This document shows, piece by piece, positions 1 through 49,792 of a stretch of DNA of 49,792 nt. Every line of letters begins with the position of its first letter. Positions within the stretch are counted from its first letter, which is position 1. This DNA comes from Clostridia bacterium (GTDB taxonomy: Bacteria; Bacillota; Clostridia; Christensenellales; UBA3700). Location: the NCBI GenBank assembly GCA_029060065.1, contig JAIDUT010000044.1, positions 1-49,792 on the forward strand, read 5' to 3'. The position numbers were made by a program, and so were the translations under genes. The notes under the pieces are model-generated. The model was not told the DNA's origin and did not search any database. It saw nothing but the letters and a program-made list of their open reading frames with translations.

Positions 1-302
1 CATTTATAATGCGCCAATATCGTAGATATATCCACTACTTTTCTTGTAATTTCGTCATCTTCGCCAATAAGTTTCTTCTGCACTCTATTGAGTACGCAAG
101 TACCCATTTTCATCTCAAGTTCTTCGTCAAGTACCGCATGAGCTAAAATGTTTAGAAAAGTCATGTCGTACGTCGTGCCTATTCTCATAAGCTGTCCACA
201 GCGTTTTCCGATACTCTTGCACAGTCCGCAATAAAACCCCCTATATCCATAGTAGTCTTTCATAAACATATTGAGTTTGTCTGGAATGACGTATCCGAAC
301 AT
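1..302 (-). CDS. DUF5685-like conserved protein, 3' end runs off the window
   Basis: Own translation from ATG at 302: MFGYVIPDKLNMF...YRGFYCGLCKSIGKRCG...TYDMTFL; GAGG RBS upstream; not in the ORF track. Confidence 0.75.
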   Translation of the reverse strand, partial: MFGYVIPDKLNMFMKDYYGYRGFYCGLCKSIGKRCGQLMRIGTTYDMTFLNILAHAVLDEELEMKMGTCVLNRVQKKLIGEDDEITRKVVDISTILAHYK

Positions 303-328
303 AGTACCTCTTATCTTTTTATCGGTTA

Positions 329-746
329 AGATTTCTCCATTCCGCTACGCTCAAGTCGAAATGACATAAGGTGCGTATGGATGAGATTTCTCGACTTCGC
401 TCAAAATGACACAATGCGCTGTCGCAAGAAGCGAAGCGACGGCATAGCGGGCAAGCGGAATCGCGTCCCCAGCGAGCGTCAATGATAATATATATTATAA
501 TATTATATCAATTTAATATAGGTTCACAATATTATTTTCACCCCTTCAATCACTTACGCGACAGAAACCTCGGCTACACTCAGTTTCGGTCGGACTCCAT
601 TAGTTGAAAATTTAGGATTACGTCTACTGACGTAGACGACACCCCTTTCGACGCTCCGCGTCACTTTCCCCTCAAGAGGGGACAGCAAGTGTACTGTTGA
701 GATTTCTCCATTCCGCTTCGCTTAAGTCGAAATGACGTAAGGTGCG
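329..746. repeat. Cluster of REP-like short intergenic repeats (AGATTTCTC...CGCT...AAATGAC)
   Basis: Copies at 329-365, 383-410 and 699-736; related copies at 4431-4457 and 42721-42748. Confidence 0.7.
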
Positions 747-751
747 GTCAT

Positions 752-1744
752 CTACACTATATAGCCGATTGCTTGCTTAAAGCGTTTCAACGTCTTTTCG
801 GCTATTTCGCTTGCTCTTTGCGCGCCGTCTTTTGCGCAAGCCATGAGATAATCTTTAGAATCGATAAGACGCTTATACTCGTCTTGGAAAGGTCTTAGCA
901 TCTCTATTACGCTGTCTGCAACTCGCAATTTGAGGTCGCCGTATCTCAAGCCTTGGCAATCGGCTACCGTTTGCTCTATAGTTTTGCCAGTAGCAACCGC
1001 CAATATACCCAAAAGATTGGATATACCCGCTTTATTTTCCGGATCATAGGTAATAGTAGTATCGCTGTCGGTAACTGCTTTCTTAAACTTCTTAACAATA
1101 ACGTCGGGAGTATCTAGACAGGATATTACGGCATTGGGATTGGGGTCAGACTTACTCATCTTGCTAGTAGGGTCTTGCAAGCTCATTATCTTCGCGCCAA
1201 TCTTGGGAATAAAGCCGTTGGGTACTTTGAAAATATCGCCGTAAATATTATTTACTCTCAACGCTATATCGCGCGTAATTTCTATGTGCTGAAGTTGGTC
1301 ATAGCCCACGGGAACTAAGTCCGTATCATATAGCAAAATGTCTGCCGCCATAAGTACGGGATAGTCCATAAGCCCCATATTGATATTGTCTACGTGCTTT
1401 GCCGACTTATCCTTGAACTGCGTCATTCTATTCATCTCGCCTACGTAGGTATAGCAATTAAGTAGCCATGAAAGCTCGCTGTGCTGAGCAACGTGCGATT
1501 GAAGATACAATATACTCTTCTTAGCGTCAAGACCTACAGCCTGCAAAAGCGCGTAAAAACTCCAACAATTATTGTTGAACTCCGCGGGATTTTGACGTAC
1601 GGTAACAGTATGCAAATCTGCCAAGGCAAAGATGCACTTATTCTCCGTATCATTTTGCATAGCTCTCCAATTATTAACCGCCCCTATGTAATTGCCTAGC
1701 GTCATTATGCCGGACGGCTGTATTGCGCTGTAAATCGTCTTCAT
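752..1744 (-). CDS. trpS: Tryptophanyl-tRNA synthetase
   Basis: SAIQPSG..TLGNY (HIGH-like), YPVLMAADILLY, KMSKS; start moved to ATG 1744 after GGAGAG RBS. Confidence 0.97.
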   Translation of the reverse strand: MKTIYSAIQPSGIMTLGNYIGAVNNWRAMQNDTENKCIFALADLHTVTVRQNPAEFNNNCWSFYALLQAVGLDAKKSILYLQSHVAQHSELSWLLNCYTYVGEMNRMTQFKDKSAKHVDNINMGLMDYPVLMAADILLYDTDLVPVGYDQLQHIEITRDIALRVNNIYGDIFKVPNGFIPKIGAKIMSLQDPTSKMSKSDPNPNAVISCLDTPDVIVKKFKKAVTDSDTTITYDPENKAGISNLLGILAVATGKTIEQTVADCQGLRYGDLKLRVADSVIEMLRPFQDEYKRLIDSKDYLMACAKDGAQRASEIAEKTLKRFKQAIGYIV

Positions 1745-1767
1745 TGTTCTCTCCAACTATCTGTAAT

Positions 1768-3252
1768 CTACTTCTTTATATAATTCAAAATTTCTTTCTC
1801 GATGTCCTGTTTTGCTATAACTTTGGTAAATCTAACGGGCTTTTTGTCAAGGTCGGCAAGTGGCGCGGGAACTTCTTCGCCAGTGTATGCGTTGAGTTTC
1901 TTAGTAGCCTTTTGCGCGTCTTCGATATAGTCTTGCACCAAAGCGTCGTAGACGTCGCACGGGAACTTGTAAGCGTTGGCCGTCGATACGATTACGCTTG
2001 GAGTTTCGTCACCGCTATTCTCAAAGTAGTCGTCGTATACGCTCATTGCTACTGCTGTGTGCGTATCCAAAAGATAATCGTATACTTCGAAACAATTTGC
2101 TATAACTTCTGCGGTATCGTCCTCAGTCGCATAGCCTACTTCAAATATCTTTTTCAAATTTTCCAGTTCTTGCTTGCTTACGCTGTATTTGCCGTCTTTC
2201 TTGAGAGAATCCATACGTTGAGCGATAAGTTTGTCGTCGCGAGAGCAGAACTCAAAAAGTAATCTCTCTAAGTTGGAAGAAATCAAGATATCCATAGACG
2301 GGCTCATTGTCTTGTGGAACTGTCTGTGCGTATCATACTCGCCTGTCGTAAAGAAATCGGTAAGCACGTTGTTGACATTAGAAGCGCAGATAAGTTTGTT
2401 GACGCCTACGCCCATGAGCGACGCATAGTATCCTGCCAATATATTACCGAAGTTTCCGCTAGGTACGCAGAAGTTGACCTTATCGCCGTACTTTATCTGT
2501 CCCGAAGAAATTAGGTCGCAATAACTAGATACGTAGTACGCAATCTGCGGAGCAAGTCTACCCCAGTTTATGGAGTTGGCTGAAGAGAGTTTGTAACCGC
2601 CGTCAAGCAACTGCTTTTGCATTTGCTCGTCATTGAAAATTCTCTTGACTGCCGTCTGAGCGTCGTCGAAGTTACCCTCTATCGCGCATACGAATACGTT
2701 GTCGCCAAGTTGCGTCATCATTTGCAATTTCTGCATATCGGATACGCCGTCTGAAGGATAGAATACTATTATATCCGTACCCTCAACGTCTCTAAAACCT
2801 TCCAATGCTGCTTTGCCGGTATCGCCTGACGTAGCTACCAAAATCAACGTCTTTGCAGTTTCGCCTGTTTTCTTTCTTGCAGACGACAATAGGTGAGGTA
2901 ACATTGTGAGCGCCATGTCCTTGAAAGCGCAAGTAGGTCCGTGCCACAATTCAAGAACGTAAAGCCCGTCGTCGATATTGACTAGCGGACAAGGGTCATC
3001 GCCGTAAAATCTCGAATATGCCTTGGTCGAATAATCGAGAAGTTCTTCATAGGTATAGTCCTCTAGATAAAGCGAAAGTACCTTTGCTACTCTCTCAGGA
3101 TAACTCATAGCGATGAGTTCGTCAAAATTCTCTTTGGTGAGTTTTGGGAACTCCTCGGGAACGAAAAGTCCGCCGTCCTTTGAAAGTCCGTTGACTATTG
3201 CTTCTGCCGAACTTACTTTGATTGATTTGTTTCTGGTACTGATGTATTTCAT
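1768..3252 (-). CDS. thrC: Threonine synthase
   Basis: MKYISTR, LELWHGPTCAFKD (PLP lysine), ATSGDTG, SANSINWGR, PSGNFGN. Confidence 0.97.
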   Translation of the reverse strand: MKYISTRNKSIKVSSAEAIVNGLSKDGGLFVPEEFPKLTKENFDELIAMSYPERVAKVLSLYLEDYTYEELLDYSTKAYSRFYGDDPCPLVNIDDGLYVLELWHGPTCAFKDMALTMLPHLLSSARKKTGETAKTLILVATSGDTGKAALEGFRDVEGTDIIVFYPSDGVSDMQKLQMMTQLGDNVFVCAIEGNFDDAQTAVKRIFNDEQMQKQLLDGGYKLSSANSINWGRLAPQIAYYVSSYCDLISSGQIKYGDKVNFCVPSGNFGNILAGYYASLMGVGVNKLICASNVNNVLTDFFTTGEYDTHRQFHKTMSPSMDILISSNLERLLFEFCSRDDKLIAQRMDSLKKDGKYSVSKQELENLKKIFEVGYATEDDTAEVIANCFEVYDYLLDTHTAVAMSVYDDYFENSGDETPSVIVSTANAYKFPCDVYDALVQDYIEDAQKATKKLNAYTGEEVPAPLADLDKKPVRFTKVIAKQDIEKEILNYIKK

Positions 3253-3327
3253 ATTTACACTCCGTAAAGGTATTTCTGTATTTAATCGATAAAATTCTGC
3301 GACTGCTCTTAAAATGACTTAAGATTG

Positions 3328-4398
3328 TTAGTCGTCTAACTTCGATAGCAAAGCGTTCTGATTTGCAAGTTGCAACGCTTCAATCATCTCGAATATATCT
3401 CCGTCCATAAAACTGTCAAGACTGTATATCGTCATGCCAATTCTGTGGTCGGTAACTCTATTTTGAGGGAAGTTGTACGTCCTAATCTTTTCCGACCTAT
3501 CTCCGCTTCCTACTTGCGTCTTGCGGTTGGCGGCGTATTCGCTCTCGGCTTTGCTACTGTAATAGTCGTAAAGTCTTGATTTAAGTACGCTCATCGCCTG
3601 TTCTCTGTTCTTGATTTGCGAACGCTCGTCTTGCGATGCGACTACGATGCCAGTCGGCAAGTGAGTTATACGCACGGCGCTTTCCGTCTTGTTGACGTGC
3701 TGTCCGCCTGCTCCGCTGGAACGATATGTGTCTATCTTGAGGTCTTTTTCAAGAATCTCTATCTGGATATCGGGAGCTTCGGGAAGTATGGCGACCGTCG
3801 CCGTCGACGTGTGTACTCTGCCTTGCGATTCGGTTTCCGGCACGCGCTGTACTCTGTGTACTCCGCTCTCGTATTTGAGCTTAGCGTACGCGCCGGTACC
3901 GCTTATCATAAAAGTGACTTCTTTTGCTCCGCCAAGTTCGGTATAGTTCATATCGATTTCCTTGACTTTCCATCTCATTCTCTCGGCGTAGCGCATATAC
4001 ATTCTTACAAGTTCCGCGCCGAAAAGACCGCCCTCTTCTCCGCCTGCTCCGGCTCTAACTTCGACAATAACATTGTTGTCATCATTGGGGTCTACCGGCA
4101 AAAGCGCAATCTTGAGGTCCTGAATTACTTGCTCCTCGTCTTTCTTTGCTTGGTTGAGTTCTTCCTTTGCAAGCGCAGTCATATCTGCGTCACTGCCGTC
4201 GTCAATAATCTCCTTACACTCGTCGATACTGTCTTGAAGCGCAAGATATTTCTTATAAAGTTCTATCGCAGGAGTCATTTGAGAATGTTCCTTAACGAGT
4301 TTTTGCCATCTCTCTTGGTCGGCAATGACCTCGGGGTCGGCAATCAACTCCGTCAATTCCTCAAACTTTTTTAACATTAACTCTAACTTTTCAAACAT
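3328..4398 (-). CDS. prfA: Peptide chain release factor 1
   Basis: GGQ motif (GAGGQHVN), PET motif in VQRVPETE, adjacent to prmC. Confidence 0.98.
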
Positions 4399-4458
4399 AT
4401 TCTATCCTTATTTCTTTCTTTTATTGATAAAGATTTCTCGACTTCGCTCGATATGACA

Positions 4459-6279
4459 TCAGTCGATACATTGGGCGACGATAATTCTATCTATCCCTTG
4501 CAAGTCCTTAACTACTTTGCATTCATAGTCCTTAAGCATTTCTACGACGGCATTTGCTTGGTCTATACCCACTTCCAAGAGAAGATAGCCACCGTCATTA
4601 AGATACTCTTTGGCTCTGTCGGCAAATACTCTATAGAAATCAAGTCCGTCTGCTCCGCCGTCCAACGCGATATGCGGGTCGTAATCTCTTACTTCCTTAT
4701 CCAACTTGGGTATATCTCCGCTGGGTATATACGGCGGATTGGATACGATAATATCAAACTTGCCGTCAATACTATCAAACTTATCGCTGAGAATAAATGA
4801 TATTTTATCCGCTAAGCCGTTGGCGTCTGCATTGTCTTTAGCTACGTCCAAAGCCGATTGGCTAATATCGCTTGCAACTACTTCACAACCTGCTTCACCG
4901 GCAATGGCAACTGCTATACAACCGCTTCCGCAACACATATCCAATACTCTGCTACCGCCTGTCGCAAGCTCTATCGCCTTTTGAGCAAGATACTCCGTCT
5001 CCGGTCTCGGACAAAGCACGTCGGGAGTGACGGATATGCTGTAGCCGTAAAAATCTACGTTGCCGAAAACTCTCCAAAGCGGTTCGCCCTTTTGTCTTTT
5101 CTTGGCAAATTCAACTGCCTTTTCATACTCCATTTGTCTTACGTGAGTAAGATTTGTAAGTTCGCTCCGCTTGACAGCGCAAGCCTCGCAGAATATCCAA
5201 TCTATATCGCTCTCGTCCACGCCCTTTAGCATAGTCCTTATTTCGTTTCTTACTTTTTCGTACGGCTTTTTGGTATCAAACCTCTTTTCCGGTATCGTTG
5301 GGTCCGCATCCATTGCCATAACTGTCTTGAACGCCGTAATAGCGCATTCTACCATTGAATCGTCAGGCTGTTTGGTCGTCAATTTCTGTAGCATAAGTCC
5401 CGGGAACTTGAATATACGAACCAACCAGTTGTCGTACTTAGCCATAGTCTTAAGCATCTCGTAACTTATTCCCATAACGATAGGAAGTAGAATTATTCTC
5501 GACGCAAAAAGTATTACGTTCTTCCATATGCCAAGGCTCTCCATATACGGCTCGAATATGCCGACAATAGAGAAAATAACCACGCTGACAAGCATAACGA
5601 TAAACATAAACGTAGTTCCGCATCTGTCGTGTACGGTCGTCATCTTCTGCGCATTTTCTACGGTGAGTTCCAAGCCGTGCTCGTAACAACTTATCGTCTT
5701 ATGCTCCGCGCCGTGATACATATAAGTGCGTTTAATAGGTTTCATAAGCGTGGTAAACGCAATATATATAACGAATATTATTATTCGTAACAAGCCCTCA
5801 AATAGCGCGTAAAGCACCGTGACGTACCAAAGCGTATTTGCCTCTTCGGATATATACTTGGCTACAAGCGCCTTTACTCCCGTGAGTATGCCGAGCGGTA
5901 GGAAGAAAAACAGTCCTATTGCCAATATTATACCCAGTACTACGGAAAATGCCATCATAACATCGTATATATTGACTTTGAGTTTTTTCGCCATCCACTT
6001 TTCAAGTTTGCTAGGCTGGGTATCGTCGTCAAAGACTGCGCCCGAGCGCATAAGCGTCTTCATTCCGCTTACCATAGAGTCGAAAAAGTTGAACACTCCT
6101 CTAATAAATGGAACGCGATAGATTTTAGGACGTTCGCTTACGGATTTGATATATCTACTCTCGACGACGATATTGCCCTTTTCGTCGCGCACCGCAGTAG
6201 CCATAGATCTCTCACCGCGCATCATTACGCCTTCCAATACGGCTTGACCGCCTATTTTAGATGTATACTTTCTTGCCAT
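4459..6279 (-). CDS. prmC: DUF1385 membrane domain fused to release factor glutamine methyltransferase PrmC
   Basis: N-terminal IGGQAVLEGVMM, YHGAEHK, RCGT; C-terminal PRPETE, DMCCGSGCI, SNPPY. Confidence 0.9.
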   Translation of the reverse strand: MARKYTSKIGGQAVLEGVMMRGERSMATAVRDEKGNIVVESRYIKSVSERPKIYRVPFIRGVFNFFDSMVSGMKTLMRSGAVFDDDTQPSKLEKWMAKKLKVNIYDVMMAFSVVLGIILAIGLFFFLPLGILTGVKALVAKYISEEANTLWYVTVLYALFEGLLRIIIFVIYIAFTTLMKPIKRTYMYHGAEHKTISCYEHGLELTVENAQKMTTVHDRCGTTFMFIVMLVSVVIFSIVGIFEPYMESLGIWKNVILFASRIILLPIVMGISYEMLKTMAKYDNWLVRIFKFPGLMLQKLTTKQPDDSMVECAITAFKTVMAMDADPTIPEKRFDTKKPYEKVRNEIRTMLKGVDESDIDWIFCEACAVKRSELTNLTHVRQMEYEKAVEFAKKRQKGEPLWRVFGNVDFYGYSISVTPDVLCPRPETEYLAQKAIELATGGSRVLDMCCGSGCIAVAIAGEAGCEVVASDISQSALDVAKDNADANGLADKISFILSDKFDSIDGKFDIIVSNPPYIPSGDIPKLDKEVRDYDPHIALDGGADGLDFYRVFADRAKEYLNDGGYLLLEVGIDQANAVVEMLKDYECKVVKDLQGIDRIIVAQCID

Positions 6280-6338
6280 ATTATAATAATTATACGCTTA
6301 AAATAAACTATTGTCTATCATTTACTTAAATTAAAATA

Positions 6339-6353
6339 TATAATTTAATAATA
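6339..6353 (+). repeat. Left direct repeat (target duplication) TATAATTTAATAATA
   Basis: Identical to 23592-23606; identity extends to 17 bp (6338-6354 vs 23591-23607). Confidence 0.85.
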
Positions 6354-6463
6354 TGTAAAGTTTTACAATGGTATAGAACAGGAAAGAAAGTGTTTTATAC
6401 CATTTTTTCTACTGTTCAAATAAAAATAACGGTGGCGACATTACGCAAAGGAAGGTAACGAAA

Positions 6464-6751
6464 ATGGAAAAAATCACTATCAAAGGCAAAATCGAATTTT
6501 GCGAGGTTGAGAACAAAGGGTATAACCGAGAGTTTGAGGCTATACTCGAAGACAGTAACGCATTTGCTTATGGCAATCAAACGCAGGTACTTATTTTGTT
6601 TGGAAGAATGGCAAATGGCGAGGTGGGCGGTCTTGTGCTACTTGATACACGTTATGACCGAACAATTAAACGTAATGAAAATGATTTCAAAATGTGGATT
6701 CAAAAGTATTTTGAGGAACATTACGCTGAACACGTTTTGACACTCTATTGA
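6464..6751 (+). CDS. Hypothetical protein (95 aa)
   Basis: ATG with GGAAGG RBS; first ORF of the element. Confidence 0.7.
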   Translation: MEKITIKGKIEFCEVENKGYNREFEAILEDSNAFAYGNQTQVLILFGRMANGEVGGLVLLDTRYDRTIKRNENDFKMWIQKYFEEHYAEHVLTLY

Positions 6752-6807
6752 GTGAACGGCTGAACTATCGGCTTGACGGGTAAATTTAATTAGACAAGGT
6801 GGTTAAA

Positions 6808-6933
6808 ATGAGTAGAGTTGATAAAAGTCGTAATCGAAGAATACGTCGTGCTCAACGTAATGATTTGAAAATGAATATGCGTTATAGATATTGGCATCGT
6901 CGTATTGGTGGAAGATACGGCAAAAATAAGTGA
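6808..6933 (+). CDS. Arginine-rich 41-aa peptide
   Basis: AAGGTGG RBS; MSRVDKSRNRRIRRAQRNDLKMNMRYRYWHRRIGGRYGKNK; fills the gap between co-oriented genes; below ORF-track cutoff. Confidence 0.6.
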   Translation: MSRVDKSRNRRIRRAQRNDLKMNMRYRYWHRRIGGRYGKNK

Positions 6934-6959
6934 TTTTATGTATTGACGAGGTGCTTAAA

Positions 6960-7580
6960 ATGGAAAACGGAACGAAAAAGTACATTGAAACGGTCAAATA
7001 CCTTGAAAAGTTGTACGACTATTGCAACGAAAAATTGTTTAACGGCGAACTTTCAAAACCTGTAATTACGGTGCAATGTGACGAGCGCAATAAAACAAAT
7101 GGTTGGTGGTCGGTTAAAAAGGTTTGGAAAGAAAGCGACGAAGACAAGGGCGAACACGAACTGAATATTACGGCGCAATCACTCAACCGCCCAATTAAAC
7201 AAATTGCCGAAACTATGATACACGAAATGTGCCACCAATACGCAAGCGTACACAATATGCAAGATACTTCCCGAGCAGGCAATTATCATAATAAGTTATT
7301 TAAGAAAATTGCCGAAAGTCACGGTTTGACTGTTGAATGTATGCAAACAATAGGTTGGTCGCATACGGAATTGACAAGTAAGACTGCGGAACTTATAACG
7401 GAATTTGTCAAGGACTTCCCTTGCAACGTTATTTACCGCTTACCTGTAATGAAAGGTCAAAGCGTTAAGAGTTCTAGCACTCGCAAGTATATTTGTCCGT
7501 GTTGTGGGCTTTCAGTAAGGGCAACAAAGGCGGTAAATATAATGTGCGTGGACTGTAATGAGTATTTGCAAGAGGAATGA
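6960..7580 (+). CDS. SprT-like zinc metalloprotease with C-terminal Zn ribbon
   Basis: HEMCH (HExxH), YHNKLFKKIA, CPCC...CVDC; start set at ATG 6960 after GAGGTG. Confidence 0.8.
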   Translation: MENGTKKYIETVKYLEKLYDYCNEKLFNGELSKPVITVQCDERNKTNGWWSVKKVWKESDEDKGEHELNITAQSLNRPIKQIAETMIHEMCHQYASVHNMQDTSRAGNYHNKLFKKIAESHGLTVECMQTIGWSHTELTSKTAELITEFVKDFPCNVIYRLPVMKGQSVKSSSTRKYICPCCGLSVRATKAVNIMCVDCNEYLQEE

Positions 7581-7945
7581 GTATGGAAAAAAAGCCTCGT
7601 AGACTTTCTTGTCCATATATAGAAAATGGGTGCGTTGGTATATGTAAGTTTAGCGTTATTGACGTGGTTTGTCCGTATTATGTCCCCGAATGTCCTTATG
7701 AAAAGTTAGAAGTAAATGATATAGTGGCAACCTATTTATTAAAAGTTAAACAATATGACATAACTTTGAACGATTATAGGTTGAAAGTTTATAAAGTAAA
7801 AACTAATGATATTTATCACGTAATTGGAAAAATATATTGCAACGCATTTGAAAGAATTGAGAGTATGAGTTATGGTCTTTGGACGAAACAGCGTGAGGAA
7901 TTTTGGGAAAAAGAGGGTTACAGTGTTGTTGATTATAAGGAATAA
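7577..7945 (+). CDS. Hypothetical protein with Cys-rich N-terminus
   Basis: ATGA overlap with upstream gene; CPY x3 motif. Confidence 0.7.
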   Translation: MSMEKKPRRLSCPYIENGCVGICKFSVIDVVCPYYVPECPYEKLEVNDIVATYLLKVKQYDITLNDYRLKVYKVKTNDIYHVIGKIYCNAFERIESMSYGLWTKQREEFWEKEGYSVVDYKE

Positions 7946-7975
7946 TTACAAGAGGAATAAGTTAAGGTAAAATAT

Positions 7976-8087
7976 GGGAACGTGCGTAGTGGTAAGCGCG
8001 CACATATAAACGGGTATTCCCCCTCTTCCATAGAAATTACCCGTTAAAGTATGTGAGGGGCAAGTTCAATTCTTGTCGTTCCCACCA
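7976..8087 (+). ncRNA. tRNA-like RNA with expanded (45-nt) anticodon loop
   Basis: Acceptor GGGAACG/CGTTCCC + ACCA; D arm GCGT-AGTGGTAA-GCGC; stem CACAT/ATGTG; T arm GCAAG-TTCAATT-CTTGT. Confidence 0.8.
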
Positions 8088-8137
8088 CTAAAAAAAATAC
8101 GCGTGCCGTATGCGACAAGCGGTAAAGGAAAATTATT

Positions 8138-8575
8138 ATGGCAAACGAAAAGAAAGTAAAGGCAACTGAAAGCGTAGAAAGCACGACCACGGCGGAAGTA
8201 TCGGCAACGACCGAAAAAAGACTTGTGGTAGAGCGTGAAAAGTTCATTGCGAAAGACGGTCGAGAGATGTGGGGCTACGCTGTACACGGAAAAGTACGCG
8301 GACGTGATACAAAAGTAGACTTCAACGCTTATGACCAAGGCGGATATGAAGTGTTGGATATGGTATTCGACATTAAGCCTACCGCTGACCTTTTGATGCG
8401 TGAAGAAAGTATGACGGACGGCGATACGGGCGAAATTCGCAAATACACGATTTACGAAGTCAAGAATATTGACGAGGACGGCGACGAGATTTCTTGCCGT
8501 ATCAAGCCTGCAAGGGATAGCGACAAATCAATACTCGCCTATTTGTTGAAGAAGTTGAATAGACAAACGGCGTAA
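8138..8575 (+). CDS. Hypothetical protein, candidate ssDNA-binding protein
   Basis: Clear ORF with AAGGAA RBS and its own terminator; beta-rich pattern and position before the membrane-protein genes; function is inference only. Confidence 0.55.
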   Translation: MANEKKVKATESVESTTTAEVSATTEKRLVVEREKFIAKDGREMWGYAVHGKVRGRDTKVDFNAYDQGGYEVLDMVFDIKPTADLLMREESMTDGDTGEIRKYTIYEVKNIDEDGDEISCRIKPARDSDKSILAYLLKKLNRQTA

Positions 8576-8591
8576 GTATATATATTGTATA

Positions 8592-8636
8592 TATAAAAAG
8601 AGGGGGTGGTGTATAACTATCCCCTTTTATGCTTTT
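8592..8636 (+). terminator. Intrinsic terminator-like hairpin
   Basis: AAAAGAGGGGGTGGT-GTATA-ACTATCCCCTTTT followed by T-rich tail. Confidence 0.6.
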
Positions 8637-8681
8637 TAGACGGTTGAATAAAGGTAACGAAATGTAGAGAGGAAAAGGAAA

Positions 8682-8891
8682 ATGGTAATTAGGAACTTTA
8701 TTGAAGTAACGAACTTTGACGACGGTGCGAACGTGTTAATACCTATTGATAAGATATTGGGTATTGTGTGTGATAGTGGCGGTAACGTATTTATTGAAAT
8801 GGGAACGGATAACAGAACTGTGTCGTCGGGTATTCTTGTAATTGAGAGTTACGACGAAATCAAAAATAAATTAAAAGCAAGTGAGGCGTAA
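8682..8891 (+). CDS. Small hypothetical protein (FlbD-like pattern)
   Basis: LIPIDKILGI...V.ESYDEIKNKL resembles small FlbD-like beta proteins; purine-rich RBS. Confidence 0.55.
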   Translation: MVIRNFIEVTNFDDGANVLIPIDKILGIVCDSGGNVFIEMGTDNRTVSSGILVIESYDEIKNKLKASEA

Positions 8892-8896
8892 ATCTA

Positions 8897-10501
8897 ATGT
8901 ACGAATTAAAAAGACATAAAAAAAGTGATAAAATCAAGTGGATATTTACGAGCATAACGTTTTTGCTTATTTCTGTAATGCTTGTTGGTTTTGGGTTGCA
9001 ACTCTTTGGCACAGGCAAATTAAAACCGTCCGAGTGGTTTACAAAATCTAATACCGAGGAAGTAATGTCGGGCAATGTTGAAAACGAAATGACGGCAACA
9101 TCTTCCGTTACTCCTCTTTCTATGGCGGTTTCGACAACTGTTGAGCCACGAGCAAACAATTATTCTTTACCTTCTTGGTGGAACGAAGGTAATGGTCCGG
9201 TAACAGGTTATTATTGTATATCTAGCAATGTTGGGAATTTGAACGATTTTGTTGGTTGCGTTGACCTTAGAAGCACTGAAGTATTTGGCAAGTCGGAGTT
9301 TGACGGATATGATAACGCTTTTATTTTTACTGCTCCTTCGTTTGACGGATATTCTGTTAAGAAATTGAGTGTTGATATTTATGGTTGTAGTTACGACCCC
9401 GGAAATGGTCGTTGCCCAAGTATGCCGTGGAATGCTCATAGCGACTATTGTGAATTTACTCCTAATTCTTTTTATGATACTCTTAAGTATTCATTTGAGT
9501 GTTCTTCGATAGGCAATGATAGATATACTTGCGGTGAATTTTACAACCCTTGGCGTGACGCTATTGGTATGTACATAGATTCTCTTCATTTTCTTTTTAA
9601 TATTGAATATGAGTTCGCAAAAGAACCTATTCCCCTTCCTGATAGTCCTGTAAAAGAAGGTTACACTTTCGTGGGTTGGTATTATGACGAGGCATTTACT
9701 AAACCTTATGATAATAAGCCTATTTTTGAGGATACCAACCTTTATGCAAAATTTGAAATTAACCGTTATAATGTCACTTTTAATTCAAATGATGGAAGTG
9801 ACGTTGCAAGTCAAGTTGTAGATTGGAATACGGTAGCAAACCTCACTACGCCAACACGTGACGGTTATGCTTTTAAGGGGTGGTATTTGTCAGACGGAAC
9901 GCAATATACAAACCAACCTATTAAAAGCAATACTACGCTTACGGCGCATTGGGAAAGGAATAGGTTTACAGTTACATTTAATACTGACGGCGGTAGTGAA
10001 ATTGAAAGTCAAACAGTTAGTTTGAACGCAAGCGTACAATTATCTACTACCACTAAAAAAGGCTTTAATTTTGTTGGTTGGTTTTTACAGGACGGAACGG
10101 AATATACAAATCAACCTATAACGGACGATATTGAACTTACGGCACGTTGGGAAGTGATTATATGTACTGTAACTTTCTATGTTGACGGTAAAGTTTATGA
10201 GGTTAAAGAAGTGGAATATGGCACTGCCCTGTCAGAGGTAGTTGAAGTTGCGTCTACAATGAACTTGCAAGTAATGTCACTGAGTTTAAGCGACGATACG
10301 CTTATTGGCGAAGTCGTTGACGAAATGAATACCGTAATAGGCGATTTAGATGTAACTGTCGCGATAATGAATGGTAAGGACAAAATTGTAAATACCGTTA
10401 AAAACAATAAATGGGCTGTTGTTGGCGGTCTTGTTGGTATTGTGGTATTGATTGTAGTCGTAATGGGTATTAGCAGTAGTGTTAAACGCAGAAAGCGTTA
10501 A
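8897..10501 (+). CDS. Membrane-anchored surface protein with InlB-B / Listeria-Bacteroides repeats (candidate adhesin or spike)
   Basis: N-terminal TM, repeats PVKEGYTFVGWY / PTRDGYAFKGWY / TTKKGFNFVGWF, C-terminal TM followed by KRRKR. Confidence 0.8.
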   Translation: MYELKRHKKSDKIKWIFTSITFLLISVMLVGFGLQLFGTGKLKPSEWFTKSNTEEVMSGNVENEMTATSSVTPLSMAVSTTVEPRANNYSLPSWWNEGNGPVTGYYCISSNVGNLNDFVGCVDLRSTEVFGKSEFDGYDNAFIFTAPSFDGYSVKKLSVDIYGCSYDPGNGRCPSMPWNAHSDYCEFTPNSFYDTLKYSFECSSIGNDRYTCGEFYNPWRDAIGMYIDSLHFLFNIEYEFAKEPIPLPDSPVKEGYTFVGWYYDEAFTKPYDNKPIFEDTNLYAKFEINRYNVTFNSNDGSDVASQVVDWNTVANLTTPTRDGYAFKGWYLSDGTQYTNQPIKSNTTLTAHWERNRFTVTFNTDGGSEIESQTVSLNASVQLSTTTKKGFNFVGWFLQDGTEYTNQPITDDIELTARWEVIICTVTFYVDGKVYEVKEVEYGTALSEVVEVASTMNLQVMSLSLSDDTLIGEVVDEMNTVIGDLDVTVAIMNGKDKIVNTVKNNKWAVVGGLVGIVVLIVVVMGISSSVKRRKR

Positions 10502-10513
10502 GCGAGGTGCATA

Positions 10514-11041
10514 ATGAAAACGTTGAGTAAAGTTATAACGTGGGTATTAGTTGCCATTGTTCTTTTAGGCGTCGTGGGTATGCTCTACTCTTTTATTGGA
10601 AACGGTCAGCGCAATTTTTACATTCGATACGGAAGCGAAGTAATGCCTACTTCCACAGACAATTTAGCCTTTGAAAAAGATGCTTGCAATGTTATTTATT
10701 GCGGTACTCTTACAGGGCAAAAAGTTGAGTATACGGTAACAATAGCATTGGACACGTCGAATATGTCTAATACTTCATTTAAGTTGAATGATAGTTCCGC
10801 TGACTTCAAATATGATTTGTACGGCTATGATTGTACCGCTTTATTTAACGTTGAAGTATTTGACGATTACTTTGTATTCTTCATTCCCAAAGATTTGACT
10901 TTGACTAAAATTTTGCAAAATAAGTATTCACAAGATACCATTACTGACGTAGTGGACGTTGATTTGTGGGAAAAGGACTATTTCGTATTGACTGTTACGG
11001 ATAAGGTCGAACGTAGTAGCACAGTAATTAGATTTCATTGA
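10514..11041 (+). CDS. Membrane protein with N-terminal TM (175 aa)
   Basis: GAGGTG RBS; hydrophobic residues 7-29. Confidence 0.75.
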   Translation: MKTLSKVITWVLVAIVLLGVVGMLYSFIGNGQRNFYIRYGSEVMPTSTDNLAFEKDACNVIYCGTLTGQKVEYTVTIALDTSNMSNTSFKLNDSSADFKYDLYGYDCTALFNVEVFDDYFVFFIPKDLTLTKILQNKYSQDTITDVVDVDLWEKDYFVLTVTDKVERSSTVIRFH

Positions 11042-11049
11042 GGTAACGT

Positions 11050-13038
11050 ATGCAAAAAGCAAGAAAACAATTATATATAAAACTGATTGTACTACTCCTT
11101 TTGGCGTTAGTAATTTTATCGTTGATTTGCAGTAATATATCAACTGCGTTTGCCTCGACGGACAACGTAATGCAATTTGATAGTACAAACGTATTGGACG
11201 ATTTGAAAGGTGGTACAATAGGCGGTAAATCATTTGATTTGGCTGACTATCCTTATGACGAAAAAGTTAAGCCACAAATAATTGGTTTAGTGGAATATTG
11301 TTATAGTTATTATGAAAGTCGTCAATCAAACTATGGTTTGTACGTTTACATATATAATCCACAAGGTCGTGATTTTGATACAAATACCGACCGCAATAAA
11401 ATTTCACTTTCTTATGGTGATAATGCAAGTTATAACAAATATGCTTTGAAATATCTTAACTGCTCTATTGCAAAAGGTACGGAAGGGCTTTTTTATAAAT
11501 TCAAAGTAAATCTATCGGAATTTGAACGCGCTTTGATTTTGAACGGTGTAAAACAAGCAGAACGTGTATATAAGATTGCAGGGCTTGAATTGTCTTTGAA
11601 AAATGAAGTAACTGACTATGCAGTAGCACAAACATATAAATATAGTGGATATTCAAAGGGTTATGCTCCGTTTGAGGGCGCGGAAAGCACGTTGTCGTGT
11701 GTTGTTGACGGTATAGATAAATATTTGCAATTAAACGTACATTCTACATATTGGCGTCCGTCGGGTACAAATGGCGATTCGTATTCACGTGATACTTTAC
11801 ATTCTGTTTATTTTTCAGTTCCAAACTATTTGATTGAGGAATACGGCGAAATGACGGCTGTACACGCTACTTGGTTAAATGCTCTTACCTCTCCTGTGTT
11901 TGTTACAGGTAATGAAACTGTATATAATGAGATAAACAAGTATTTGGGAAAATATGTTGACGGCGGTAAATTTCAACTTTCAAGTAGTGATAACTCTAAT
12001 ACTGATTTGAAATACGCTCTTATTGCCTCAAAGTTGATTGAGAGTGCAACTTGGAACAATGCTTCGTATGGCAGTTCTTATATAAGTTACAATGCAAATC
12101 GAAAGTATACAAGTTCGGACATTGACATTTATACACTTGCGTATTGCTTTCTTGCTGATAGCGTTTCGGGCGAACGTAATGCGGATAATTATGTTTTGCC
12201 CGCCGAAATGCTTGTTGGCGATAAGGAAAAAAATATAAGAGGTTGGTTTGAAACCTATACTGAAAAATACGGTGGCGAACTTGTGAATAATCGTTTTAGT
12301 AAAGATTTATTTGCGGAAGTTGCCGACAGTTTTACTGATATAACGATACGCAAAGACGATACATTTACATTGACTGACGAGGTGATCTCACAGAGTTTAT
12401 GGCAAAAGTTCATCGGTGGTGGCTATAACGTAACTGGTCAAAATCAGTATAACGTATCTGCTATTAAACGTGTAGATAATACCGATTTTAAGGCAACAAA
12501 AACGCAGACTTGCGACGGGCTATACATAAATGAAAGTGACTATGACGAATTTAAGAAGTTTTACGATAATGTTACTAGCAAAGATAAGCCCGAAACGGTT
12601 TACTTATTTAGATATTATCAATCGTCATATACGCATAATGAGGTTGCAACATATACAAGAGGAAAGGACGACGCTTTAATAAAAAGTTTTGCTTATAACT
12701 TTGTTGATACAAATGCGTACTTTATGCAAATGTGGGTACAACTTGACTTTGATATTATTGACGTGACTTTTACAAAGGATAACGTTGATACTGTTATTCC
12801 AGTAGTAATGTCGCCTGTCGATTTAGCGACTGACGGCGATACTACACTGTTTCCAAACAATGACAAAGACAATTGGTTGAAAATAGTTATTGCGGTTGTT
12901 TCGTTTATTCTATTGTGTGTAATTTTTGCGCCTATATTGCCGTATTTAATTCAATTTATTATAGGGCTTATAGCACTACCCTTTAAGTTGCTTGGTGCAG
13001 TATTTAAGGGCATAAGTAAAGCCGTAAGGCGAAAATAA
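11050..13038 (+). CDS. Large exported protein with signal peptide and C-terminal membrane anchor (662 aa)
   Basis: Signal peptide ending AFA-S; long C-terminal hydrophobic segment and basic tail VRRK. Confidence 0.8.
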   Translation: MQKARKQLYIKLIVLLLLALVILSLICSNISTAFASTDNVMQFDSTNVLDDLKGGTIGGKSFDLADYPYDEKVKPQIIGLVEYCYSYYESRQSNYGLYVYIYNPQGRDFDTNTDRNKISLSYGDNASYNKYALKYLNCSIAKGTEGLFYKFKVNLSEFERALILNGVKQAERVYKIAGLELSLKNEVTDYAVAQTYKYSGYSKGYAPFEGAESTLSCVVDGIDKYLQLNVHSTYWRPSGTNGDSYSRDTLHSVYFSVPNYLIEEYGEMTAVHATWLNALTSPVFVTGNETVYNEINKYLGKYVDGGKFQLSSSDNSNTDLKYALIASKLIESATWNNASYGSSYISYNANRKYTSSDIDIYTLAYCFLADSVSGERNADNYVLPAEMLVGDKEKNIRGWFETYTEKYGGELVNNRFSKDLFAEVADSFTDITIRKDDTFTLTDEVISQSLWQKFIGGGYNVTGQNQYNVSAIKRVDNTDFKATKTQTCDGLYINESDYDEFKKFYDNVTSKDKPETVYLFRYYQSSYTHNEVATYTRGKDDALIKSFAYNFVDTNAYFMQMWVQLDFDIIDVTFTKDNVDTVIPVVMSPVDLATDGDTTLFPNNDKDNWLKIVIAVVSFILLCVIFAPILPYLIQFIIGLIALPFKLLGAVFKGISKAVRRK

Positions 13039-13057
13039 AATAGTGAGGTAAATATAA

Positions 13058-13507
13058 ATGATTTGGAATAAACAAACGGGTAAAAAATATTATTCTGTTC
13101 AAGAAAAGATAAAGCATTATAGTAGTATGCTTGAAAGAAAAGATATTTCTTTAGATAAGAAGAAACTTGCTAAACAAAGGCTTATTGAATTGAAAGCAAT
13201 AGATAATTGTTTGTATGACGAGCCTACAATGATTATTACTGACGATAAATATTTTGGTAATCCTAGTTCTAAACTTCGTGCTTGCGTCGTTGTGGGCGTA
13301 GACAACAAACAACAGTTATTGGCTTGTCCTGTACGTAAAAGAACAATTAAAACTGTAATTCTTGAAAATGATACTGATAGACAAATGGACAGTACAGTTA
13401 AAATTCTTAAACGAAAAGACGTTTATGAAACAAAGAATATAAGTGGTTTGGCTTCTTTGACAAGTGGCGATAAGAAAAAGATAAAAGCAATTCACGGTAA
13501 AAAATAA
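13058..13507 (+). CDS. Basic protein, possible PemK/MazF-fold nuclease
   Basis: KLRACVVVG resembles the K.RP.VVV signature, followed by LLACPV; weak similarity by eye. Confidence 0.45.
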   Translation: MIWNKQTGKKYYSVQEKIKHYSSMLERKDISLDKKKLAKQRLIELKAIDNCLYDEPTMIITDDKYFGNPSSKLRACVVVGVDNKQQLLACPVRKRTIKTVILENDTDRQMDSTVKILKRKDVYETKNISGLASLTSGDKKKIKAIHGKK

Positions 13508-13665
13508 CAGCGACTTGTTGGGTCGCTGTCGGTGGACTTATTACCACTCACCGCTGTTGAGAAGCGGTGCCTACTGACTAATAGGTATTACCTTTCGTGG
13601 TCGGTAAGGCAATTATATATGATTATTGTTGTAAAAGTCAAACAAATTTACAAAAAAAAATAAAT

Positions 13666-13683
13666 TTGAAAGTGTACTTTCAA
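13666..13683. promoter_or_regulatory. Palindrome TTGAAAGT-NN-ACTTTCAA, copy 1 of 4
   Basis: Also at 18160-18177, 19472-19489 and 23379-23396. Confidence 0.7.
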
Positions 13684-13695
13684 AAAGGAAAGAGA

Positions 13696-13923
13696 ATGAC
13701 AATGAGAGATACGGCAAATTTGATTAAAACGCAAGAGCAATATGAGAGTTTGAAAACTCTATGCGCCAACGAATTGGGAACGACTACGGATAACGTGGAT
13801 ATAGGACTTATTGCGGATATAGGCGACGGCAAATATAAAATAAAGGTAGTGTACAAACATAGTTATTTATACGCAATGATATATGACGGAAAAAGAATAA
13901 CGGAATACGTGAGGTTGATATAG
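13696..13923 (+). CDS. Hypothetical protein (75 aa)
   Basis: Start reset to ATG 13696 after AAAGGAAAG. Confidence 0.65.
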   Translation: MTMRDTANLIKTQEQYESLKTLCANELGTTTDNVDIGLIADIGDGKYKIKVVYKHSYLYAMIYDGKRITEYVRLI

Positions 13924-13925
13924 TA

Positions 13926-14141
13926 ATGAAAGTAATTGATTACGTAGGCTGGATAGTTGGTTTTTTGATTGGCGTTGGTGTGCCTAGTTTGATTTTGTTT
14001 ATTGTCAATTATGCAAAAAAGCATAAAGGACAGCAACCGTCAAAGGGTGTTAAAACGCTAATAAGATTATTAAACGTAATAATTTTTGTAGTGGTGTTGG
14101 CGGAAATAGGTTACTTTATCTATACGGGGGTACGACTATGA
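13926..14141 (+). CDS. Small two-TM membrane protein (71 aa)
   Basis: Two hydrophobic helices separated by a basic loop; ATGA overlap with the ATPase gene. Confidence 0.7.
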   Translation: MKVIDYVGWIVGFLIGVGVPSLILFIVNYAKKHKGQQPSKGVKTLIRLLNVIIFVVVLAEIGYFIYTGVRL

Positions 14142-16315
14142 ACGCTAACGGAAACGGAAAAAGACGCTTTAATTATCGTCATATAATTTGTGTAATGATA
14201 ACGCTTGGTTGCTTGGCTTGCTCGTTGTTCCGCTATTCAAGTGCGCTTGGTAGAATCATTGAGGGCGGACGTGATTTTGGGCTTTCTATTGCCTACTATT
14301 TTTGTGAAATGTTTGGTATTGAGCATAATATCACGCCAACAGTCAATGACTTGCCAAAGATACCGTTTTTCGACTTTGCGCAATCTCCTGCGCCGTCAAC
14401 TCCTCTGCCCGATACTACTGACGGCTTTAAGGCGAATTGGACGGTATATTGGCAGTTGTGGGCTACGAAAGCAAACTTTATGGGATATTTGTCGTTCCTT
14501 GGCGACGTACTTTTTTATACTTTTTGTTGTACAATTACAATCATATTGCCACTTGTAGGCGGTTTGTATTTGTACTTAAAAAGATACTTCAAAAAGGTAA
14601 ATAATGATTACAACAAGGATAGCCGTCCGCTAAAAGTGTGCAAATGGCTTACGGCTCATACATACTCCCCCGTCAAAAGATTTGTTGTGGGGCTTTGGGC
14701 TTTTATAAAAGAGCATAAGCAGTACGTCATAGTGTGGGGCTTTATATGGGCGTTTAACTTCAATATAATTGCAATCGTGCTTGAATTTTTGGCATATTAC
14801 TTTTATTTTGTAGTGTCCTTTGACGTAGCGAGTATTTATCGGCAAGTATACAAACTATTTCTTGACCTGTCAGTACCGTTAAAGGCTATACCCGTATGGG
14901 CTTGGGTAATGATAGGGCTTGGGTGGTTTGACAACTTCCGCAAAAAAATAGCGTACGCAACTCTAAATCATTACGAAATGCGAAATCGTGGCTTTGTCAA
15001 CGCCCGTCCTATCGTATTTATGACGTGCGGTACAATGGGAAAGAAAAAGACAACGACGATAACGGATATGGGGCTTTCGCAAGAGGTAATGTTTCGTGAT
15101 AAAGCATTGGAAAAGTTGCTTGAAAACGACTTAAAATTTCCATACTTCCCTTGGATAAATTTGGAAAATGAGTTAAAACGTGCAATGCAATACCACGAAG
15201 TATATAATCTTGCTACGGTGCGAAAATTCGTCTATAAAAAGGCGAAAAGGTGGCAAAAGACTAAAACGCAAAGTAAACTCTTTGACTATGAATATGAACG
15301 CTATGGGTTTACTTACGACGATAAATTGAAAATTGTCAACGTGTGGGAAGTAATTGAGAATTACGCTCAACTATACTTTATCTATATAATACAGTCGTCT
15401 TTGATTATTTCTAATTATTCTATACGTGTGGACGCTGTTTTGAGTGATTTAGGCAACTTCCCTATGTGGAATAGCGACTTTTTTAAGCGTGATAGTAGGC
15501 TTATAGATAGTTTCTCGCGCCACTCTCATATCTTGGACTTTGACAGTCTACGGCTTGGGCGTAAAGTTGTTAAAAATAACATTAACGCAAACAACTTCGA
15601 GTTTGGCGTCGTAGTAATTACGGAAGTTGGCAAAGAGCGTGGCAATAATCTTGAATTACAAGAAAAGAAAAAGAAAGATATTGACACAAATCAAAAAAAT
15701 GACTTGTTCAATAGTTGGCTTAAAATGGTACGCCACTCCGCCACCGTAGACAACTTCCCTTTTGTAAGGGTAATCGTTGACGAGCAACGTCCTGAAAGTT
15801 GGGGTGCAGACGCTCGCGATTTATGCGAAATCGTACATATACGCGAAGGCGGAGATACACGACTTGCAATGCCTTTCTTCTCACTTGCTGAATTGCTTTA
15901 CGACTGGATACTTGGCAAGTTTTCAGGGCTATATTATCAATATAGATATGTGCGTAGTGATAAGACCGTGCCTATGTATGCTCTCAAAGCGTTTACGGCG
16001 AAAATAGACCACTACTACACGCGAATTTATAATCGTTTTGGATACTGCCGTTTGCAGGTGCAAACCGAAAGCGGAACGCAAGACGGACAACGTGACGAAA
16101 ACAAATACTATTTAATGCCTAAAAAGATTTATAGTAAGCGTTTTTCCACTGACTGTTATTCGGACTATTTTACAGAAAAAGCGTTACGCTCTCCCGTCGG
16201 TATCGACGATTTGAGGGAATACGAAACCGAAAAAGCAACGTTTAGCGAACTTCGCTTACAAAATAGTTACTTTGTCAATGACCTATTAAATGGCTTGACT
16301 GAAAATAAAAAATAA
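14138..16315 (+). CDS. Multi-TM Zot/pI-like (FtsK-HerA clade) ATPase
   Basis: N-terminal TM segments; variant Walker A GTMGKKKTT; Walker B-like VVVITE; LKMVRH...RVIVDEQRPESWGADARDL matches the RH / Q / R pattern of pI-like ATPases. Confidence 0.7.
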   Translation: MNANGNGKRRFNYRHIICVMITLGCLACSLFRYSSALGRIIEGGRDFGLSIAYYFCEMFGIEHNITPTVNDLPKIPFFDFAQSPAPSTPLPDTTDGFKANWTVYWQLWATKANFMGYLSFLGDVLFYTFCCTITIILPLVGGLYLYLKRYFKKVNNDYNKDSRPLKVCKWLTAHTYSPVKRFVVGLWAFIKEHKQYVIVWGFIWAFNFNIIAIVLEFLAYYFYFVVSFDVASIYRQVYKLFLDLSVPLKAIPVWAWVMIGLGWFDNFRKKIAYATLNHYEMRNRGFVNARPIVFMTCGTMGKKKTTTITDMGLSQEVMFRDKALEKLLENDLKFPYFPWINLENELKRAMQYHEVYNLATVRKFVYKKAKRWQKTKTQSKLFDYEYERYGFTYDDKLKIVNVWEVIENYAQLYFIYIIQSSLIISNYSIRVDAVLSDLGNFPMWNSDFFKRDSRLIDSFSRHSHILDFDSLRLGRKVVKNNINANNFEFGVVVITEVGKERGNNLELQEKKKKDIDTNQKNDLFNSWLKMVRHSATVDNFPFVRVIVDEQRPESWGADARDLCEIVHIREGGDTRLAMPFFSLAELLYDWILGKFSGLYYQYRYVRSDKTVPMYALKAFTAKIDHYYTRIYNRFGYCRLQVQTESGTQDGQRDENKYYLMPKKIYSKRFSTDCYSDYFTEKALRSPVGIDDLREYETEKATFSELRLQNSYFVNDLLNGLTENKK

Positions 16316-16337
16316 AATATGTGAGGTAAAAAAAAAT

Positions 16338-16613
16338 ATGTTTAATTTAGCGGACAAAATTAAGTACTACAAAAGAAGATTTGTACTTGACGACGATAAT
16401 AAGCGTGGTTACGCTAGGGGTTTTGTCAATGGTGCTAGTGTAAATCATACGAAAGCGCATAATATTGACGATAAGAAAGAATTATCGTTGTCATATCGTG
16501 AATTAAAAAAAGCGAAAAATGCTGACGATAGGCGTATTATACTTGCTGATATTTGCTATTTGAAAGGCTGTTTGCAGGGTTATAATGAAAAAATGAAAAA
16601 CGATAAAAAATAG
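16338..16613 (+). CDS. Small basic hypothetical protein (91 aa)
   Basis: GAGG RBS; GYARGF and YLKG motifs. Confidence 0.65.
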   Translation: MFNLADKIKYYKRRFVLDDDNKRGYARGFVNGASVNHTKAHNIDDKKELSLSYRELKKAKNADDRRIILADICYLKGCLQGYNEKMKNDKK

Positions 16614-16869
16614 AAGGTGTTATCCTTTTAGATTGCGGAGGCAAAAGAGAAAATGCAATACATAATAAAGCAAGTGAACGGTTTTCCGTAGCACAATGCA
16701 AAGACGAAAATGCAACTAAAAAGGTGCTATCCTTTTGAGTTGCTTTCGGCAGGGCAAAAGTAATACGGAAAATGCGAACTGTCAAGCACATCGTGAAATA
16801 AAAGCGTAGCGATTATGTCGCGAAAGGTGCTTTACAGTACGCAAGTAAACGACGATAGAGGTAATAACT

Positions 16870-17841
16870 ATGGAATACGCAAACTTGATACCTATTGAGA
16901 ATATGACGGACTACCCGTTTCCATTCTTTGACGAGCCTATCCCACCTACGGAAACTTATTACAAGGTTTATAACGACGGTGGGCATTACATAGCAACACG
17001 TATTTATCGCAGTCAAGCGAAAGCAAAATCGCATAATAATACGCAACGTGAGGACATAGACATACTCTTTGATAGCCTTTACAATGCCACTTTACAAGAC
17101 GGATTAAAAGCCGACGAACAAGTGGCATACATAAAGGCAGGTATACTCAAACTATTCCCCCATTGCTATGATTTAGACGGCTACGTTGCGGACAAACTTG
17201 AACGCAAACGGCATAATCTTTATGCCCGTAAAAAGCGTTTTCGTCGCAAGGCTAATCTCAATAAGTGGAATTACTTCGTTACGTTTACGTATGACGACGG
17301 CAAACAAGACGAGAATACGTTTAGGAAGAAGTTGCGGTGTTGCTTATCTCATTTGCATACGCGTCGTGGGTGGCGTTATATGGGCGTATTTGAAAGAGCG
17401 CCGGAAACGGGACGTTTGCACTTTCACGGACTGTTATACGTACCCGACGGCGAAATGATAGGCAACATATCAGAACGAACTGATTATAGTACCGCGCAAA
17501 GCAAAATGCAAACTACACACCCAAACGATTTTTTTGAAAAGGCTTTCGGGCGCAACGATTTTGAGGAATTAAACGAAATGGAACTACGACACGGCCAAAC
17601 GCTAAATTACATTTTGAAGTACATAGGAAAGACAGGCGAACGCATTGTTTATAGTAGAGGAATACCGACAGAAGTATGCGTAAAGGTCAAGGCTGACGAT
17701 ATAATAACGGATATGCAAGATTACGGAACAAAATACATACTTTTTGACGACGTGATAACTTGGGAACGCGACGTAATGAATTTCAAGCGAAAGCAAGTAT
17801 CAATATTTGACCTCTTATGTAATCCCCAACGGGTAGCGTAA
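16870..17841 (+). CDS. HUH-superfamily rolling-circle replication initiator
   Basis: Motif I FVTFTY, motif II LHFHGL, motif III YILKY (two tyrosines). Confidence 0.88.
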   Translation: MEYANLIPIENMTDYPFPFFDEPIPPTETYYKVYNDGGHYIATRIYRSQAKAKSHNNTQREDIDILFDSLYNATLQDGLKADEQVAYIKAGILKLFPHCYDLDGYVADKLERKRHNLYARKKRFRRKANLNKWNYFVTFTYDDGKQDENTFRKKLRCCLSHLHTRRGWRYMGVFERAPETGRLHFHGLLYVPDGEMIGNISERTDYSTAQSKMQTTHPNDFFEKAFGRNDFEELNEMELRHGQTLNYILKYIGKTGERIVYSRGIPTEVCVKVKADDIITDMQDYGTKYILFDDVITWERDVMNFKRKQVSIFDLLCNPQRVA

Positions 17842-17960
17842 GACGGTATTTAACTCAATATAAAACTGTCTAACACCTATGGTCGGCATAAGGTGTATTT
17901 TGCGTTTCTTTGAAAACTAAAATAAAGCACGTTTACGGGCTTTTAATCGCTTTCACTTTC

Positions 17961-18025
17961 GCATACAAAAAATAAAGGCGACATTTTGCAAAGCGATTTA
18001 GCGCAAAAGTCGCCTTTTTGTGTGC
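17961..18025 (+). other. Candidate single-strand origin hairpin, copy 1
   Basis: Long imperfect stem with loop AAAGCGATTTAGCG; same loop motif at 21220-21233. Confidence 0.5.
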
Positions 18026-18053
18026 TGAAAGCGGTCAGTCGGTCGGTAAAAAC

Positions 18054-18110
18054 GCGACACCTTGTACCGTCCGCCGTCAGGCGGACGCTCGTAGTAGTAC
18101 AAGGTATCGC
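18054..18110 (+). repeat. 57-bp branched hairpin, candidate double-strand origin, copy 1
   Basis: 54/57 identical to 21301-21357; directly downstream of rep; contains TAGTAGTAC. Confidence 0.7.
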
Positions 18111-18179
18111 CTAATAGCCCCTATGGTAAATTTACCATAGAATTAAGCAAAGAATTGTCTTGAAAGTGCACTTTCAAAA

Positions 18180-18476
18180 CTAGGCTTTGCAAGGCTCTAA
18201 AAGTCTATCTATCGTAACGCTATGATACTTGGCAAGGGCTATCAAATATCGTAGGGACGGAACAACCTCGCCACGCTCCCACTGACTGACATTTTTTTGA
18301 TTAACTCCCAAAGCGTCGGCTACGTCCTTTTGACTTTGCTTGCGGTCTTGTCGTAAGCAAATAAGATTGAAAGCAAGGTCAATTCTAGGCTTTGTGTTTT
18401 CGTCGGCTTGCTCTCTTTGTTCCATTAGACTAAAAAGCGATATTTTTGCCGTTGTTGTGTAAGTAGGAAATAACAT
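18180..18476 (-). CDS. XRE-family HTH regulator 1
   Basis: LRQDRKQSQKDVADALGVNQKNVSQWERGEVVPS; start uncertain, ATG 18476 coincides with the predicted +1. Confidence 0.85.
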   Translation of the reverse strand: MLFPTYTTTAKISLFSLMEQREQADENTKPRIDLAFNLICLRQDRKQSQKDVADALGVNQKNVSQWERGEVVPSLRYLIALAKYHSVTIDRLLEPCKA

Positions 18477-18482
18477 ACTTTT

Positions 18483-18511
18483 ATTATATGGTAAACTTAC
18501 CATATTGTCAA
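18483..18511 (-). promoter_or_regulatory. Consensus sigma-A promoter with palindromic operator in the spacer
   Basis: TTGACA (18511-18506), 17 bp, TATAAT (18488-18483); operator TATGGTAAACTTACCATA at 18487-18504. Confidence 0.8.
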
Positions 18512-18524
18512 GGAAAAAATTACT

Positions 18525-19427
18525 ATGAAAAACAACGAAATAAAAGACAAATTGAATATACTTGAAAACAAACTTAATTTGCTAATAAATCAAACGCCCA
18601 TAGAACGCCCTGCCCCTTATACGCTCTATGAGTGGTTGGAATTATGGTATGTAACTTGTAACGCTCCAACGCTTTCAAAAAAGTGGCATAAAGTTTTGAG
18701 ATATAATATTGACCGCATAAAATCATTACTTCCTGATAAACTCTTGAACGAATACACCGCAATAGAACTTTTGCAAGCCGTCTATGCCGTGCCTTTGAGT
18801 TATACTCGTTCAGCCTGCTATAACTTATTGAACGCCGTATATAAGCAAGCCGTACGGCTCGGCTACGTGCTTATCAATCCATTGGATGCAACAGAAAAAG
18901 TAACGCACGTTAGACAAGTAGGGCGAGCGTTAACTCTTGAAGAGCAACGGCAATTCTTAAAAGTATTGGACGGAAACGCCCGAAAGGCTCTATATTTATT
19001 CTATCTTTTAAGTGGTTGCCGTTGCTCGGAGTTAATAGCACTCCGTTGGACTGACATTGACGAAAACGCAGGTCTTATACACGTATACGGAACGAAAACG
19101 CCCCACGCTAATAGATATATACCACTATTCCCTCAAATTCGGGCATTGTTAGACACAATTCCCCATATCAATGAAAGAGTATTCCCCCTTACTGAAAACG
19201 CCGTTAAAAGCCATTTTCAACGCTTAAAACATAAATACGGCTTGAATTTCCGTTTGCACGATTTACGGCATACCTTTGCTACACGTTGCATAGAAAGTGG
19301 CATAAGCATTTTTACGCTGTCAAAATGGTTAGGACATAGCAACATAAACACAACCGCAAGTATTTACGCCCATTTGCTGACTGACTTTGAACGGCAAGAG
19401 ATTGCACGATTTGACCCAAAGATATGA
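18525..19427 (+). CDS. Tyrosine recombinase / integrase
   Basis: SGCRCSE (R), GTKT (K), HDLRHTFA (H-x-x-R), WLGH, IYAH (Y). Confidence 0.93.
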   Translation: MKNNEIKDKLNILENKLNLLINQTPIERPAPYTLYEWLELWYVTCNAPTLSKKWHKVLRYNIDRIKSLLPDKLLNEYTAIELLQAVYAVPLSYTRSACYNLLNAVYKQAVRLGYVLINPLDATEKVTHVRQVGRALTLEEQRQFLKVLDGNARKALYLFYLLSGCRCSELIALRWTDIDENAGLIHVYGTKTPHANRYIPLFPQIRALLDTIPHINERVFPLTENAVKSHFQRLKHKYGLNFRLHDLRHTFATRCIESGISIFTLSKWLGHSNINTTASIYAHLLTDFERQEIARFDPKI

Positions 19428-19493
19428 ATACCACGAAAGGACGATAGCAACCGCTACCGCCCTTTTGATTTTTGAAAGTGTACTTTCAAAAAA

Positions 19494-19721
19494 TTACTCT
19501 GTTTCGCTATACTCCCCCACGCAAAGGACTTCGTTTGCGTCAAGGTCTAGCACGGCACAAAGTTTTGCAAAAGTATCTAATGCGGGCATTGCTCTCCCCG
19601 AAAGATATTGGGCAATTGTCGAAGATTTAATATTAACTCTTCGGCAAATTTCCGCTTGTGTCATTCCACTATTTTTGATAGCATCTTTTAATTTCTCTCT
19701 AATTGCATTTAACGTAATCAT
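19494..19721 (-). CDS. XRE-family HTH regulator 2
   Basis: SGMTQAEICRRVNIKSSTIAQYLSGRAMP; ATG 19721 after GGGAGG. Confidence 0.88.
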   Translation of the reverse strand: MITLNAIREKLKDAIKNSGMTQAEICRRVNIKSSTIAQYLSGRAMPALDTFAKLCAVLDLDANEVLCVGEYSETE

Positions 19722-19749
19722 AAAAAATATACCTCCCAAACAAATTATA

Positions 19750-19823
19750 CTAGGAATTGCCTAGCAAATGCTTGACAACTAGGCAATGCCTAGTATATTA
19801 TTAAGTTGCTAGGCAATGCCTAG
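19750..19823. promoter_or_regulatory. Three palindromic operators (CTAGGCA-N-TGCCTAG) over divergent promoters
   Basis: Copies at 19750-19764 (one mismatch), 19779-19793 and 19809-19823; TTGACA at 19772. Confidence 0.8.
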
Positions 19824-19849
19824 TAATAAAAATAAAGGACGGACGAACT

Positions 19850-20164
19850 ATGAAACAAAAACAAAGCAACACGCCCCGACAAGAGGGGCAACACACCGAC
19901 AGCCAAAAAAGTCAATTCTTGATTGACAATTTGGATAAGTTTTGCAAGGACAACAATTTGGTTGTTATTTCCGTAGAAAACGACTATGGCAAGATTATTG
20001 CGCAAAGAGATACAAAGGACAAAGACAAAATCACAAAGATTGTAGGCTTTGCCGTATCTGTTGACGAGTGCGAAGAGATTGACGAGAACGAGGACTACGA
20101 GGACGAAGAGAACGAGCAAGACGAAAAGATTACGATAGATAGGTTTGTGAGGTGGTTAAAATGA
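19850..20164 (+). CDS. Hypothetical protein with acidic C-terminal tract
   Basis: AAGGA RBS; first gene after the operator array. Confidence 0.65.
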   Translation: MKQKQSNTPRQEGQHTDSQKSQFLIDNLDKFCKDNNLVVISVENDYGKIIAQRDTKDKDKITKIVGFAVSVDECEEIDENEDYEDEENEQDEKITIDRFVRWLK

Positions 20165-20997
20165 CAAATTGGGGTGATTGGAAAATAACTGACGAACAAG
20201 CACAAGCAATTCACAACGGAGAAAAAACCGCTCGCGATAAATTCTACTTTGATAATTTAGATAAAATTCGGGCTATGGCTCATACTCATTGCTCTCGTTC
20301 TTCTTCTTGTCGTGGTTGGTTTGAAGATATGGTTAACGGTGTTTACGTTGATTTAACGATTTTTGAAAGTGGCATAAATCAGCCTGTGAATGGTGTATGG
20401 CGGTTGCATAAATTCATTTACGCAAGTTTTAAGGCTTGCCCACACGGTGGGTTGGCTTATCTTTACGAAAATAATCGCAAATTATTAAGTGGTAGGAAAG
20501 AATATCGCGCGCCTACCGATATTCTTTCGTTTGATTCTCCTATAAGTTATTCAAGTACTTTACATAACCACGACGGCGGACATAGTACGACGATTGCGGA
20601 TATTATACCTGCTCCCCATTCGCTGAGTGAAAAAAGATATGACATTATAAAGCAAATTGTTTGCCGTCGTCTTTCGCCTCGTGCCTCTGCTTATGTTGGA
20701 CTTTTAATTGATGGTTATGCTACTAAGGAAATAAAAGCGTTGACAGTTGACAAACGAACAACTTTAAGTGCTGTAAAAAAAGAACTTATAACTCATTGTA
20801 AAACTATATTGGACGATTTAACCGCTATTGGCTTAAATGTAGAATATTACTATAAAATAGATCCAAGTGAAAAAGTAGAAAAACATTATAAACAAACACC
20901 CGAAGAGCGCGAAAAGCGTCGATTATGGGCGCGAAATTGGCGACTAATACAAAAAACAAAGAAAAACGCAACGCCCACGCTCCCACCTGTGGCGTGA
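20161..20997 (+). CDS. Divergent sigma-70-like protein
   Basis: Region-2-like (AIHNGEKTARDKFYFDNLDKIRAMA...FEDMVNGVY), region-3-like SFDSPI...TIADII, region-4-like LSPRASAYVGLLIDGYATKEI. Confidence 0.55.
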   Translation: MTNWGDWKITDEQAQAIHNGEKTARDKFYFDNLDKIRAMAHTHCSRSSSCRGWFEDMVNGVYVDLTIFESGINQPVNGVWRLHKFIYASFKACPHGGLAYLYENNRKLLSGRKEYRAPTDILSFDSPISYSSTLHNHDGGHSTTIADIIPAPHSLSEKRYDIIKQIVCRRLSPRASAYVGLLIDGYATKEIKALTVDKRTTLSAVKKELITHCKTILDDLTAIGLNVEYYYKIDPSEKVEKHYKQTPEEREKRRLWARNWRLIQKTKKNATPTLPPVA

Positions 20998-21186
20998 GGC
21001 ACGGACATTGACAACGGCAAACTATCTTCTTTAAGGCTAGGGCGTGAAAACGCCCCAACCTAATCCGCACAAGACCAGAGCAAAAGCCACAGCATTTTGC
21101 GACGTGCGGAACGCGAAAAGGCAAAGGCTATTACGTCTTTGCCTTTGAGATTACCTATTGAAAAGAAAGCAAGGCACTTGGAGAAC

Positions 21187-21262
21187 GCACAAAAAAACAA
21201 GGTGGCGCAACGGAGTCAAAAAGCGGTTTAGCGTTGACCCGTTGCCCCTTGTTTTGGCGTGT
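21187..21262 (+). other. Candidate single-strand origin hairpin, copy 2
   Basis: Stem with loop AAAGCGGTTTAGCG followed by T, giving TAGCGT. Confidence 0.5.
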
Positions 21263-21300
21263 CGCTTCGGTTAGTCGGTCGGTTACTCAGTCGGCGAGTG

Positions 21301-21357
21301 GCGATACCTTGTACCGTCCGCCGTCAGGCGGACGCTTGTAGTAGTACAAGGTGTCGC
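21301..21357 (+). repeat. 57-bp branched hairpin, candidate double-strand origin, copy 2
   Basis: Direct repeat of 18054-18110. Confidence 0.7.
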
Positions 21358-21417
21358 GTAATAGCCCCACTAATCAAATTTGATAGAAAAACCGCTTGAA
21401 ATTAAGTAATATTTTGA

Positions 21418-22098
21418 TTAACGAATAATGAGTTTTGGCTTTAAGCACGCTGAAACGTCTTGCAAGTCTTTGTCGGTCATTATTATTACTTTTAAGCCTA
21501 GTTTGTCGTAAATTTTTTGAGTATATTCTTTGCTCTTCAAATATTTGGGGTTAGAGAGTTCGTTATACTCAATATAAAGTTCGTAATCAGGCAAGTAGAA
21601 GTCGGGATGTAATTCTTTTGTTTCCCCCGTCTTTTCGTCTAGGTAATATACAGGTTCTTCGTATTTTACGCGTATTTTGTTGTTGTATAGCCAACTGCAA
21701 ATAATCGCCTCTGCTCTGCTACGGACTTTTCTACCGTCGTCGCATCTATATATTAGGTTGCCGTATTCGTCAAGTATTTCCGTTTCCGTGCAATTAGTGA
21801 TACGAATATCAACTGAACGGTCTTTGTATTTTGCATAACATTTTTTGCAAAAGTGAAGTCCGTTAGAATTTTCGCCACAAATTATACAAGTCAATTTGGG
21901 CGTAGTGTCGCTTTCTTGTTGCTTATTAGTATCAATAGTTTGTATGGGCTTGTTTCCGCAAGACGGACAAACTTCGTCGGTTTTACGCCATTTATCGCAA
22001 ACAGGACATTTCATTACTTTGTTTTCGTCTTTAAGTTTGAAACAACTTTTGCATAAAGGAAGATAACCACTTGGTTTACCGCATATTTGACAATTCAT
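21418..22098 (-). CDS. Multi-Zn-finger protein with C-terminal PD-(D/E)XK-like nuclease domain
   Basis: Six CxxC motifs; VRSRAEAII...YE...PDFYLP...YIEY; ATG 22098 after GGAGG. Confidence 0.7.
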   Translation of the reverse strand: MNCQICGKPSGYLPLCKSCFKLKDENKVMKCPVCDKWRKTDEVCPSCGNKPIQTIDTNKQQESDTTPKLTCIICGENSNGLHFCKKCYAKYKDRSVDIRITNCTETEILDEYGNLIYRCDDGRKVRSRAEAIICSWLYNNKIRVKYEEPVYYLDEKTGETKELHPDFYLPDYELYIEYNELSNPKYLKSKEYTQKIYDKLGLKVIIMTDKDLQDVSACLKPKLIIR

Positions 22099-22165
22099 AT
22101 AAATACCTCCAAAATAAAAGAGAGATACGACATAATGAACGCATCTCTCTCCAAAGTGCATTCTC

Positions 22166-22268
22166 TATGTTGCTATACAAAATTATCTAATGACAAGATA
22201 AAATGAGAATACAGTTTTGGCGGTATTCATTGTCATTAGATATATATTATCTTTTGTATAGCAACATA
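22166..22268. other. Long inverted repeat (17-bp + 13-bp + 6-bp stems)
   Basis: TATGTTGCTATACAAAA/TTTTGTATAGCAACATA, TATCTAATGACAA/TTGTCATTAGATA, GAATAC/GTATTC. Confidence 0.8.
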
Positions 22269-22322
22269 AGTATAAAGCAATTTTAATTATTTTGTAAAGT
22301 AAATTAAAGGAAATAAACGACT

Positions 22323-23372
22323 ATGAAAAAGAAAGGAACGAAAGATTTAACGTTAACGCAAAGGCGCGAATTGGAAACGCTATTGAAAGCAGGTCTGCAT
22401 AAAAAGCAAATCGCCAAACAATTAGGCGTATGCCTTGCAACCGTGTACAACGAAATCAATCGCGGAAAATGTACTCAAAAGGTCATTAGGTACGTCGATT
22501 GGTTTGGCGATAAGCATTATAAGGAAGTAACGGCATATAGTGCGGATTTAGCCGAATATAATTATCGACTAAATCAATCGTCACACGGTGCGCCACTTAA
22601 AATTGGCAACGATTTTGAATTAGTACGCGAAATTGAAAATCGTGTTGTCAATGATAAGATAAGCCCGTGCGCCGCGCTAGGCGAAATCAAGCGCAAAGGA
22701 ATATGCCGTACAACGATAAGCAAAACTACGCTCTATCGTTATATACGTATGGGCGATATATTCACGCGCATAACAATGCAAGATGTGAAATTAAAGCAAA
22801 AACATTATCAAAAAGCGACGGTAAAACGTCCGCCGAGAGGTACAAGCATTGAAAAACGCCCTGCCGAGATTGCCGAGCGTAACACATTCGGGCATTGGGA
22901 AATGGATTGTGTTATAGGCAAGCAAAGTACAAAGCAAACTATACTTGCTTTTACCGAGCGGTTGACACGTTATGAAATCGTATTCAAAATGCCCGACCAT
23001 AAAGCGACGACAGTAGTCCGCTACGTTAACAAACTTGAAAAGCGTTACGGCAAGCAATTCCGTAAACTATTCAAAAGTATTACGGTTGACAACGGCGTGG
23101 AATTTAGCGACTATAAGGGGCTTGAAAAGTCTATTTATGGCGGTAAACGTACTAGCGTATACTATTGCCACCCATATACCTCTTGCGAACGTGGAAGTAA
23201 TGAGCGATTAAACCGTGAGATACGCCGACTAATACCAAAAGGCATTGATTTATCTACTATAAGCGAAAAGCGCATACAAGCGGTTGAAACGTGGATAAAT
23301 GATTATCCGCGTGAAATCTTTGGGTACGCTACAAGTGCCGAAATGTTTAACGCGCAATTACAAGCAATTTAA
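22323..23372 (+). CDS. IS30-family DDE transposase
   Basis: N-terminal HTH; GHWEMDCV, SITVDNGVEF, YCHPYTSCERGSNERLNREIRR, INDYPR. Confidence 0.95.
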   Translation: MKKKGTKDLTLTQRRELETLLKAGLHKKQIAKQLGVCLATVYNEINRGKCTQKVIRYVDWFGDKHYKEVTAYSADLAEYNYRLNQSSHGAPLKIGNDFELVREIENRVVNDKISPCAALGEIKRKGICRTTISKTTLYRYIRMGDIFTRITMQDVKLKQKHYQKATVKRPPRGTSIEKRPAEIAERNTFGHWEMDCVIGKQSTKQTILAFTERLTRYEIVFKMPDHKATTVVRYVNKLEKRYGKQFRKLFKSITVDNGVEFSDYKGLEKSIYGGKRTSVYYCHPYTSCERGSNERLNREIRRLIPKGIDLSTISEKRIQAVETWINDYPREIFGYATSAEMFNAQLQAI

Positions 23373-23591
23373 CAATTATTGAAAGTACACTTTCAAAAAA
23401 CTAATCAAGCCGTCGTAGTACGGCTATTTGTCGTGCAACAAACTTCCCCGTTTGCGCCGTTTTTCTACCACTTGCAAGTGGTAGAAAAAGTTAAAGCCCA
23501 CCGAATTACTACTTTCGACAGGCTTTTTTATCGTGTAACAAACTTTTTTTGAATTTAAGAAAAAAATTCTAAAAAAATGCTTGACTTTTCA

Positions 23592-23606
23592 TATAATTTA
23601 ATAATA
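23592..23606 (+). repeat. Right direct repeat (target duplication)
   Basis: Identical to 6339-6353. Confidence 0.85.
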
Positions 23607-23713
23607 TTATTATACTATTTTACCAATTCTAACCGCTAATATAAATCGAATATTGACTAATACCGCCCAGTCGACTATAATGATAATACTAATAAACAAT
23701 ATTTGGAGAAATT

Positions 23714-24004
23714 ATGGGAATAGTAGTTCATATTTATTACACGGGCAAAGACGGAAGCGCAAGAAAATTTGCTGAAGAGATGATTTCAAGCGGAATCGTA
23801 GACGCCGTAAGGGCTAAAGAAGGAAATCTGAAATATGATTATTACTTCCCTATAGACGATAAGGAAACAGTTTTGCTTATCGATAAATGGACTAATCAAC
23901 AAGCATTGGATATGCACCATAAATCTGATCTTATGCCAAGAATTGCCGATTTAAGAACTAAATATAAACTTAAAATGAGTGTTGAAAAATTTGAATATGT
24001 TTAA
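23714..24004 (+). CDS. Antibiotic biosynthesis monooxygenase (ABM) family protein
   Basis: VRAKEGNLKYDY...LLIDKWTNQQALDMHH. Confidence 0.85.
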   Translation: MGIVVHIYYTGKDGSARKFAEEMISSGIVDAVRAKEGNLKYDYYFPIDDKETVLLIDKWTNQQALDMHHKSDLMPRIADLRTKYKLKMSVEKFEYV

Positions 24005-24873
24005 TAACTTACCAACAAAAAGCCTACTAACACACCGATAAATACCGAAAGCGCAGGCAATTTGCTTTTCCACATCAATATCGACTCCGGCAATAATTCG
24101 CCGAATACCACATATAACATTGCACCGCTTGCAAAGCCTAGCGAAAGTACGAGCATAATGGCATTTATACCGCCAAGCGCATAGCCCAGCAATGCTCCCA
24201 ATACCGTCGGCAATCCGCTTAACGCCGTCAATAATATCGCCTTGAATTTACCCATACCTCCCGAAATCAACGGCACTGATACCGCCATCCCTTCGGGAAC
24301 GTTATGTAAGCCTATAACTATTGCCATAATAAATCCCGTACTTGAAAAAAGATTGGCTGTCAAATCTTTTTCCATTGCGTACGACGCGCCTATTACCATA
24401 CCTTCCGGTAGATTATGTAATGCTATAGCTACCATCATAACAAGCCCTGCAATAAATAGATTGGACCTAGAATTGTTCGCCCCGTCTTTATGGCACTCAA
24501 AGTGATCTGCGTGTATTAATTCGTCAAGATCGTCGGCTGTCGAAGGATGATTTTTGTCTATATGCTTTACTTCTTTGTTGGCGTGCTTGTCAATGACGTG
24601 ATTAAGCATATATACCACGGCGTAACCTACAATTACTGCCAATACTACAATAATAGGAGTATACGAAGGTAATGTTCCCTCTTTCATCATTTCTACAGGT
24701 TGGCTCATAAGGTCAAAGCAAACTACGGCAAGCATTATGCCTCCTGCAAATGACAGCAAAAGCGACACGATCTTATTAGACTCCCGACGCAATATTGCGC
24801 CTATCGCTCCGCCAAGTCCCGTGCCTAGCACTCCTGATATTAAAGTGATAATTATTATTGCTAAATAATTCAT
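24001..24873 (-). CDS. ZIP-family metal transporter
   Basis: IALHNLPEG and IGLHNVPEG, His-containing loop, multiple TMs. Confidence 0.92.
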   Translation of the reverse strand: MNYLAIIIITLISGVLGTGLGGAIGAILRRESNKIVSLLLSFAGGIMLAVVCFDLMSQPVEMMKEGTLPSYTPIIVVLAVIVGYAVVYMLNHVIDKHANKEVKHIDKNHPSTADDLDELIHADHFECHKDGANNSRSNLFIAGLVMMVAIALHNLPEGMVIGASYAMEKDLTANLFSSTGFIMAIVIGLHNVPEGMAVSVPLISGGMGKFKAILLTALSGLPTVLGALLGYALGGINAIMLVLSLGFASGAMLYVVFGELLPESILMWKSKLPALSVFIGVLVGFLLVSY

Positions 24874-24879
24874 AAGTTT

Positions 24880-26862
<1,983 letters not shown>

Positions 26863-26916
26863 TTATATTTTTTCCGTTGGCAGAAGTTATATTCATTGAC
26901 GGCATAACGTTGAGAT

Positions 26917-29151
26917 TTACTCTACTACCTTGATTGGCGCTAAGCGTAGATTAAAGACCTTTACGCCCAATTTAGGAAATTCTATCTTTGCATTTTCGCC
27001 TGTGATTGCGATAATTTTACCTTGACCGAATCGGGAATGTTCTACATTCATACCTACCTTGAAAACCGAAGTATCTTTTGACTGCGGTGTTTGCGCGCTC
27101 ACGCTCTTTGCAAAGGCTGGCGTAGACGCGTAATTTTTCATCAACTTCTTCATTTCTTGAATTTTGTTGTAATTACTGTAAGCTGACTTCTGCGGTATTT
27201 CTTGGTAGCCGTCGAAGTCGTTGCGGAAGTCGCGCATAATATTGTTTACGCTACTTCTTGTAGTAGGCTCTTGTATAAAGCCTCCTTCCTTAAGAAAACG
27301 CGACGGCATACAATAATCTCTGTGCCCGTATCTAAATCGCGACTGCGCGTTGGTGAGATACAGCCTCTCTCTCGCTCTCGTCACAGCGACATACATAATA
27401 CGCCTTTCTTCTTGGTCGTCGTCCTCTCTCAAACTTGGGAATATGCCCTCCTCAAGTCCTACTATAAAACAGCATTTGTATTCCAGACCCTTTACGCCGT
27501 GAACTGTAGCCAAAGTGATACAATTTTCTATCGGCTGGTCGGTATCTGTCACGAGTGACACCGACTGTAAATACTCGTCGAGTTTGCTATCCACGTTGTC
27601 CTTGCAATACTCCTTAACGGATGTGATATACTCGTCGATATTATCCAATCTGTTTTTATCCTCTTCGTCTTTAGGGTCGTATTGACTTGCGAAATTGACG
27701 AAAGAATTTACAAAATCTATATAGTCGGCAAGTGGCATATTAGCTCTTTCTTTCAAGACGGCAACCACTTCTGAAAAGCCTTTTATCTTACTCTTTATAG
27801 TCGACGTAAGCGGTAGGTTGTCAACGTTGAGAATACCTTGCATAAGAGACACTCTGCTGATAGCGCACGCCTCGATGAGCTTTTGTACAGCGGTGTCGCC
27901 TATACCTCTCTTAGGTACGTTGATAACTCTTAAAATACTCTCGCTGTCATTGGGATTGGAAACGAATTTGAGATACGCCAAAAAGTCCTTGACTTCTTTT
28001 CTCTCAAAGAACTTGTTGCCTCCGATGAGTTTGTAGGGATAATTGTAAAGAGCCAACTTCTCTTCAAAGGACCTTGTCAACATACTTGCGCGTACCAAAA
28101 TTGCAAAGTCTTTGTAGTCGTATCCATCGCTGTTGATAAGATTGGAAATTTGCTCCAACACATAGTCGGCTTCTATTTTTTCGTCGTAACAACTCCTGTA
28201 AATTACTCTTGCGCCCTTATCGCCGTCAGTCCAAAGAGTCTTTTCCATTCGCGAGGAATTATTGGCGATAATCTTATTGGCAACTTCCAATATATTTTTC
28301 GTCGAGCGGTAATTCTGCTCAAGTTTGTATATTCTGCAACCTTGAAAATTCTGCGTGAACTTGCGAATATTGGAAACGTCTGCCCAACGCCAACCGTATA
28401 TACTCTGGTCGTCGTCGCCCACGGCAAATATATTCCCGTACTTATTGGCAAGCAATCTAACCAAAGTGTATTGAATTTTGTTGGTGTCTTGGAACTCGTC
28501 GACGTGAATATACTTGAACCATTCCTGATACTTATCAAGCACGTCCTTGTGAGTGGCAAACAAAAGCAATGTCTTATATAGCAAGTCGTCAAAGTCTAAA
28601 GCGTTGTTCTCTCTGAGTTCTTTCTCGTACCTTTCGTATACGGTAGCAATAAGTTGCCCCTCGGGTTCGCCTTTAAGTCTTGGAGCATATTCTTTAGCGC
28701 TCAACGCTTGGTTTTTGGCATTGGATATATGCCACTTGATAGTCTTTTTGTATTCCTTGTTGTCCTCAATCTCCATAACTTTGAGAATACGCGCAATTAC
28801 TTTTTTGCTGTCCTCGTCGTCGTATATTGAAAAATTGGAGTTAAAGTCGCCAAGTTTGGAGATATCGTTGCGAAGAATTTTGGCGCAAAGCGAGTGAAAA
28901 GTAGATATAGTCATACCACCGCGACCGGTAACCTGAGTAATACGCTCTCTCATTTCGCCCGCGGCTTTGTTGGTAAAAGTAATCGCTAAAATATTGCGCG
29001 GGTCAACGCCCTCTTTTTCAATAAGATAAGCTATACGGTACGTCAAAACTCTCGTCTTACCGCTTCCCGCTCCCGCAAGCACCAATACCGCGCCCTGCGT
29101 ATCCTCTACAGGCAAAATCTGCGCGCTATTCAACAAAGATTTATAATCCAT
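26917..29151 (-). CDS. pcrA: UvrD/PcrA superfamily 1 helicase
   Basis: AGAGSGKT, DEFQDTN, VGDDDQSIY, EQNYRS, YVAVTRA. Confidence 0.95.
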   Translation of the reverse strand: MDYKSLLNSAQILPVEDTQGAVLVLAGAGSGKTRVLTYRIAYLIEKEGVDPRNILAITFTNKAAGEMRERITQVTGRGGMTISTFHSLCAKILRNDISKLGDFNSNFSIYDDEDSKKVIARILKVMEIEDNKEYKKTIKWHISNAKNQALSAKEYAPRLKGEPEGQLIATVYERYEKELRENNALDFDDLLYKTLLLFATHKDVLDKYQEWFKYIHVDEFQDTNKIQYTLVRLLANKYGNIFAVGDDDQSIYGWRWADVSNIRKFTQNFQGCRIYKLEQNYRSTKNILEVANKIIANNSSRMEKTLWTDGDKGARVIYRSCYDEKIEADYVLEQISNLINSDGYDYKDFAILVRASMLTRSFEEKLALYNYPYKLIGGNKFFERKEVKDFLAYLKFVSNPNDSESILRVINVPKRGIGDTAVQKLIEACAISRVSLMQGILNVDNLPLTSTIKSKIKGFSEVVAVLKERANMPLADYIDFVNSFVNFASQYDPKDEEDKNRLDNIDEYITSVKEYCKDNVDSKLDEYLQSVSLVTDTDQPIENCITLATVHGVKGLEYKCCFIVGLEEGIFPSLREDDDQEERRIMYVAVTRARERLYLTNAQSRFRYGHRDYCMPSRFLKEGGFIQEPTTRSSVNNIMRDFRNDFDGYQEIPQKSAYSNYNKIQEMKKLMKNYASTPAFAKSVSAQTPQSKDTSVFKVGMNVEHSRFGQGKIIAITGENAKIEFPKLGVKVFNLRLAPIKVVE

Positions 29152-29305
29152 AAATACTTCAACCCTAAAAACTTAATGTACTTATTATATAATAAAAGAG
29201 ACGAAAACTCAACTGTTTTGTTTCTTGGATAAATAATTATTTATTTCTTATCGATAGAAAAAACGTAAATTTTATGGCATAAAAAAGAGGCTTACGCCTC
29301 TGTTT

Positions 29306-29485
29306 TTATGCCTTGTACATACGCTTACGCGCAGCTTCAGCTTTCTTCTTACGCTTTACGCTTGGCTTTTCGTAAGCCTCTTTCTTACGGAGGTCACCGA
29401 TAATGCCGTCTCTTGCGCACTTACGCTTAAATCTTCTAATAGCGCTGTCCAAAGACTCGTTCTCACCTACTTTAACTGTTGACAT
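29306..29485 (-). CDS. rpsU: 30S ribosomal protein S21 (59 aa)
   Basis: Own translation [23 protein letters not shown]...[18 protein letters not shown]; AAGGAGG RBS; missing from ORF track. Confidence 0.97.
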
Positions 29486-29566
29486 TTTATCGCCTCCTTT
29501 CCCTAATCGGCTTAATTACTTGAATATTATTACACAATATAAAAATCTTGTCAACAAAATCTTTTA

Positions 29567-29965
29567 TTAAATTTTCAACTTCTTGCAAATCTCTTCAAGG
29601 TCAAGCTCTTTCTTATCCTTTAGCGCCCAAATATCAATACCGTCGCCCGCTTTTCTGGGAATAACGTGCAAGTGCAAATGGAATACCGTCTGCTGAGCGC
29701 TTTCTCCGCTTGCGTTGAGTATGTTCACGCCCTCGAAACCGCAATTCTCTACGAAGTGACGAGATATTTTTTGCGCCGTAGCGATAGTGGCTTTTAGATA
29801 CTCTTCGTCGCAATCCAGTATATTCGTACAATGCTTCTTAGGTATTACCAAAGTATGCCCGTAACTGTCGCAAGCTATGTCCAAAAATGCGTACGTCTTA
29901 TCGTCCTCGTATATTTTATAAGAGGGAATTTCGCCCTTTATAATTTTGCAAAAAATACAATCCAT
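29567..29965 (-). CDS. HIT-family nucleotide hydrolase
   Basis: DCIFCKI, HLHLHVIPR. Confidence 0.95.
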   Translation of the reverse strand: MDCIFCKIIKGEIPSYKIYEDDKTYAFLDIACDSYGHTLVIPKKHCTNILDCDEEYLKATIATAQKISRHFVENCGFEGVNILNASGESAQQTVFHLHLHVIPRKAGDGIDIWALKDKKELDLEEICKKLKI

Positions 29966-29986
29966 ATTACTCTCCTTGATATAAAT

Positions 29987-31249
29987 TTATACCGTTTTGT
30001 CCATATTTTTTAATACTCTGCAATAGGCTATGCCGTCTTGCGCTTTTTCAACTTTAACGTCATATAAGCAATCGCTTTGTCCGCCCTGAATATAGCACTT
30101 TATGTATTGCGTAGAATAACCGCACATATATCCTTGCTCCATATCTTCAGTGAGAAGTTGCAACGTCTTGCCGACAAAACTTTCTACGTACTCTTGGCGT
30201 TTTTTCTCCGCTACTTTTATCGCCCTGTTTACTCTGTCTTTTACTACGCTTTGGGACAACAACTTGTACCTAGTTACGTTCGTACCCTCTCTTGGCGAAT
30301 AGCCGAATATGTGCATTTGCGCAAAGCCTACTCTGTCGATAAACTCAAGAGTACGCTCAAAGCTCTCCTCGTCTTCAGTGGGGAAACCGCAAATGAGATC
30401 CGTGGTGATAGCGCAGTGTGGAAAATACTCGCGTATGAGATTTACCTTTTCAAGATATTCGGCGGTGGTATAATGCCTGTTCATCTTTTTGAGAACGCCG
30501 TCCTCTCCGCTCTGCAAAGAAAGGTGAAATTGCGGACAGAATTTTTTTAGATTTTTTAGAGCGCCGAGCAAATTATCGTCAATTACGTTCACTTCCAAAG
30601 ACCCAAGGCGGATTCTGCAATCTATATCGCTTAAAGCGCATATAAGCGTAGCTAAATCGCAATCTATGTTCTTTCCGTATGACGAAATATCAATGCCAGT
30701 AATCGTGATTTCTTTGCTCTTGCTCTCCAAGTTTTTGCACTCTTCGACAACGCTCTCGATACCCCTTGAACGACTTCTTCCCCTGACGTAAGGAATAAGA
30801 CAATATGAGCAGTAATTATCGCAACCGTCCTGAATCTTGACGTACGCTCTCGTACGCACTACCTCGGCGGAAAAATCATCCTCATATTCTTTCGGAAGAG
30901 CCTCCACCAAAACTCCGCTCTCTTGCAACATATCCGCCAACTTTCCTTTACGCGCGTTGCCTATTACGAAAGTCACGTTATCCTTTGTGGAAAATTGATT
31001 GGGATTGTTTTGCGAAGCGCAACCGCAAACGACTACCTTGGCATTGGGATTAAGTTTAAGACACCTGCTGACGCATTGGCGCGACTTGCGTTCCGCCTCG
31101 TTGGTGACGGCGCAAGTATTGAGGACGTATAAATCTGCGTATACCAAATCCTCGCTCACCTCGTACCCTCTTTCTTTGAGCGTCTTTAGCAAGCTATCAC
31201 ATTCGTATTTATTAACTTTACATCCCAAATTGTATACAACTATTTTCAT
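29987..31249 (-). CDS. mtaB: tRNA t6A37 methylthiotransferase
   Basis: LGCKVN, GCDNYCSYC radical SAM motif, located after rsmE. Confidence 0.92.
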   Translation of the reverse strand: MKIVVYNLGCKVNKYECDSLLKTLKERGYEVSEDLVYADLYVLNTCAVTNEAERKSRQCVSRCLKLNPNAKVVVCGCASQNNPNQFSTKDNVTFVIGNARKGKLADMLQESGVLVEALPKEYEDDFSAEVVRTRAYVKIQDGCDNYCSYCLIPYVRGRSRSRGIESVVEECKNLESKSKEITITGIDISSYGKNIDCDLATLICALSDIDCRIRLGSLEVNVIDDNLLGALKNLKKFCPQFHLSLQSGEDGVLKKMNRHYTTAEYLEKVNLIREYFPHCAITTDLICGFPTEDEESFERTLEFIDRVGFAQMHIFGYSPREGTNVTRYKLLSQSVVKDRVNRAIKVAEKKRQEYVESFVGKTLQLLTEDMEQGYMCGYSTQYIKCYIQGGQSDCLYDVKVEKAQDGIAYCRVLKNMDKTV

Positions 31250-31274
31250 AATACTATGCCGTATCTCTTCTTAT

Positions 31275-32003
31275 TTAGCCTTGTAAATCTCCCATTTCGT
31301 ACATAATCAGAGCTGAGGCGATTATCGACGCTGTTTCGCATCTTAAGATGCGTTTTCCAAGCGAAACAACTTGACCTTTTTTTGCGATGATTTCCTCAAC
31401 TTCTTCAGGGGCAAATCCGCCCTCGCTACCGATTATCAAAGCAATTTTTTTGCCTTTATCCAAACCTTTTACGTCGGATATTTTTCCGATTTCTGCATGT
31501 TCGTATGGAATAATTACAGTATCGTATTCGTCAAGATTGTTTAGCAAACCGTCAAAATCCAAAAGTTCGCCCACCTGCGCCTTTCTTGCGCGACCGCACT
31601 GCTTGCAAGCCTCTAAAGCTATTCTATTTGCTCTTTGGAAATTGAATTTGCTTTCATTGACGTATTTTGACATAAAAGGAACTATCTTCTCCACGCCGAG
31701 TTCTACGCACTTCTGCGTAATTAAATCCAATTTATCTCCCTTTGGCAATGCTTGAAAGAGCGTCACACTTGCAGGAGCTTTGCACTCATTGTCAATGACT
31801 TTCTCAACTTCGGCTTTAGCGTACTCCTTGCACATTTCTCTGATAACGCAATAATAATCCTTGCCGTCGTCAAGGTTGACGATTATTTGATAGCCGACCT
31901 TGTGTCGCAATACCTTGCTCATATGGACATATTCTTCGCCGTCCACTATTATGTATCTGCCGTCAAAATTCTCGACGTCTGCAAAAAATCTCTTAATTTC
32001 CAT
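31275..32003 (-). CDS. rsmE: 16S rRNA m3U1498 methyltransferase
   Basis: QKCVELGV, IGSEGGF, LGKRILRCETA. Confidence 0.95.
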   Translation of the reverse strand: MEIKRFFADVENFDGRYIIVDGEEYVHMSKVLRHKVGYQIIVNLDDGKDYYCVIREMCKEYAKAEVEKVIDNECKAPASVTLFQALPKGDKLDLITQKCVELGVEKIVPFMSKYVNESKFNFQRANRIALEACKQCGRARKAQVGELLDFDGLLNNLDEYDTVIIPYEHAEIGKISDVKGLDKGKKIALIIGSEGGFAPEEVEEIIAKKGQVVSLGKRILRCETASIIASALIMYEMGDLQG

Positions 32004-32009
32004 ATTTGT

Positions 32010-32939
32010 TTATTTACCTAACTTAAACGCTACCCATTCGCCCATATTTACACGCTCGATTATCTTATATCCCGCATTGATAAAGGCATTTTTTACATCG
32101 TCTTCTCTCTTGAGAATTATTCCGGATATTATTACCACTCCGTCGTTTTTCAAATAATCTCCCAGCGTAGCCGACAAAGTAATAAGCACGTCTGCCGTAA
32201 TATTGGCAAGCACTATATCAAACTTGCCTGTCGTCTTATCAAGTAGATTGGCATTGTCGACTTTGAGCTTGTCCGACAAGTCATTTAGCATAGCATTAGC
32301 CTTTGCAGACTTGACCGCATTGTCGTCAATATCGTACGCTTCGACGAATTTTGCGCCGAGTTTTGCCGACGCAAGCGCTAAAATTCCGCTTCCCGTGCCT
32401 ACATCTATTACGCTCTTACCCTCTATGCCTAAAGCCTGCAAAAGCTGTAAACACATCTTGGTACTCTCGTGTTCGCCCGTGCCGAAAGCCATGCCCGGGT
32501 CAATCTTTACGATGTGCTCGCCGTCTTGGGGTATGTAATCTATCCACTCGGGAACTATAGTAATTCTGCCTGCGTGAATAGGCTTATAATTCTCCTTCCA
32601 GCTCTCAACCCAATCGTTGTCGTCGACTACAGTCTTGGATACATCAAGACTTCCGAAATCAAAAGGACAGTTTGTCCTCAAAAAGTCAAGTTTTTCGTCT
32701 ATCAATGCCTTTACGCTTTCAAAGCCGTCAACGGGAAAATAACCTTTGACTTGAGCTTTGCCGTCGTCATTTATGAGATGCTCGTCCATATAGTCCCATA
32801 TCACGCCATTGGCGGAAAGTTCCAAAAGGTCTTTTGGGTCATAAATCCCAATGCCGTTACTCCCCGCTTCGGTGAGTATGTCGGCTACCAATTCGCTTGC
32901 TTCGCTGGTGGTATCTACTGTAATTTCATAATACTTCAT
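32010..32939 (-). CDS. prmA: Ribosomal protein L11 methyltransferase
   Basis: IDPGMAFGTGEHEST, DVGTGSGIL. Confidence 0.96.
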   Translation of the reverse strand: MKYYEITVDTTSEASELVADILTEAGSNGIGIYDPKDLLELSANGVIWDYMDEHLINDDGKAQVKGYFPVDGFESVKALIDEKLDFLRTNCPFDFGSLDVSKTVVDDNDWVESWKENYKPIHAGRITIVPEWIDYIPQDGEHIVKIDPGMAFGTGEHESTKMCLQLLQALGIEGKSVIDVGTGSGILALASAKLGAKFVEAYDIDDNAVKSAKANAMLNDLSDKLKVDNANLLDKTTGKFDIVLANITADVLITLSATLGDYLKNDGVVIISGIILKREDDVKNAFINAGYKIIERVNMGEWVAFKLGK

Positions 32940-33739
32940 TATTTATCCTCTTGGTCAGTTTCTCTCTTTTCATTTGTACTTGTGTGAGTGATACAAGTGT
33001 TCGCGCCGTTATCTTCACTGGCAATTACGTCTTGCTTTACGTCATTTTTTTCTTCTTTGACCATATTCTCTACAGCATTAACTTCTTGATTTTGAGCCGT
33101 CTGAGCTTGCTTTTTGTTTTTGACCATTTTTATTACTGTCCTAGCTATGAATAGCAACAAGACCAGAATTACTATAATAAAGAAAATATCGAGTATGATA
33201 TTCATATACGCCGAAAGGAAAAACGCAAGCAAGGTGACTATTGCTCCTGCCGTCAAATTGCCGAGCCATACCATTATCATTGATTTCCAAAACGGTAAAT
33301 CTATAAAAGTTGCTATAGCGCTACCCGTCCATACTCCCGTCAAAGGTATCGGGAAAGCTACGAAGAGATATACCCCAAGCATTTTCTTCCGCTCAAGCCG
33401 TTTTAATTCTTCGCCTGTCAAAGCGGTATTTCCCTCTTTGCCAAGGACTTTCAATGCCTTTCCCTTAAAGCCATCCTCTATAGCCTGCGCAAGTGAAGCA
33501 AAAATCTTAAACTTCTTCATCCAGTTTAGCACAGGGCGTAATATCAATAAAAGTATAGGCGAAACAATTGCGGATCCTGCCCAAGCAAGCGCAAAGGCTA
33601 TGATAGGCTTAATTCCCATAGTAATTGCCGCAGGTATAGCCCCGCGCAGTTCAACTATCGGTATCATTGATATCAAAACCGTAGTCAAATAATCATTGCC
33701 GATAAGTTGTCGCACTGCTTCTATAATCTTCTCTGTCAC
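32939..33739 (-). CDS. Small multidrug export-like membrane protein (COG2426 type)
   Basis: ISMIPIVELRGAIP, FVAFPIPLTGVWTG. Confidence 0.85.
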   Translation of the reverse strand: MTEKIIEAVRQLIGNDYLTTVLISMIPIVELRGAIPAAITMGIKPIIAFALAWAGSAIVSPILLLILRPVLNWMKKFKIFASLAQAIEDGFKGKALKVLGKEGNTALTGEELKRLERKKMLGVYLFVAFPIPLTGVWTGSAIATFIDLPFWKSMIMVWLGNLTAGAIVTLLAFFLSAYMNIILDIFFIIVILVLLLFIARTVIKMVKNKKQAQTAQNQEVNAVENMVKEEKNDVKQDVIASEDNGANTCITHTSTNEKRETDQEDK

Positions 33740-33919
33740 GTCTACTCCTTATAACCAATAATATGTATAATTATATGCGTTGCACCTTTCCGATATATCT
33801 AAATTTTGGTCAATTTACCTACTTGATATTAACTGTTCAATAGCTTGATTGTTAATTTATATTAAATATATTATATAATTTTCCTTGCAATCAGTCAATA
33901 AAACGGATAAACTAAATAT

Positions 33920-34666
33920 ATGCAAAAATTATTATCGTTGACAAGAAAAGCTATCGCCGACTATGGCATGATTCAAAACGGTGACAAAATTGCCGTGGGA
34001 CTGTCGGGCGGGAAAGACAGTATGGCATTGCTCGCCATACTCTCTGCGTATAAAAAATTCGCTCCAGAAAAATTTGATTTGGTGGCTATCAATATAGATT
34101 TAGGTCTAAACGCAGATGTAAACGAAATACAGGCGACTAGAGAATACTGTCATAGCGTTGGCGTTGAATTTATTGTCGAAAATACGCAAATTTACGATAT
34201 AATTGTGGAAAGAGGTGAAAAAAGTCCTTGCTCCTTGTGTTCAAAAATGCGCAGAGGCGCGCTAAACAGCATAGCCAAGCAATACGGTTGCAATAAGTTG
34301 GCGCTTGGTCATCACGCAGACGACGTCTTGGAAACTTTTTTATTGAGTTTTATTTATGAAGGCAGAATTTCTACTTTTATGCCTGTAAGCCATATGGATA
34401 GAAGCAATATTACTCTAATTCGACCGTTTATCTACGTCGAAGAAAAATATCTGTCTGGACTTGCAAGAAGATATAATTTGCCAATCATCCACAATCCTTG
34501 TCCGCAAGATAAGAACACTAAACGCGAGGACGTCAAAAAATTAGTGGAAAGTCTTGACGAAAAATACGCATGCAAACAGCTTATGCTATCCGCGCTCTTC
34601 CATCCTGAACGTAATAATCTGTGGGATAAAATTAAAGGAATAATTAATACAAACAATAAGGAATAG
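33920..34666 (+). CDS. ttcA: TtcA-family tRNA thiolation PP-loop ATPase
   Basis: SGGKDS, PCSLCSKMRRG, GHHADD. Confidence 0.85.
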   Translation: MQKLLSLTRKAIADYGMIQNGDKIAVGLSGGKDSMALLAILSAYKKFAPEKFDLVAINIDLGLNADVNEIQATREYCHSVGVEFIVENTQIYDIIVERGEKSPCSLCSKMRRGALNSIAKQYGCNKLALGHHADDVLETFLLSFIYEGRISTFMPVSHMDRSNITLIRPFIYVEEKYLSGLARRYNLPIIHNPCPQDKNTKREDVKKLVESLDEKYACKQLMLSALFHPERNNLWDKIKGIINTNNKE

Positions 34667-34697
34667 TCAAAAAAAACTATTCCTATTTTGTCCATAT

Positions 34698-34970
34698 TTA
34701 TATTTTTTTAACAGAGTTTTTATTCTTTTGCTGATAGAGTTTTTTGGTACTCTCTCCGCCCCTTAGATGTCTTACCGATAAGTTATATTCGAGAACTTTT
34801 CTTACGTCTTCATACAAATCAATATCGATATATTTTAATTTGGTATTAACGTAGCTATGTATTGCGCTTTTGCTAATGCCAAAGACTTGCGCGCACTGAC
34901 GCACCGTACATTTATTCTCCAATATATAATTAGCAATTGATACAATAATTTGGTCGCTATAGTCACGCAT
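34698..34970 (-). CDS. spoIIID: Sporulation transcription regulator SpoIIID-like
   Basis: TVRQCAQVFGISKSAIH...RHLRGGESTK. Confidence 0.9.
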   Translation of the reverse strand: MRDYSDQIIVSIANYILENKCTVRQCAQVFGISKSAIHSYVNTKLKYIDIDLYEDVRKVLEYNLSVRHLRGGESTKKLYQQKNKNSVKKI

Positions 34971-34986
34971 ATTCCACCTCGCAAAT

Positions 34987-35015
34987 ATCCTATGCGGAGA
35001 ATATGCGATATATGA
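34987..35015 (-). promoter_or_regulatory. Sigma-E-like promoter of spoIIID
   Basis: TCATA-16 bp-CATAGGAT, matching the ATA-16-CATAcanT consensus; spoIIID is sigma-E controlled in Bacillus. Confidence 0.55.
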
Positions 35016-35065
35016 CGGAACTTGAGCGGATTGTATTCTTAGCCGGCTATCGCAATAACGTTAGC

Positions 35066-35479
35066 TCAATCATTGACCGTATATACCTCTTTACATTTGT
35101 TCATATATGCATATATACATTTGCGCAAAGTATCAATCATCATAATTACGCCGAGAATAATTAAGAATACGGCAAATCCCACAGACAATGCCTTTGATGA
35201 GATTTTCTTAACTAAAAGCGCGGAAATTATGCTTGTTATTAACGCTGGCGTTGCGACCATTAAAACGCTCTTATAATCAATCCCCTTTCGCTTGATGTTA
35301 ATGATAGTTACTATGATTGCCATGGGAATAAACGCCACCAAATTGATTGCCTGAGCATTCTTTTGTGGTACGTCAAGAAAAATCGTCAATATCGGAATAA
35401 GTAGCGTACCGCCACCCATACCCATACCGCCTATAATTCCTCCTACTATACCTGCTAAAATCAATAGAAATATTTGCAT
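35066..35479 (-). CDS. TauE/SafE-family membrane protein (half-size)
   Basis: GGMGMGGGTLLIP, AQAINL. Confidence 0.85.
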   Translation of the reverse strand: MQIFLLILAGIVGGIIGGMGMGGGTLLIPILTIFLDVPQKNAQAINLVAFIPMAIIVTIINIKRKGIDYKSVLMVATPALITSIISALLVKKISSKALSVGFAVFLIILGVIMMIDTLRKCIYAYMNKCKEVYTVND

Positions 35480-35522
35480 TATTTTCTCCTATAAAGACAT
35501 GTTATGCCGTTTTGTCCATATT

Positions 35523-35987
35523 TTATCCGCCAAAATTTTTAATAAGCGTTGATACTCCGGCAACTATCATTAGTGTGTAAAAAACTATCTTCAATGCGTT
35601 GTTAGAGAGCTTTTTCATTAAAAATGTTCCTATAAGTCCGCCGATTATCACTCCGCCTCCTACCCATAAACCGTTGGGTACAGTAAAATTACCTTGGGTG
35701 ATATATATAATTCCGCTGACAAGAGAAAGAGGCAAGATTGTCAAAATGGCGCTTGAATGAGCAAGTTTTTCCTCTAAGCCGAGCAAAATAGTAAAAATAG
35801 GTACGACTAGCATACCTCCGCCACCTCCGAATAATCCGTTGGCAATCCCCACAAATAGTGAGGCTATAACCGTCAAGACTATTCGCCCTTTTTTGCCTAA
35901 TTTATCAATGCCTTTTTTGTGATTTTGCGCAAGTAGACAAGGCATCTTTGAATATTTTAACCCCGTTGTTTTAGTTTCGCTTTGCAT
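35523..35987 (-). CDS. TauE/SafE-family membrane protein (half-size), start uncertain
   Basis: NGLFGGGGGMLVVP, AHSSA. Confidence 0.8.
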   Translation of the reverse strand: MQSETKTTGLKYSKMPCLLAQNHKKGIDKLGKKGRIVLTVIASLFVGIANGLFGGGGGMLVVPIFTILLGLEEKLAHSSAILTILPLSLVSGIIYITQGNFTVPNGLWVGGGVIIGGLIGTFLMKKLSNNALKIVFYTLMIVAGVSTLIKNFGG

Positions 35988-36155
35988 ACTCCTCTCCGAT
36001 GAAATAAAGCCGTTTTCACTTATATTGCGTAATATTGACGTAATTAAACAAAAATGTTAAGTAAAATAATTGATTTTTTATTATTACTATTATATAATTA
36101 AGCAGACTATTGTAAATAAAATAATAGATTTATTTATTATTATAAAGGTGGTTAA

Positions 36156-39100
36156 ATGAACAAGAAAAGAATTTTTATCTTGACAGCGTTGATCTTGGCA
36201 GTATGCCTTGTATTCTCCATGTTCGCAATCGCTTGCGATAAGAACAACGGTAACAACGAAGACAACAACGCAAAATCAACTCTACTCTTTACCAACGGCA
36301 CATTTGCCAGCGGTACGGGTGATTCCGCATTGACCTCTCCAAGTAATTGGACAGGCTCGGCAGGTTCTACTTCCTCTAGTTCGAGTTCGAGCTATACGCC
36401 GTCCGGAGAGGACGACTTGACGAAAGGCGTAGTAGGCACTTCGAGCTCTGAATGGAAAGCCTTGCAAAAGCAATATAAGCATATTACTGCAAGCTCTCCC
36501 GGCAGAGGTAAATCAAGCGAGAACGACGACGAACTCGATGACACCAAGGTATTGATGATCAACAACAGAAAGGCTACTTCGTACAAGTATACTTCTGAAT
36601 CTCATACTTTGGATACCGATAGTTATTATAAACTAAGCGTGGACGTCAAGACTATACTTGACGGTAACACTGACCCGCTTGCAGGCGCATATATCTACGT
36701 TAACGGCGCGGCATACGCAGGCTGGGAAGCAATCAACACAGATAACAGTTGGAAAACTTATACTTTGTATATCGAAACTTCCGAACTCTCCTCAGGTACT
36801 ATCACCGTAGTGCTTTCTTTGGGTATCGGCAACGGCTCAACCGGTCACCTTACCAAAGGTTTTGCTTTCTTCGACAACGTAGTGCTTGAGAAAGTATCCG
36901 AAGCCGACGAGGACGACGAAAATACAGACGTCTACACTAAAGAAGATTTTGACAAGCAAGAAGTCAACTCCGAAACAGCTAAGTATACAATGAAAGTCGC
37001 AGACAGCGAATTCGATTACGCGTCTTCTATCACAAGCGTTCCGTATACCCCGTCGAAGTACACTCAAGTACCGGGCTACGGCTCAGGTAACAACGCCAGC
37101 ACTTCTTCAAGCGATTTGGCAAAGGGTATTCTCGATACAACTACATTCTCGACCAAAAGCACAGCGACTTCGCTAAGCGCATTGACTGCAGTATTGGAGA
37201 AAGAAGGTCTATCTCTTGAAGAACTCGAAGTTCCGGAGCAATCGAAGGGCACGAGAATGCTCTATATTCAAAATAAGAACGCCAATGCTTTCGGTTACAG
37301 AGCTGACGTACAAATGAATTTCAAACTCAATAAGTACTATAAAGTAAGCGTTTGGGCAAGAACGTTCCTCGAACAAGGAAAGGCATCGGTTAGACTTACC
37401 GACGGTACGAATACCGACAGTAACGACTACACTATCGAATTTGACAACGGCGAATGGACGCAATACTCCTTCTACGTTCAAGCAAATCAATTCCGCTCTA
37501 CTCAGCTCAAGCTCGAACTTTGGCTTGGTTGGGGTGGCGCTAACGACACCGATACTCACGCAAAGGGCGTAGCGCTCTTTGACTTGACGGCTATCGAAGA
37601 GATTTCCGAAGAAGATTACAATAAAGCAACTGCTTCAACCACCGATAAGAAAATAGATCTTTCAACAGACGAAAATAAAATGAAGCCTGTCGACCTTAGC
37701 GACTTCACAGTTCAAAATCCTAGCGAACTCAATGATACGCTTGCAGGATATTCTAAGTCTGAAATAATCGACGTCAACGACAGTGAGGAACTTAAAAAAT
37801 TCCCCGGTAAACCGGTTGACAGAGCAGACACTCCTGCCCTCAACTCCAAAGTCCTCGTGATCGACAACTTCAGACCTACGGCGACAACCTTGTCTAACTT
37901 AACTATATCCAATAAAATAGTAGACACAAGCAAACTCACTACTATTTCCCCTAACAAGGCGTACGCTATTTCTATGTACGTCAAGACCAAGGATATACCG
38001 GCAAGCCAAGGCATGACGATTTCCTTACTCCGATTTAACGAAGATTACAAGACAGACGACAAATTCGAGAACTCATATACCGTATTATCCTCTTTCAGTA
38101 ATCTAAATACAGAGAATCTTGAAAGCGAAAAAGGTTTCAACGACTATACTCTCGTAACTTTCTACGTGCTCGGAGATAAACTCAAAGAAGCTAGATTAGG
38201 TATATCTATCAGCATAGGTTCGGGTGACGGAAGCGACTACTCTTCTCTCGTAATGGGCTACGGATACGTATCTTCAATGAACGTTGAGAACGTCGCTTAC
38301 AGCCAATACTCGTCGGCTTCAAGCTCTACAACTGTAAACACCGTTGATTTGTCGGATACGACTTCTGATTCCGAAGTTTCTTCCAACGGTTACTTCAAAA
38401 ACGTGGATATCAGCGCAACTGTCAACTTGTTCGGCAACGATATCTTTGCAGATGACGGCTACTTGAAAACCGCGCTTGCTATACCTACCAACTGGTCTAT
38501 CAACTCCTCTTCAAAGTTGACTGAAAAGAACGAAGACGAATCGTTTAAGTTTAACTATATGGCAGGTGTCCTCAACCTCAACAACGAATCTCAATATAAG
38601 GCTATGGGTATCAATAACGTCAACACTTTCTATAGCGGTATCGACAAGTTCTTCAATATTGATAAGAACCCAACCGTACTTGCTATAAAGAAAGGCGAAA
38701 GCATAACGACACTGGGATTCACATCTAACAGCATCTCTCTTACTGCTAACTCCTATTACGCATTTATGGTATACGCAAAAGCAGAGGTGGGAAGCGAGTT
38801 CAGCATTTCGCTTAAGACGGCTACGGCTAACGGCGCCGACGACAAATTCGCCACGCTTATCGGCGACGGCACTTGGCATCAATATATGGTATTTATCCAG
38901 ACCGGTATTTCAAGCACTTCCGTAAAGCTCTCGCTCAGCGCAGACAGCGAAACGCAACAAAGCTCGACGGTATTCTTTACAGGCGCAACGTACTCTACCA
39001 TAGATAAGAACGCATTTGAAAAGGCGCAAGAGCAAAGCAACCAAGATTGGCTTACTCAGTCTTGGCTCGTAGATTCATTCGACGATATCGACAGCGCAGA

Positions 39101-40211
39101 CAGCATCTCTGACGCAAAGAACTTTACCGGCGAATTAATCGACAGCGACGCAACCGCAGACAGCGACGCTTTGGTAAGCGGTGTAATCGACAAGAATAAG
39201 ACCAACTACTCTGACCTAGACCTCGACGTGGACGGCGCCGACGAATCAATCGTCAAAGCTATATTCAACAACGAGGATACTAACGTCGGTGATAGAGCGC
39301 TTGTAATCTACAACAAGGAAGCTACAGCTTACGGATACACCTCCAACTCGGCAGATATTACTCCGGGCAAGTATTATAAGATAAGCATCTGGGTATTGAC
39401 CTACAAACTTGCTCTTAACTCTAAGGTAAGCGACGATTTCGACAAACACTTTATTCCTACGGCTACTATCACCTTGAAGGCTAATAACAAGACGTACGAA
39501 TTCGGCAGAAAGCTGACAAGCGAATCTTCAGACTACGATAAGCAAAGAATTGTCAATACTTCTACTTACGACGACGATGGCAACGAAACTATCGGTCATT
39601 GGACAGAATACTCATTCTATATCTTTGCAGAGGAAGACATTGACAGCACGACCGCTACTCTTACCGTAAGCCTCGGCTTCAAGAATAGCAACTATTACCT
39701 GACGGGCTACGTATTCGTAGATAACTTCTCAGTAGAAGAAATCGACGAAGAAAACTTCATTGCCCGCAAGGACGTATATAAAGAAGCTGAAAACGGTAAG
39801 TACTTCTTGCAAGACGGCAAATACTTGCCGGTAGAGGGAAATACGGTTCCTGAAGGCGCTACGCTTTACAACAAGTTGACTGACAGCGAAGTAGCTAAGG
39901 ATGACAACGACAACAACAGCATACTTGCTAATGAAGCAGACGTAGCTAACAACTTCCGTATAGTATTCACTTCCGAAGACTCAAAGGCAGAACCGCCTAC
40001 GGATACTGAACCAACGCCTCCAACCGAGAAAGACCCGCTCATGTGGCTTTATATCTCACTCGGCGCTGTCAGCGGTATTATCGTTGTTATAGTAGTGATT
40101 GTAGTTATCAAAAAACTCATTCCTAAGAAAAAGAAGAAACTTATCAAAAACAGCAAGAACAAAAAGGCATCCTCTTCTAACACCAGCAAGAGAGATCAAT
40201 TCGGTAAGTAA
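36156..40211 (+). CDS. Large surface (lipo)protein with repeated beta-sandwich, CBM-like modules
   Basis: Lipobox-like AIAC; repeated YYK.SV..KT / W..Y.FY units; C-terminal TM and Lys-rich tail. Confidence 0.75.
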   Translation: MNKKRIFILTALILAVCLVFSMFAIACDKNNGNNEDNNAKSTLLFTNGTFASGTGDSALTSPSNWTGSAGSTSSSSSSSYTPSGEDDLTKGVVGTSSSEWKALQKQYKHITASSPGRGKSSENDDELDDTKVLMINNRKATSYKYTSESHTLDTDSYYKLSVDVKTILDGNTDPLAGAYIYVNGAAYAGWEAINTDNSWKTYTLYIETSELSSGTITVVLSLGIGNGSTGHLTKGFAFFDNVVLEKVSEADEDDENTDVYTKEDFDKQEVNSETAKYTMKVADSEFDYASSITSVPYTPSKYTQVPGYGSGNNASTSSSDLAKGILDTTTFSTKSTATSLSALTAVLEKEGLSLEELEVPEQSKGTRMLYIQNKNANAFGYRADVQMNFKLNKYYKVSVWARTFLEQGKASVRLTDGTNTDSNDYTIEFDNGEWTQYSFYVQANQFRSTQLKLELWLGWGGANDTDTHAKGVALFDLTAIEEISEEDYNKATASTTDKKIDLSTDENKMKPVDLSDFTVQNPSELNDTLAGYSKSEIIDVNDSEELKKFPGKPVDRADTPALNSKVLVIDNFRPTATTLSNLTISNKIVDTSKLTTISPNKAYAISMYVKTKDIPASQGMTISLLRFNEDYKTDDKFENSYTVLSSFSNLNTENLESEKGFNDYTLVTFYVLGDKLKEARLGISISIGSGDGSDYSSLVMGYGYVSSMNVENVAYSQYSSASSSTTVNTVDLSDTTSDSEVSSNGYFKNVDISATVNLFGNDIFADDGYLKTALAIPTNWSINSSSKLTEKNEDESFKFNYMAGVLNLNNESQYKAMGINNVNTFYSGIDKFFNIDKNPTVLAIKKGESITTLGFTSNSISLTANSYYAFMVYAKAEVGSEFSISLKTATANGADDKFATLIGDGTWHQYMVFIQTGISSTSVKLSLSADSETQQSSTVFFTGATYSTIDKNAFEKAQEQSNQDWLTQSWLVDSFDDIDSADSISDAKNFTGELIDSDATADSDALVSGVIDKNKTNYSDLDLDVDGADESIVKAIFNNEDTNVGDRALVIYNKEATAYGYTSNSADITPGKYYKISIWVLTYKLALNSKVSDDFDKHFIPTATITLKANNKTYEFGRKLTSESSDYDKQRIVNTSTYDDDGNETIGHWTEYSFYIFAEEDIDSTTATLTVSLGFKNSNYYLTGYVFVDNFSVEEIDEENFIARKDVYKEAENGKYFLQDGKYLPVEGNTVPEGATLYNKLTDSEVAKDDNDNNSILANEADVANNFRIVFTSEDSKAEPPTDTEPTPPTEKDPLMWLYISLGAVSGIIVVIVVIVVIKKLIPKKKKKLIKNSKNKKASSSNTSKRDQFGK

Positions 40212-40219
40212 GAATAATT

Positions 40220-40252
40220 CAACGGACGATGAAAATCGTCCGTTGTTTTTTT
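40220..40252 (+). terminator. Intrinsic terminator
   Basis: CAACGGACGAT-GAAA-ATCGTCCGTTG followed by T7. Confidence 0.85.
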
Positions 40253-40270
40253 AATGACAAATTTAGAATA

Positions 40271-40561
40271 TTAACCGATTGGTATAAAAATCTTTTGACC
40301 GATAAATACGCGCTCTAACCCATTTAAGTCTTTTGTCCTTTGCAAGTTTGCGCCAAACTTACTTACGATGCTTTCCAGCGTATCAAAAGGCTGGACGGTA
40401 TAATATTCCCCTTGATTTTCTTCGACGATAAGTCGCATACCTACGAAAAGGTCTGTATTAAGGTTGTTGAGTTTCTTTATTGCCAAGGGAGTGGTATGAT
40501 ACTTCTCCGCTAAACCATCAAGCGTCGTACCGCTATCTACTCTTATCATTGCTTTTTTCAT
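40271..40561 (-). CDS. Two-LysM-domain protein
   Basis: TLDGLAEKYHTT...IKKLN and YTVQPFDTLESI...IGQKIFIP; ATG 40561 after AAGGAG. Confidence 0.85.
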   Translation of the reverse strand: MKKAMIRVDSGTTLDGLAEKYHTTPLAIKKLNNLNTDLFVGMRLIVEENQGEYYTVQPFDTLESIVSKFGANLQRTKDLNGLERVFIGQKIFIPIG

Positions 40562-40682
40562 ATTTTGCTCCTTATTTTTAATAGGTAGGAATTTCTTCAC
40601 TGCTGTCGAACTGCCATTAAAAAAGATATTTCGACTTCGCTTAATACATTCTATTTTGCAAATGCCGTCAATATTATATTGT

Positions 40683-42188
40683 ATGAGAAAAATATTCAAA
40701 GCGTTTGCAACCGTGACGGTAATTTCGGCTATTACGAGAGGGCTGTCATTTGTATTCAAAATATATCTATCTAGAAAATTGGGCGCAGAAATATTGGGAC
40801 TTTATCAAATTTGCGCTTCCGTATTTATGCTCTTTGCATGTATATGCACTTCCGGTCTGCCTGTCACGCTGTCGAGAATAACGGCAGAAAGCGACACTGT
40901 CGGAGATAACAAACGTCAATTCGGCGCATTGACGACTTGCCTGTTTGCGGGAGTGTTGATTACTCTGGTGATGATTTCGGCTGTATTGATTTTTCCTCAA
41001 ATACTTAATTTGATATTCAAAGACGAAAGATGCAGAAAACTTTTTTTGATTATGCTCCCCATGCTATTGACGGCCTGTCTTTACGCGATATTGCGCGGTT
41101 GGTTTTGGGGCAAAAAATACTTCGGCATATACTCGATAAGCGAACTTGCCGACGAAATACTAAAAATACTCTTTGCCATCATCTTCCTTGAGGGAAGCGT
41201 ACTTGCCATACAAAAAGAATACGCATACGCTTTGGCAATGCTTGCAGGCGATATAATTGTCGTAGCAATAATCATAATTATGTACGTTGCAAAAAAAGGT
41301 AAACTCGCTAAGCCTACTCTAGGAAAAGAAATTGCCAAAAGCGCAACTCCGCTGACAGTAACGAGAATAGTAGGTTCTCTCATGTCAACATTTATGTCTT
41401 TGATTTTGCCTTCGCTTCTCGTTACAAAACTCGGTATGAGCCAAAGCATGGCAACTGCCGATTTCGGACGCGCAAGCGGAATGGTTATGCCACTAATATT
41501 TACGCCTACTTCAATTATAGGTTCCTTGAGCGTAGTTCTCATTCCTGAAATTGCGTCTGTAAAAGCCGGCAAAGGCGTCAAATCCCTCTCCGGCAGTCTT
41601 GGCAACGCTATACTATTCGGCTGTCTTGTATCGTGCGTATTTTTCACTTTATTTTCCGGCGCCGGCAATCAACTAGGCGACCTTCTCTACGACGATCCGT
41701 TGAGTGGCGAATATCTGTCATTTGCGTCGATAATAATGATACCTATGTGCTTAAACAACCTAGTAGTATCAATGCTCAACTCAATGGGCAAGGAATTCAA
41801 TACATTCATATCTCACGTGATAGGGTGCGTAGTATTGATGATAATTCTTCTTACAACTCCTGCTCTACTTGGCGTAAAAGCCTACTTTGTGTCGTTGGGA
41901 GCAATGCACTTGACAGCGCTTGCAATAAACTTGATAGTGCTTAATAAGAATGTTAAAATACATTCCAAAGTCGCGCTGAAAAGCGGAATCTGCATAATCT
42001 TCTCGCTCGGCGTAGCGATAGTATGCAAACTCGCGTCAGGCGCGCTTGTAGGTAGCAATCAAATAGTTGTGATTATAACGGTATTCGTAATCTCCGCCGT
42101 AGCTTTCGTTCCGTTTGCAATACTCAGTAAAATGGTCAAAGTCAACTTTAAGAGATTTGCGCTGAAAAATAAGACGACATTTTTATAA
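40683..42188 (+). CDS. SpoVB/MurJ-like polysaccharide flippase (MOP family)
   Basis: YLSRKLGAEILGLYQ, SGLPVTLSR, many TM helices. Confidence 0.85.
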   Translation: MRKIFKAFATVTVISAITRGLSFVFKIYLSRKLGAEILGLYQICASVFMLFACICTSGLPVTLSRITAESDTVGDNKRQFGALTTCLFAGVLITLVMISAVLIFPQILNLIFKDERCRKLFLIMLPMLLTACLYAILRGWFWGKKYFGIYSISELADEILKILFAIIFLEGSVLAIQKEYAYALAMLAGDIIVVAIIIIMYVAKKGKLAKPTLGKEIAKSATPLTVTRIVGSLMSTFMSLILPSLLVTKLGMSQSMATADFGRASGMVMPLIFTPTSIIGSLSVVLIPEIASVKAGKGVKSLSGSLGNAILFGCLVSCVFFTLFSGAGNQLGDLLYDDPLSGEYLSFASIIMIPMCLNNLVVSMLNSMGKEFNTFISHVIGCVVLMIILLTTPALLGVKAYFVSLGAMHLTALAINLIVLNKNVKIHSKVALKSGICIIFSLGVAIVCKLASGALVGSNQIVVIITVFVISAVAFVPFAILSKMVKVNFKRFALKNKTTFL

Positions 42189-42253
42189 ATCGCGATAATT
42201 TGGTAAACAAAAAGTAGATTGACTAAAAAGCTAAGATAGTATATTATATAAAT

Positions 42254-42721
42254 ATGATAAATATAATTGTAGCTGTCGCCCAAAACGGCGTAATTGGCAA
42301 CAAAGGCAAATTGCCTTGGAACTTAAAGCTAGATATGGCTAGATTTAAGAAATTAACTATGGGAAACGTAGTCATATTCGGCAAGAATACTTTCCAAGAA
42401 ATTCGACAACCGCTCATAGGAAGAGAAAATATAGTTTTGTCTACGTATCTTCAAAATATCGACGGCGCAAAAGTTTTTGATAATCTAGAAAAAGCCATTG
42501 AATACGCTAAGACTTCCGGCAAGGAGATTTTTATATGCGGTGGTGAAAGCGTGTACAAAGAAGCTATTAATTTCGCCGACAGACTCTATATTACGCATAT
42601 TCACTCTAATTTTGACGGCGATAGACACTTCCCTGCAATACCTAAAGAGTACGAATGCGTATCAAGTCAAGATATACAGGACACGGGAGTGTCAACGACT
42701 TTTTGCGTATATAAGCGGTAG
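42254..42721 (+). CDS. folA: Dihydrofolate reductase
   Basis: IVAVAQNGVIG..GKLPW, GRENIVLS, ICGGESVY, GDRHFP. Confidence 0.96.
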   Translation: MINIIVAVAQNGVIGNKGKLPWNLKLDMARFKKLTMGNVVIFGKNTFQEIRQPLIGRENIVLSTYLQNIDGAKVFDNLEKAIEYAKTSGKEIFICGGESVYKEAINFADRLYITHIHSNFDGDRHFPAIPKEYECVSSQDIQDTGVSTTFCVYKR

Positions 42722-42796
42722 AGATTTTTTGACCTTGCTCGAAATGACGTTAAGACCGCTTGATTTTGTTATATATATTTGGTATAATGATTGCAG

Positions 42797-42891
42797 AAAG
42801 TGTAGAGTTTGCGCGTGAAGTGTCGTCTGGACGGGGAGTGCCGACGAACGAAAAGTAAAACTACTTGCGGTGCAACACTCACTCCCACTTT
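42797..42891 (+). ncRNA. THF riboswitch
   Basis: GTAGA...GCGTGAAGTG...ACGGG..GT...AACGAA...GCG...TCC pattern, closing stem AAAGTG/CACTTT, upstream of folC; TGGTATAAT extended -10 just upstream. Confidence 0.85.
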
Positions 42892-42960
42892 GGACTAGTT
42901 ATATCTTTTGGACGTAATTACAGTGTCTTTTTGTGGGGAACTTTCTTAGGAGGTTCTCTT

Positions 42961-44223
42961 TTGATTTATTCTCAAGCCGTAGAATATATATTAGGCGTGG
43001 AAAAATTCGGCATAAAACTTGGACTTGAAACCGTCAAGACCCTGCTTGCAAGACTTGGCAATCCGCAAAACTGCCTCAAATTCTTGCATATCGCAGGTAC
43101 CAACGGCAAAGGCTCAGTGAGTTGCTTTTTGACCAATATACTTCTTACAAGAGGTTACAGTGTGGGCACGTTCAATTCCCCCTCTGTCTTTGGCTACAAC
43201 GAGAGATACCTATTCAACAATGCGCCTATGAGCGATGAAGACGTAGCAAAATACGTTACAATGGTTGCTGACGAGCGGTCAAAAATGACGCAAGAGGGGC
43301 TTGACCTGCCGTCGGCTTTTGAACTCGAATTTGCCGTGGCTATGCTCTACTTCAAAGACAAGCAATGCGACTTTGCCATATTAGAATGCGGACTGGGCGG
43401 TAGACTTGACGCAACAAACGCAATAAGTAAAAAAGAACTTGCAATAATAACCTCTATATCCTACGACCATACGGCAATACTCGGCGACACGTTGAGCAAG
43501 ATAGCTGAGGAAAAGTATGCTATCGTAAAGGACTGCCCTTTAATTACTTACCGTCAAGGCGACGAGGTTATGAGTATACTCGGAAAGGCAAACCGTCTAA
43601 TACTGTGCGATGAACCCATGCTTGTCGAGAGCGATATCTACGGACAAACTATGCTCTATAAAGGCGAAGAATACCGCTTAAAACAACTTGGTAGATACCA
43701 GCTTATCAACTGTTCGCTTGCAATACAAAGCGCGCTGTATCTTTCTCAAAATGGCTATGACATATCGATTGCTAACATAAAAAAAGGCGTTGAGAACGCA
43801 ATTTGGAAAGGACGTCTGCAAAAGATAAGCAAGGGCGACAAGTTGTTTCTTCTCGACGGAGCGCATAATCCCGACGGCGCAAAAGTCTTAGCGCAAGAAC
43901 TCGCTACGACTTTTAAGAAAATGAAAAAGTGCCTCGTTTTCGGTATGTTCAAAGATAAGGATATAGACGGCGTATTGAAAAATATAGGCGTACTTGCAGA
44001 TAGATTTATCGCAATTAAACCGCCGTCGTCCAGAGGTCTTGATGAAAAGATTACGTATAAGAAATGCCTTGAGTATACGACTGCCTGCGAGATGAGCGAG
44101 GATATAGCAAATGCAATCGACAAGGCATATATGAGCGATTGCAACTTAATAGTAGTGTGCGGGTCATTGAGTATACTCTCACCAGCTTTTGATGCCATAA
44201 CGAAATTATATACCAGAGGATAA
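42961..44223 (+). CDS. folC: Folylpolyglutamate synthase / dihydrofolate synthase
   Basis: HIAGTNGKGS, ECGLGGRLDATN, DGAHNPDG; TTG start after AGGAGG. Confidence 0.95.
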   Translation: MIYSQAVEYILGVEKFGIKLGLETVKTLLARLGNPQNCLKFLHIAGTNGKGSVSCFLTNILLTRGYSVGTFNSPSVFGYNERYLFNNAPMSDEDVAKYVTMVADERSKMTQEGLDLPSAFELEFAVAMLYFKDKQCDFAILECGLGGRLDATNAISKKELAIITSISYDHTAILGDTLSKIAEEKYAIVKDCPLITYRQGDEVMSILGKANRLILCDEPMLVESDIYGQTMLYKGEEYRLKQLGRYQLINCSLAIQSALYLSQNGYDISIANIKKGVENAIWKGRLQKISKGDKLFLLDGAHNPDGAKVLAQELATTFKKMKKCLVFGMFKDKDIDGVLKNIGVLADRFIAIKPPSSRGLDEKITYKKCLEYTTACEMSEDIANAIDKAYMSDCNLIVVCGSLSILSPAFDAITKLYTRG

Positions 44224-44224
44224 T

Positions 44225-44782
44225 ATGAACGAGAAAGACAAAGCAAAAATACAACAAGCAGTAACTATGATACTAGAAGCCATTGGCGAGGACCCTACGC
44301 GCGAGGGGCTTGTCGATACGCCCAAGCGAGTGGCGAATATGTTCGAGGAATTGACGGCAGGATATCGCGACGACGAAAAGGTACATCTTGCTAAGACCTT
44401 TGACGTACGCTGTAGCGACTGGGTAATAGAAAAGAATATATCTTTTTCGTCTACGTGCGAACACCACCTTATGCCATTCTTCGGTAAGATAGCCATTGCG
44501 TATCTTCCGTCGGATAAGGTCGTAGGTCTATCAAAACTCGCAAGGACGGTAGAAGTTTTTGCGCGCAGATTACAGTTGCAAGAAAGGCTTACCAATGAAG
44601 TCGCAGACGCCGTTATGGACAATCTCAACGCCAAAGCCGTCATAGTACTGTGCGAAGCCGAACATACCTGTATGACCGCAAGGGGCGTGAGAAAAATCGG
44701 CTCAAAGACAACTACATTTGCAAAGCGTGGCGAAGTAGAAAGCAACCAAGCGGATATACTTATTAGATTGATGACGGTGTGA
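44225..44782 (+). CDS. folE: GTP cyclohydrolase I
   Basis: CEHHLMPF, GLSKLAR, LQLQERLT, HTCMTARG. Confidence 0.97.
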   Translation: MNEKDKAKIQQAVTMILEAIGEDPTREGLVDTPKRVANMFEELTAGYRDDEKVHLAKTFDVRCSDWVIEKNISFSSTCEHHLMPFFGKIAIAYLPSDKVVGLSKLARTVEVFARRLQLQERLTNEVADAVMDNLNAKAVIVLCEAEHTCMTARGVRKIGSKTTTFAKRGEVESNQADILIRLMTV

Positions 44783-44783
44783 T

Positions 44784-45578
44784 ATGAAAATAGGCAACAG
44801 AATTTTTGATAGCGGTACGCATATTATGGCGATAATCAATCTCACCCCCGACTCTTTTTTCGATAAGTCAAGGACTGCTGTCGAAGAACTTTTACCGCGC
44901 GTCAGCAAAGCCATTGACGACGGAGCCGAAGTAATAGATATCGGCGGTCAGTCGACCCGCCCTAACCATACTCCTATTGGCGCAGAAGAGGAATGGCAAC
45001 GCTTAGCGCGACCAATCGAGCTTATCAAATCCAACTTCGATATCCCCCTATCTGTAGATACGTACTATCCTTACGTGGCAGAAAAAGCCTTGCAAAACGG
45101 CGCTGATATGATAAACGATATCTGGGGTCTGCAATATGAGAACAACGGCGAAATGGCTAGAGTAATAGCAAAATACAATGCGTCTGTCTGTATAATGCAA
45201 AATCAAAACGGCATTTCGCCCGATGAAAGACTTTGGGAAGATATGTATGTATTTTTGCAAAAGAGTCTGGATATAGCAAAGCAAGCAGGCATCGACAATG
45301 ACAAAATTATACTCGACGGAGGAATAGGTTTTGGCAAAACAAAAGAGCAAAACTTTACCGTAGTAAACGGTTACTCCAACTTGTACAAGTTCGGCTATCC
45401 CCTGCTTCTCGGCACGTCGCGTAAGTCTATGTTTGGCGGTGACGTAGCCGATAGACTTGCTCCCACGCTAGAAACGACAAGACAAGCCGTAAGACAAGAC
45501 GTACTCTTTGTAAGAGTACACGACGTAAAAGAAAATATGCAAGCTATTATCGACGAAGCTCGCAAAAAAGAGGCATAA
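44784..45578 (+). CDS. folP: Dihydropteroate synthase
   Basis: NLTPDSFFD, GGQSTRP, GTSRKS, RVHDV. Confidence 0.97.
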   Translation: MKIGNRIFDSGTHIMAIINLTPDSFFDKSRTAVEELLPRVSKAIDDGAEVIDIGGQSTRPNHTPIGAEEEWQRLARPIELIKSNFDIPLSVDTYYPYVAEKALQNGADMINDIWGLQYENNGEMARVIAKYNASVCIMQNQNGISPDERLWEDMYVFLQKSLDIAKQAGIDNDKIILDGGIGFGKTKEQNFTVVNGYSNLYKFGYPLLLGTSRKSMFGGDVADRLAPTLETTRQAVRQDVLFVRVHDVKENMQAIIDEARKKEA

Positions 45579-45582
45579 AACC

Positions 45583-46377
45583 ATGAGCAGTATAGATATT
45601 CACAACCTAAAAGTAGTGACTTGCCACGGCGTTCTCCCTGAAGAGAAAGTCAACCGCCAGCCATTTTACTTTGACGTAAGTATAGAGTACGACTTTGCTA
45701 AAGCAACAAAGACCGACGACCTTGCCCTAACTCTCAACTATGACGAGATTATGCACAAAATAAGCGATTTTTGCAAGGACAATACCTTTGATTTGATAGA
45801 AACGCTATGCCACCGCACGGCGCTTATGCTTATGCGCAATTACCCGATTATCGGCGTTAGCGTAACAGTCAAAAAACCGCAAGCGCCGGTTTCGCTTCCA
45901 TTTGACGACGTATCGGTTACTACGACTTTGACAAGAAACACTGTACTGCTCTCACTTGGCAGTAATATGGGAGAAAGACAGTCGTACCTTGATACGGCAA
46001 TAAAAAGACTTGGCGAACACGAAGATATAACTATCCAAAAGATTTCTTCTCCATACGAGAACGCTCCCTACGGCGGTGTAGCTAAATTGCCATTTATAAA
46101 TATGGCGGTCAAAATCTCTACATATCTTTCGCCATACGAGTTGCTTGATTATCTTCACTTAATTGAAAGTGAGGCGCAAAGAGATAGAAGCATACGTTGG
46201 GGAGATAGAACTTTGGATATAGATATAGTATTCTACGGAGATAAAGTCATTGACGACGATATATTAACTATTCCCCATCCCGATTATCAAAATAGAGATT
46301 TCGTACTTATTCCCCTTAAGGAAATAGCTCCCGATTTTCTCTGTCCAATCTGCAGGAAAAGAATCAGCCAACTTTAA
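45583..46377 (+). CDS. folK: Bifunctional dihydroneopterin aldolase / HPPK (FolB-FolK fusion)
   Basis: HGVLPEEK...LIE in the N-half; LSLGSN, RWGDRTLDIDI, IPHP in the C-half. Confidence 0.93.
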   Translation: MSSIDIHNLKVVTCHGVLPEEKVNRQPFYFDVSIEYDFAKATKTDDLALTLNYDEIMHKISDFCKDNTFDLIETLCHRTALMLMRNYPIIGVSVTVKKPQAPVSLPFDDVSVTTTLTRNTVLLSLGSNMGERQSYLDTAIKRLGEHEDITIQKISSPYENAPYGGVAKLPFINMAVKISTYLSPYELLDYLHLIESEAQRDRSIRWGDRTLDIDIVFYGDKVIDDDILTIPHPDYQNRDFVLIPLKEIAPDFLCPICRKRISQL

Positions 46378-46391
46378 GAAAACACTAAATG

Positions 46392-46416
46392 AAAAAAGCG
46401 CCTTTTAGGCGCTTTT
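46392..46416. terminator. Bidirectional terminator
   Basis: AAAAAAGCGCC-TTTTA-GGCGCTTTT between convergent genes. Confidence 0.8.
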
Positions 46417-46440
46417 CAAAAATATAGTCGATATCGCATA

Positions 46441-47052
46441 TCACAACGAATTGAGAATGTCGAGCAAAATGTCCATTGCCATTTCGGCTTTGTCGGCAGT
46501 TGTGTTGAGGTGACGGTATACTTCGCGATACTTAAAGATGGATTTGAAATCGTCGCCTTCGAAAAGACTTGCCAATGCTTTATAATATCTTGCGCCCACT
46601 TCATTTTCCAAACTCTTGACGTTGAACGCTTCTTCTTTAGCGACGTTCTTATGCTTTTCCATATTTGCGACAGCTTTTTCGATATGTTCGGCAATATCGC
46701 AAAGTATGGCTACCATTTTTGTCATATCCTCGTTTGGCTCAATCTTAAAAAATCGCATTTCGTCGATAGAATTCTTAGCGTAATCAAGAACCTCGTCAAG
46801 CTGACCCGATAAGTCGAATATATCGTTACGCTCCATAGGCGTAATAAAAGTAGCGTTGAGCTCGTTGACAAGATTACGTCTTGCCATATCCCCTTCGTCC
46901 TCTATAGTAATTACCATATCGCCGTAGCTCTCGTGTTCCGGCTCGCCTACCGACAAACAGTATTTGTGAAGCGCGTCTAAGCCCCTGCGCATTATCTCGC
47001 ATTGACTGGTTAGTAATTGAAAAAAGTTGACTTTCTTTCTGAAGATTTTCAT
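46441..47052 (-). CDS. DUF47 / PhoU-like phosphate transport regulator
   Basis: EDEGD, TFITPMERNDI; downstream of pit; start reset to ATG 47052 after AGGAG. Confidence 0.9.
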   Translation of the reverse strand: MKIFRKKVNFFQLLTSQCEIMRRGLDALHKYCLSVGEPEHESYGDMVITIEDEGDMARRNLVNELNATFITPMERNDIFDLSGQLDEVLDYAKNSIDEMRFFKIEPNEDMTKMVAILCDIAEHIEKAVANMEKHKNVAKEEAFNVKSLENEVGARYYKALASLFEGDDFKSIFKYREVYRHLNTTADKAEMAMDILLDILNSL

Positions 47053-47088
47053 TGGCAATCTCCTTTTAGGTTTATTTGTTGACACATA

Positions 47089-48126
47089 TTACAAGAATAT
47101 AGCTTTAAGTACAAGACATATCAATGCGCCTACGCACATTGCGATAGGAAAGGTAACTATCCAATTAGTAAAAATCCTCTTTACTCTTGTCCAGTGTACT
47201 CCGCTGATACGCTCCGATATTCCAACTCCGATTATACTTGACGATACCACTTGTCCGGTGCTGACGGGAATACCCGTGAAAGAGCAAGTTAACGCAACCG
47301 TTGCCGTAGCAATTTGAGCCGTATATGACTGTATCGTACCCATACGGTAAATCTTTTTACCAACCGTATATATGAGTTTGTAACCGCCGAATAGCAGTCC
47401 CAACATAATCACGAATGACAATACCGCTACTGTCCAAAAATCAAATTGATAAGTCGCGGTACTTATCCCCTCTTGCCCACTGCACAGTACCATAGCGAGC
47501 AAAAATATTCCCATAGACTTCTGCACGTTGTTGATAGAAATCGACGTACTGAGTACCGTAACATTGAAAACCTGTAAAGCCTTAAAGACTTTTTTTACTC
47601 TCCTATCCATTCTTCTGCATATTGCGATAAATAACTTATCCAAAATAAAGCCCACTACAATACACATTACGGGAGTAAGAAAAACCATAAGTATAACTTT
47701 CAAACCTACCGCCGACCAATCTATACCCTTAAAACCAAATAACACAATACCCGCTCCGACAAGTCCGCCAAGCAAAGTATGCGAAGTGGAATTAGGCAAA
47801 GACGTGAATACGCATATAATAGACCATATCATAGTGGCAAGCATAGTTGATAACAAGAATATAAAACCTGCTTTTTGCGGTAAATCGACAAAGACGTCGC
47901 TTTTGATAAGCGAGCCTACCGTACGCGCGACGCTCGTATTGCCAATCCAACAGCATATTACTAGAGGCGCAATAAACTTGACGACGCCTGCTATAATAAT
48001 AGCGTAAATAGGTTTGATAGCGCGTGTCGCAACGCAAGTAGCGACGGCGTTTGCTCCGTCGGAAAACCCCATGTAAAAGGTGTAAGCTATTGCGAATATG
48101 AAAATTACTATTACGTACGCGTTCAT
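47089..48126 (-). CDS. pit: PiT-family inorganic phosphate transporter
   Basis: GFSDGANAVAT, PNSTSHTLLGG, GIPVSTGQ. Confidence 0.9.
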   Translation of the reverse strand: MNAYVIVIFIFAIAYTFYMGFSDGANAVATCVATRAIKPIYAIIIAGVVKFIAPLVICCWIGNTSVARTVGSLIKSDVFVDLPQKAGFIFLLSTMLATMIWSIICVFTSLPNSTSHTLLGGLVGAGIVLFGFKGIDWSAVGLKVILMVFLTPVMCIVVGFILDKLFIAICRRMDRRVKKVFKALQVFNVTVLSTSISINNVQKSMGIFLLAMVLCSGQEGISTATYQFDFWTVAVLSFVIMLGLLFGGYKLIYTVGKKIYRMGTIQSYTAQIATATVALTCSFTGIPVSTGQVVSSSIIGVGISERISGVHWTRVKRIFTNWIVTFPIAMCVGALICLVLKAIFL

Positions 48127-48252
48127 CTAATTTACTGCAATTTTATGTTATTTTTTGTATTATATAATATTATATTACTATACTAAATAAGATAATATCA
48201 ATAGAATTTAGAAATTTTTTATGGACTTTTTAGTATGTTAGACGAAATTATG

Positions 48253-49443
48253 TCATTGCGACAGACTCGTTGCGTAAGCTACCAACATTCTATGCATGTT
48301 GGTATATTCCGTAATGACAGTTAGATACCTATCCGGTTCTCCGTCGCCTCCCTCGATAATTATATCGTCGGTACCGGGGGTTTCTTCATACGAGCCGGTG
48401 CCGTCTTCTTGACCGTTAATCTTAAGATATAGGTCATTAAAAAACTCTCCTATGTTGCCAAGACTTGGTTGGGATATCCACCAATTAAAAATCTTTTTGG
48501 TGTCTTGCCTAAAGCCTTCAGGTATGGGATAGGCTTCTACGTTTTCAAAGTACGTTTCGTCATACTTGATTATCTCATAAACATAACTCATAACGCCTAT
48601 ATAACCGCAATATTTCAAAAATACATCGCCACTGTTTAGAAGAACGTAGGCGCCGACGAGATTTGCCTCGTACTCTCTCATAACGCCCTTGGTGTGCGCA
48701 AACTCATGCGCTATCGTGTGCGCTCTGTCGACGATAGGCATATCCCTGTTATACCCCGGCTCGCACGTGGGTAAAAAGGTTATGCCTGCAATTCTATTGA
48801 GCGTCATAATCCCGCTGGATATGATAGGCTTTGCTTTGGGAGTATAGCCGTAGTAATATCCATCCGTCAAAACTTTATCTACCGCTTGACGAATTTTTTC
48901 ATTTAGCTCTTTTTCACTGTATGGTGACACTACACTGCCGTCATCATTGTATTTTCCAATCTCTCCATAGCATGCGTTCAAATCGTCTACAAGAGTAATA
49001 AAAGAACTTAGCGCAAGGTCTTTGCTTATCTCTCCTTTATAGGTGTCTACGGGAGCGGAATCTCTATTGTAGGCAAAGCCTGCCGTAAATATGTACAAAT
49101 TAGCTATGCATACGCATATTATCAACAGCGAAAGCATAATACGACGCGACGTCAACTTCTTGTTCTTGCAAAAGAGAGTTATTGCAGTTATTATGCAAGC
49201 AAGCGCAAACAGTATTGCCAGCGTTACTAGAATCTCGAAGATATTCACCGTCGTGACGGAATAAAACCGCCCCGCGACTGCTTGATAAGAATTGACAAAA
49301 TGTCTGCATACAAATTCACATACCTCTTGATTAGTTCGCAGAATTAGCATTGCAAAGAGAATAACAACAAATACGGCAAGCGTTATAAGCATTGCCAAAG
49401 TACCCTTACTAATTTTGCGAGATTTCGCAACGTCTTTTGCCAT
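48253..49443 (-). CDS. DUF3810-like membrane zinc metalloprotein
   Basis: N-terminal TMs; AHEFAHTKG..REYEAN. Confidence 0.8.
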   Translation of the reverse strand: MAKDVAKSRKISKGTLAMLITLAVFVVILFAMLILRTNQEVCEFVCRHFVNSYQAVAGRFYSVTTVNIFEILVTLAILFALACIITAITLFCKNKKLTSRRIMLSLLIICVCIANLYIFTAGFAYNRDSAPVDTYKGEISKDLALSSFITLVDDLNACYGEIGKYNDDGSVVSPYSEKELNEKIRQAVDKVLTDGYYYGYTPKAKPIISSGIMTLNRIAGITFLPTCEPGYNRDMPIVDRAHTIAHEFAHTKGVMREYEANLVGAYVLLNSGDVFLKYCGYIGVMSYVYEIIKYDETYFENVEAYPIPEGFRQDTKKIFNWWISQPSLGNIGEFFNDLYLKINGQEDGTGSYEETPGTDDIIIEGGDGEPDRYLTVITEYTNMHRMLVAYATSLSQ

Positions 49444-49792
49444 TTTCTCTACTGCCCTTTTACAATATATTCATCGTTTGCCATAAATCTAAGCGTTACC
49501 ATTCACAGCTTTATTGTTACCGTTTATTTTATCATTAAATACGATGTCATTTGGGAATGTCAACCATGCTTCTAAAACTTAAGATAACTTTAGCCTTTAA
49601 GTTTTTCACAGTATCTCACTCTTTGTTTTATAATACCATACTATATCGAAAAAATCAATACTGCAAAATTGAATTTGAATGACTTGATAATTCTGTAACT
49701 ACAATGGCTTATAAGGCATAAAATGTATTGGCTGAAAAGCCATACTTCAATACCAAGGAGAAATTATATGTTCTGTAACTCATGGTGCAACA

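What the first reader, a model, noticed from the sequence alone, without database searches (positions are those of the whole stretch)
6339..6369. Excision would assemble a junction promoter from the two element ends
Seen: right end ...TTGACT-TTTCA (23581-23591) and left end TGTAAAGTTT-TACAAT (6354-6369). Known: IS30 circles join their ends with a 2-bp spacer and create a junction promoter. Arithmetic: 5+2+10 = 17 bp, giving TTGACT-17-TACAAT aimed at the plus-strand gene block (6464-17841). Inference: circularisation itself acts as the switch that turns on the replication and structural genes.
Basis: partly seen in the sequence, partly recalled or inferred. Interest (0 to 1): 0.85.

Follow-up and report, generated by a model that had tools for sequence, protein, structure and literature searches.

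The report
Junction promoter of IS30-mobilised phage-like element

Summary
The element spans 6354-23591. Its ends are 5'-TGTAAAGT...ACTTTTCA-3', inside a roughly 25-bp imperfect inverted repeat, and it is flanked by a 15-bp target duplication (17 bp by chance extension). An IS30-family DDE transposase (22323-23372) sits at the right end.

Ten insertions of this family have 15-bp duplications of ten different sequences. The repeat is therefore a transposition footprint, not an att core. The tyrosine recombinase lies on a nested 3.25-kb element.

Five contigs of relatives carry a right end joined to a left end, and all five have a 2-bp spacer. Two of them are circular assemblies.

A hairpin plus T-run, supported by covariation, begins at the last base of the -10. 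It would stop read-through from the host. Transcripts from the junction promoter would lack most of its 5' arm.

Not shown: a junction for this very copy (the source run's contigs pass both ends unbranched), promoter activity, or the switch role. IS30 already has a junction promoter. Its use in front of a whole phage-like gene block is a new variant.

The parts
6339..6353 (.). Left copy of the 15-bp target-site duplication TATAATTTAATAATA
   Evidence: The 15-bp length comes from 9 other insertions.
6354..6378 (+). Left inverted repeat (IRL), 5'-TGTAAAGTTTTACAATGGTATAGAA, an imperfect match to the reverse complement of the right end
   Evidence: alignment A4. A4, A5, G7, T8, T16, T19, T21, A22, A24 and A25 are invariant across the left ends and reverse-complemented right ends of 4 elements. 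In L088 positions 20-23 change on both ends together.
6364..6369 (+). -10 hexamer TACAAT, 10 nt inside the left terminus
   Evidence: T11, A12, A14 and T16 are invariant in 12 left ends. Across 19 left ends the variants are TACAAT 10, TATAAT 5, TATACT 3 and TAAAAT 1.
6369..6408 (+). Conserved hairpin (arms 6369-6381 and 6390-6402) followed by a T-run (6403-6408). It looks like an intrinsic terminator, and its 5' arm covers the predicted start site near 6376
   Evidence: 13 pairs, 9 of them with compensatory double changes in 12 sequences.: -12.6 kcal/mol, z -4.45. call it a terminator in L121 and L088.
6464..17841 (+). Plus-strand gene block: SprT-like protein (6930-7580), surface and membrane proteins (8897-10501, 11050-13038), membrane-anchored P-loop NTPase (14138-16315) and rolling-circle Rep (16870-17841)
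   Evidence: Rep matches PF23343 REP_ORF2-G2P at E 2.6e-10. The NTPase domain has a RecA-like fold only.
18054..21368 (.). Nested 3.25-kb element between two 68-nt repeats (18054-18121 and 21301-21368). It carries the tyrosine recombinase (18525-19427) and two XRE regulators
   Evidence: repeat family D3, 94% identity; contigs of X4 and X3 skip 18091->21342, and a 3274-nt X2 contig goes back 3247; tyr300 lies inside the element in 1 of 80 loci.
22323..23372 (+). IS30-family DDE transposase with an N-terminal HTH
   Evidence: NF033563, 219.9 bits (cut-off 80), E 4.8e-65; phrog_4646, E 5e-110; single copy in this genome.
23376..23530 (+). Hairpins with T/A runs between the transposase and the right end; probable terminators
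   Evidence: (I11).
23567..23591 (+). Right inverted repeat (IRR), ending ...CTTGACTTTTCA-3'
23581..23586 (+). -35 hexamer TTGACT, 5 nt inside the right terminus
   Evidence: TTGAC[TA] lies 120-340 nt after the transposase in 75 of 80 loci, 69 of them with an A/T-rich upstream tract.
23592..23606 (.). Right copy of the 15-bp target-site duplication

Best explanation
The segment 6354-23591 is one transposable unit. It is a phage-like or plasmid-like replicon with a rolling-circle Rep of the inovirus G2P / plectrovirus ORF2 type, a membrane P-loop NTPase and surface proteins. It uses an IS30-family DDE transposase as its integrase.

As in IS30, the transposase copies out a circle in which the right and left inverted repeats are joined with a 2-bp spacer. 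That junction places TTGACT (5 nt from the right tip) 17 bp upstream of TACAAT (10 nt from the left tip). The resulting sigma-70-type promoter fires into the plus-strand block from about 6376.

In the chromosome the two hexamers are 17 kb apart. A hairpin plus T-run that starts at the last base of the -10 would terminate read-through from host DNA. Transcripts from the junction promoter start inside the 5' arm and would escape it.

Shown here: the ends, the target duplication, the family, the 2-bp junctions in relatives, and the conservation of the hexamers and the hairpin. Inferred: promoter activity, terminator function and its bypass, and that topology is the main on/off control.
For: (1) The transposase belongs to the IS30 family.

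(2) Ten insertions have 15-bp duplications of ten unrelated sequences, some of them GC-rich. This marks transposition, not site-specific recombination.

(3) Rep lies within 1.5 kb upstream of the transposase, on the same strand, in 49 of the 52 loci with a Rep hit (80 loci examined). The transposase therefore belongs to the element.

(4) Natural junctions exist. L088 is a 14,632-nt contig with a 141-nt terminal overlap. L120 is 11,821 nt with a 43-nt overlap. L121 is linear and reads transposase, junction, then SprT gene. L122 and L119 carry caveats. All five have a 2-bp spacer (GT, AA, GT, TA, TT), although the gap was allowed to be 0-20 (metagenome pattern) or 0-25 (regex on the genome loci); terminal overlaps.

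(5) The consensus scan ranks TTGACT-17-TACAAT and TTGACT-17-TATACT (10 of 12) first on the + strand at the L121 and L088 junctions. It finds no + promoter at the window's integrated left end.

(6) The inverted repeats match except where the hexamers lie.

(7) The -10 varies only at positions 3 and 5.

(8) The hairpin is supported by covariation.

(9) IS30 has 2-bp spacing and a strong Pjunc (PMC9333248, passages read).
Against: No junction was seen for this very copy. The contigs of X1, the likely source run, cross both ends unbranched, though contigs drop rare forms.

One X2 contig shows a right end, then 8 nt, then a left end (table 7). That spacing gives no promoter.

Both hexamers lie inside the inverted repeats, so their conservation could reflect transposase binding alone.

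Seven + strand sites inside the block also score 10 of 12, so the block need not be silent when integrated.

The hairpin could also attenuate junction transcripts.

Circular contigs cannot be told from head-to-tail dimers.
Confidence: 0.6

Rival explanations
1. The junction forms as described, but TTGAC and TAnAnT are only transposase contact sites in the inverted repeats. Their likeness to a promoter has no role in transcription, and the genes run from internal promoters.
For: Both hexamers lie within the roughly 25-bp inverted repeats. About 35 nt of the right subterminal region is conserved, not only TTGAC. Seven + strand sites inside the block score 10 of 12.
Against: The two ends differ precisely at the hexamers, which is not expected for a symmetric binding site. 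The -10 varies in the pattern typical of sigma-70 promoters. The 5 + 2 + 10 spacing is kept across transposases only 57-62% identical. IS30 itself has a working Pjunc (PMC9333248).
Confidence: 0.2
2. The circular forms are the normal, stable replicon (a plasmid or a phage replicative form), and this is simply its ordinary constitutive promoter. Integration by the transposase splits it by accident, and integrated copies are silent dead ends rather than a regulated lysogen.
For: Two circular assemblies exist at full length. The element has its own rolling-circle Rep. No repressor-like gene was found in the conserved block.
Against: Most copies found are integrated with intact ends and intact genes. 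A conserved terminator at the left end makes sense only for an integrated state. The difference from the main reading is one of emphasis more than mechanism.
Confidence: 0.15
3. The tyrosine recombinase (18525-19427) excises the element between the 17-bp repeats, so the circle keeps one repeat and the hexamers sit 30 bp apart.
For: An exact 17-bp direct repeat flanks the element, and a Phage_integrase gene lies inside it.
Against: The flanking repeats of ten insertions are ten different sequences. The recombinase sits on a nested 3.25-kb element that contigs of X3 and X4 lack and that assembles as its own circle in X2. It lies inside the element in 1 of 80 related loci. No family junction keeps a 15-17 bp spacer.
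Confidence: 0.03

Closest known systems
IS30 of E. coli (minicircle or (IS30)2 junction with the Pjunc promoter)
   Same: Both have an IS30-family DDE transposase and imperfect terminal inverted repeats of about 25-26 bp. Both are copied out as a circle or dimer with the inverted repeats joined by 2 bp. In both, the junction forms a promoter (PMC9333248, passages read). That the -35 lies in IRR and the -10 in IRL of IS30 is recalled from Dalrymple 1987, which I did not read.
   Different: IS30 is 1.2 kb with one gene, makes 2-bp duplications, and its Pjunc drives the transposase directly. This element is 11-17 kb with 15-20 genes and makes 15-bp duplications. Its promoter faces the replication and envelope genes, and the transposase is the last gene.
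IS1630 of Mycoplasma fermentans (IS30-type insertion sequence with long duplications)
   Same: It is an IS30-type transposase that makes long target duplications: 16, 23, 25 and 26 bp (PMC3317919, passage read).
   Different: IS1630 is a plain insertion sequence with duplications of variable length. Here the duplication is a fixed 15 bp. I tested enrichment of hairpin targets and did not find it.
Unnamed ~15-kb element of Pumilibacteraceae enriched in virus-like particles (bioRxiv 10.64898/2026.07.08.737213, section 16 read)
   Same: It has an IS30 transposase at one edge, 15-bp flanking direct repeats, an 'inovirus gp2 family' protein and a TraG/TraD-like protein, in a host of the same order. 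It is probably the same family.
   Different: The authors could not explain its mobilisation and attributed the repeats to site-specific recombination. They describe no ends, junction or promoter.
Plectroviridae with IS3- or IS30-family transposases
   Same: These are small filamentous-type phages that carry a DDE transposase of the IS30 family (PMC13595969, passage read). The Rep here matches the Pfam family named after plectrovirus ORF2 and inovirus G2P.
   Different: Those plectroviruses are said to lack a dedicated Rep, whereas this element has both. The host here is a Clostridia gut bacterium. No coat or Zot-type protein could be confirmed.
Tn916 (insulating terminator; element genes transcribed only after circularisation)
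   Same: A terminator near one end blocks host read-through, and expression of element genes depends on the excised circle (PMC11658703, abstract read).
   Different: Tn916 uses a tyrosine recombinase, an intact promoter that reads across the joint, and an RNA antiterminator. Here the promoter itself would be assembled at the joint, and the terminator would be bypassed by the position of the start site (inferred).
ICE6013 of Staphylococcus aureus
   Same: It is a multi-gene mobile element that uses an IS30-like transposase as its recombinase (PMC7913919, review passage read).
   Different: It is a conjugative element. Its 3-bp duplications and coupling sequences are recalled, not read. No junction promoter for it is known to me.

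Membership tests
IS30 family of transposable elements | DDE transposase of the IS30 type with an N-terminal HTH | tested here: met
   NF033563, 219.9 bits against a cut-off of 80. HTH_7 and HTH_38 at the N-terminus and an rve core.
IS30 family of transposable elements | Imperfect terminal inverted repeats of 20-30 bp | tested here: met
   The window's left end and reverse-complemented right end match at 17 of 25 positions by my count on alignment A4. Ten columns are invariant across 4 elements, and in L088 both ends change together.
IS30 family of transposable elements | Circle or dimer junction with the inverted repeats 2 bp apart | tested here: met
   Met in relatives only: 5 of 5 family junctions. 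Not seen for this copy.
IS30 family of transposable elements | Target duplication of 2-3 bp | tested here: not met
   15 bp in 10 of 10 insertions, one of them with a mismatch. IS1630 is a known exception in the family.
IS30 family of transposable elements | Simple insertion sequence of 1-1.7 kb with one transposase gene | tested here: not met
   17,238 bp here. The related circular contigs are 11,821 and 14,632 nt before their terminal overlaps are removed.
IS30 family of transposable elements | Functional junction promoter | not testable with these tools
   Only a consensus match of 10 of 12 at natural junctions and conservation.
Filamentous phages (Inoviridae / Plectroviridae) | Rolling-circle Rep of the G2P/ORF2 type | tested here: met
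   PF23343, E 2.6e-10, 40.9 bits against a cut-off of 27.8.
Filamentous phages (Inoviridae / Plectroviridae) | Zot/pI-type morphogenesis ATPase | tested here: inconclusive
   The 725-aa protein has no Pfam, PHROG or PDB sequence match. In the fold search its P-loop domain ties with RecA, phi8 P4, the TcpA coupling protein and the Zot N-domain at Z 6.9-8.0. The Atlas lead to Zot scores 0.88.
Filamentous phages (Inoviridae / Plectroviridae) | Small hydrophobic major coat protein; ssDNA in particles | not tested
   There are small membrane ORFs (for example 13926-14141), but none has a family match.
Tyrosine-integrase prophage with an att core | The same core sequence flanks every insertion, and the integrase is conserved in the family | tested here: not met
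   Ten different flanking repeats. The recombinase lies inside the element in 1 of 80 loci.

The most novel reading that the evidence does not exclude
A widespread family of elements in gut Clostridia (possibly particle-forming: only the probably-related preprint element was seen in particles) has no repressor. Its only lysogeny switch is DNA topology. The IS30 minicircle junction promoter has been co-opted to drive the whole replication and morphogenesis programme. An end-terminator, which junction-initiated transcripts skip because they start inside its stem, keeps the integrated copy silent.
Probability: 0.3. Interest if true: 0.8.

Novelty: new variant of a known kind. Interest (0 to 1): 0.62.

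Why it matters
It offers a concrete, testable mechanism for a class of 11-17-kb gut elements. The nearest published description (bioRxiv 10.64898/2026.07.08.737213) found a probably related element enriched in virus-like particles but could not say how it moves.

The comparisons here define that family's true ends, a fixed 15-bp duplication, a 2-bp circle junction and a promoter built at that junction.

If the promoter and the end-terminator work as inferred, this would be a repressor-free way to couple gene expression to the copied-out state. It would bridge insertion-sequence biology (Pjunc) and temperate phage control.

It also gives annotators a signature for finding these elements: YGTAAAGT...ACTTTWYR ends with a 15-bp duplication.

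Tried and rejected
1. Tyrosine-integrase att model: rejected (see the rival explanations).

2. The transposase as a separate insertion sequence that landed inside a prophage: rejected. There is one copy in the genome. Rep and the transposase are adjacent in 49 of the 52 loci with a Rep hit. The duplications flank the whole unit.

3. An empty site in relatives: not found. The neighbouring host genes are not syntenic in the 41 genomes searched, including G000 itself.

4. A circle junction for this copy: contigs of 4 runs were laid and no 23591->6354 joint was listed. X1's contigs cross both ends. Only contigs were available, not raw reads.

5. No RNA holder was listed among the runs.

6. Viral contigs pattern scan: 0 hits.

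7. Viral-contig scan with the NTPase alignment: 1 locus (L134). It has the NTPase and Rep but no IS30 transposase hit.

8. Ten of the 14 metagenome pattern hits (gaps of 5-19) were dropped from the junction count. They lack the family's subterminal sequence and element proteins.

9. The direct-repeat hits in L051 (12 bp), L083 (13 bp) and L103 (11 bp) were dropped because no family left end follows them.

10. Preference for hairpin targets: not supported. Mean fold energy was -6.66 in 70 flanks and -7.65 in 1320 control windows, one-sided p = 0.98.

11. Identity of the 725-aa NTPase: no sequence match, AlphaFold2 mean pLDDT 66.7, and only a generic RecA-like fold.

13. The preprint's supplementary figures, which could show its element's ends, are closed.

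14. No claim of 'not in print' is made beyond searches. None of them returned a junction promoter for an IS30-borne phage-like element.

Full report
WHAT IS AT THE COORDINATES.

The left end reads ...ATATAATTTAATAATAT|GTAAAGTTTTACAATGG... and the right end reads ...AATGCTTGACTTTTC|ATATAATTTAATAATAT.... The exact 17-mer occurs at 6338-6354 and at 23591-23607. At up to 2 mismatches it has 3 matches against 0.13 expected, and 0 of 100 shuffles reach 3.

WHO MOVES THE ELEMENT.

- ORF 22323-23372 is an IS30-family transposase. It scores 219.9 bits on NCBIfam NF033563 (cut-off 80) and E 5e-110 on phrog_4646. It is present once in the 1.57-Mb genome.
- A tyrosine recombinase lies at 18525-19427.
- A scan of genome contigs with the transposase gave 303 relatives, of which the best 80 were kept. 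By their record titles they are mostly Christensenella, Christensenellaceae or Clostridia gut MAGs.
- tblastn with the window's 21 proteins found the Rep in 52 of the 80 loci. In 49 of those it lies within 1.5 kb upstream of the transposase on the same strand. The 725-aa NTPase is in 39 of 80 loci.
- The tyrosine recombinase lies inside the element in only 1 of 80 loci, L051. L103's weak hit lies 7 kb outside.
- The usual layout is therefore SprT-like gene, small ORFs, surface proteins, NTPase, Rep, transposase and right end. The window carries an extra insert between Rep and the transposase.

TRUE ENDS AND THE NATURE OF THE REPEAT.

- A 95%-identical transposase in a genome of the same genus (G005) shares the right end up to TTGACTTTTCA, after which the flank differs.
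- TTGAC[TA] lies 120-340 nt after the transposase in 75 of 80 loci. In 69 of these the 30 nt upstream are at least 70% A/T. Three of the other five loci are cut short. This count is defined by the motif, so it shows prevalence, not independent conservation.
- Both ends and a flanking repeat were recovered in L035, L049, L054, L071 and L080.
- After the left ends were fetched by BLAST, both ends were also recovered for L034, L040, L042 and L043.
- With the window, that makes ten insertions. Each has a 15-bp duplication directly outside 5'-YGTAAAGT...ACTTTWYR-3'. L034's has one mismatch.
- The ten duplicated sequences are unrelated. Examples are GCGCTCAGCGCGCGG, GAAGGATAGGAGCGT and the window's TATAATTTAATAATA.
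- The repeat is therefore a transposition footprint. The window's 17 bp is 15 bp plus one chance base on each side.
- The left end and the reverse complement of the right end form an imperfect inverted repeat of about 25 bp. L088 shows matching changes on both ends.
- The two ends differ consistently at columns 9-12 and 15, which is where TTGAC and the -10 lie.

THE JUNCTION.

I could not type a joined sequence, so I looked for natural junctions.

- A regular expression on the 80 genome loci found one. L088 reads TTGACT-TTTTA-GT-TGTAAAGTTT-TATACT. It is a 14,632-nt contig with a 141-nt exact terminal overlap, so a circular assembly.
- A pattern of right-end motif, gap of 0-20 and left-end motif found 0 hits in viral contigs and 14 in metagenome contigs.
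- Four of the 14 have the family's subterminal sequences and element proteins, and all four have a 2-bp gap: L119 (TT), L120 (AA), L121 (GT) and L122 (TA).
- The other ten, with gaps of 5-19, have neither and were set aside.
- L120 is an 11,821-nt contig with a 43-nt terminal overlap.
- L121 is linear and reads transposase, right end, GT, left end, SprT gene.
- L122 is short and of low coverage, carries a sequencing adapter at one end and has a truncated transposase.
- L119's first 80 nt look like an assembly fold-back.
None did.
- All five junctions give TTGACT, 17 bp, then TA(C/T)A(A/C)T.
- The consensus scan ranks this site first on the + strand in L121 and L088, at 10 of 12.
- The scan finds no + strand promoter at the window's integrated left end.

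One result points the other way. An X2 contig (depth 19.8, similar to the rest of that run's element) reads ...TTTGACTTTTCA, then 8 nt, then TGTAAAG... (table 7). I saw only 30 letters of it. It may be one element inserted beside another's end; IS30 is known to target its own inverted repeats (PMC9333248).

THIS COPY.

Contigs of the likely source run (X1) cross both ends without a branch, and no 23591->6354 joint is listed. Contigs drop rare variants, so this shows a stable integrated majority and not the absence of circles. No RNA run was listed.

CONSERVATION OF THE -10 AND A HAIRPIN BEHIND IT.

- In 12 aligned left ends, T11, A12, A14 and T16 are invariant, while positions 13 and 15 vary.
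- Across 19 left ends the hexamers are TACAAT 10, TATAAT 5, TATACT 3 and TAAAAT 1. Six of these left ends were located by BLAST and then read with a regular expression that required TA...T.
- RNAalifold predicts a 13-pair stem from the last base of the -10, followed by a T-run. Nine of the pairs show compensatory double changes.
- In the window the stem is 6369-6381 paired with 6390-6402, followed by TTTTTT. It folds at -12.6 kcal/mol with z -4.45.
- In L121 and L088 the scan calls this structure a terminator.
- A start about 7 nt after the -10 (near 6376) would leave out 7 of the 13 pairs. Read-through from the host flank would contain the whole hairpin.
- That it acts as an insulator which junction transcripts skip is my inference. 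Tn916 offers a tested analogue of an end-terminator insulator (PMC11658703, abstract).

WHAT THE ELEMENT IS.

- The Rep matches PF23343, the plectrovirus ORF2 / inovirus G2P family.
- The 725-aa protein has about 290 residues of membrane helices and then a P-loop domain. Sequence searches found nothing.
- Its AlphaFold2 model (pLDDT 66.7) gives only tied RecA-like matches at Z 6.9-8.0. They include a conjugative coupling protein and the Zot N-domain.
- Apart from the transposase's own N-terminal HTH, no HTH regulator was detected in the conserved block. The two XRE genes sit on the nested element.
- IMG/VR holds one related contig with the NTPase and Rep but no IS30 transposase.
- A 2026 preprint describes a ~15-kb element in Pumilibacteraceae with IS30 at its edge, 15-bp repeats and an inovirus gp2-like protein. 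It was enriched in virus-like particles, and its mobilisation was left unexplained (section 16 read).
- A 2026 taxonomy commentary states that some Plectroviridae use IS3- or IS30-family transposases (passage read).

COMPARISON AND VERDICT.

The mechanism works like IS30: a 2-bp junction and Pjunc (PMC9333248). The element is not a simple insertion sequence. It makes 15-bp duplications, as the IS30-type IS1630 makes long ones. It carries a replicon, and its junction promoter faces the cargo rather than the transposase.

I rate the ends and the family's 2-bp junction at about 0.9. I rate the same junction for this copy at about 0.8, real promoter activity at about 0.65, and a role as the main switch at about 0.45. 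It is a new variant of a known kind.

Noticed in passing
window 18054-21368: A nested 3.25-kb element lies between two 68-nt repeats (94% identical, each holding a palindrome). It carries a tyrosine recombinase, two XRE regulators and two unknown ORFs. Contigs of runs X4 and X3 lack it (joint 18091->21342). In X2 it assembles as a 3274-nt contig that goes back on itself, so it is a circle or a tandem. Depth in X1 is 17.8 against 23 for its flanks.
   Followed up: partly
window 13665-13685, 18160-18178, 19471-19491, 23376-23397: There are four copies of the palindrome TTGAAAGTRYACTTTCAA. The copy right after the transposase stop codon is conserved in sequence in most related loci. It could be a terminator, an operator or the Rep nick site.
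   Followed up: no
run X2, contig laid at window 6352 (table 7): A right end is joined to a left end with 8 nt between them, not 2, at the same depth as the rest of that run's element. It may be an insertion beside a resident end. Only 30 letters were visible.
   Followed up: no
window 23581-23610: In the integrated state the terminal -35 pairs with host DNA as TTGACT-18-TATTAT (10 of 12). This site points outward, toward the 96-aa gene at 23714. That gene's own promoter, TTGACT-17-TATAAT, is at 23653-23681.
   Followed up: no
L049, L054, L080 right flanks: In 3 of 10 insertions the two bases after the right copy of the duplication are CG, the same as the first two bases of the element's left end, which makes the repeat look 17 bp long. 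That is more often than chance (about 0.6 expected). It could be a target preference or a repair footprint.
   Followed up: partly
window 6280-6353 and 23592-23713: The element sits between two diverging host genes: DUF1385-methyltransferase on the minus strand (its promoter TAGACA-17-TATAAT at 6317-6289) and a 96-aa gene on the plus strand. The target is itself TATAAT-rich. The flanks in G005 and X3 also begin with, or contain, TATAATTT.
   Followed up: no
G041 contigs C3, C24, C12 (L127, L129); L033: One related genome has at least three left ends. Two lie exactly at contig starts. One right end is followed by a scaffold gap and then a repeated right end. This suggests several copies, or mixed circular and integrated forms, that break the assembly.
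   Followed up: no
window 13612-13641, minus strand: A strong promoter-like site (TTGACT-18-TATAAT, 11 of 12) lies on the minus strand in the intergenic gap between ORFs 13058-13507 and 13597-13923. It faces against the plus-strand block.
   Followed up: no
L134 (IMG/VR contig, 20,099 nt): A contig flagged as viral has the NTPase (68% identity), Rep (42%) and three other block proteins, but no IS30 transposase hit. The family may use more than one integration module.
   Followed up: partly
G005 contig C18 (L025): The closest transposase (95% identity) and right end sit on a contig that stops in the 68-nt repeat. The 15.5-kb body of the window's element was not found elsewhere in that genome by DNA search.
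   Followed up: partly

What the first reader, a model, noticed from the sequence alone, without database searches (positions are those of the whole stretch)
7976..8087. tRNA mimic with a 38-nt hairpin inserted in the anticodon loop
Seen: intact acceptor stem, encoded CCA, D arm with GG, T arm with TTC and a perfect anticodon stem. The loop is 45 nt and holds a second stem AACGGGTA/TACCCGTT with a pyrimidine-rich apex (CCCCCTCTTCCAT). The insert is bounded by a TAAA repeat, and removing 38 nt leaves a 7-nt loop ATAAAGT (U33, anticodon AAA, rare in bacteria). Only 1 nt links acceptor and D stems. The insert is too short for a group I intron. Inference: a decoy for anticodon nucleases, a tRNA-scaffolded small RNA, or an RNase P processing signal ahead of 8138. 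It is internal, so not an att remnant.
Basis: partly seen in the sequence, partly recalled or inferred. Interest (0 to 1): 0.82.

Follow-up and report, generated by a model that had tools for sequence, protein, structure and literature searches.

The report
tRNA-shaped RNA cutting signal, hammerhead-interchangeable
A tRNA look-alike that cannot decode sits in front of a gene in a mobile element of a gut bacterium, and related elements carry a self-cutting hammerhead ribozyme at the same place, so it most likely marks where the RNA is cut.

Summary
Window 7976-8087 (+) folds as a cloverleaf: 7-bp acceptor stem, ACCA end, GG in the D loop, canonical T arm. Its anticodon loop is 45 nt and holds an 8-bp hairpin with a C-rich apex. 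It is not a decoding tRNA and not a known kind of intron-bearing tRNA.

It lies inside a low-GC integrated element (rolling-circle Rep, tyrosine integrase), between a SprT-like gene plus a small ORF and a conserved 145-aa gene. I examined 115 homologous loci with at least 250 nt upstream of that gene. At the same place, 41 carry a tRNA-like element, ranging from Rfam-scoring tRNAs to 44-nt acceptor/T-arm minihelices. Another 21 carry a type I hammerhead ribozyme, 9 a third ACCA-ended fold, and 44 nothing. Module type changes at least 16 times on the gene tree, even between near-identical genes. A hairpin with a CCUCC/CUCCU loop accompanies nearly every module. It sits 5' of the tRNA-like element, on hammerhead stem III or, here, in the anticodon arm.

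Best reading (0.55): an intercistronic RNase P-type processing module, equivalent to a self-cleaving ribozyme, that also carries an anti-Shine-Dalgarno-like hairpin. No expression data were available, and the role of the hairpin is open.

The parts
7976..8087 (+). tRNA-shaped element (112 nt): acceptor stem, D arm, extended anticodon arm, T arm, ACCA
7976..7982 (+). acceptor stem 5' strand GGGAACG; T at 7975 is position -1 (expected RNase P cut between 7975 and 7976, inferred)
   Evidence: pairing drawn by ARAGORN
7984..7999 (+). D arm (GCGT / AGTGGTAA / GCGC) with the GG of the D loop
8001..8055 (+). anticodon arm: stem CACAT(A)/(T)ATGTG closing a 45-nt loop instead of 7 nt
8009..8045 (+). 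inserted hairpin: 8-bp stem AACGGGTA/TACCCGTT and 21-nt apex with CCCCCTCTTCC (C-rich, anti-Shine-Dalgarno-like). This is the only part that differs between the two known alleles.
8060..8076 (+). T arm GCAAG-TTCAATT-CTTGT (G53, T54, T55, C56, A57, A58, C61 all canonical)
8077..8087 (+). acceptor 3' strand CGTTCCC, discriminator A (G in runs X2/X6), encoded CCA
8088..8137 (+). conserved 5' leader of orf145 (A-run, TACGCGTGCCGTATGCGACAAGCGGT, ribosome-binding site AAAGGA). It is shared with loci that carry other module types.
   Evidence: (X9 record 5)
8138..8575 (+). orf145, conserved 145-aa protein of unknown function (mostly beta, weak OB/SSB-like fold hits only)
8598..8638 (+). intrinsic-terminator-like hairpin plus T-run after orf145
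6930..7580 (+). SprT-like metalloprotease gene. Its presence upstream goes with presence of an RNA module.
7577..7945 (+). variable Cys-rich small ORF (122 aa). Homology to the sister alleles ends at 7971, just 5' of the tRNA-like element.

Best explanation
The element is a non-decoding tRNA mimic that works at the RNA level as an intercistronic processing module of an integrated mobile element.

Proposed mechanism. It is transcribed as part of a + strand transcript that runs from the SprT-like gene and the small ORF into orf145. Its acceptor/T-arm minihelix, U at -1 and ACCA end are the parts that RNase P and the tRNA 3'-end machinery recognise. Cleavage would cut the transcript directly in front of the orf145 leader, so orf145 is expressed from an RNA with its own defined, structured 5' end, uncoupled from the upstream cistrons. 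In sister elements the same job is done by a type I hammerhead ribozyme or by reduced tRNA-like folds.

The 38-nt insert is not an intron. It is the family's conserved C-rich (CCUCC/CUCCU-type, anti-Shine-Dalgarno-like) hairpin, moved onto the anticodon arm. It is released with, or held by, the tRNA-like body. Its own role is unresolved; the likeliest is pairing with Shine-Dalgarno-type purine tracts, in cis or in trans.

Shown: the fold, its conservation pattern, the interchange with hammerheads, and the link with the upstream co-oriented genes. Inferred: transcription, RNase P cleavage, the effect on orf145 expression, and the hairpin's target.
For: 1. The fold is real and unlikely by chance.

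2. What is conserved is the 'top half'. Under a strict test (acceptor at least 6 of 7 pairs, T stem at least 4 of 5, G53, T-loop motif, C61, NCCA, 20-140 nt before the gene), 23 of 102 distinct upstream regions pass on the forward strand. On the reverse complement 2 pass, both true tRNA genes. None passes in 50 shuffles. The bodies range from 44-nt minihelices (L007, L014, L059) to class-II-like tRNAs that reach Rfam tRNA scores of 64.6, 60.2 and 45.3 bits (L050, L046, L034). 11 of 12 sister sequences fold with acceptor plus T arm in the MFE structure.

3. Interchange with a ribozyme. Of 115 loci with at least 250 nt upstream, 41 have a tRNA-like element, 21 a hammerhead core, 9 a third ACCA-ended fold and 44 none. 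13 hammerheads were parsed completely: CUGANGA, GAAA, a GUC cleavage site, and stem I covarying over at least 7 sequence pairs. L104, L105, L107, L110, L117 and L128 (hammerhead) and L106 and L109 (tRNA-like) share an identical leader and gene, and L109 keeps a hammerhead 5' remnant. On the orf145 tree (93 rows) module type changes at least 16 times. Well-supported branches force at least 6 changes each for tRNA-like and for hammerhead.

4. Intercistronic context. A co-oriented SprT-like gene lies within 2.5 kb upstream in 38 of 38 tRNA-like, 15 of 16 hammerhead and 8 of 8 type-2 loci, and in 0 of 34 module-less loci. Only loci with at least 1500 nt upstream were counted.

5. Design of the downstream product. 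A small hairpin, often with a GNRA loop, starts 0-3 nt after the CCA in 21 of 23 distinct tRNA-like loci and after the hammerhead cut in 8 of 12. At control positions the rate is 30% (968 of 3230).

6. The C-rich motif is present in 40 of 41 tRNA-like, 21 of 21 hammerhead and 8 of 9 type-2 regions, against 11 of 44 module-less regions. It lies in hairpin loops and at the apex of stem III in all 13 parsed hammerheads.

7. Allele comparison. The 74-nt body is identical in the L006 allele and in runs X9 and X13, while the insert differs by 6 substitutions and 7 deleted nt yet keeps a hairpin with a C-rich apex.

8. From established knowledge (recalled, not checked here): RNase P needs only the acceptor/T-arm minihelix and is helped by the RCCA end and by U at -1.
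Against: - No RNA data: no RNA-seq holder was listed, and only contigs could be laid. Transcription, ends and cleavage are therefore all inferred.
- A sigma-70-like match (ATTACA, 17 nt, TAAAAT, 7945-7973) would start transcription inside the acceptor stem. A -10-like hexamer stands at the same place in the L006 and X2 alleles. If it is used, the full cloverleaf could not form.
- The window type lacks the small 3' hairpin found in 21 of 23 sister types.
- The CCA is encoded, and (recalled) this blocks RNase Z. How the 3' side is cut is therefore unclear.
- No locus-specific complementarity was found between the C-rich loops and the cognate ribosome-binding site or downstream region (57 loci).
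- Identity of the body between alleles is weak evidence on its own: about 2 differences would be expected at the divergence of the neighbouring gene.
- Locus counts include near-duplicates, such as metagenome contigs that repeat MAG contigs.
Confidence: 0.55

Rival explanations
1. The payload is the hairpin. The tRNA body is a natural scaffold that gives defined ends and stability to a small trans-acting RNA. Its C-rich apical loop would pair with Shine-Dalgarno regions of element or host mRNAs, in the manner of C-rich-loop sRNAs of Firmicutes. The hammerhead (hairpin on stem III) and an RNase P site placed 3' of free hairpins would be alternative ways to release the same effector. This overlaps with the best explanation and differs in which cleavage product matters.
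For: - The hairpin with a CCUCC/CUCCU loop is the most constant feature of the modules (40 of 41, 21 of 21, 8 of 9).
- It occupies three different positions relative to the cut: the anticodon arm here, hammerhead stem III, and 5' of the tRNA-like element.
- Stems vary while the loop motif stays.
- Run X2 has both an upstream CUCC-loop hairpin and the insert.
- The insert is the one fast-changing stretch between alleles, yet it keeps its fold and its C-rich apex.
Against: - No target was found. Cognate pairing with the ribosome-binding site or the downstream region is no better than non-cognate pairing.
- The best partner in the island, the terminator arm at 8598, is matched equally well by shuffled loops (45 of 100).
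- There is no match to RsaE-type or any other Rfam sRNA family.
- The module is tied to one gene neighbourhood rather than free-standing.
- No expression data.
Confidence: 0.2
2. A degenerating tRNA gene carried by the element, disabled by an insertion and kept only by hitch-hiking. It has no function of its own.
For: - Some sister loci have near-canonical tRNAs at the same spot (L046, L050, L034), so a true tRNA is a plausible ancestor.
- The body shapes form a series of decay-like reductions.
- Zero differences in 74 nt between alleles is not significant given 1.8-2.7% divergence next door.
Against: - Random decay would not spare exactly the acceptor stem, T arm and NCCA over loci whose orf145 proteins are only 40-80% identical.
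- It would not be replaced repeatedly by an intact hammerhead.
- It would not track the presence of upstream co-oriented genes.
- It would not keep a hairpin with the family's loop motif in the 'insert' in both alleles.
Confidence: 0.1
3. A DNA-level signal of a rolling-circle element. The hairpins and cloverleaf would form in single-stranded DNA and serve as a lagging-strand origin, nick site, packaging signal or recombination hot spot.
For: - The island encodes a Rep of the ORF2/G2P type and a tyrosine integrase.
- Hairpins with conserved loops are typical of such origins (established knowledge, recalled).
- Homology between alleles breaks exactly at 7971, the 5' edge of the element, in three different upstream contexts.
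Against: - The hammerhead catalytic core with covarying stems and the tRNA T-loop/NCCA signature are RNA-level features with no known DNA role.
- All are in the sense orientation of the flanking genes.
- A better origin or att candidate exists next to the Rep and integrase genes: the 68-nt palindromic repeat at 18054-18121 and 21301-21368.
Confidence: 0.07
4. A genuine tRNA gene with a short intron that is spliced to give tRNA-Phe(AAA), or a decoy substrate for anticodon nucleases.
For: - ARAGORN with introns allowed reports tRNA-Phe(aaa) with a 38-nt intron.
- Removing 38 nt leaves a 7-nt loop with U33.
Against: - 38 nt is far below group I intron size, and there is no intron family hit.
- The junction is a 2-nt/4-nt internal loop plus an 8-bp helix, not a bulge-helix-bulge.
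- Bacteria have no known machinery for such introns, and an unmodified AAA anticodon is not used in them (established knowledge, recalled).
- The other allele has a 31-nt insert with a shifted stem.
- Many relatives have no anticodon arm at all, so neither decoding nor anticodon-loop mimicry is the conserved property.
Confidence: 0.04

Closest known systems
tRNA-like processing signals inside longer transcripts (mascRNA at the MALAT1 3' end; tRNA punctuation of mitochondrial transcripts; bacterial tRNA-mRNA co-transcripts such as the tufB operon). Recalled, not read here.
   Same: A tRNA-shaped fold embedded in a longer transcript recruits RNase P and the tRNA 3'-end enzymes. Their cuts define the ends of the neighbouring RNAs, and decoding is irrelevant.
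   Different: This one sits in a bacterial integrated mobile element, in a leader between cistrons. Its anticodon loop is replaced by a conserved C-rich hairpin, it has an encoded CCA, and across relatives it is exchangeable with a hammerhead ribozyme. Processing is not shown.
Bacterial type I/II hammerhead ribozymes near phage-like genes. [quoted passage not shown]
   Same: The sister loci carry complete type I hammerheads in an intergenic position of a mobile element. The review says bacterial roles are 'largely elusive' and that processing of polycistronic transcripts has been suggested.
   Different: The window element is not a hammerhead. The sister hammerheads fall below Rfam gathering scores because of a long stem III (26.2 and 13.8-17 bits). 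Natural replacement of a hammerhead by an RNase P-type substrate at the same site turned up in none of my searches.
Engineered 'tRNA scaffold' for expressing recombinant RNA, in which the insert replaces the anticodon loop. Recalled, not read here.
   Same: Same architecture: an intact acceptor, D and T framework with a foreign hairpin grafted on the anticodon stem. In the engineered case this gives correct processing and nuclease resistance.
   Different: This one is natural, and whether stabilising the hairpin is its purpose is unknown.
HDV-like theta ribozymes next to tRNAs in gut phages (PMC10879173: search listing and start of abstract only)
   Same: Small self-cleaving ribozymes and tRNA genes are functionally linked in mobile elements of gut bacteria.
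   Different: There the ribozyme flanks and helps mature a decoding suppressor tRNA. Here the ribozyme and the tRNA-like fold are alternatives at one site, and the tRNA-like fold does not decode.
C-rich-loop sRNAs of Firmicutes (UCCC-motif RNAs, RsaE/RoxS, RNAIII hairpins). Recalled, not read here.
   Same: Hairpin loops rich in C that are complementary to Shine-Dalgarno sequences.
   Different: No Rfam match. Not a free-standing gene with its own promoter and terminator. No target found.
Bacterial Y-RNA-like tRNA mimics (YrlA). Recalled, not read here.
   Same: A non-decoding bacterial RNA with a tRNA-like domain.
   Different: As recalled, in YrlA the tRNA-like domain is internal and the RNA ends form the Ro-binding stem. 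Here the acceptor stem is open with an ACCA end. No Rfam match at gathering score. I did not look for an rsr gene.

Membership tests
Decoding tRNA (Rfam RF00005) | Cloverleaf with 7-bp acceptor stem, T arm with G53-TTCRA-C61, GG in the D loop | tested here: met
Decoding tRNA (Rfam RF00005) | 7-nt anticodon loop presenting an anticodon | tested here: not met
   The loop is 45 nt with an internal 8-bp hairpin.
Decoding tRNA (Rfam RF00005) | Reaches the family's covariance-model score | tested here: not met
   No tRNA match at gathering score or at E<=10 on 7850-8250. ARAGORN by default finds none.
Decoding tRNA (Rfam RF00005) | Aminoacylation and use in translation | not testable with these tools
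   Needs a bench assay.
Intron-containing tRNA (group I or bulge-helix-bulge intron) | Group I core of about 200 nt or more, or a 3-nt bulge / 4-bp helix / 3-nt bulge at the splice sites | tested here: not met
   The insert is 38 nt and there is no intron family hit. The junction is a 2-nt/4-nt internal loop plus an 8-bp helix.
Intron-containing tRNA (group I or bulge-helix-bulge intron) | Insert conserved in position and length among homologues | tested here: not met
   38 nt here against 31 nt in L006, with a shifted stem. The insert is absent from all more distant tRNA-like homologues.
RNase P-type tRNA-like processing signal | Coaxial acceptor/T-arm minihelix with a canonical T loop | tested here: met
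   The same parts are the only ones kept across sister loci.
RNase P-type tRNA-like processing signal | 3' RCCA and a pyrimidine (U) at -1 | tested here: met
   ACCA 8084-8087 and T at 7975. The discriminator is G in runs X2 and X6.
RNase P-type tRNA-like processing signal | Embedded in a longer transcript between same-strand genes | tested here: inconclusive
   The flanking genes are co-oriented, and the module tracks the upstream genes. Transcript continuity has not been observed, and a promoter-like match overlaps the 5' edge.
RNase P-type tRNA-like processing signal | Actual cleavage by RNase P | not testable with these tools
   No RNA reads.
Hammerhead ribozyme | CUGANGA ... GAAA core with three helices and an NUH cleavage site | tested here: not met
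   None in the window on either strand. The feature is met in sister loci: 13 parsed completely, and 21 of 115 have the core.
C-rich-loop (anti-Shine-Dalgarno type) sRNA | Unpaired C-rich loop complementary to ribosome-binding sites | tested here: met
   The apex holds CCCCCTCTTCC. Sister loops hold CCUCC/CUCCU.
C-rich-loop (anti-Shine-Dalgarno type) sRNA | Identifiable target with specific pairing | tested here: inconclusive
   No cognate-specific pairing over 57 loci. The best local partner is not better than for shuffled loops.
C-rich-loop (anti-Shine-Dalgarno type) sRNA | Member of a described sRNA family | tested here: not met
   The only Rfam hit is tpke11 at E=0.33, 17.5 bits against a gathering score of 43.

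The most novel reading that the evidence does not exclude
The C-rich, anti-Shine-Dalgarno-like hairpin is a mobile-element riboregulator. Evolution has grafted it onto whichever self-processing scaffold was at hand: the anticodon arm of a tRNA mimic (a natural counterpart of the engineered tRNA scaffold), stem III of a hammerhead ribozyme, or a position just 5' of an RNase P site. Scaffold cleavage would then release or activate the regulator. On this reading, hammerheads of this bacterial class are functionally equivalent to RNase P substrates, and the tRNA mimic in the window is both the cutter's handle and the carrier of the effector.
Probability: 0.25. Interest if true: 0.85.

Novelty: new variant of a known kind. 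Interest (0 to 1): 0.68.

Why it matters
The biological role of most bacterial hammerhead ribozymes is still described as largely elusive (PMC6765202, section read).

This gene neighbourhood offers a natural substitution series. At one site in homologous mobile elements, there is a hammerhead, a full tRNA-like fold, a bare acceptor/T-arm minihelix, or a tRNA mimic carrying a hairpin. They replace one another repeatedly. If this is confirmed, what selection keeps at this site is a site-specific RNA cut, made either by the RNA itself or by RNase P. That makes the function of these ribozymes directly testable by swap experiments.

It would also give a natural example of the 'tRNA scaffold' design. 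It adds an uncatalogued family of tRNA-like elements (no Rfam model matches most of them) in gut Clostridia. And it points to a conserved anti-Shine-Dalgarno-like hairpin whose target is unknown.

Tried and rejected
- Similarity searches. blastn of 7900-8200 against the phage and plasmid collections gave no match. The own genome has a single copy. A scan of viral contigs with the orf145 profile gave no confirmed relative.
- A metagenome scan with a 24-nt exact pattern of the T arm plus acceptor 3' end gave 0 matches.
- No host tRNA of G000 (30 found) resembles the element beyond 17-18 nt of the T arm.
- RNA evidence. No RNA holder was listed. The four runs laid were contigs, so no starts, ends or expression can be read from them.
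- I first noticed that the apical loop CCCCCTCTT (8019-8027) is the exact complement of AAGAGGGGG (8598-8606) in the terminator arm after orf145, and that the L006 allele pairs in a shifted register. I rejected this as evidence. Shuffled versions of the C-rich loop pair as well with 8088-8700 (mean -17.4 against -17.5 kcal/mol; 45 of 100 as good). Over 57 loci, cognate pairing is no better than non-cognate.
- A conserved terminator after orf145 was not confirmed. My strict scan found one in 8 of 33 tRNA-like, 3 of 18 hammerhead, 1 of 8 type-2 and 2 of 40 module-less loci.
- A loose minihelix finder gave many chance hits on the reverse strand (20 of 102). I replaced it with the strict one.
- One MAFFT alignment of 14 tRNA-like elements (A3) had inconsistent registers, so I built no covariance model.
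- Function of orf145. No Pfam or PHROG family. Foldseek against PDB gave no hit at E<=0.001, only weak SSB/nsp9-like rows. The Atlas gave no named cluster.
- Rfam at E<=1 found nothing at this site for type-2 loci or for 8 module-less loci.
- A pattern for the common upstream hairpin was found in 1 of 401 sampled genomes of the order.
- The 16S 3' end was not found in G000, so the likeness to the anti-Shine-Dalgarno sequence rests on recalled knowledge.
- Literature. Searches found no description of this arrangement. Supplements are closed and subscription papers are not in the library, so a prior description may exist. The Weinberg-type motif catalogues in particular could not be checked.
Full report
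**1. The observation**

It has:
- a perfect 7-bp acceptor stem (GGGAACG/CGTTCCC)
- discriminator A and an encoded CCA
- a D arm with AGTGGTAA in the loop
- a 5-bp anticodon stem, extendable to 6
- a 4-nt variable region
- a T arm whose G53-TTCAATT-C61 is canonical

The 'anticodon loop' is 45 nt (8006-8050). It holds an 8-bp stem (8009-8016 / 8038-8045) capped by a 21-nt apex rich in C and T.

ARAGORN by default reports nothing in the window. With introns allowed it reports tRNA-Phe(aaa), 74 nt plus a 38-nt intron, at exactly these coordinates. Run the same way on the whole 1.57-Mb assembly, it makes 31 tRNA calls, and only this one has an intron. RNAfold recovers the cloverleaf with a long anticodon arm: -38.9 kcal/mol, z = -4.21, and 0 of 200 shuffles fold as well. 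The Rfam tRNA model does not match even at E<=10. The only hit is tpke11 at E = 0.33, far below its threshold.

The '1-nt linker' depends on reading a 4-bp D stem. ARAGORN reads 3 bp and a 2-nt linker.

**2. Context**

The element lies in a low-GC island of about 6.3-24 kb (GC 0.33-0.41 against 0.42-0.47 outside). The island sits between chromosomal genes: tRNA synthetase, threonine synthase, RF-1 and a DUF1385-methyltransferase fusion on one side, and a ZIP transporter, DNA ligase and PcrA/UvrD on the other.

The island reads almost entirely on the + strand. Its genes, in order:
- a SprT-like gene (6930-7580)
- a Cys-rich 122-aa ORF
- the tRNA-like element
- a 145-aa ORF (8138-8575) followed by a terminator-like hairpin
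- a 534-aa protein with Listeria-Bacteroides repeats
- large proteins without families
- a Rep of the ORF2/G2P rolling-circle type
- a tyrosine integrase
- an IS

The tRNA-like element is therefore internal to a mobile element. The nearest named records are Christensenellales-type gut MAGs.

**3. Nearest relatives**

One same-genus genome, G017 (locus L003, which appears to be the same contig as L006, since features lie at the same coordinates in both), matches from 7968 onward at 94% identity. In the alignment the 74-nt tRNA body is identical. The insert is 31 nt instead of 38, with several substitutions. It still forms a hairpin with a C-rich apex.

Contigs of four public runs show only these two alleles:
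- X2 and X6 carry the window's insert unchanged, with discriminator G.
- X9 and X13 carry the L006 type.

In all of them homology stops at 7971. The window, L006 and X2 each have a different upstream context. In X2 the upstream flank is another hairpin with a CUCC loop. For comparison, the neighbouring 510 nt differ at 9 to 14 positions.

**4. The wider family**

orf145 has 124 relatives in the protein collection, none of them named. A profile of 35 of them recovered 65 loci from species genomes and 61 from metagenomes; some of these are duplicates of each other.

Reading the 220-330 nt upstream of the gene showed alternative RNA modules at the same place. Of 115 regions with at least 250 nt upstream, motif tests found:
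- 41 with a tRNA-like element
- 21 with a hammerhead core
- 9 with a third fold closed by a stem and ACCA ('type 2', no Rfam match)
- 44 with none. Two of these are tRNA-like by eye (L048 and L101).

**5. The tRNA-like elements**

Three of them reach Rfam tRNA scores of 64.6, 60.2 and 45.3 bits and have a long extra arm (L050, L046, L034). Others are four-arm cloverleaves with small arms. Some are 44-nt minihelices made of only an acceptor stem and a T arm.

A strict test required an acceptor with at least 6 of 7 pairs, a T stem with at least 4 of 5, G53, the T-loop motif, C61 and NCCA, all 20-140 nt before the gene. It is passed by 23 of 102 distinct regions on the forward strand. On the reverse strand 2 pass, both true tRNA genes. 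None passes in 50 shuffles. This test misses variants with acceptor mismatches.

What all variants keep is the acceptor/T-arm half and the NCCA end. From recalled knowledge, this is the part recognised by RNase P and the CCA-related enzymes.

**6. The hammerheads**

Thirteen were parsed completely. Each has:
- stem I of 5-6 bp, with at least seven different covarying sequence pairs
- CUGANGA
- a closed stem II
- GAAA
- a long stem III
- a GUC cleavage site

They are type I, meaning stem I is the open stem. Rfam scores them below threshold (26.2 bits for L052; 13.8-17 bits for L019), apparently because of the long stem III. In every one of the 13, the apex of stem III is C-rich and contains CUCC.

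**7. Interchange**

L104, L105, L107, L110, L117 and L128 carry a hammerhead. L106 and L109 carry a hairpin plus a tRNA-like element. All eight have an identical leader and gene start. L109 even keeps the 5' part of the hammerhead.

On a maximum-likelihood tree of 93 orf145 proteins, module type changes at least 16 times. Shuffled labels give a mean of 45. Well-supported branches force at least 6 changes each for tRNA-like and for hammerhead.

Modules occur where a co-oriented SprT-like gene lies upstream: 38 of 38 tRNA-like, 15 of 16 hammerhead and 8 of 8 type 2 loci, against 0 of 34 module-less loci. Only loci with at least 1500 nt upstream were counted.

**8. The C-rich hairpin**

CCTCC, CTCCT or CCCTC occurs upstream in 40 of 41 tRNA-like, 21 of 21 hammerhead and 8 of 9 type-2 regions, but in only 11 of 44 module-less regions. 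It sits in hairpin loops.

Typical tRNA-type loci have two hairpins 5' of the tRNA-like element, with loops such as TTGCTCCTT and CAACCTCCA. Hammerhead loci have one, on stem III. The window lineage has it in the anticodon arm. The stems differ while the loop motif stays.

The motif is complementary to Shine-Dalgarno sequences and so resembles the anti-Shine-Dalgarno core of 16S rRNA (recalled; no 16S end was found in the assembly).

I found no locus-specific partner. Pairing with the cognate ribosome-binding site or downstream region is no better than with non-cognate ones. The 9-nt complement in the terminator after orf145 is no better than what shuffled loops achieve.

**9. The downstream product**

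A small hairpin, often closed by a GNRA-type loop, begins 0-3 nt after the CCA in 21 of 23 distinct tRNA-like loci. It begins after the hammerhead cut in 8 of 12, where it re-uses the 3' strand of stem I. At control positions the rate is 30%.

This fits a design in which the cut leaves the orf145 mRNA with a structured 5' end. In Firmicutes such an end protects against 5' exonuclease (recalled). The window and L006 are the two exceptions: they have only CT between the ACCA and the shared leader.

**10. Interpretation**

The simplest account of all this is a processing module. It makes a site-specific cut between the upstream cistrons and orf145, either by the RNA itself (hammerhead) or by RNase P and the 3'-end enzymes (tRNA-like folds).

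The window's element is the variant in which the family's C-rich hairpin has been moved onto the anticodon arm. It is not an intron:
- it is too short
- it has no bulge-helix-bulge
- the two alleles have different lengths and registers
- it is absent in more distant homologues

It is not an anticodon-nuclease decoy, because the anticodon arm is dispensable in the family.

Whether the product that matters is the downstream mRNA, the released hairpin-bearing RNA, or both cannot be decided from sequence.

Points against my reading:
- there are no RNA data
- a promoter-like match would start transcription inside the acceptor stem
- how the 3' side is cut is unclear, given the encoded CCA
- locus counts contain near-duplicates

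**11. Literature**

A review (PMC6765202, section 13 read) states that bacterial self-cleaving ribozyme roles are largely elusive, and that processing of polycistronic transcripts has been suggested. HDV-like theta ribozymes next to phage tRNAs are described in PMC10879173 (listing and start of abstract only).

My searches found no report of tRNA-like folds and hammerheads alternating at one site, or of a tRNA mimic carrying an anti-Shine-Dalgarno-like hairpin. The library lacks many subscription papers and all supplements, so this is not proof of absence.

**12. Verdict**

This is a real, non-random tRNA mimic. It is a new variant of a known kind, the tRNA-like processing signal or tRNA mimic. 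It belongs to an uncatalogued and highly modular family of RNA elements in mobile elements of gut Clostridia. Interest is moderately high because of the natural tRNA-like/hammerhead interchange and the unexplained conserved hairpin. The mechanism is inferred, not shown.

Noticed in passing
L047, L090-L092, L094, L097, L098, L100, L102 (about 60-140 nt before the orf145 homologue): A third module ('type 2'). A 6-bp closing stem (GGAAGC/GCTTCC or GAGAGC/GCTCTC) is followed by ACCA or TCCA. It encloses a variable hairpin and a hairpin CGCAAG-GGTGGCGT-CTTGCG, whose loop could pair with an upstream GCC(C). Stems covary between loci. No Rfam match at E<=1. It could be a further tRNA mimic or an undescribed ribozyme.
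   Followed up: partly
L018, L021, L025-L027, L030, L032, L045 (module-less, AT-rich loci), about 60-130 nt before the gene: A recurring motif: AATAAAACTGTAAG, a hairpin, CAC, then a second hairpin with TAGTTAAAG in or near the loop. No Rfam match at E<=1 in the five of these loci that were searched, L018, L021, L022, L025 and L045. Unexplained.
   Followed up: partly
L109 (upstream of 1983) compared with L107: A hybrid. The 5' strand of stem I, the core and stem II of the hammerhead are kept, but GAAA and the 3' half are replaced by a C-rich hairpin plus a tRNA-like element. This looks like a recombination intermediate.
   Followed up: partly
window 18054-18121 and 21301-21368: A 68-nt, strongly palindromic direct repeat (94% identical), lying after the Rep gene and after the integrase block. 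It is a candidate origin or attachment site of the element.
   Followed up: no
window 13662-13693, 18156-18187, 19468-19499, 23375-23406; also directly after orf145 in many loci: The palindrome TTGAAAGTGTACTTTCAA recurs four times in the island. It also follows the stop codon of orf145 homologues in many sister loci. It may be an operator or a processing site.
   Followed up: no
run X9, record 5, laid on window 8090-8136: A 4165-nt contig shares only the 47-nt orf145 leader. Before it stands a different element ending ...CTGCCACCA plus a CCC-GCAA-GGG hairpin, and after it a different gene start. The leader itself is therefore a shuffled module.
   Followed up: no
window 42796-42892 (+): THF riboswitch aptamer: 62.2 bits, E = 9e-12, full-length. 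It is unrelated to the finding.
   Followed up: no
window 4459-6279 (-): A 606-aa fusion of a DUF1385 domain with a PrmC/PrmA-like SAM methyltransferase, next to the RF-1 gene.
   Followed up: no
window 14138-16315 (+): A 725-aa protein of the island with N-terminal membrane segments and a GTMGKKKT P-loop-like stretch. No Pfam or PHROG family. Conserved in 22 of 66 loci. Possibly the element's DNA translocase or morphogenesis ATPase.
   Followed up: no
L011, L013, L026, L028, L029, L036, L061, L074-L077 (0.2-4 kb upstream of orf145 homologues): True tRNA genes flank several of the elements, often on the opposite strand. This suggests integration next to tRNA genes in those genomes.
   Followed up: no

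Follow-up and report, generated by a model that had tools for sequence, protein, structure and literature searches.

The coat protein pVIII of Ff phages has an acidic N-terminus and a basic C-terminus. Virions of Tubulavirales (Efunaviria) are non-enveloped ssDNA filaments or rods that leave the cell by extrusion, with an FtsK-family Zot/pI ATPase for morphogenesis; those of Plasmaviridae are enveloped and bud. Classified genomes of the order Tubulavirales (Inoviridae, Paulinoviridae and Plectroviridae) range from 4.5 to 10.6 kb (PMC8295915; available text of PMC8491893), a predicted inovirus of 16 kb has been reported, and filament secretion is documented in walled gut Clostridia (both in the available part of PMC10061712). 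One inovirus rule calls for a short protein of 30-90 aa with one or two transmembrane domains (TMDs), as given in the accessible sections of PMC6813254, and the Plectroviridae include IS30-family transposases, according to the accessible portion of PMC13595969. Plasmaviruses have dsDNA, use the host replisome and live in wall-less hosts, and by the ICTV account share only an integrase with other viruses (PMC12662186). The core layout of pleolipoviruses, as the excerpted text of PMC10599561 describes it, consists of a Rep, a large anchored protein, a small membrane protein and an ATPase. A ~15-kb mobile genetic element (MGE) of Pumilibacteraceae was recovered from filtered, DNase-treated, CsCl-banded murine VLP material, and a Zot-bearing, capsid-less element is read as a satellite in the same preprint (10.64898/2026.07.08.737213, available text).

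We analysed a window of 49,792 nucleotides from a Clostridia genome, in which 17-bp perfect direct repeats at 6338 and 23591 bound 17,270 bp. This repeat is present in two exact copies versus none expected (100 shuffles), and GC is lower within the 17.3-kb element that it delimits (6338-23607). The element contains the following features, in window coordinates:

6338..6354, + strand: left 17-bp direct repeat, likely a target-site duplication or att; run X5 diverges before 6353
6930..7580, + strand: SprT-like metalloprotease, 216 aa (PF10263, E 2.5e-9)
7975..8086, + strand: tRNA-like cloverleaf with an elongated anticodon arm (z=-3.7)
8138..8575, + strand: conserved 145-aa soluble protein (cluster c5, 18 members in 42 loci)
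8897..10501, + strand: 534-aa variable adhesin-like protein with an N-anchor, a Cys-containing domain, 3 InlB-B repeats and a C-terminal hydrophobic helix
10514..11041, + strand: 175-aa N-anchored protein, predicted Ig-like beta-sandwich
11050..13038, + strand: 662-aa signal-plus-C-anchor protein, predicted to hold two FnIII/Ig-like domains and a large insert (pLDDT 91.5, pTM 0.86)
13058..13923, + strand: two variable cargo ORFs, soluble, 149 and 108 aa, differing between strains
13926..14141, + strand: 71-aa ORF, made up of a conserved ~30-aa protein with a basic N-terminus and a single helix (from 14052) and an insert of 41 codons; its stop overlaps the ATPase start
14138..16315, + strand: 725-aa ATPase with N-terminal membrane helices and Zot/pI-like motifs
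16870..17841, + strand: HUH rolling-circle Rep (PF23343, 40.9 bits, cut-off 27.8)
18054..21368, no strand assigned: nested 3.25-kb block between 68-bp direct repeats, with two HTH genes, a tyrosine integrase and ORFs of 104 and 281 aa
22323..23372, + strand: transposase (phrog_4646 transposase, E 5e-110), which we take to be of IS30 type from its rve + HTH_38 layout
23591..23607, + strand: right 17-bp direct repeat; other flanks follow behind 23591-23599 in runs X2, X5, X9 and X11

Contigs of other runs match the element with an identity of roughly 90-97% and pass into other DNA at its ends (before 6353 and behind 23591 in X5, behind 23599 in X2 and X9, behind 23596 in X11), indicating that the element is mobile; contigs of run X1 are not independent of the window. 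No circle junction was seen in 8 runs, all of them represented by contigs, which show presence only. In runs X2 and X5 about 18091-21342 is absent, which makes the block with the tyrosine integrase a nested insert and the transposase the likelier mobiliser. Once this block is left out, the element measures ~14.0 kb. The cloverleaf drew no call from ARAGORN or Rfam and has an 87% identical copy in a related locus, L072. The 145-aa protein found no match in PDB, Pfam or PHROGs sequence searches, and its gene position alone would suit a role in ssDNA binding. Pfam and PHROGs revealed no recognisable capsid gene in the element. An ICE with type IV secretion (Tn916-like) is expected to carry a relaxase, a coupling protein, VirB4 and a wall hydrolase. 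None of these Pfam families was found in the 23 window proteins, in 83 accessory proteins from related loci (of 84 listed, the omitted one being the small-helix ORF of L001) or in 38 ATPase sequences.

Gene order was surveyed in 42 loci chosen by their ATPase (the window, L001 and 40 fetched stretches). The 145-aa family is followed by at least one variable N-anchored protein, the 175-aa protein, the 662-aa protein, the small helix, the ATPase and usually a Rep; the 145-aa, 175-aa and 662-aa families have 18, 29 and 39 members, respectively. This five-gene order and the integrity of the genes are kept across at least 14 host families. Rep types are interchangeable among the relatives and are all rolling-circle (PF23343, Rep_1, or Rep_OBD with a helicase). 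Relatives of the element also carry defence-type cargo. The host genome has 2 transpeptidase (PBP), 5 Mur-ligase-domain and 1 MraY-family matches, and thus encodes peptidoglycan synthesis.

The original prediction described a putative virion module at 8,897-14,141 built from the 534-, 175-, 662- and 71-aa ORFs. All four are real and lie on the + strand with the anchors and repeats attributed to them, and the range also holds the two variable soluble ORFs of 149 and 108 aa. Both ends of the 534-aa protein are hydrophobic, and it carries 3 repeats of the Listeria-Bacteroides (InlB-B) type (PF09479, E 9.6e-34). Its Cys cluster, which had been placed in the middle, is present as 7 residues at about 105-215, ahead of the repeats, as read from the sequence. 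In relatives, this slot is filled by Big_2-type or other N-anchored proteins. The 175-aa and 662-aa families drew nothing from Pfam, PHROGs or PDB sequence searches. A confident model of the 175-aa protein predicts one helix and an Ig sandwich. The 662-aa protein, from a family of about 460-750 aa, starts with a signal sequence whose last residues are AFA and is anchored at its C-terminus, where a basic tail follows. In strain X5 the middle of both the 534-aa and the 662-aa genes is exchanged, with the anchors kept. Such replacement would match a pattern often seen for receptor-binding proteins, and the 662-aa protein is likely an adsorption or entry protein. An extra C-terminal beta-strand is present on the 175-aa family in 18 of 20 loci with a Big_2-like upstream protein versus 0 of 6 with the InlB-repeat type, a count in which kin are not independent and from which the duplicate L060 was dropped; this covariation is what strand donation between subunits would be expected to produce. 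We also considered all N-terminal anchors as copies of the 30-aa helix, an idea weakly supported and set aside: 16 of 28 members of the 175-aa family exceeded the host 95th percentile, as did 1-3 members in other clusters.

We took a census of small ORFs in the element, which yielded 246 ORFs of 20-110 aa, 42 of them with a hydrophobic 17-mer. Two of these 42 stay below 30 nt of overlap with a called gene, namely the 71-aa ORF and an antisense ORF of 22 aa with a TTG start; the 71-aa ORF is the only credible free-standing gene. No free-standing ORF in the census has the single helix, acidic N-terminus and basic C-terminus of the pVIII type, in agreement with what had been reported from the gaps. 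Directly upstream of the ATPase, a strict motif recovers a related small ORF in 46 of 53 loci, most of 28-53 aa; of the seven loci missed, three (L054, L068 and L069) show a small ORF by eye. The family has a basic N-terminus, whose charge ranges from +1 to +4 among short forms, a single hydrophobic helix and the motif G-Y-x-x-Y/F; the C-terminus is neutral or acidic in most members. Differences fall mostly on third positions (crude pN 0.23 versus pS 0.74, 88 pairs). The Shine-Dalgarno sequences are not stronger than those of the neighbours, and 12 of the 46 loci have none. Both the 71-aa ORF and its relatives fall under the rule of 30-90 aa with 1-2 TMDs. Compared with L072, the 71-aa ORF is the 30-aa gene with a 123-nt in-frame insert right behind the ATG, so the two-helix hairpin is an allele rather than the family norm. 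The original account of a sole small membrane protein with two TMDs therefore holds for this allele and not for the family, in which a single helix of ~30 aa is usual. The contigs of X2 and X5 match the window again from 14052 on; the long allele also occurs in run X13. An internal start for the 30-aa part was ruled out in the window, codon 43 being GTT. The ~30-aa helix is a candidate structural subunit, with a polarity that, judged from its sequence, would be opposite to that of pVIII.

In the 38 sequences of the ATPase family, K304, E496 and Q550 never vary and H533 hardly does; members have 2-5 predicted membrane helices. ESM neighbours of the soluble part (0.92-0.93) carry PF05707 Zot in 14-32% of their members, and all 10 hits with an assigned family agree in family or clan. 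None of the 38 members matches Pfam Zot, which is likely why inovirus detectors would miss the family, and PHROGs gave no match to the ATPase. The one PDB match of its profile, ATPTB1 (E 0.0036), lies within the insert and was set aside. A search of phage records with short-form 662-aa sequences found PQ006185 (Bajarodino virus 12), a circular record of 9,828 nt labelled Inovirus in GenBank, for which our literature search found no paper. It encodes a short-form 662-aa relative (35% identity, 81% query coverage) and, downstream of it, a Zot protein that scores 33.3 bits against Pfam Zot (cut-off 20.3). The C-terminal half of the ATPase scores 27.9 against this protein versus a maximum of 23.9 for 168 host decoys, so that the ATPase appears to resemble Zot/pI most closely. 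As in the window, the 662-aa homologue of PQ006185 is preceded by an N-anchored protein, there of the Big_2 type with a similar strand at its C-terminus, and followed by an ATPase, there a Zot. PQ006185 differs in its 266-aa soluble Zot, its 9.8-kb size and a non-hydrophobic 59-aa ORF before Zot, where the small helix is not seen; it is known from its genome alone.

Our best reading, to which we give a probability of about 0.45, is a non-lytic, inovirus-like extruded particle with a non-classical subunit. Single-stranded circles made by the Rep would be driven across the envelope by the Zot-like membrane ATPase, and their likely coat would be a membrane subunit whose basic end faces inward. 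The ~30-aa helix could be that coat or a pVI-like capping or motor subunit, its gene presumably being in the gene-VI position of the Ff order; were it a mere motor accessory, the N-anchored 175-aa protein would be the next candidate for the main subunit. With its signal, which would be cleaved, and its C-terminal anchor, the 662-aa protein may act as a pIII-like adsorption protein, with the 534-aa slot supplying swappable receptor-binding heads. The element shares with Tubulavirales an apparently Zot-like ATPase with an N-terminal membrane part, a rolling-circle Rep, an IS30 transposase or integrase, a small hydrophobic ORF, a signal-plus-anchor adsorption-like protein and the lack of lysis genes, and comes closest to the atypical inoviruses of monoderm hosts whose pI has an N-terminal TMD (available text of PMC6813254) and to the IS30-encoding Vespertiliovirus. 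The means by which Tubulavirales obtain circular ssDNA, a rolling-circle Rep or an IS30/IS3 transposase, is present as PF23343 and the transposase. Unlike Tubulavirales, the element is 14-17 kb, outside their size range, has two or three extra N-anchored Ig proteins, lacks a coat of pVIII polarity, and encodes an ATPase of 725 aa that Pfam Zot misses and that has several helices as well as a large insert. Extrusion is favoured by this ATPase, the link to PQ006185, the rolling-circle Reps, the conserved small gene, the walled host and the lack of any conjugation or wall-hydrolase family. Against it stand the missing Pfam Zot match and pVIII-type ORF, the 2-5 ATPase helices (1-2 in Roux et al.), the unremarkable Shine-Dalgarno sequences, PQ006185 without the small helix, the size and the rarity in IMG/VR. 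Moreover, the small gene tolerates a 41-residue extra helix, which would be odd for a tightly packed coat, and among viral folds the 662-aa model is matched best by a protein of an enveloped virus.

That match, near full-length (623 columns) and ranked first in BFVD at E 0.013, is to ORF1 of Acholeplasma phage L2 (P42536), and it raises the rather unlikely alternative of an enveloped, plasmavirus-like particle: a proteinaceous vesicle would bud, with the 662-aa protein, as a relative of L2 ORF1, serving attachment and fusion, and the ATPase packing the genome. The L2 order ORF13-ORF14-ORF1-ORF2-ORF3 mirrors 534-175-662-71-725, and the topologies are similar, ORF13 (738 aa) having Ig repeats and hydrophobic ends, ORF2 (81 aa) being hydrophobic and ORF3 combining a membrane segment with a P-loop. 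A short-form profile (47 sequences) scores 35.2 against the four-member L2 ORF1 family, above a shuffle maximum of 24.7 (0 of 59 column shuffles reach it), with the alignment falling, in both families, on the strand that leads to the anchor; in a core-only test, 1 of 150 shuffles reached or exceeded the score. Two L2 ORF1 family members exceed all 58 host decoys, whereas L2 ORF1 alone scores 24.8, with 4 of the 58 decoys higher. Several motifs of the two families align in order, and by eye a hydrophobic hairpin of L2 ORF1 falls near the position of the Trp/Gly loop of the 662-aa family. However, the fold match has a TM-score of 0.14 and a probability of 0.35, nothing in BFVD matches at E<=0.001, direct hhalign probabilities are 0.1-14%, and in hmmsearch the L2 family ranks no better than 29th among 1152, which is not significant. 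A glocal test is likewise not significant (z -0.7 to 2.1), with low power even for true long-form members. The ATPase scores 16.8 against L2 ORF3, not above decoys, so ORF3 is not detectably related. Unlike plasmaviruses, with their dsDNA, host replisome and wall-less hosts, the element has an HUH Rep and no wall hydrolase, and its host has wall genes. Kinship of the 662-aa protein with L2 ORF1 is a weak lead from sequence and model comparison, short of established homology. A search for further L2 ORF1 relatives gave 3 proteins, L2 itself, one fragment and one match at E 0.006 in 401 genomes. The 71-aa ORF bears an eye-catching likeness to L2 ORF2, yet BLAST gave no alignment and the likeness was set aside. 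Combining an inovirus-type Zot motor with a plasmavirus-type envelope module in ssDNA viruses of walled gut Clostridia is an unlikely proposal; their particles would be membrane-wrapped rather than pVIII filaments, and the 662-aa family would be the first L2 ORF1 relative outside Acholeplasma phages and a new bacterial class of attachment or fusion protein. The vesicle suggested by the original prediction keeps some weight from the weak L2 link rather than from the pleolipovirus analogy, which is not supported. A pleolipovirus homologue in a bacterium is highly improbable: only the general layout of Rep, anchored large protein, small membrane protein and ATPase is alike, and pleolipoviruses have archaeal hosts, a V-shaped membrane fusion spike (VP4/VP5) and, encoded upstream of it, a membrane-embedded matrix protein, neither of which was detected here, matrix proteins being very divergent. 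Here the host is walled, the 175-aa protein is a predicted anchored Ig sandwich rather than a multi-pass matrix protein, and the ATPase is Zot/pI-like. Foldseek/VIA searches of PDB and BFVD returned no pleolipovirus spike, pIII or conjugation protein among the matches listed, which falls short of exclusion.

We agree with the original prediction that these genes form a module for a virion or for transfer, that it lacks a classical pVIII, and that more than one particle form is conceivable. We regard transfer by cell contact as quite unlikely; the anchored Ig proteins, perhaps as a short fibre, would stay on the donor and bind the recipient while the ATPase pumps Rep-made ssDNA, with neither a free particle nor a type IV system. 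All large proteins having membrane-anchored adhesin-type folds, the strand of the 175-aa protein that covaries with its upstream partner, the defence-type cargo of relatives and the few matches in virus collections versus many in host genomes speak for it, and the lack of any conjugation or wall-hydrolase Pfam family and the deposition of the circular, complete PQ006185 as a virus speak against it. So might the enrichment of the ~15-kb, IS30-edged Pumilibacteraceae element in filtered, DNase-treated particle fractions (available text of 10.64898/2026.07.08.737213). As described, that element may be akin to ours: it has a similar host group and size, an edge with IS30, short direct repeats on its flanks and an inovirus-type gene; unlike ours, it is annotated with a TraG/TraD-type domain. 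Its 15-bp repeat was found in 0 of 95 loci. It is improbable that the element is a satellite or domesticated, its DNA riding in a helper's particle and its module serving surface display or exclusion. The missing recognisable capsid and the preprint's satellite reading of the Zot-bearing element would fit; five genes kept intact and in order across at least 14 host families, and ectodomain swapping typical of receptor-binding proteins, would not. Should extrusion, our preferred reading, give a filament without a pVIII-type coat, the morphogenetic module of Efunaviria would be widened; an enveloped particle would provide the orphan Plasmaviridae with first relatives and imply budding from a walled cell.

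The genes named here are the conserved surface-protein core of a mobile element that is common in gut Christensenellales and has yet to be classified, and its module is a real, ordinary-looking, unclassified member of a large family. The 662-aa family comprises 1408 protein clusters at 50% identity. Among 301 genomes of the host's order, 40 (own genome counted) have a match to the ATPase; of 400 others drawn across the phylum 1 does, itself of the same order. IMG/VR gave 1 locus only for the ATPase query and 1 only for the short-form query, so a common family is rare in virus collections and missed by Pfam Zot and PHROGs. The literature searched held no description of the module; some members may be listed among the 10,295 sequences of Roux et al. 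Named relatives are Clostridia and include Pumilibacter, Candidatus Coproplasma and Christensenella sp., presumably of the order Christensenellales. One carrier, Pumilibacter intestinalis CLA-AA-M10, is cultured, which makes the particle question testable.

We compared the anchored proteins of the element with those of its relatives. A similar C-terminal beta-strand, which resembles the opening strand of Big_2 domains, is found on both the N-anchored Ig-like proteins of the 175-aa family and the N-anchored proteins of the Big_2-like cluster (L001, L035-L057). On the 175-aa family this strand follows the partner type, being present in 18/20 versus 0/6 cases. Donor-strand assembly by the 175-aa family and the Big_2-like proteins is a possible candidate arrangement. 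The 662-aa protein carries a conserved Trp/Gly-rich element:

Window 12394-12417: helix-loop at residues about 449-456 of the 662-aa protein, with the consensus WWxxLxG at a hairpin tip.

Speculatively, this loop is a candidate for touching the membrane.

In the divergent members L063, L067 and L068, the Zot/pI-like membrane ATPase is retained and the 662-aa family is absent, its slot being occupied by unrelated anchored proteins of 479, 463 and 1154 aa. Replication genes (PF23343, Rep_1, and Rep_OBD plus helicase) are exchanged between relatives (L035, L036, L038, L069), as are the integrase and transposase. Defence-type genes lie in or adjoin L001 (14082-18551), L050 and L046, and include a type I methyltransferase-like ORF (identified by eye), an AbiEii-type ATPase plus RloB, and a Gp49-like gene. 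We also inspected a protein of Acholeplasma phage L2:

L090 2278-3216: L2 ORF3, annotated as hypothetical.

By eye, its N-terminal part is hydrophobic and it contains a P-loop as well as an R-H...Q motif; its match to Pfam AAA is weak, with an E-value of only 0.046.

Within the element, a palindrome of about 20 bp occurs in four copies (window 13665, 18159, 19470 and 23377), one of which falls inside the variable 108-aa cargo ORF. The element also contains an integrase region:

Window 18054-21368: nested integrase block of 3.25 kb, between 68-bp direct repeats.

This block, which carries three short inverted-repeat operators at 19750-19825 and is missing from two related strains (contigs of runs X2 and X5), is possibly a satellite of the element.

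A further structured region is found upstream:

Window 7975-8086, + strand: tRNA-like cloverleaf with a 7-bp acceptor stem and a CCA end.

Its D and T arms are normal and its anticodon arm spans ~60 nt; ARAGORN called no tRNA here and Rfam gave no match. The cloverleaf is kept in L072 as well as in runs X2 and X5, with parts of the tip deleted.

What the first reader, a model, noticed from the sequence alone, without database searches (positions are those of the whole stretch)
18054..21357. Duplicated origin-like hairpin brackets a 3247-bp module
Seen: 57-bp direct repeats (54/57 identical), each a 14-bp outer stem enclosing CGTCCGCC-GTCA-GGCGGACG and then TAGTAGTAC. Both are preceded by CGGT(C/T)AGTCGGTCGGT and followed by TAATAGCCCC plus a second palindrome. 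Known: TAGTATTAC is the nick nonamer of circo/nanoviruses, and HUH Reps initiate and terminate at directly repeated origins. Inference: Rep could release the xre-int-xre-sigma module as a 3.25-kb circle, or copy the main genome without it, giving a bipartite or satellite-like life cycle.
Basis: partly seen in the sequence, partly recalled or inferred. Interest (0 to 1): 0.85.

Follow-up and report, generated by a model that had tools for sequence, protein, structure and literature searches.

The report
Hitchhiker module inside a prophage origin
A 3.2-kb gene module that has no replication gene of its own sits inside the replication-origin hairpin of a gut-bacterial prophage-like element, bracketed by two hybrid copies of that hairpin, and can apparently leave as a circle, which looks like a small satellite that borrows its host element's replication enzyme.

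Summary
Two 68-nt direct repeats (64/68 identical, 3247 nt apart), each a bulged hairpin, bracket xre-int-xre-orf281.

The hairpin is a conserved element that lies 130-350 nt after an HUH Rep gene with two tyrosines. It occurs once in 43 of 61 related loci, and 13 of 19 stem pairs show compensatory changes.

Close relatives have one hairpin and no module. The window's two copies are reciprocal chimeras: each has a mispaired outer stem, and swapping their halves restores a C-G hairpin (the relatives' type) and a T-A hairpin. The crossover falls in the single-stranded bulge, just 3' of an invariant CTYGT.

Two other loci (L121, L049) show Rep-Int elements inserted into unrelated hairpins at the same point.

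In another sample the module assembles as a closed 3244-nt cycle across the predicted joint.

Best reading (about 0.55): a Rep-less circular hitchhiker carrying a cognate origin recombined origin-to-origin through the prophage's Rep, and is released by initiation at one origin and termination at the other. The main rival (0.25) is the module's own tyrosine integrase.

The circovirus-nonamer analogy is not supported. This is a new variant of known origin-by-origin HUH recombination.

The parts
6354..23600 (+). Integrated rolling-circle element (putative prophage), 17,247 bp including the module. Homology to relatives runs from about 6354 to 23591-23602.
   Evidence: One search gives the blastn limits against L011-L024. 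One search shows loose ends at 23591-23602 in X2-X5. Searches show a 17-nt direct repeat, ATATAATTTAATAATAT, at 6337-6353 and 23584-23600. One search shows that in relative G018 window 6343 abuts 24001.
16870..17841 (+). Rep, an HUH endonuclease (PF23343). Motifs are FVTFTYDD, H184-F-H186 and Y247-x-x-K-Y251 (two tyrosines).
   Evidence: PF23343, 40.9 bits against a cut-off of 27.8; these columns are invariant in 10 homologues; 1997 homologues at E <= 0.001.
18032..18047 (+). GTCN-type short repeats (CGGTCAGTCGGTCGGT) upstream of hairpin copy 1. This is the prophage's own copy and a candidate Rep-binding site.
   Evidence: family D5; the motif is conserved at the same place in relatives.
18054..18121 (+). 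Repeat copy 1 (hairpin 18054-18110 plus TAATAGCCCC). It is a chimera: the 5' part is of the relatives' (prophage) type (positions 5 and 37 = C, C) and the 3' part of the module type (positions 53 and 58 = A, C). The outer stem has a C.A mismatch.
18091..18105 (+). Crossover interval in copy 1, between repeat positions 37 and 53. It starts directly after CTC of the invariant CTYGT.
   Evidence: states in relatives. (joint 21337->18091, with 15 nt of ambiguity). (the same point in L121 and L049).
18122..21300 (+). Body of the 3247-bp Rep-less module: xre1 18180-18503(-), integrase 18525-19427(+), xre2 19494-19739(-), orf104 19850-20164(+), orf281 20152-20997(+).
   Evidence: The module is absent from the 16 relatives compared. 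No close DNA copy was found in 74 genomes of the family.
21268..21295 (+). The module's own copy of the upstream GTCGGT repeats (CGGTTAGTCGGTCGGT plus a second, degenerate copy), 11 nt further from the hairpin than in copy 1.
   Evidence: (D5).
21301..21368 (+). Repeat copy 2 (hairpin 21301-21357). It is the reciprocal chimera: a module-type 5' part (T, T) and a prophage-type 3' part (G, G). The outer stem has a T.G wobble.
21338..21352 (+). Crossover interval in copy 2.
21418..22161 (-). HNH/zinc-ribbon-like accessory gene between the hairpin and the transposase gene. It is present in only some relatives and is not part of the module.
   Evidence: phrog_9084 1.1e-6, phrog_559. (homologues in L021, L026, L027, L086, L093 and others).
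22323..23372 (+). IS30-family DDE transposase/integrase of the element. In relatives it starts about 70-90 nt after the single hairpin.
   Evidence: NF033563, 219.9 bits against 80. (homologues in 35 loci).
13666..13683 (.). One of four copies of the 18-bp palindrome TTGAAAGTRYACTTTCAA. Two lie in the backbone (13666, 23379) and two in the module (18160, 19472). It is a shared candidate operator.
   Evidence: 4 matches, 0.00 expected..

Best explanation
The two repeats are the two recombinant junctions formed between two replication-origin hairpins.

One hairpin belongs to a roughly 14-kb integrated rolling-circle element, a putative prophage with an HUH Rep and an IS30-type integrase. The other belonged to a 3247-bp circular element. 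That element carries regulators and a tyrosine integrase but no Rep, and it has its own copy of the same origin: the upstream GTCGGT repeats, an identical inner stem, the bulge, and TAATAGCCCC.

The strands were exchanged in the single-stranded bulge, directly 3' of the invariant CTY of CTYGT. I take this to be the Rep nick site.

Inferred mechanism: the prophage's two-tyrosine HUH Rep cut both origins and joined them crosswise, giving the cointegrate seen in the window.

The reverse is ordinary rolling-circle logic. Initiation at copy 1 and termination at copy 2 releases a 3247-nt circle whose hairpin regains a perfect T-A pair. Once the element is circular, the complementary round gives a module-less 14-kb genome whose hairpin regains a perfect C-G pair.

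On this reading the module is a Rep-dependent hitchhiker or satellite, or an exchangeable regulatory cassette, of the prophage.

Shown: the repeat, the conservation and covariation of the hairpin, module-less relatives, the chimeric junctions, the position of the crossover, and a closed module contig in another sample.

Inferred: that the hairpin is the plus-strand origin, that CTY^GT is the nick, and that Rep rather than Int is the catalyst.
For: 1. The hairpin is a Rep-linked functional site. It occurs once each in 43 of 61 Rep loci, always 130-350 nt after the Rep stop. It also appears in 32 of 40 metagenome loci found by the arm pattern that carry Rep, rve or p725 homologues (some of these duplicate the genome loci). 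Thirteen of 19 predicted pairs show compensatory changes, and CTYGT is invariant in 34 hairpins.

2. The junctions are reciprocal chimeras. In the outer-stem pair (alignment column 5 with 62) the counts are C-G 30, T-A 2, C.A 1 (copy 1) and T.G 1 (copy 2). All aligned relatives have C, C, G at positions 5, 37 and 53. Copy 1 is C, C, A and copy 2 is T, T, G.

3. The module carries origin features beyond the repeat itself. It has its own upstream GTCGGT repeats at a different spacing. Its inner stem is identical to this prophage's, although inner stems differ among relatives at 77% identity. A Rep-less element would need exactly this match.

4. Independent events map to the same point with unrelated partners.
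- L121: a tandem dimer (period 4677, 99.85% identity) of a hairpin-int-orf281-Rep element sits in a different hairpin class. Its junctions exchange exactly after CTC/CTT, and only GT is shared. That class occurs intact in 5 of 401 genomes.
- L049: a 4.3-kb Rep-Int element sits in a third hairpin whose two 14-nt arms are perfectly complementary across the junctions. Exchange again falls after CTY.

5. Rep has all HUH motifs and a Y-x-x-K-Y pair, as in the phiX174 A protein, where two tyrosines serve initiation and termination (PMC5714925, passages read).

6. Excised form. In run X2 a 3274-nt contig is circularly permuted, its ends overlap by 30 nt, and it crosses the joint 21337->18091 in its interior. 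It has 0 mismatches to the module, whereas the left backbone contig has 120 in 2782 nt, so module and backbone are uncoupled.

7. Precedent from passages read:
- Two f1 plus-origins flanking a segment give a small ssDNA circle with helper pII (PMC4403547).
- CTX phage DNA is made by a process like rolling-circle replication between tandem copies (PMC4439123).
- HUH Mob/relaxases form and resolve cointegrates at nick regions shared by two origins (PMC5714925).
Against: - No enzyme assay exists. The nick site is inferred only from recombination junctions.
- Every element found inserted in a hairpin (the window module, L121, L049, L050) also carries a tyrosine integrase gene next to the junction, so Int cannot be separated from the events by presence or absence.
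- The polarity of position 37 rests on relatives. CTT also occurs with C-G stems in more distant lineages. Strictly, the window's crossover is bounded only between positions 5 and 53.
- The cycle in X2 comes from assembled contigs, not reads. A head-to-tail tandem of the module would give the same joint.
- No contig with the reciprocal module-less joint was listed in the 4 runs laid; 39 records were not shown.
- X4 does not distinguish integrated from separate forms.
- That the host element is a virus is not shown. There is no recognisable capsid, coat or Zot protein.
- The identical inner stems could also result from gene conversion after insertion.
Confidence: 0.55

Rival explanations
1. The module is an ordinary small integrative element. 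Its own tyrosine integrase uses the module's hairpin as attP and the prophage's hairpin as attB, so the two repeats are attL and attR. Excision is by Int, perhaps on folded single-stranded DNA as with integron attC sites or CTX phage with XerCD. Rep plays no part.
For: - Int looks intact: the R, HxxR, H and Y positions are present, PF00589 scores 2.1e-24, and the best solved relatives are IntI4 and Xer proteins.
- Int lies about 400 nt from copy 1, the usual place for an attP.
- L121, L049 and L050, the other elements found in hairpins, also carry a related Int (27-49% identity) next to the junction.
- Reciprocal chimeric repeats and a closed circle are what any conservative site-specific recombinase gives.
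Against: - Related integrases (32-48% identity) in sister elements sit at tRNA genes, with attachment sites that are not the hairpin. In L054 a 104-nt repeat lies at tRNA-Lys while the hairpin is about 4.7 kb away. In L051 the hairpin is intact on one side of int and tRNA-Ser lies on the other. L052 and L070 are similar.
- The crossover lies in a one-sided bulge with no spacer on the other strand. It is not between inverted core sites 6-8 bp apart.
- In L121 and L049 the partners share only 2-3 nt at the exchange point. A double-strand tyrosine-recombinase reaction tolerates this poorly.
- Int is not an integron integrase (62 bits against a cut-off of 265).
- The model does not explain why the module copies the upstream GTCGGT repeats and the exact inner stem of this prophage.
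Confidence: 0.25
2. The cointegrate arose by host homologous recombination, or by polymerase template switching, between two nearly identical 68-nt origin regions. In that case the position of the crossover carries no meaning.
For: The two origins are 64/68 identical. Short homologies can support RecA-dependent or copy-choice exchange, and hairpins stall polymerases (general knowledge, recalled).
Against: - The exchange lies in the 15-nt identical block (positions 38-52), not in the longer 31-nt block (positions 6-36).
- In L121 and L049 the same point is used between hairpins with no homology beyond 2-3 nt.
Confidence: 0.1
3. The arrangement arose in situ. A full Rep-Int-orf281 element (of the L121 type) inserted into the prophage origin, then lost its Rep gene, and its hairpin was homogenised to the prophage's. 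On this reading the module is a decaying remnant and not a mobile unit.
For: The module has the gene order of L121/L063-type elements minus Rep: hairpin-(xre)-int-xre-orf281-[Rep]-hairpin.
Against: - The closed module contig in X2 has 0 mismatches while the backbone differs by 4.3%.
- The compensatory T-A pair is split cleanly between the two copies, which homogenisation would have erased.
- All module reading frames are open.
Confidence: 0.06
4. The arrangement is an assembly artefact: a free module circle was wrongly threaded into the prophage contig at the shared hairpin.
For: The window is a contig of a metagenome-assembled genome (110 contigs), and repeats can mislead assemblers.
Against: - Mis-threading in a k-mer graph would switch in the longest shared word (positions 6-36). 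That would give copies with states C,T,A,C and T,C,G,G. The observed states are C,C,A,C and T,T,G,G, which needs a switch inside a 15-nt block.
- The source-like run holds 99% of the sampled words of 16900-22300.
Confidence: 0.03

Closest known systems
Plasmids with two filamentous-phage (f1) plus-strand origins in direct orientation (the 'microphage' / Ff-nano system)
   Same: A segment bracketed by two directly repeated origins is copied by the helper's HUH initiator from the first origin to the second and released as a small single-stranded circle. The bracketed segment needs no initiator gene of its own (PMC4403547, passages read).
   Different: That system is an engineered construct in E. 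coli with pII. Here the arrangement is natural and sits inside the helper's own origin. It uses an unrelated two-tyrosine Rep (PF23343) and a bulged hairpin, and the two origins are hybrid products of a past recombination.
CTX phage / RS1 / TLC arrays of Vibrio cholerae
   Same: Phage or satellite DNA is produced from the integrated state by a process like rolling-circle replication between tandem origins. The satellites carry regulators that act on the helper (PMC4439123, passages read).
   Different: RS1 and TLC encode their own initiators and integrate at dif through host XerCD next to the helper, not inside its origin. The module here has no Rep, and its host element uses an IS30-type integrase.
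HUH relaxase/Mob-mediated origin-by-origin site-specific recombination (TrwC at oriT, Pre at RSA, the pBMB0228 cointegrate)
   Same: An HUH enzyme forms and resolves cointegrates by cutting and rejoining at nick regions shared by two origins, without RecA (PMC5714925, passages read). The geometry is also alike: the nick lies in single-stranded DNA just 3' of a hairpin (recalled for relaxases).
   Different: Those are transfer origins of plasmids with MOB relaxases. Here it is a replication-type Rep of a prophage-like element, one partner lacks any HUH gene, and the targets can be heterologous hairpins (L121, L049).
IS200/IS605 and IS91-type HUH transposons
   Same: These use hairpin-guided single-strand cutting and insert 3' of a short target motif that resembles the element's own cleavage site, with no target duplication (recalled).
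   Different: Those elements are bounded by different left and right ends and carry a TnpA. Here a whole replicon recombines through a single origin, and a complete hairpin is rebuilt at both junctions.
Satellites and multipartite components of gemini- and nanoviruses
   Same: These are Rep-less circles that share the helper's origin stem-loop and depend on its Rep (recalled).
   Different: They are eukaryotic CRESS viruses with a nonamer in the loop and a Rep with a helicase domain. Neither feature is present here.
Integron gene cassettes (attC sites)
   Same: A cassette is bracketed by imperfect palindromes that are hybrids of neighbouring sites. It is excised as a circle, and recombination works on the folded single strand without homology.
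   Different: The integrase here is not IntI (62 bits against a cut-off of 265). The hairpin has no R/L box layout or GTTRRRY. The hairpin also exists in elements that have no tyrosine recombinase at all.

Membership tests
Plus-strand origin of an HUH-Rep rolling-circle replicon | A cognate Rep gene with the HUH and catalytic tyrosine motifs lies next to the site. | tested here: met
   Rep is at 16870-17841. H184-F-H186 and Y247-x-x-K-Y251 are invariant in 10 homologues. PF23343 scores above its cut-off. The hairpin lies 130-350 nt after Rep in 43 of 61 loci.
Plus-strand origin of an HUH-Rep rolling-circle replicon | A conserved secondary structure presents a single-stranded conserved motif. 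| tested here: met
   Thirteen of 19 pairs show compensatory change, and CTYGT is invariant in a one-sided bulge.
Plus-strand origin of an HUH-Rep rolling-circle replicon | Rep nicks the site and replication starts and ends there. | not testable with these tools
   There is only indirect support. Three natural recombination events exchange strands directly after CTY, and a closed module contig exists.
Circo/nanovirus-type (CRESS) origin | A conserved nonamer (TAGTATTAC-like) lies in the loop of the stem-loop. | tested here: not met
   The loop is GTCA. TAGTAGTAC spans the bulge and the stem and is not conserved in relatives.
Circo/nanovirus-type (CRESS) origin | The Rep is of CRESS type, with an SF3 helicase domain. 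| tested here: not met
   The 323-aa Rep has only PF23343, plus a weak Phage_GPA match. Its nearest annotated relatives are microvirus VP4 at about 29% identity.
attL/attR of a tyrosine-integrase element | An intact integrase gene lies beside one junction. | tested here: met
   Int is at 18525-19427 and the catalytic residues are present.
attL/attR of a tyrosine-integrase element | The crossover lies in a 6-8 bp overlap between inverted core-type binding sites that is identical in both partners. | tested here: not met
   The crossover lies in a one-sided bulge next to the inner stem. In L121 and L049 the partners share only 2-3 nt there. For the window itself both partners are identical over 15 nt, so the window alone is inconclusive.
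attL/attR of a tyrosine-integrase element | Related integrases use the same kind of site. | tested here: not met
   Sister elements with 32-48% identical Int lie at tRNA-Lys, tRNA-Ser and tRNA-Arg genes, and their hairpin is elsewhere. However, L121 and L049 (Int about 49% identical) lie in hairpins.
Integron cassette / attC | An IntI-type integrase and attC R/L boxes are present. | tested here: not met
   TIGR02249 scores 62 bits against a cut-off of 265. There is no GTTRRRY at the 3' end of the hairpin (read).
Filamentous phage (Tubulavirales: Inoviridae/Plectroviridae) as the host element | A Zot/pI-type assembly ATPase and small coat proteins are present. | tested here: inconclusive
   The 725-aa protein next to Rep has N-terminal membrane segments and an invariant P-loop-like G-x-x-G-K-K-K-T, but no family match. 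There is only a 0.88 atlas lead to a cluster in which 10% of members carry Zot.
Filamentous phage (Tubulavirales: Inoviridae/Plectroviridae) as the host element | The Rep is of the G2P/ORF2 family, and a transposase is present as in Vespertiliovirus. | tested here: met
   PF23343. IS30-family transposase. The ICTV profile says Vespertiliovirus has a transposase instead of a p2 equivalent, whereas this element has both (PMC8295915, passages read).

The most novel reading that the evidence does not exclude
In a widespread family of rolling-circle elements of gut Clostridia, the replication origin doubles as the attachment site and the HUH Rep doubles as the integrase.

Elements insert into any origin-like bulged hairpin directly after CTY, including the origin of a resident prophage.

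Out of this system a Rep-less 3.2-kb satellite has evolved. It copies the helper's origin and operator sites, lives inside the helper's origin, and is released or lost by ordinary initiation and termination. The result is a natural two-component (bipartite-like) life cycle in a bacterial single-stranded-DNA-type element.
Probability: 0.4. Interest if true: 0.8.

Novelty: new variant of a known kind. Interest (0 to 1): 0.7.

Why it matters
If Rep does the exchange, this is a natural counterpart of the engineered two-origin f1 constructs, and a bacterial counterpart of Rep-less viral satellites. A cargo module would be stored inside its helper's origin and released simply by starting replication at one origin and stopping at the next.

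It would also add a route by which rolling-circle elements of abundant, uncultured gut Clostridia swap regulatory and lysogeny modules and enter chromosomes without a dedicated integrase.

The natural junctions (window, L121, L049) place the candidate nick to within 1-3 nt. This makes the question directly testable with oligonucleotides and purified Rep.

The hairpin with CTYGT is also a practical marker for finding the origins, and the hidden cointegrates, of about 2000 Rep homologues that currently carry no functional name.

Tried and rejected
- Target-site duplication by a transposon: rejected. A 68-nt duplication is too long, and the module has no transposase. The IS30-type gene belongs to the backbone and is present in module-less relatives.
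- Transcription terminator of rep: rejected. No T-run follows, and the bulge and arms are conserved beyond what a terminator needs.
- tRNA-like attachment site inside the module: a short-word BLAST of the module against the rest of the genome found no tRNA-like match. The only matches were the 18-bp palindrome in the backbone and chance 15-19-mers. The window has no tRNA.
- Module elsewhere: there is no close DNA copy in 74 genomes of the family. The best match is 79% over 247 nt of the xre2 region. Viral-contig scans with the inner stem, Rep, Int and orf281 found nothing. The arm pattern gave one unrelated viral contig.
- Int homologues at 60-72% identity lie mostly on contigs of 3-6 kb, but these contigs could not be fetched, so this remains only a hint.
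- Plasmid collection: no Rep match.
- Nature of the 725-aa protein and of the host element: Pfam, PHROGs, NCBIfam, the atlas, a profile against PDB sequences and a per-member Pfam scan gave no family.
- Class-2 hairpins (the L121 target type): no window-type Rep lies within 1.5 kb in 5 loci, so their owner is unknown.
- L050 and L052/L054 half-chimeric hairpins were looked at but not counted as clean events. The target is unclear in L050, and the junction is probably inherited in L052/L054.
- L054's degenerate 3' arm and L011's missing bulge were considered as nick-site evidence and dropped as uninformative.
- RNA: no RNA holder was listed.
- Parts of the window without contig cover in X3-X5, and the absence of a listed 'skip 3247' joint, are not evidence of absence.
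- X4 records 18 and 19 overlap in the hairpin but do not distinguish integrated from separate forms.
- Literature: searches found no paper on this element family or on a Rep-less module inside a prophage origin. Supplements were not opened (closed). The supplementary tables of PMC6813254 may already list related Clostridia elements.
- Papers were read as passages only (find mode): PMC4403547, PMC6813254, PMC4439123, PMC8295915, PMC5714925.
- Statements marked 'recalled' (IS608/IS91 behaviour, relaxase nick geometry, gemini/nanovirus satellites) come from no call.

Full report
**What is there**

The window is one whole contig of a 1.57-Mb, 110-contig metagenome-assembled genome. Two direct repeats of 68 nt lie at 18054-18121 and 21301-21368. 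They are 64/68 identical and 3247 nt apart. A 30-nt core occurs twice against 0.00 expected, and nowhere else in the genome.

Each copy folds as single-stranded DNA into one long stem: 14 bp outer, continuous with 8 bp inner, and a GTCA loop. A one-sided 9-nt bulge lies on the 3' strand. The energies are -21.3 and -22.5 kcal/mol, with z about -7.

CGGT(C/T)AGTCGGTCGGT lies upstream (D5), and TAATAGCCCC plus a palindrome lies downstream.

Between the repeats lie:
- xre at 18180-18503(-)
- a tyrosine integrase at 18525-19427(+)
- a second xre at 19494-19739(-)
- orf104
- orf281, which has weak sigma-70-like leads only

.

**Surroundings**

Directly upstream is a 323-aa HUH Rep at 16870-17841. 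It matches PF23343 above its cut-off. FVTFTYDD, H-F-H and Y-x-x-K-Y are invariant in ten homologues.

Upstream of Rep lie about 10 kb of genes for membrane or secreted proteins with no family. One is a 725-aa protein with an invariant P-loop-like motif.

After repeat copy 2 come an HNH-like gene and an IS30-family transposase.

Homology to relatives runs from about 6354 to about 23600. A 17-nt direct repeat marks both ends. In a congeneric genome, window 6343 abuts 24001.

So the repeats lie inside a 17.2-kb integrated rolling-circle element. I call it a putative prophage, but I could not show a virion gene.

**The hairpin is a conserved, Rep-linked site**

Rep has 1997 homologues at E <= 0.001, mostly unnamed proteins of gut Clostridia assemblies. 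Sixty-one loci were fetched.

A hairpin of the same build occurs once each in 43 of them, always 130-350 nt after the Rep stop. Only the window has two. The build is:
- conserved outer arms
- a GC-rich inner stem of varying sequence
- a 3'-side bulge beginning CTYGT
- then GTAAT

A pattern of the two arms found 40 metagenome loci. Thirty-two of these carry Rep, transposase or 725-aa homologues in the order 725-aa gene, Rep, hairpin, (HNH), transposase. Some of these are the same assemblies as the genome loci.

In an alignment of 34 hairpins, 13 of 19 predicted pairs show compensatory changes, and CTYGT is invariant.

**Relatives lack the module**

In all 16 loci compared by blastn (Rep 63-78% identical), the region homologous to 16.6-18.1 kb is followed by a single hairpin. 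Then, 70-90 nt later (or after the HNH-like gene), comes the homologue of 22316-23591. Nothing matches 18140-21300.

The result is positive.

**The two copies are reciprocal chimeras**

The four differences between the copies lie at repeat positions 5, 37, 53 and 58. Positions 5 and 53 pair in the outer stem.

| | Position 5 | Position 37 | Position 53 | Position 58 |
|---|---|---|---|---|
| Aligned relatives | C | C | G | mostly G |
| Copy 1 | C | C | A | C |
| Copy 2 | T | T | G | G |

Copy 1 therefore has a C.A mismatch and copy 2 a T.G wobble. These are the only two non-canonical cases among 34 hairpins at that pair: C-G 30, T-A 2.

Swapping the halves gives a perfect C-G hairpin of the relatives' type and a perfect T-A hairpin. 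The T-A type occurs naturally in L030 and L056, there together with CTT in the bulge.

So a circle with its own T-A hairpin recombined with the element's C-G hairpin. The exchange lies between positions 37 and 53, and strictly between 5 and 53. That places it in the bulge or at the start of the 3' arm, beginning right after CTY.

This pattern also argues against mis-assembly. A k-mer graph would switch in the 31-nt shared word (positions 6-36) and give different state combinations.

**The module carries a whole origin, not only a crossover site**

Upstream of copy 2, inside the module, lie its own GTCGGT repeats, 11 nt further from the hairpin than in copy 1. The surrounding sequence is unrelated.

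The module's inner stem is identical to this element's, although inner stems differ among relatives that are 77% identical. A Rep-less replicon that depends on this Rep would need exactly that. An attachment site would not.

**The module's kin**

Int (32-49% identity) and orf281 (28-40%) homologues occur in a second group of Rep elements that lack the IS30 gene. Their order is hairpin-int-(xre)-orf281-Rep-hairpin.
- L063 is a 6.0-kb contig with an 83-nt terminal overlap.
- L121 holds a 4677-bp unit.

The window's module has this gene order minus Rep.

Several of these elements lie beside tRNA genes, with attachment repeats that are not the hairpin. In L054, for example, a 104-nt repeat lies at tRNA-Lys.

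**Independent junctions**

L121 carries a head-to-tail dimer of the unit (4703 nt at 99.85%) between chromosomal genes.

The middle hairpin is complete. The two outer ones are chimeras with a hairpin of a different sequence class, whose arms are complementary across the junctions. That class occurs intact in 5 of 401 genomes of the order, again with covarying inner stems.

On the Rep-sense strand the exchange falls directly after CTC (element) and CTT (target). Only GT is shared there.

L049 shows a single 4.3-kb Rep-Int element in a third hairpin class. Its 14-nt arms are perfectly complementary across the junctions, and exchange again falls after CTY, with GTA shared.

With the window, three events point to the same phosphodiester region. 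Two of them are between partners without homology, which excludes homologous recombination for those two.

**Excised form**

Only assembled contigs of public runs were available.

In X2, another sample of the source's study, a 3274-nt contig:
- starts at 19590 and runs down to 18091
- jumps to 21337 and ends at 19561
- has ends that overlap by 30 nt
- crosses the joint 21337->18091 in its interior (ambiguity 15 nt)

This is a closed cycle of about 3244 nt, or a tandem. It carries the predicted T,T / A,C hairpin.

It has 0 mismatches to the module. The backbone contig to its left has 120 mismatches in 2782 nt, so module and backbone do not share a history there.

No contig with the reciprocal joint was listed (39 records were not shown). 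X4, from another study, holds backbone and module sequence that overlap in the hairpin, but it cannot distinguish integrated from separate forms.

**Mechanism**

I commit to origin-by-origin recombination by the element's HUH Rep (about 0.55). The bulge, exposed when the palindrome extrudes or in single-stranded intermediates, is cut after CTY. Two cut origins are then joined crosswise.

In the cointegrate, initiation at copy 1 and termination at copy 2 releases the module circle. The complementary product is the module-less 14.0-kb genome. Both products regain perfect stems.

Precedents, from passages read:
- Two f1 origins flanking a segment yield a small circle with helper pII (PMC4403547).
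- CTX phage DNA is made between tandem copies (PMC4439123).
- HUH Mob and relaxase proteins form and resolve cointegrates at shared nick regions, and the phiX174 A protein uses two tyrosines for initiation and termination (PMC5714925).

The main rival (about 0.25) is the module's own integrase. It is intact, and it accompanies every hairpin insertion I found.

Against the rival:
- the tRNA-type sites of related integrases
- the geometry of the site
- the lack of shared overlap in L121 and L049
- the unexplained copying of the origin's flanking repeats and inner stem

The resemblance to the circovirus/nanovirus nonamer is superficial. The string is not in a loop and is not conserved, and Rep is not of the CRESS type.

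**Novelty**

The components and the chemistry are known. What I did not find in the searches is a natural Rep-less module stored inside its helper's origin, or a family of Rep elements that insert into heterologous origin-like hairpins at the nick. I rate it a new variant of a known kind.

Noticed in passing
window 13666-13683, 18160-18177, 19472-19489, 23379-23396: A perfect 18-bp palindrome, TTGAAAGTRYACTTTCAA, occurs four times (0.00 expected): twice in the backbone and twice in the module. The backbone copy near 13.65 kb is conserved in module-less relatives (rows 13633-13689). It looks like a shared operator, suggesting regulatory cross-talk between module and host element.
   Followed up: partly
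window 18122-18139 and 18487-18504: The palindrome TATGGTAAA(T/C)TTACCATA flanks the xre1 gene on both sides (D6/I7). It is a candidate operator pair for xre1 and the integrase promoter.
   Followed up: no
window 19750-19825: Three copies of a 17-nt palindromic unit (CTAGGCAATGCCTAGTA, spaced 29-30 nt) lie between xre2 and orf104 (D9/I13/I20). This is probably an operator array.
   Followed up: no
window 6337-6353 and 23584-23600; 23601-24000: A 17-nt direct repeat, ATATAATTTAATAATAT, bounds the 17.2-kb element. This is long for an IS30-type target duplication. In relative G018 window 6343 abuts 24001, so the ABM monooxygenase gene (23714-24004) is also extra in this strain.
   Followed up: partly
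window 21418-22161 (-): An HNH / double-zinc-ribbon-like gene lies between the hairpin and the transposase. It is present in some relatives (L021, L026, L027, L086, L093, L096, L098, L100, L116, L119) and absent in others, as a free-standing homing endonuclease would be.
   Followed up: partly
L121:2040-11500: A head-to-tail dimer of a 4677-bp Rep-orf281-Int element is inserted into a heterologous hairpin between chromosomal genes (HAD hydrolase, nitroreductase, DUF4368 protein).
   Followed up: yes
L125-L129 (G449, G108, G321, G061, G025): A second hairpin class has the same architecture: different arms, a covarying inner stem and the bulge CTTGTCT(A/T)T. It occurs in 5 of 401 genomes of the order (6 places), with no window-type Rep within 1.5 kb. 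Its owner is unknown.
   Followed up: partly
L015:1800-1921/9848-9980; L018:2992-3231/9741-9980; also L024, L028, L030, L032, L033, L037, L053: In many relatives the region just upstream of Rep (window 16621-16857) is duplicated several kb further upstream in the same element. This may be a repeated promoter or regulatory region.
   Followed up: no
L052:10999-11075, L054:10999-11060, L049:12853-12920: These are half-chimeric or decayed hairpins: the 5' part is of one class and the 3' arm is of another class or lost. They sit inside tRNA-integrated Rep-Int elements and may be traces of older origin-by-origin events.
   Followed up: partly
window 325-375 and 696-746: A 51-nt direct repeat (92% identical), 371 nt apart, lies near the left end of the contig.
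   Followed up: no
window 14138-16315: A 725-aa protein always lies next to Rep. It has three N-terminal membrane segments and an invariant G-x-x-G-K-K-K-T motif, and it matches no known family in any library tried.
   Followed up: partly
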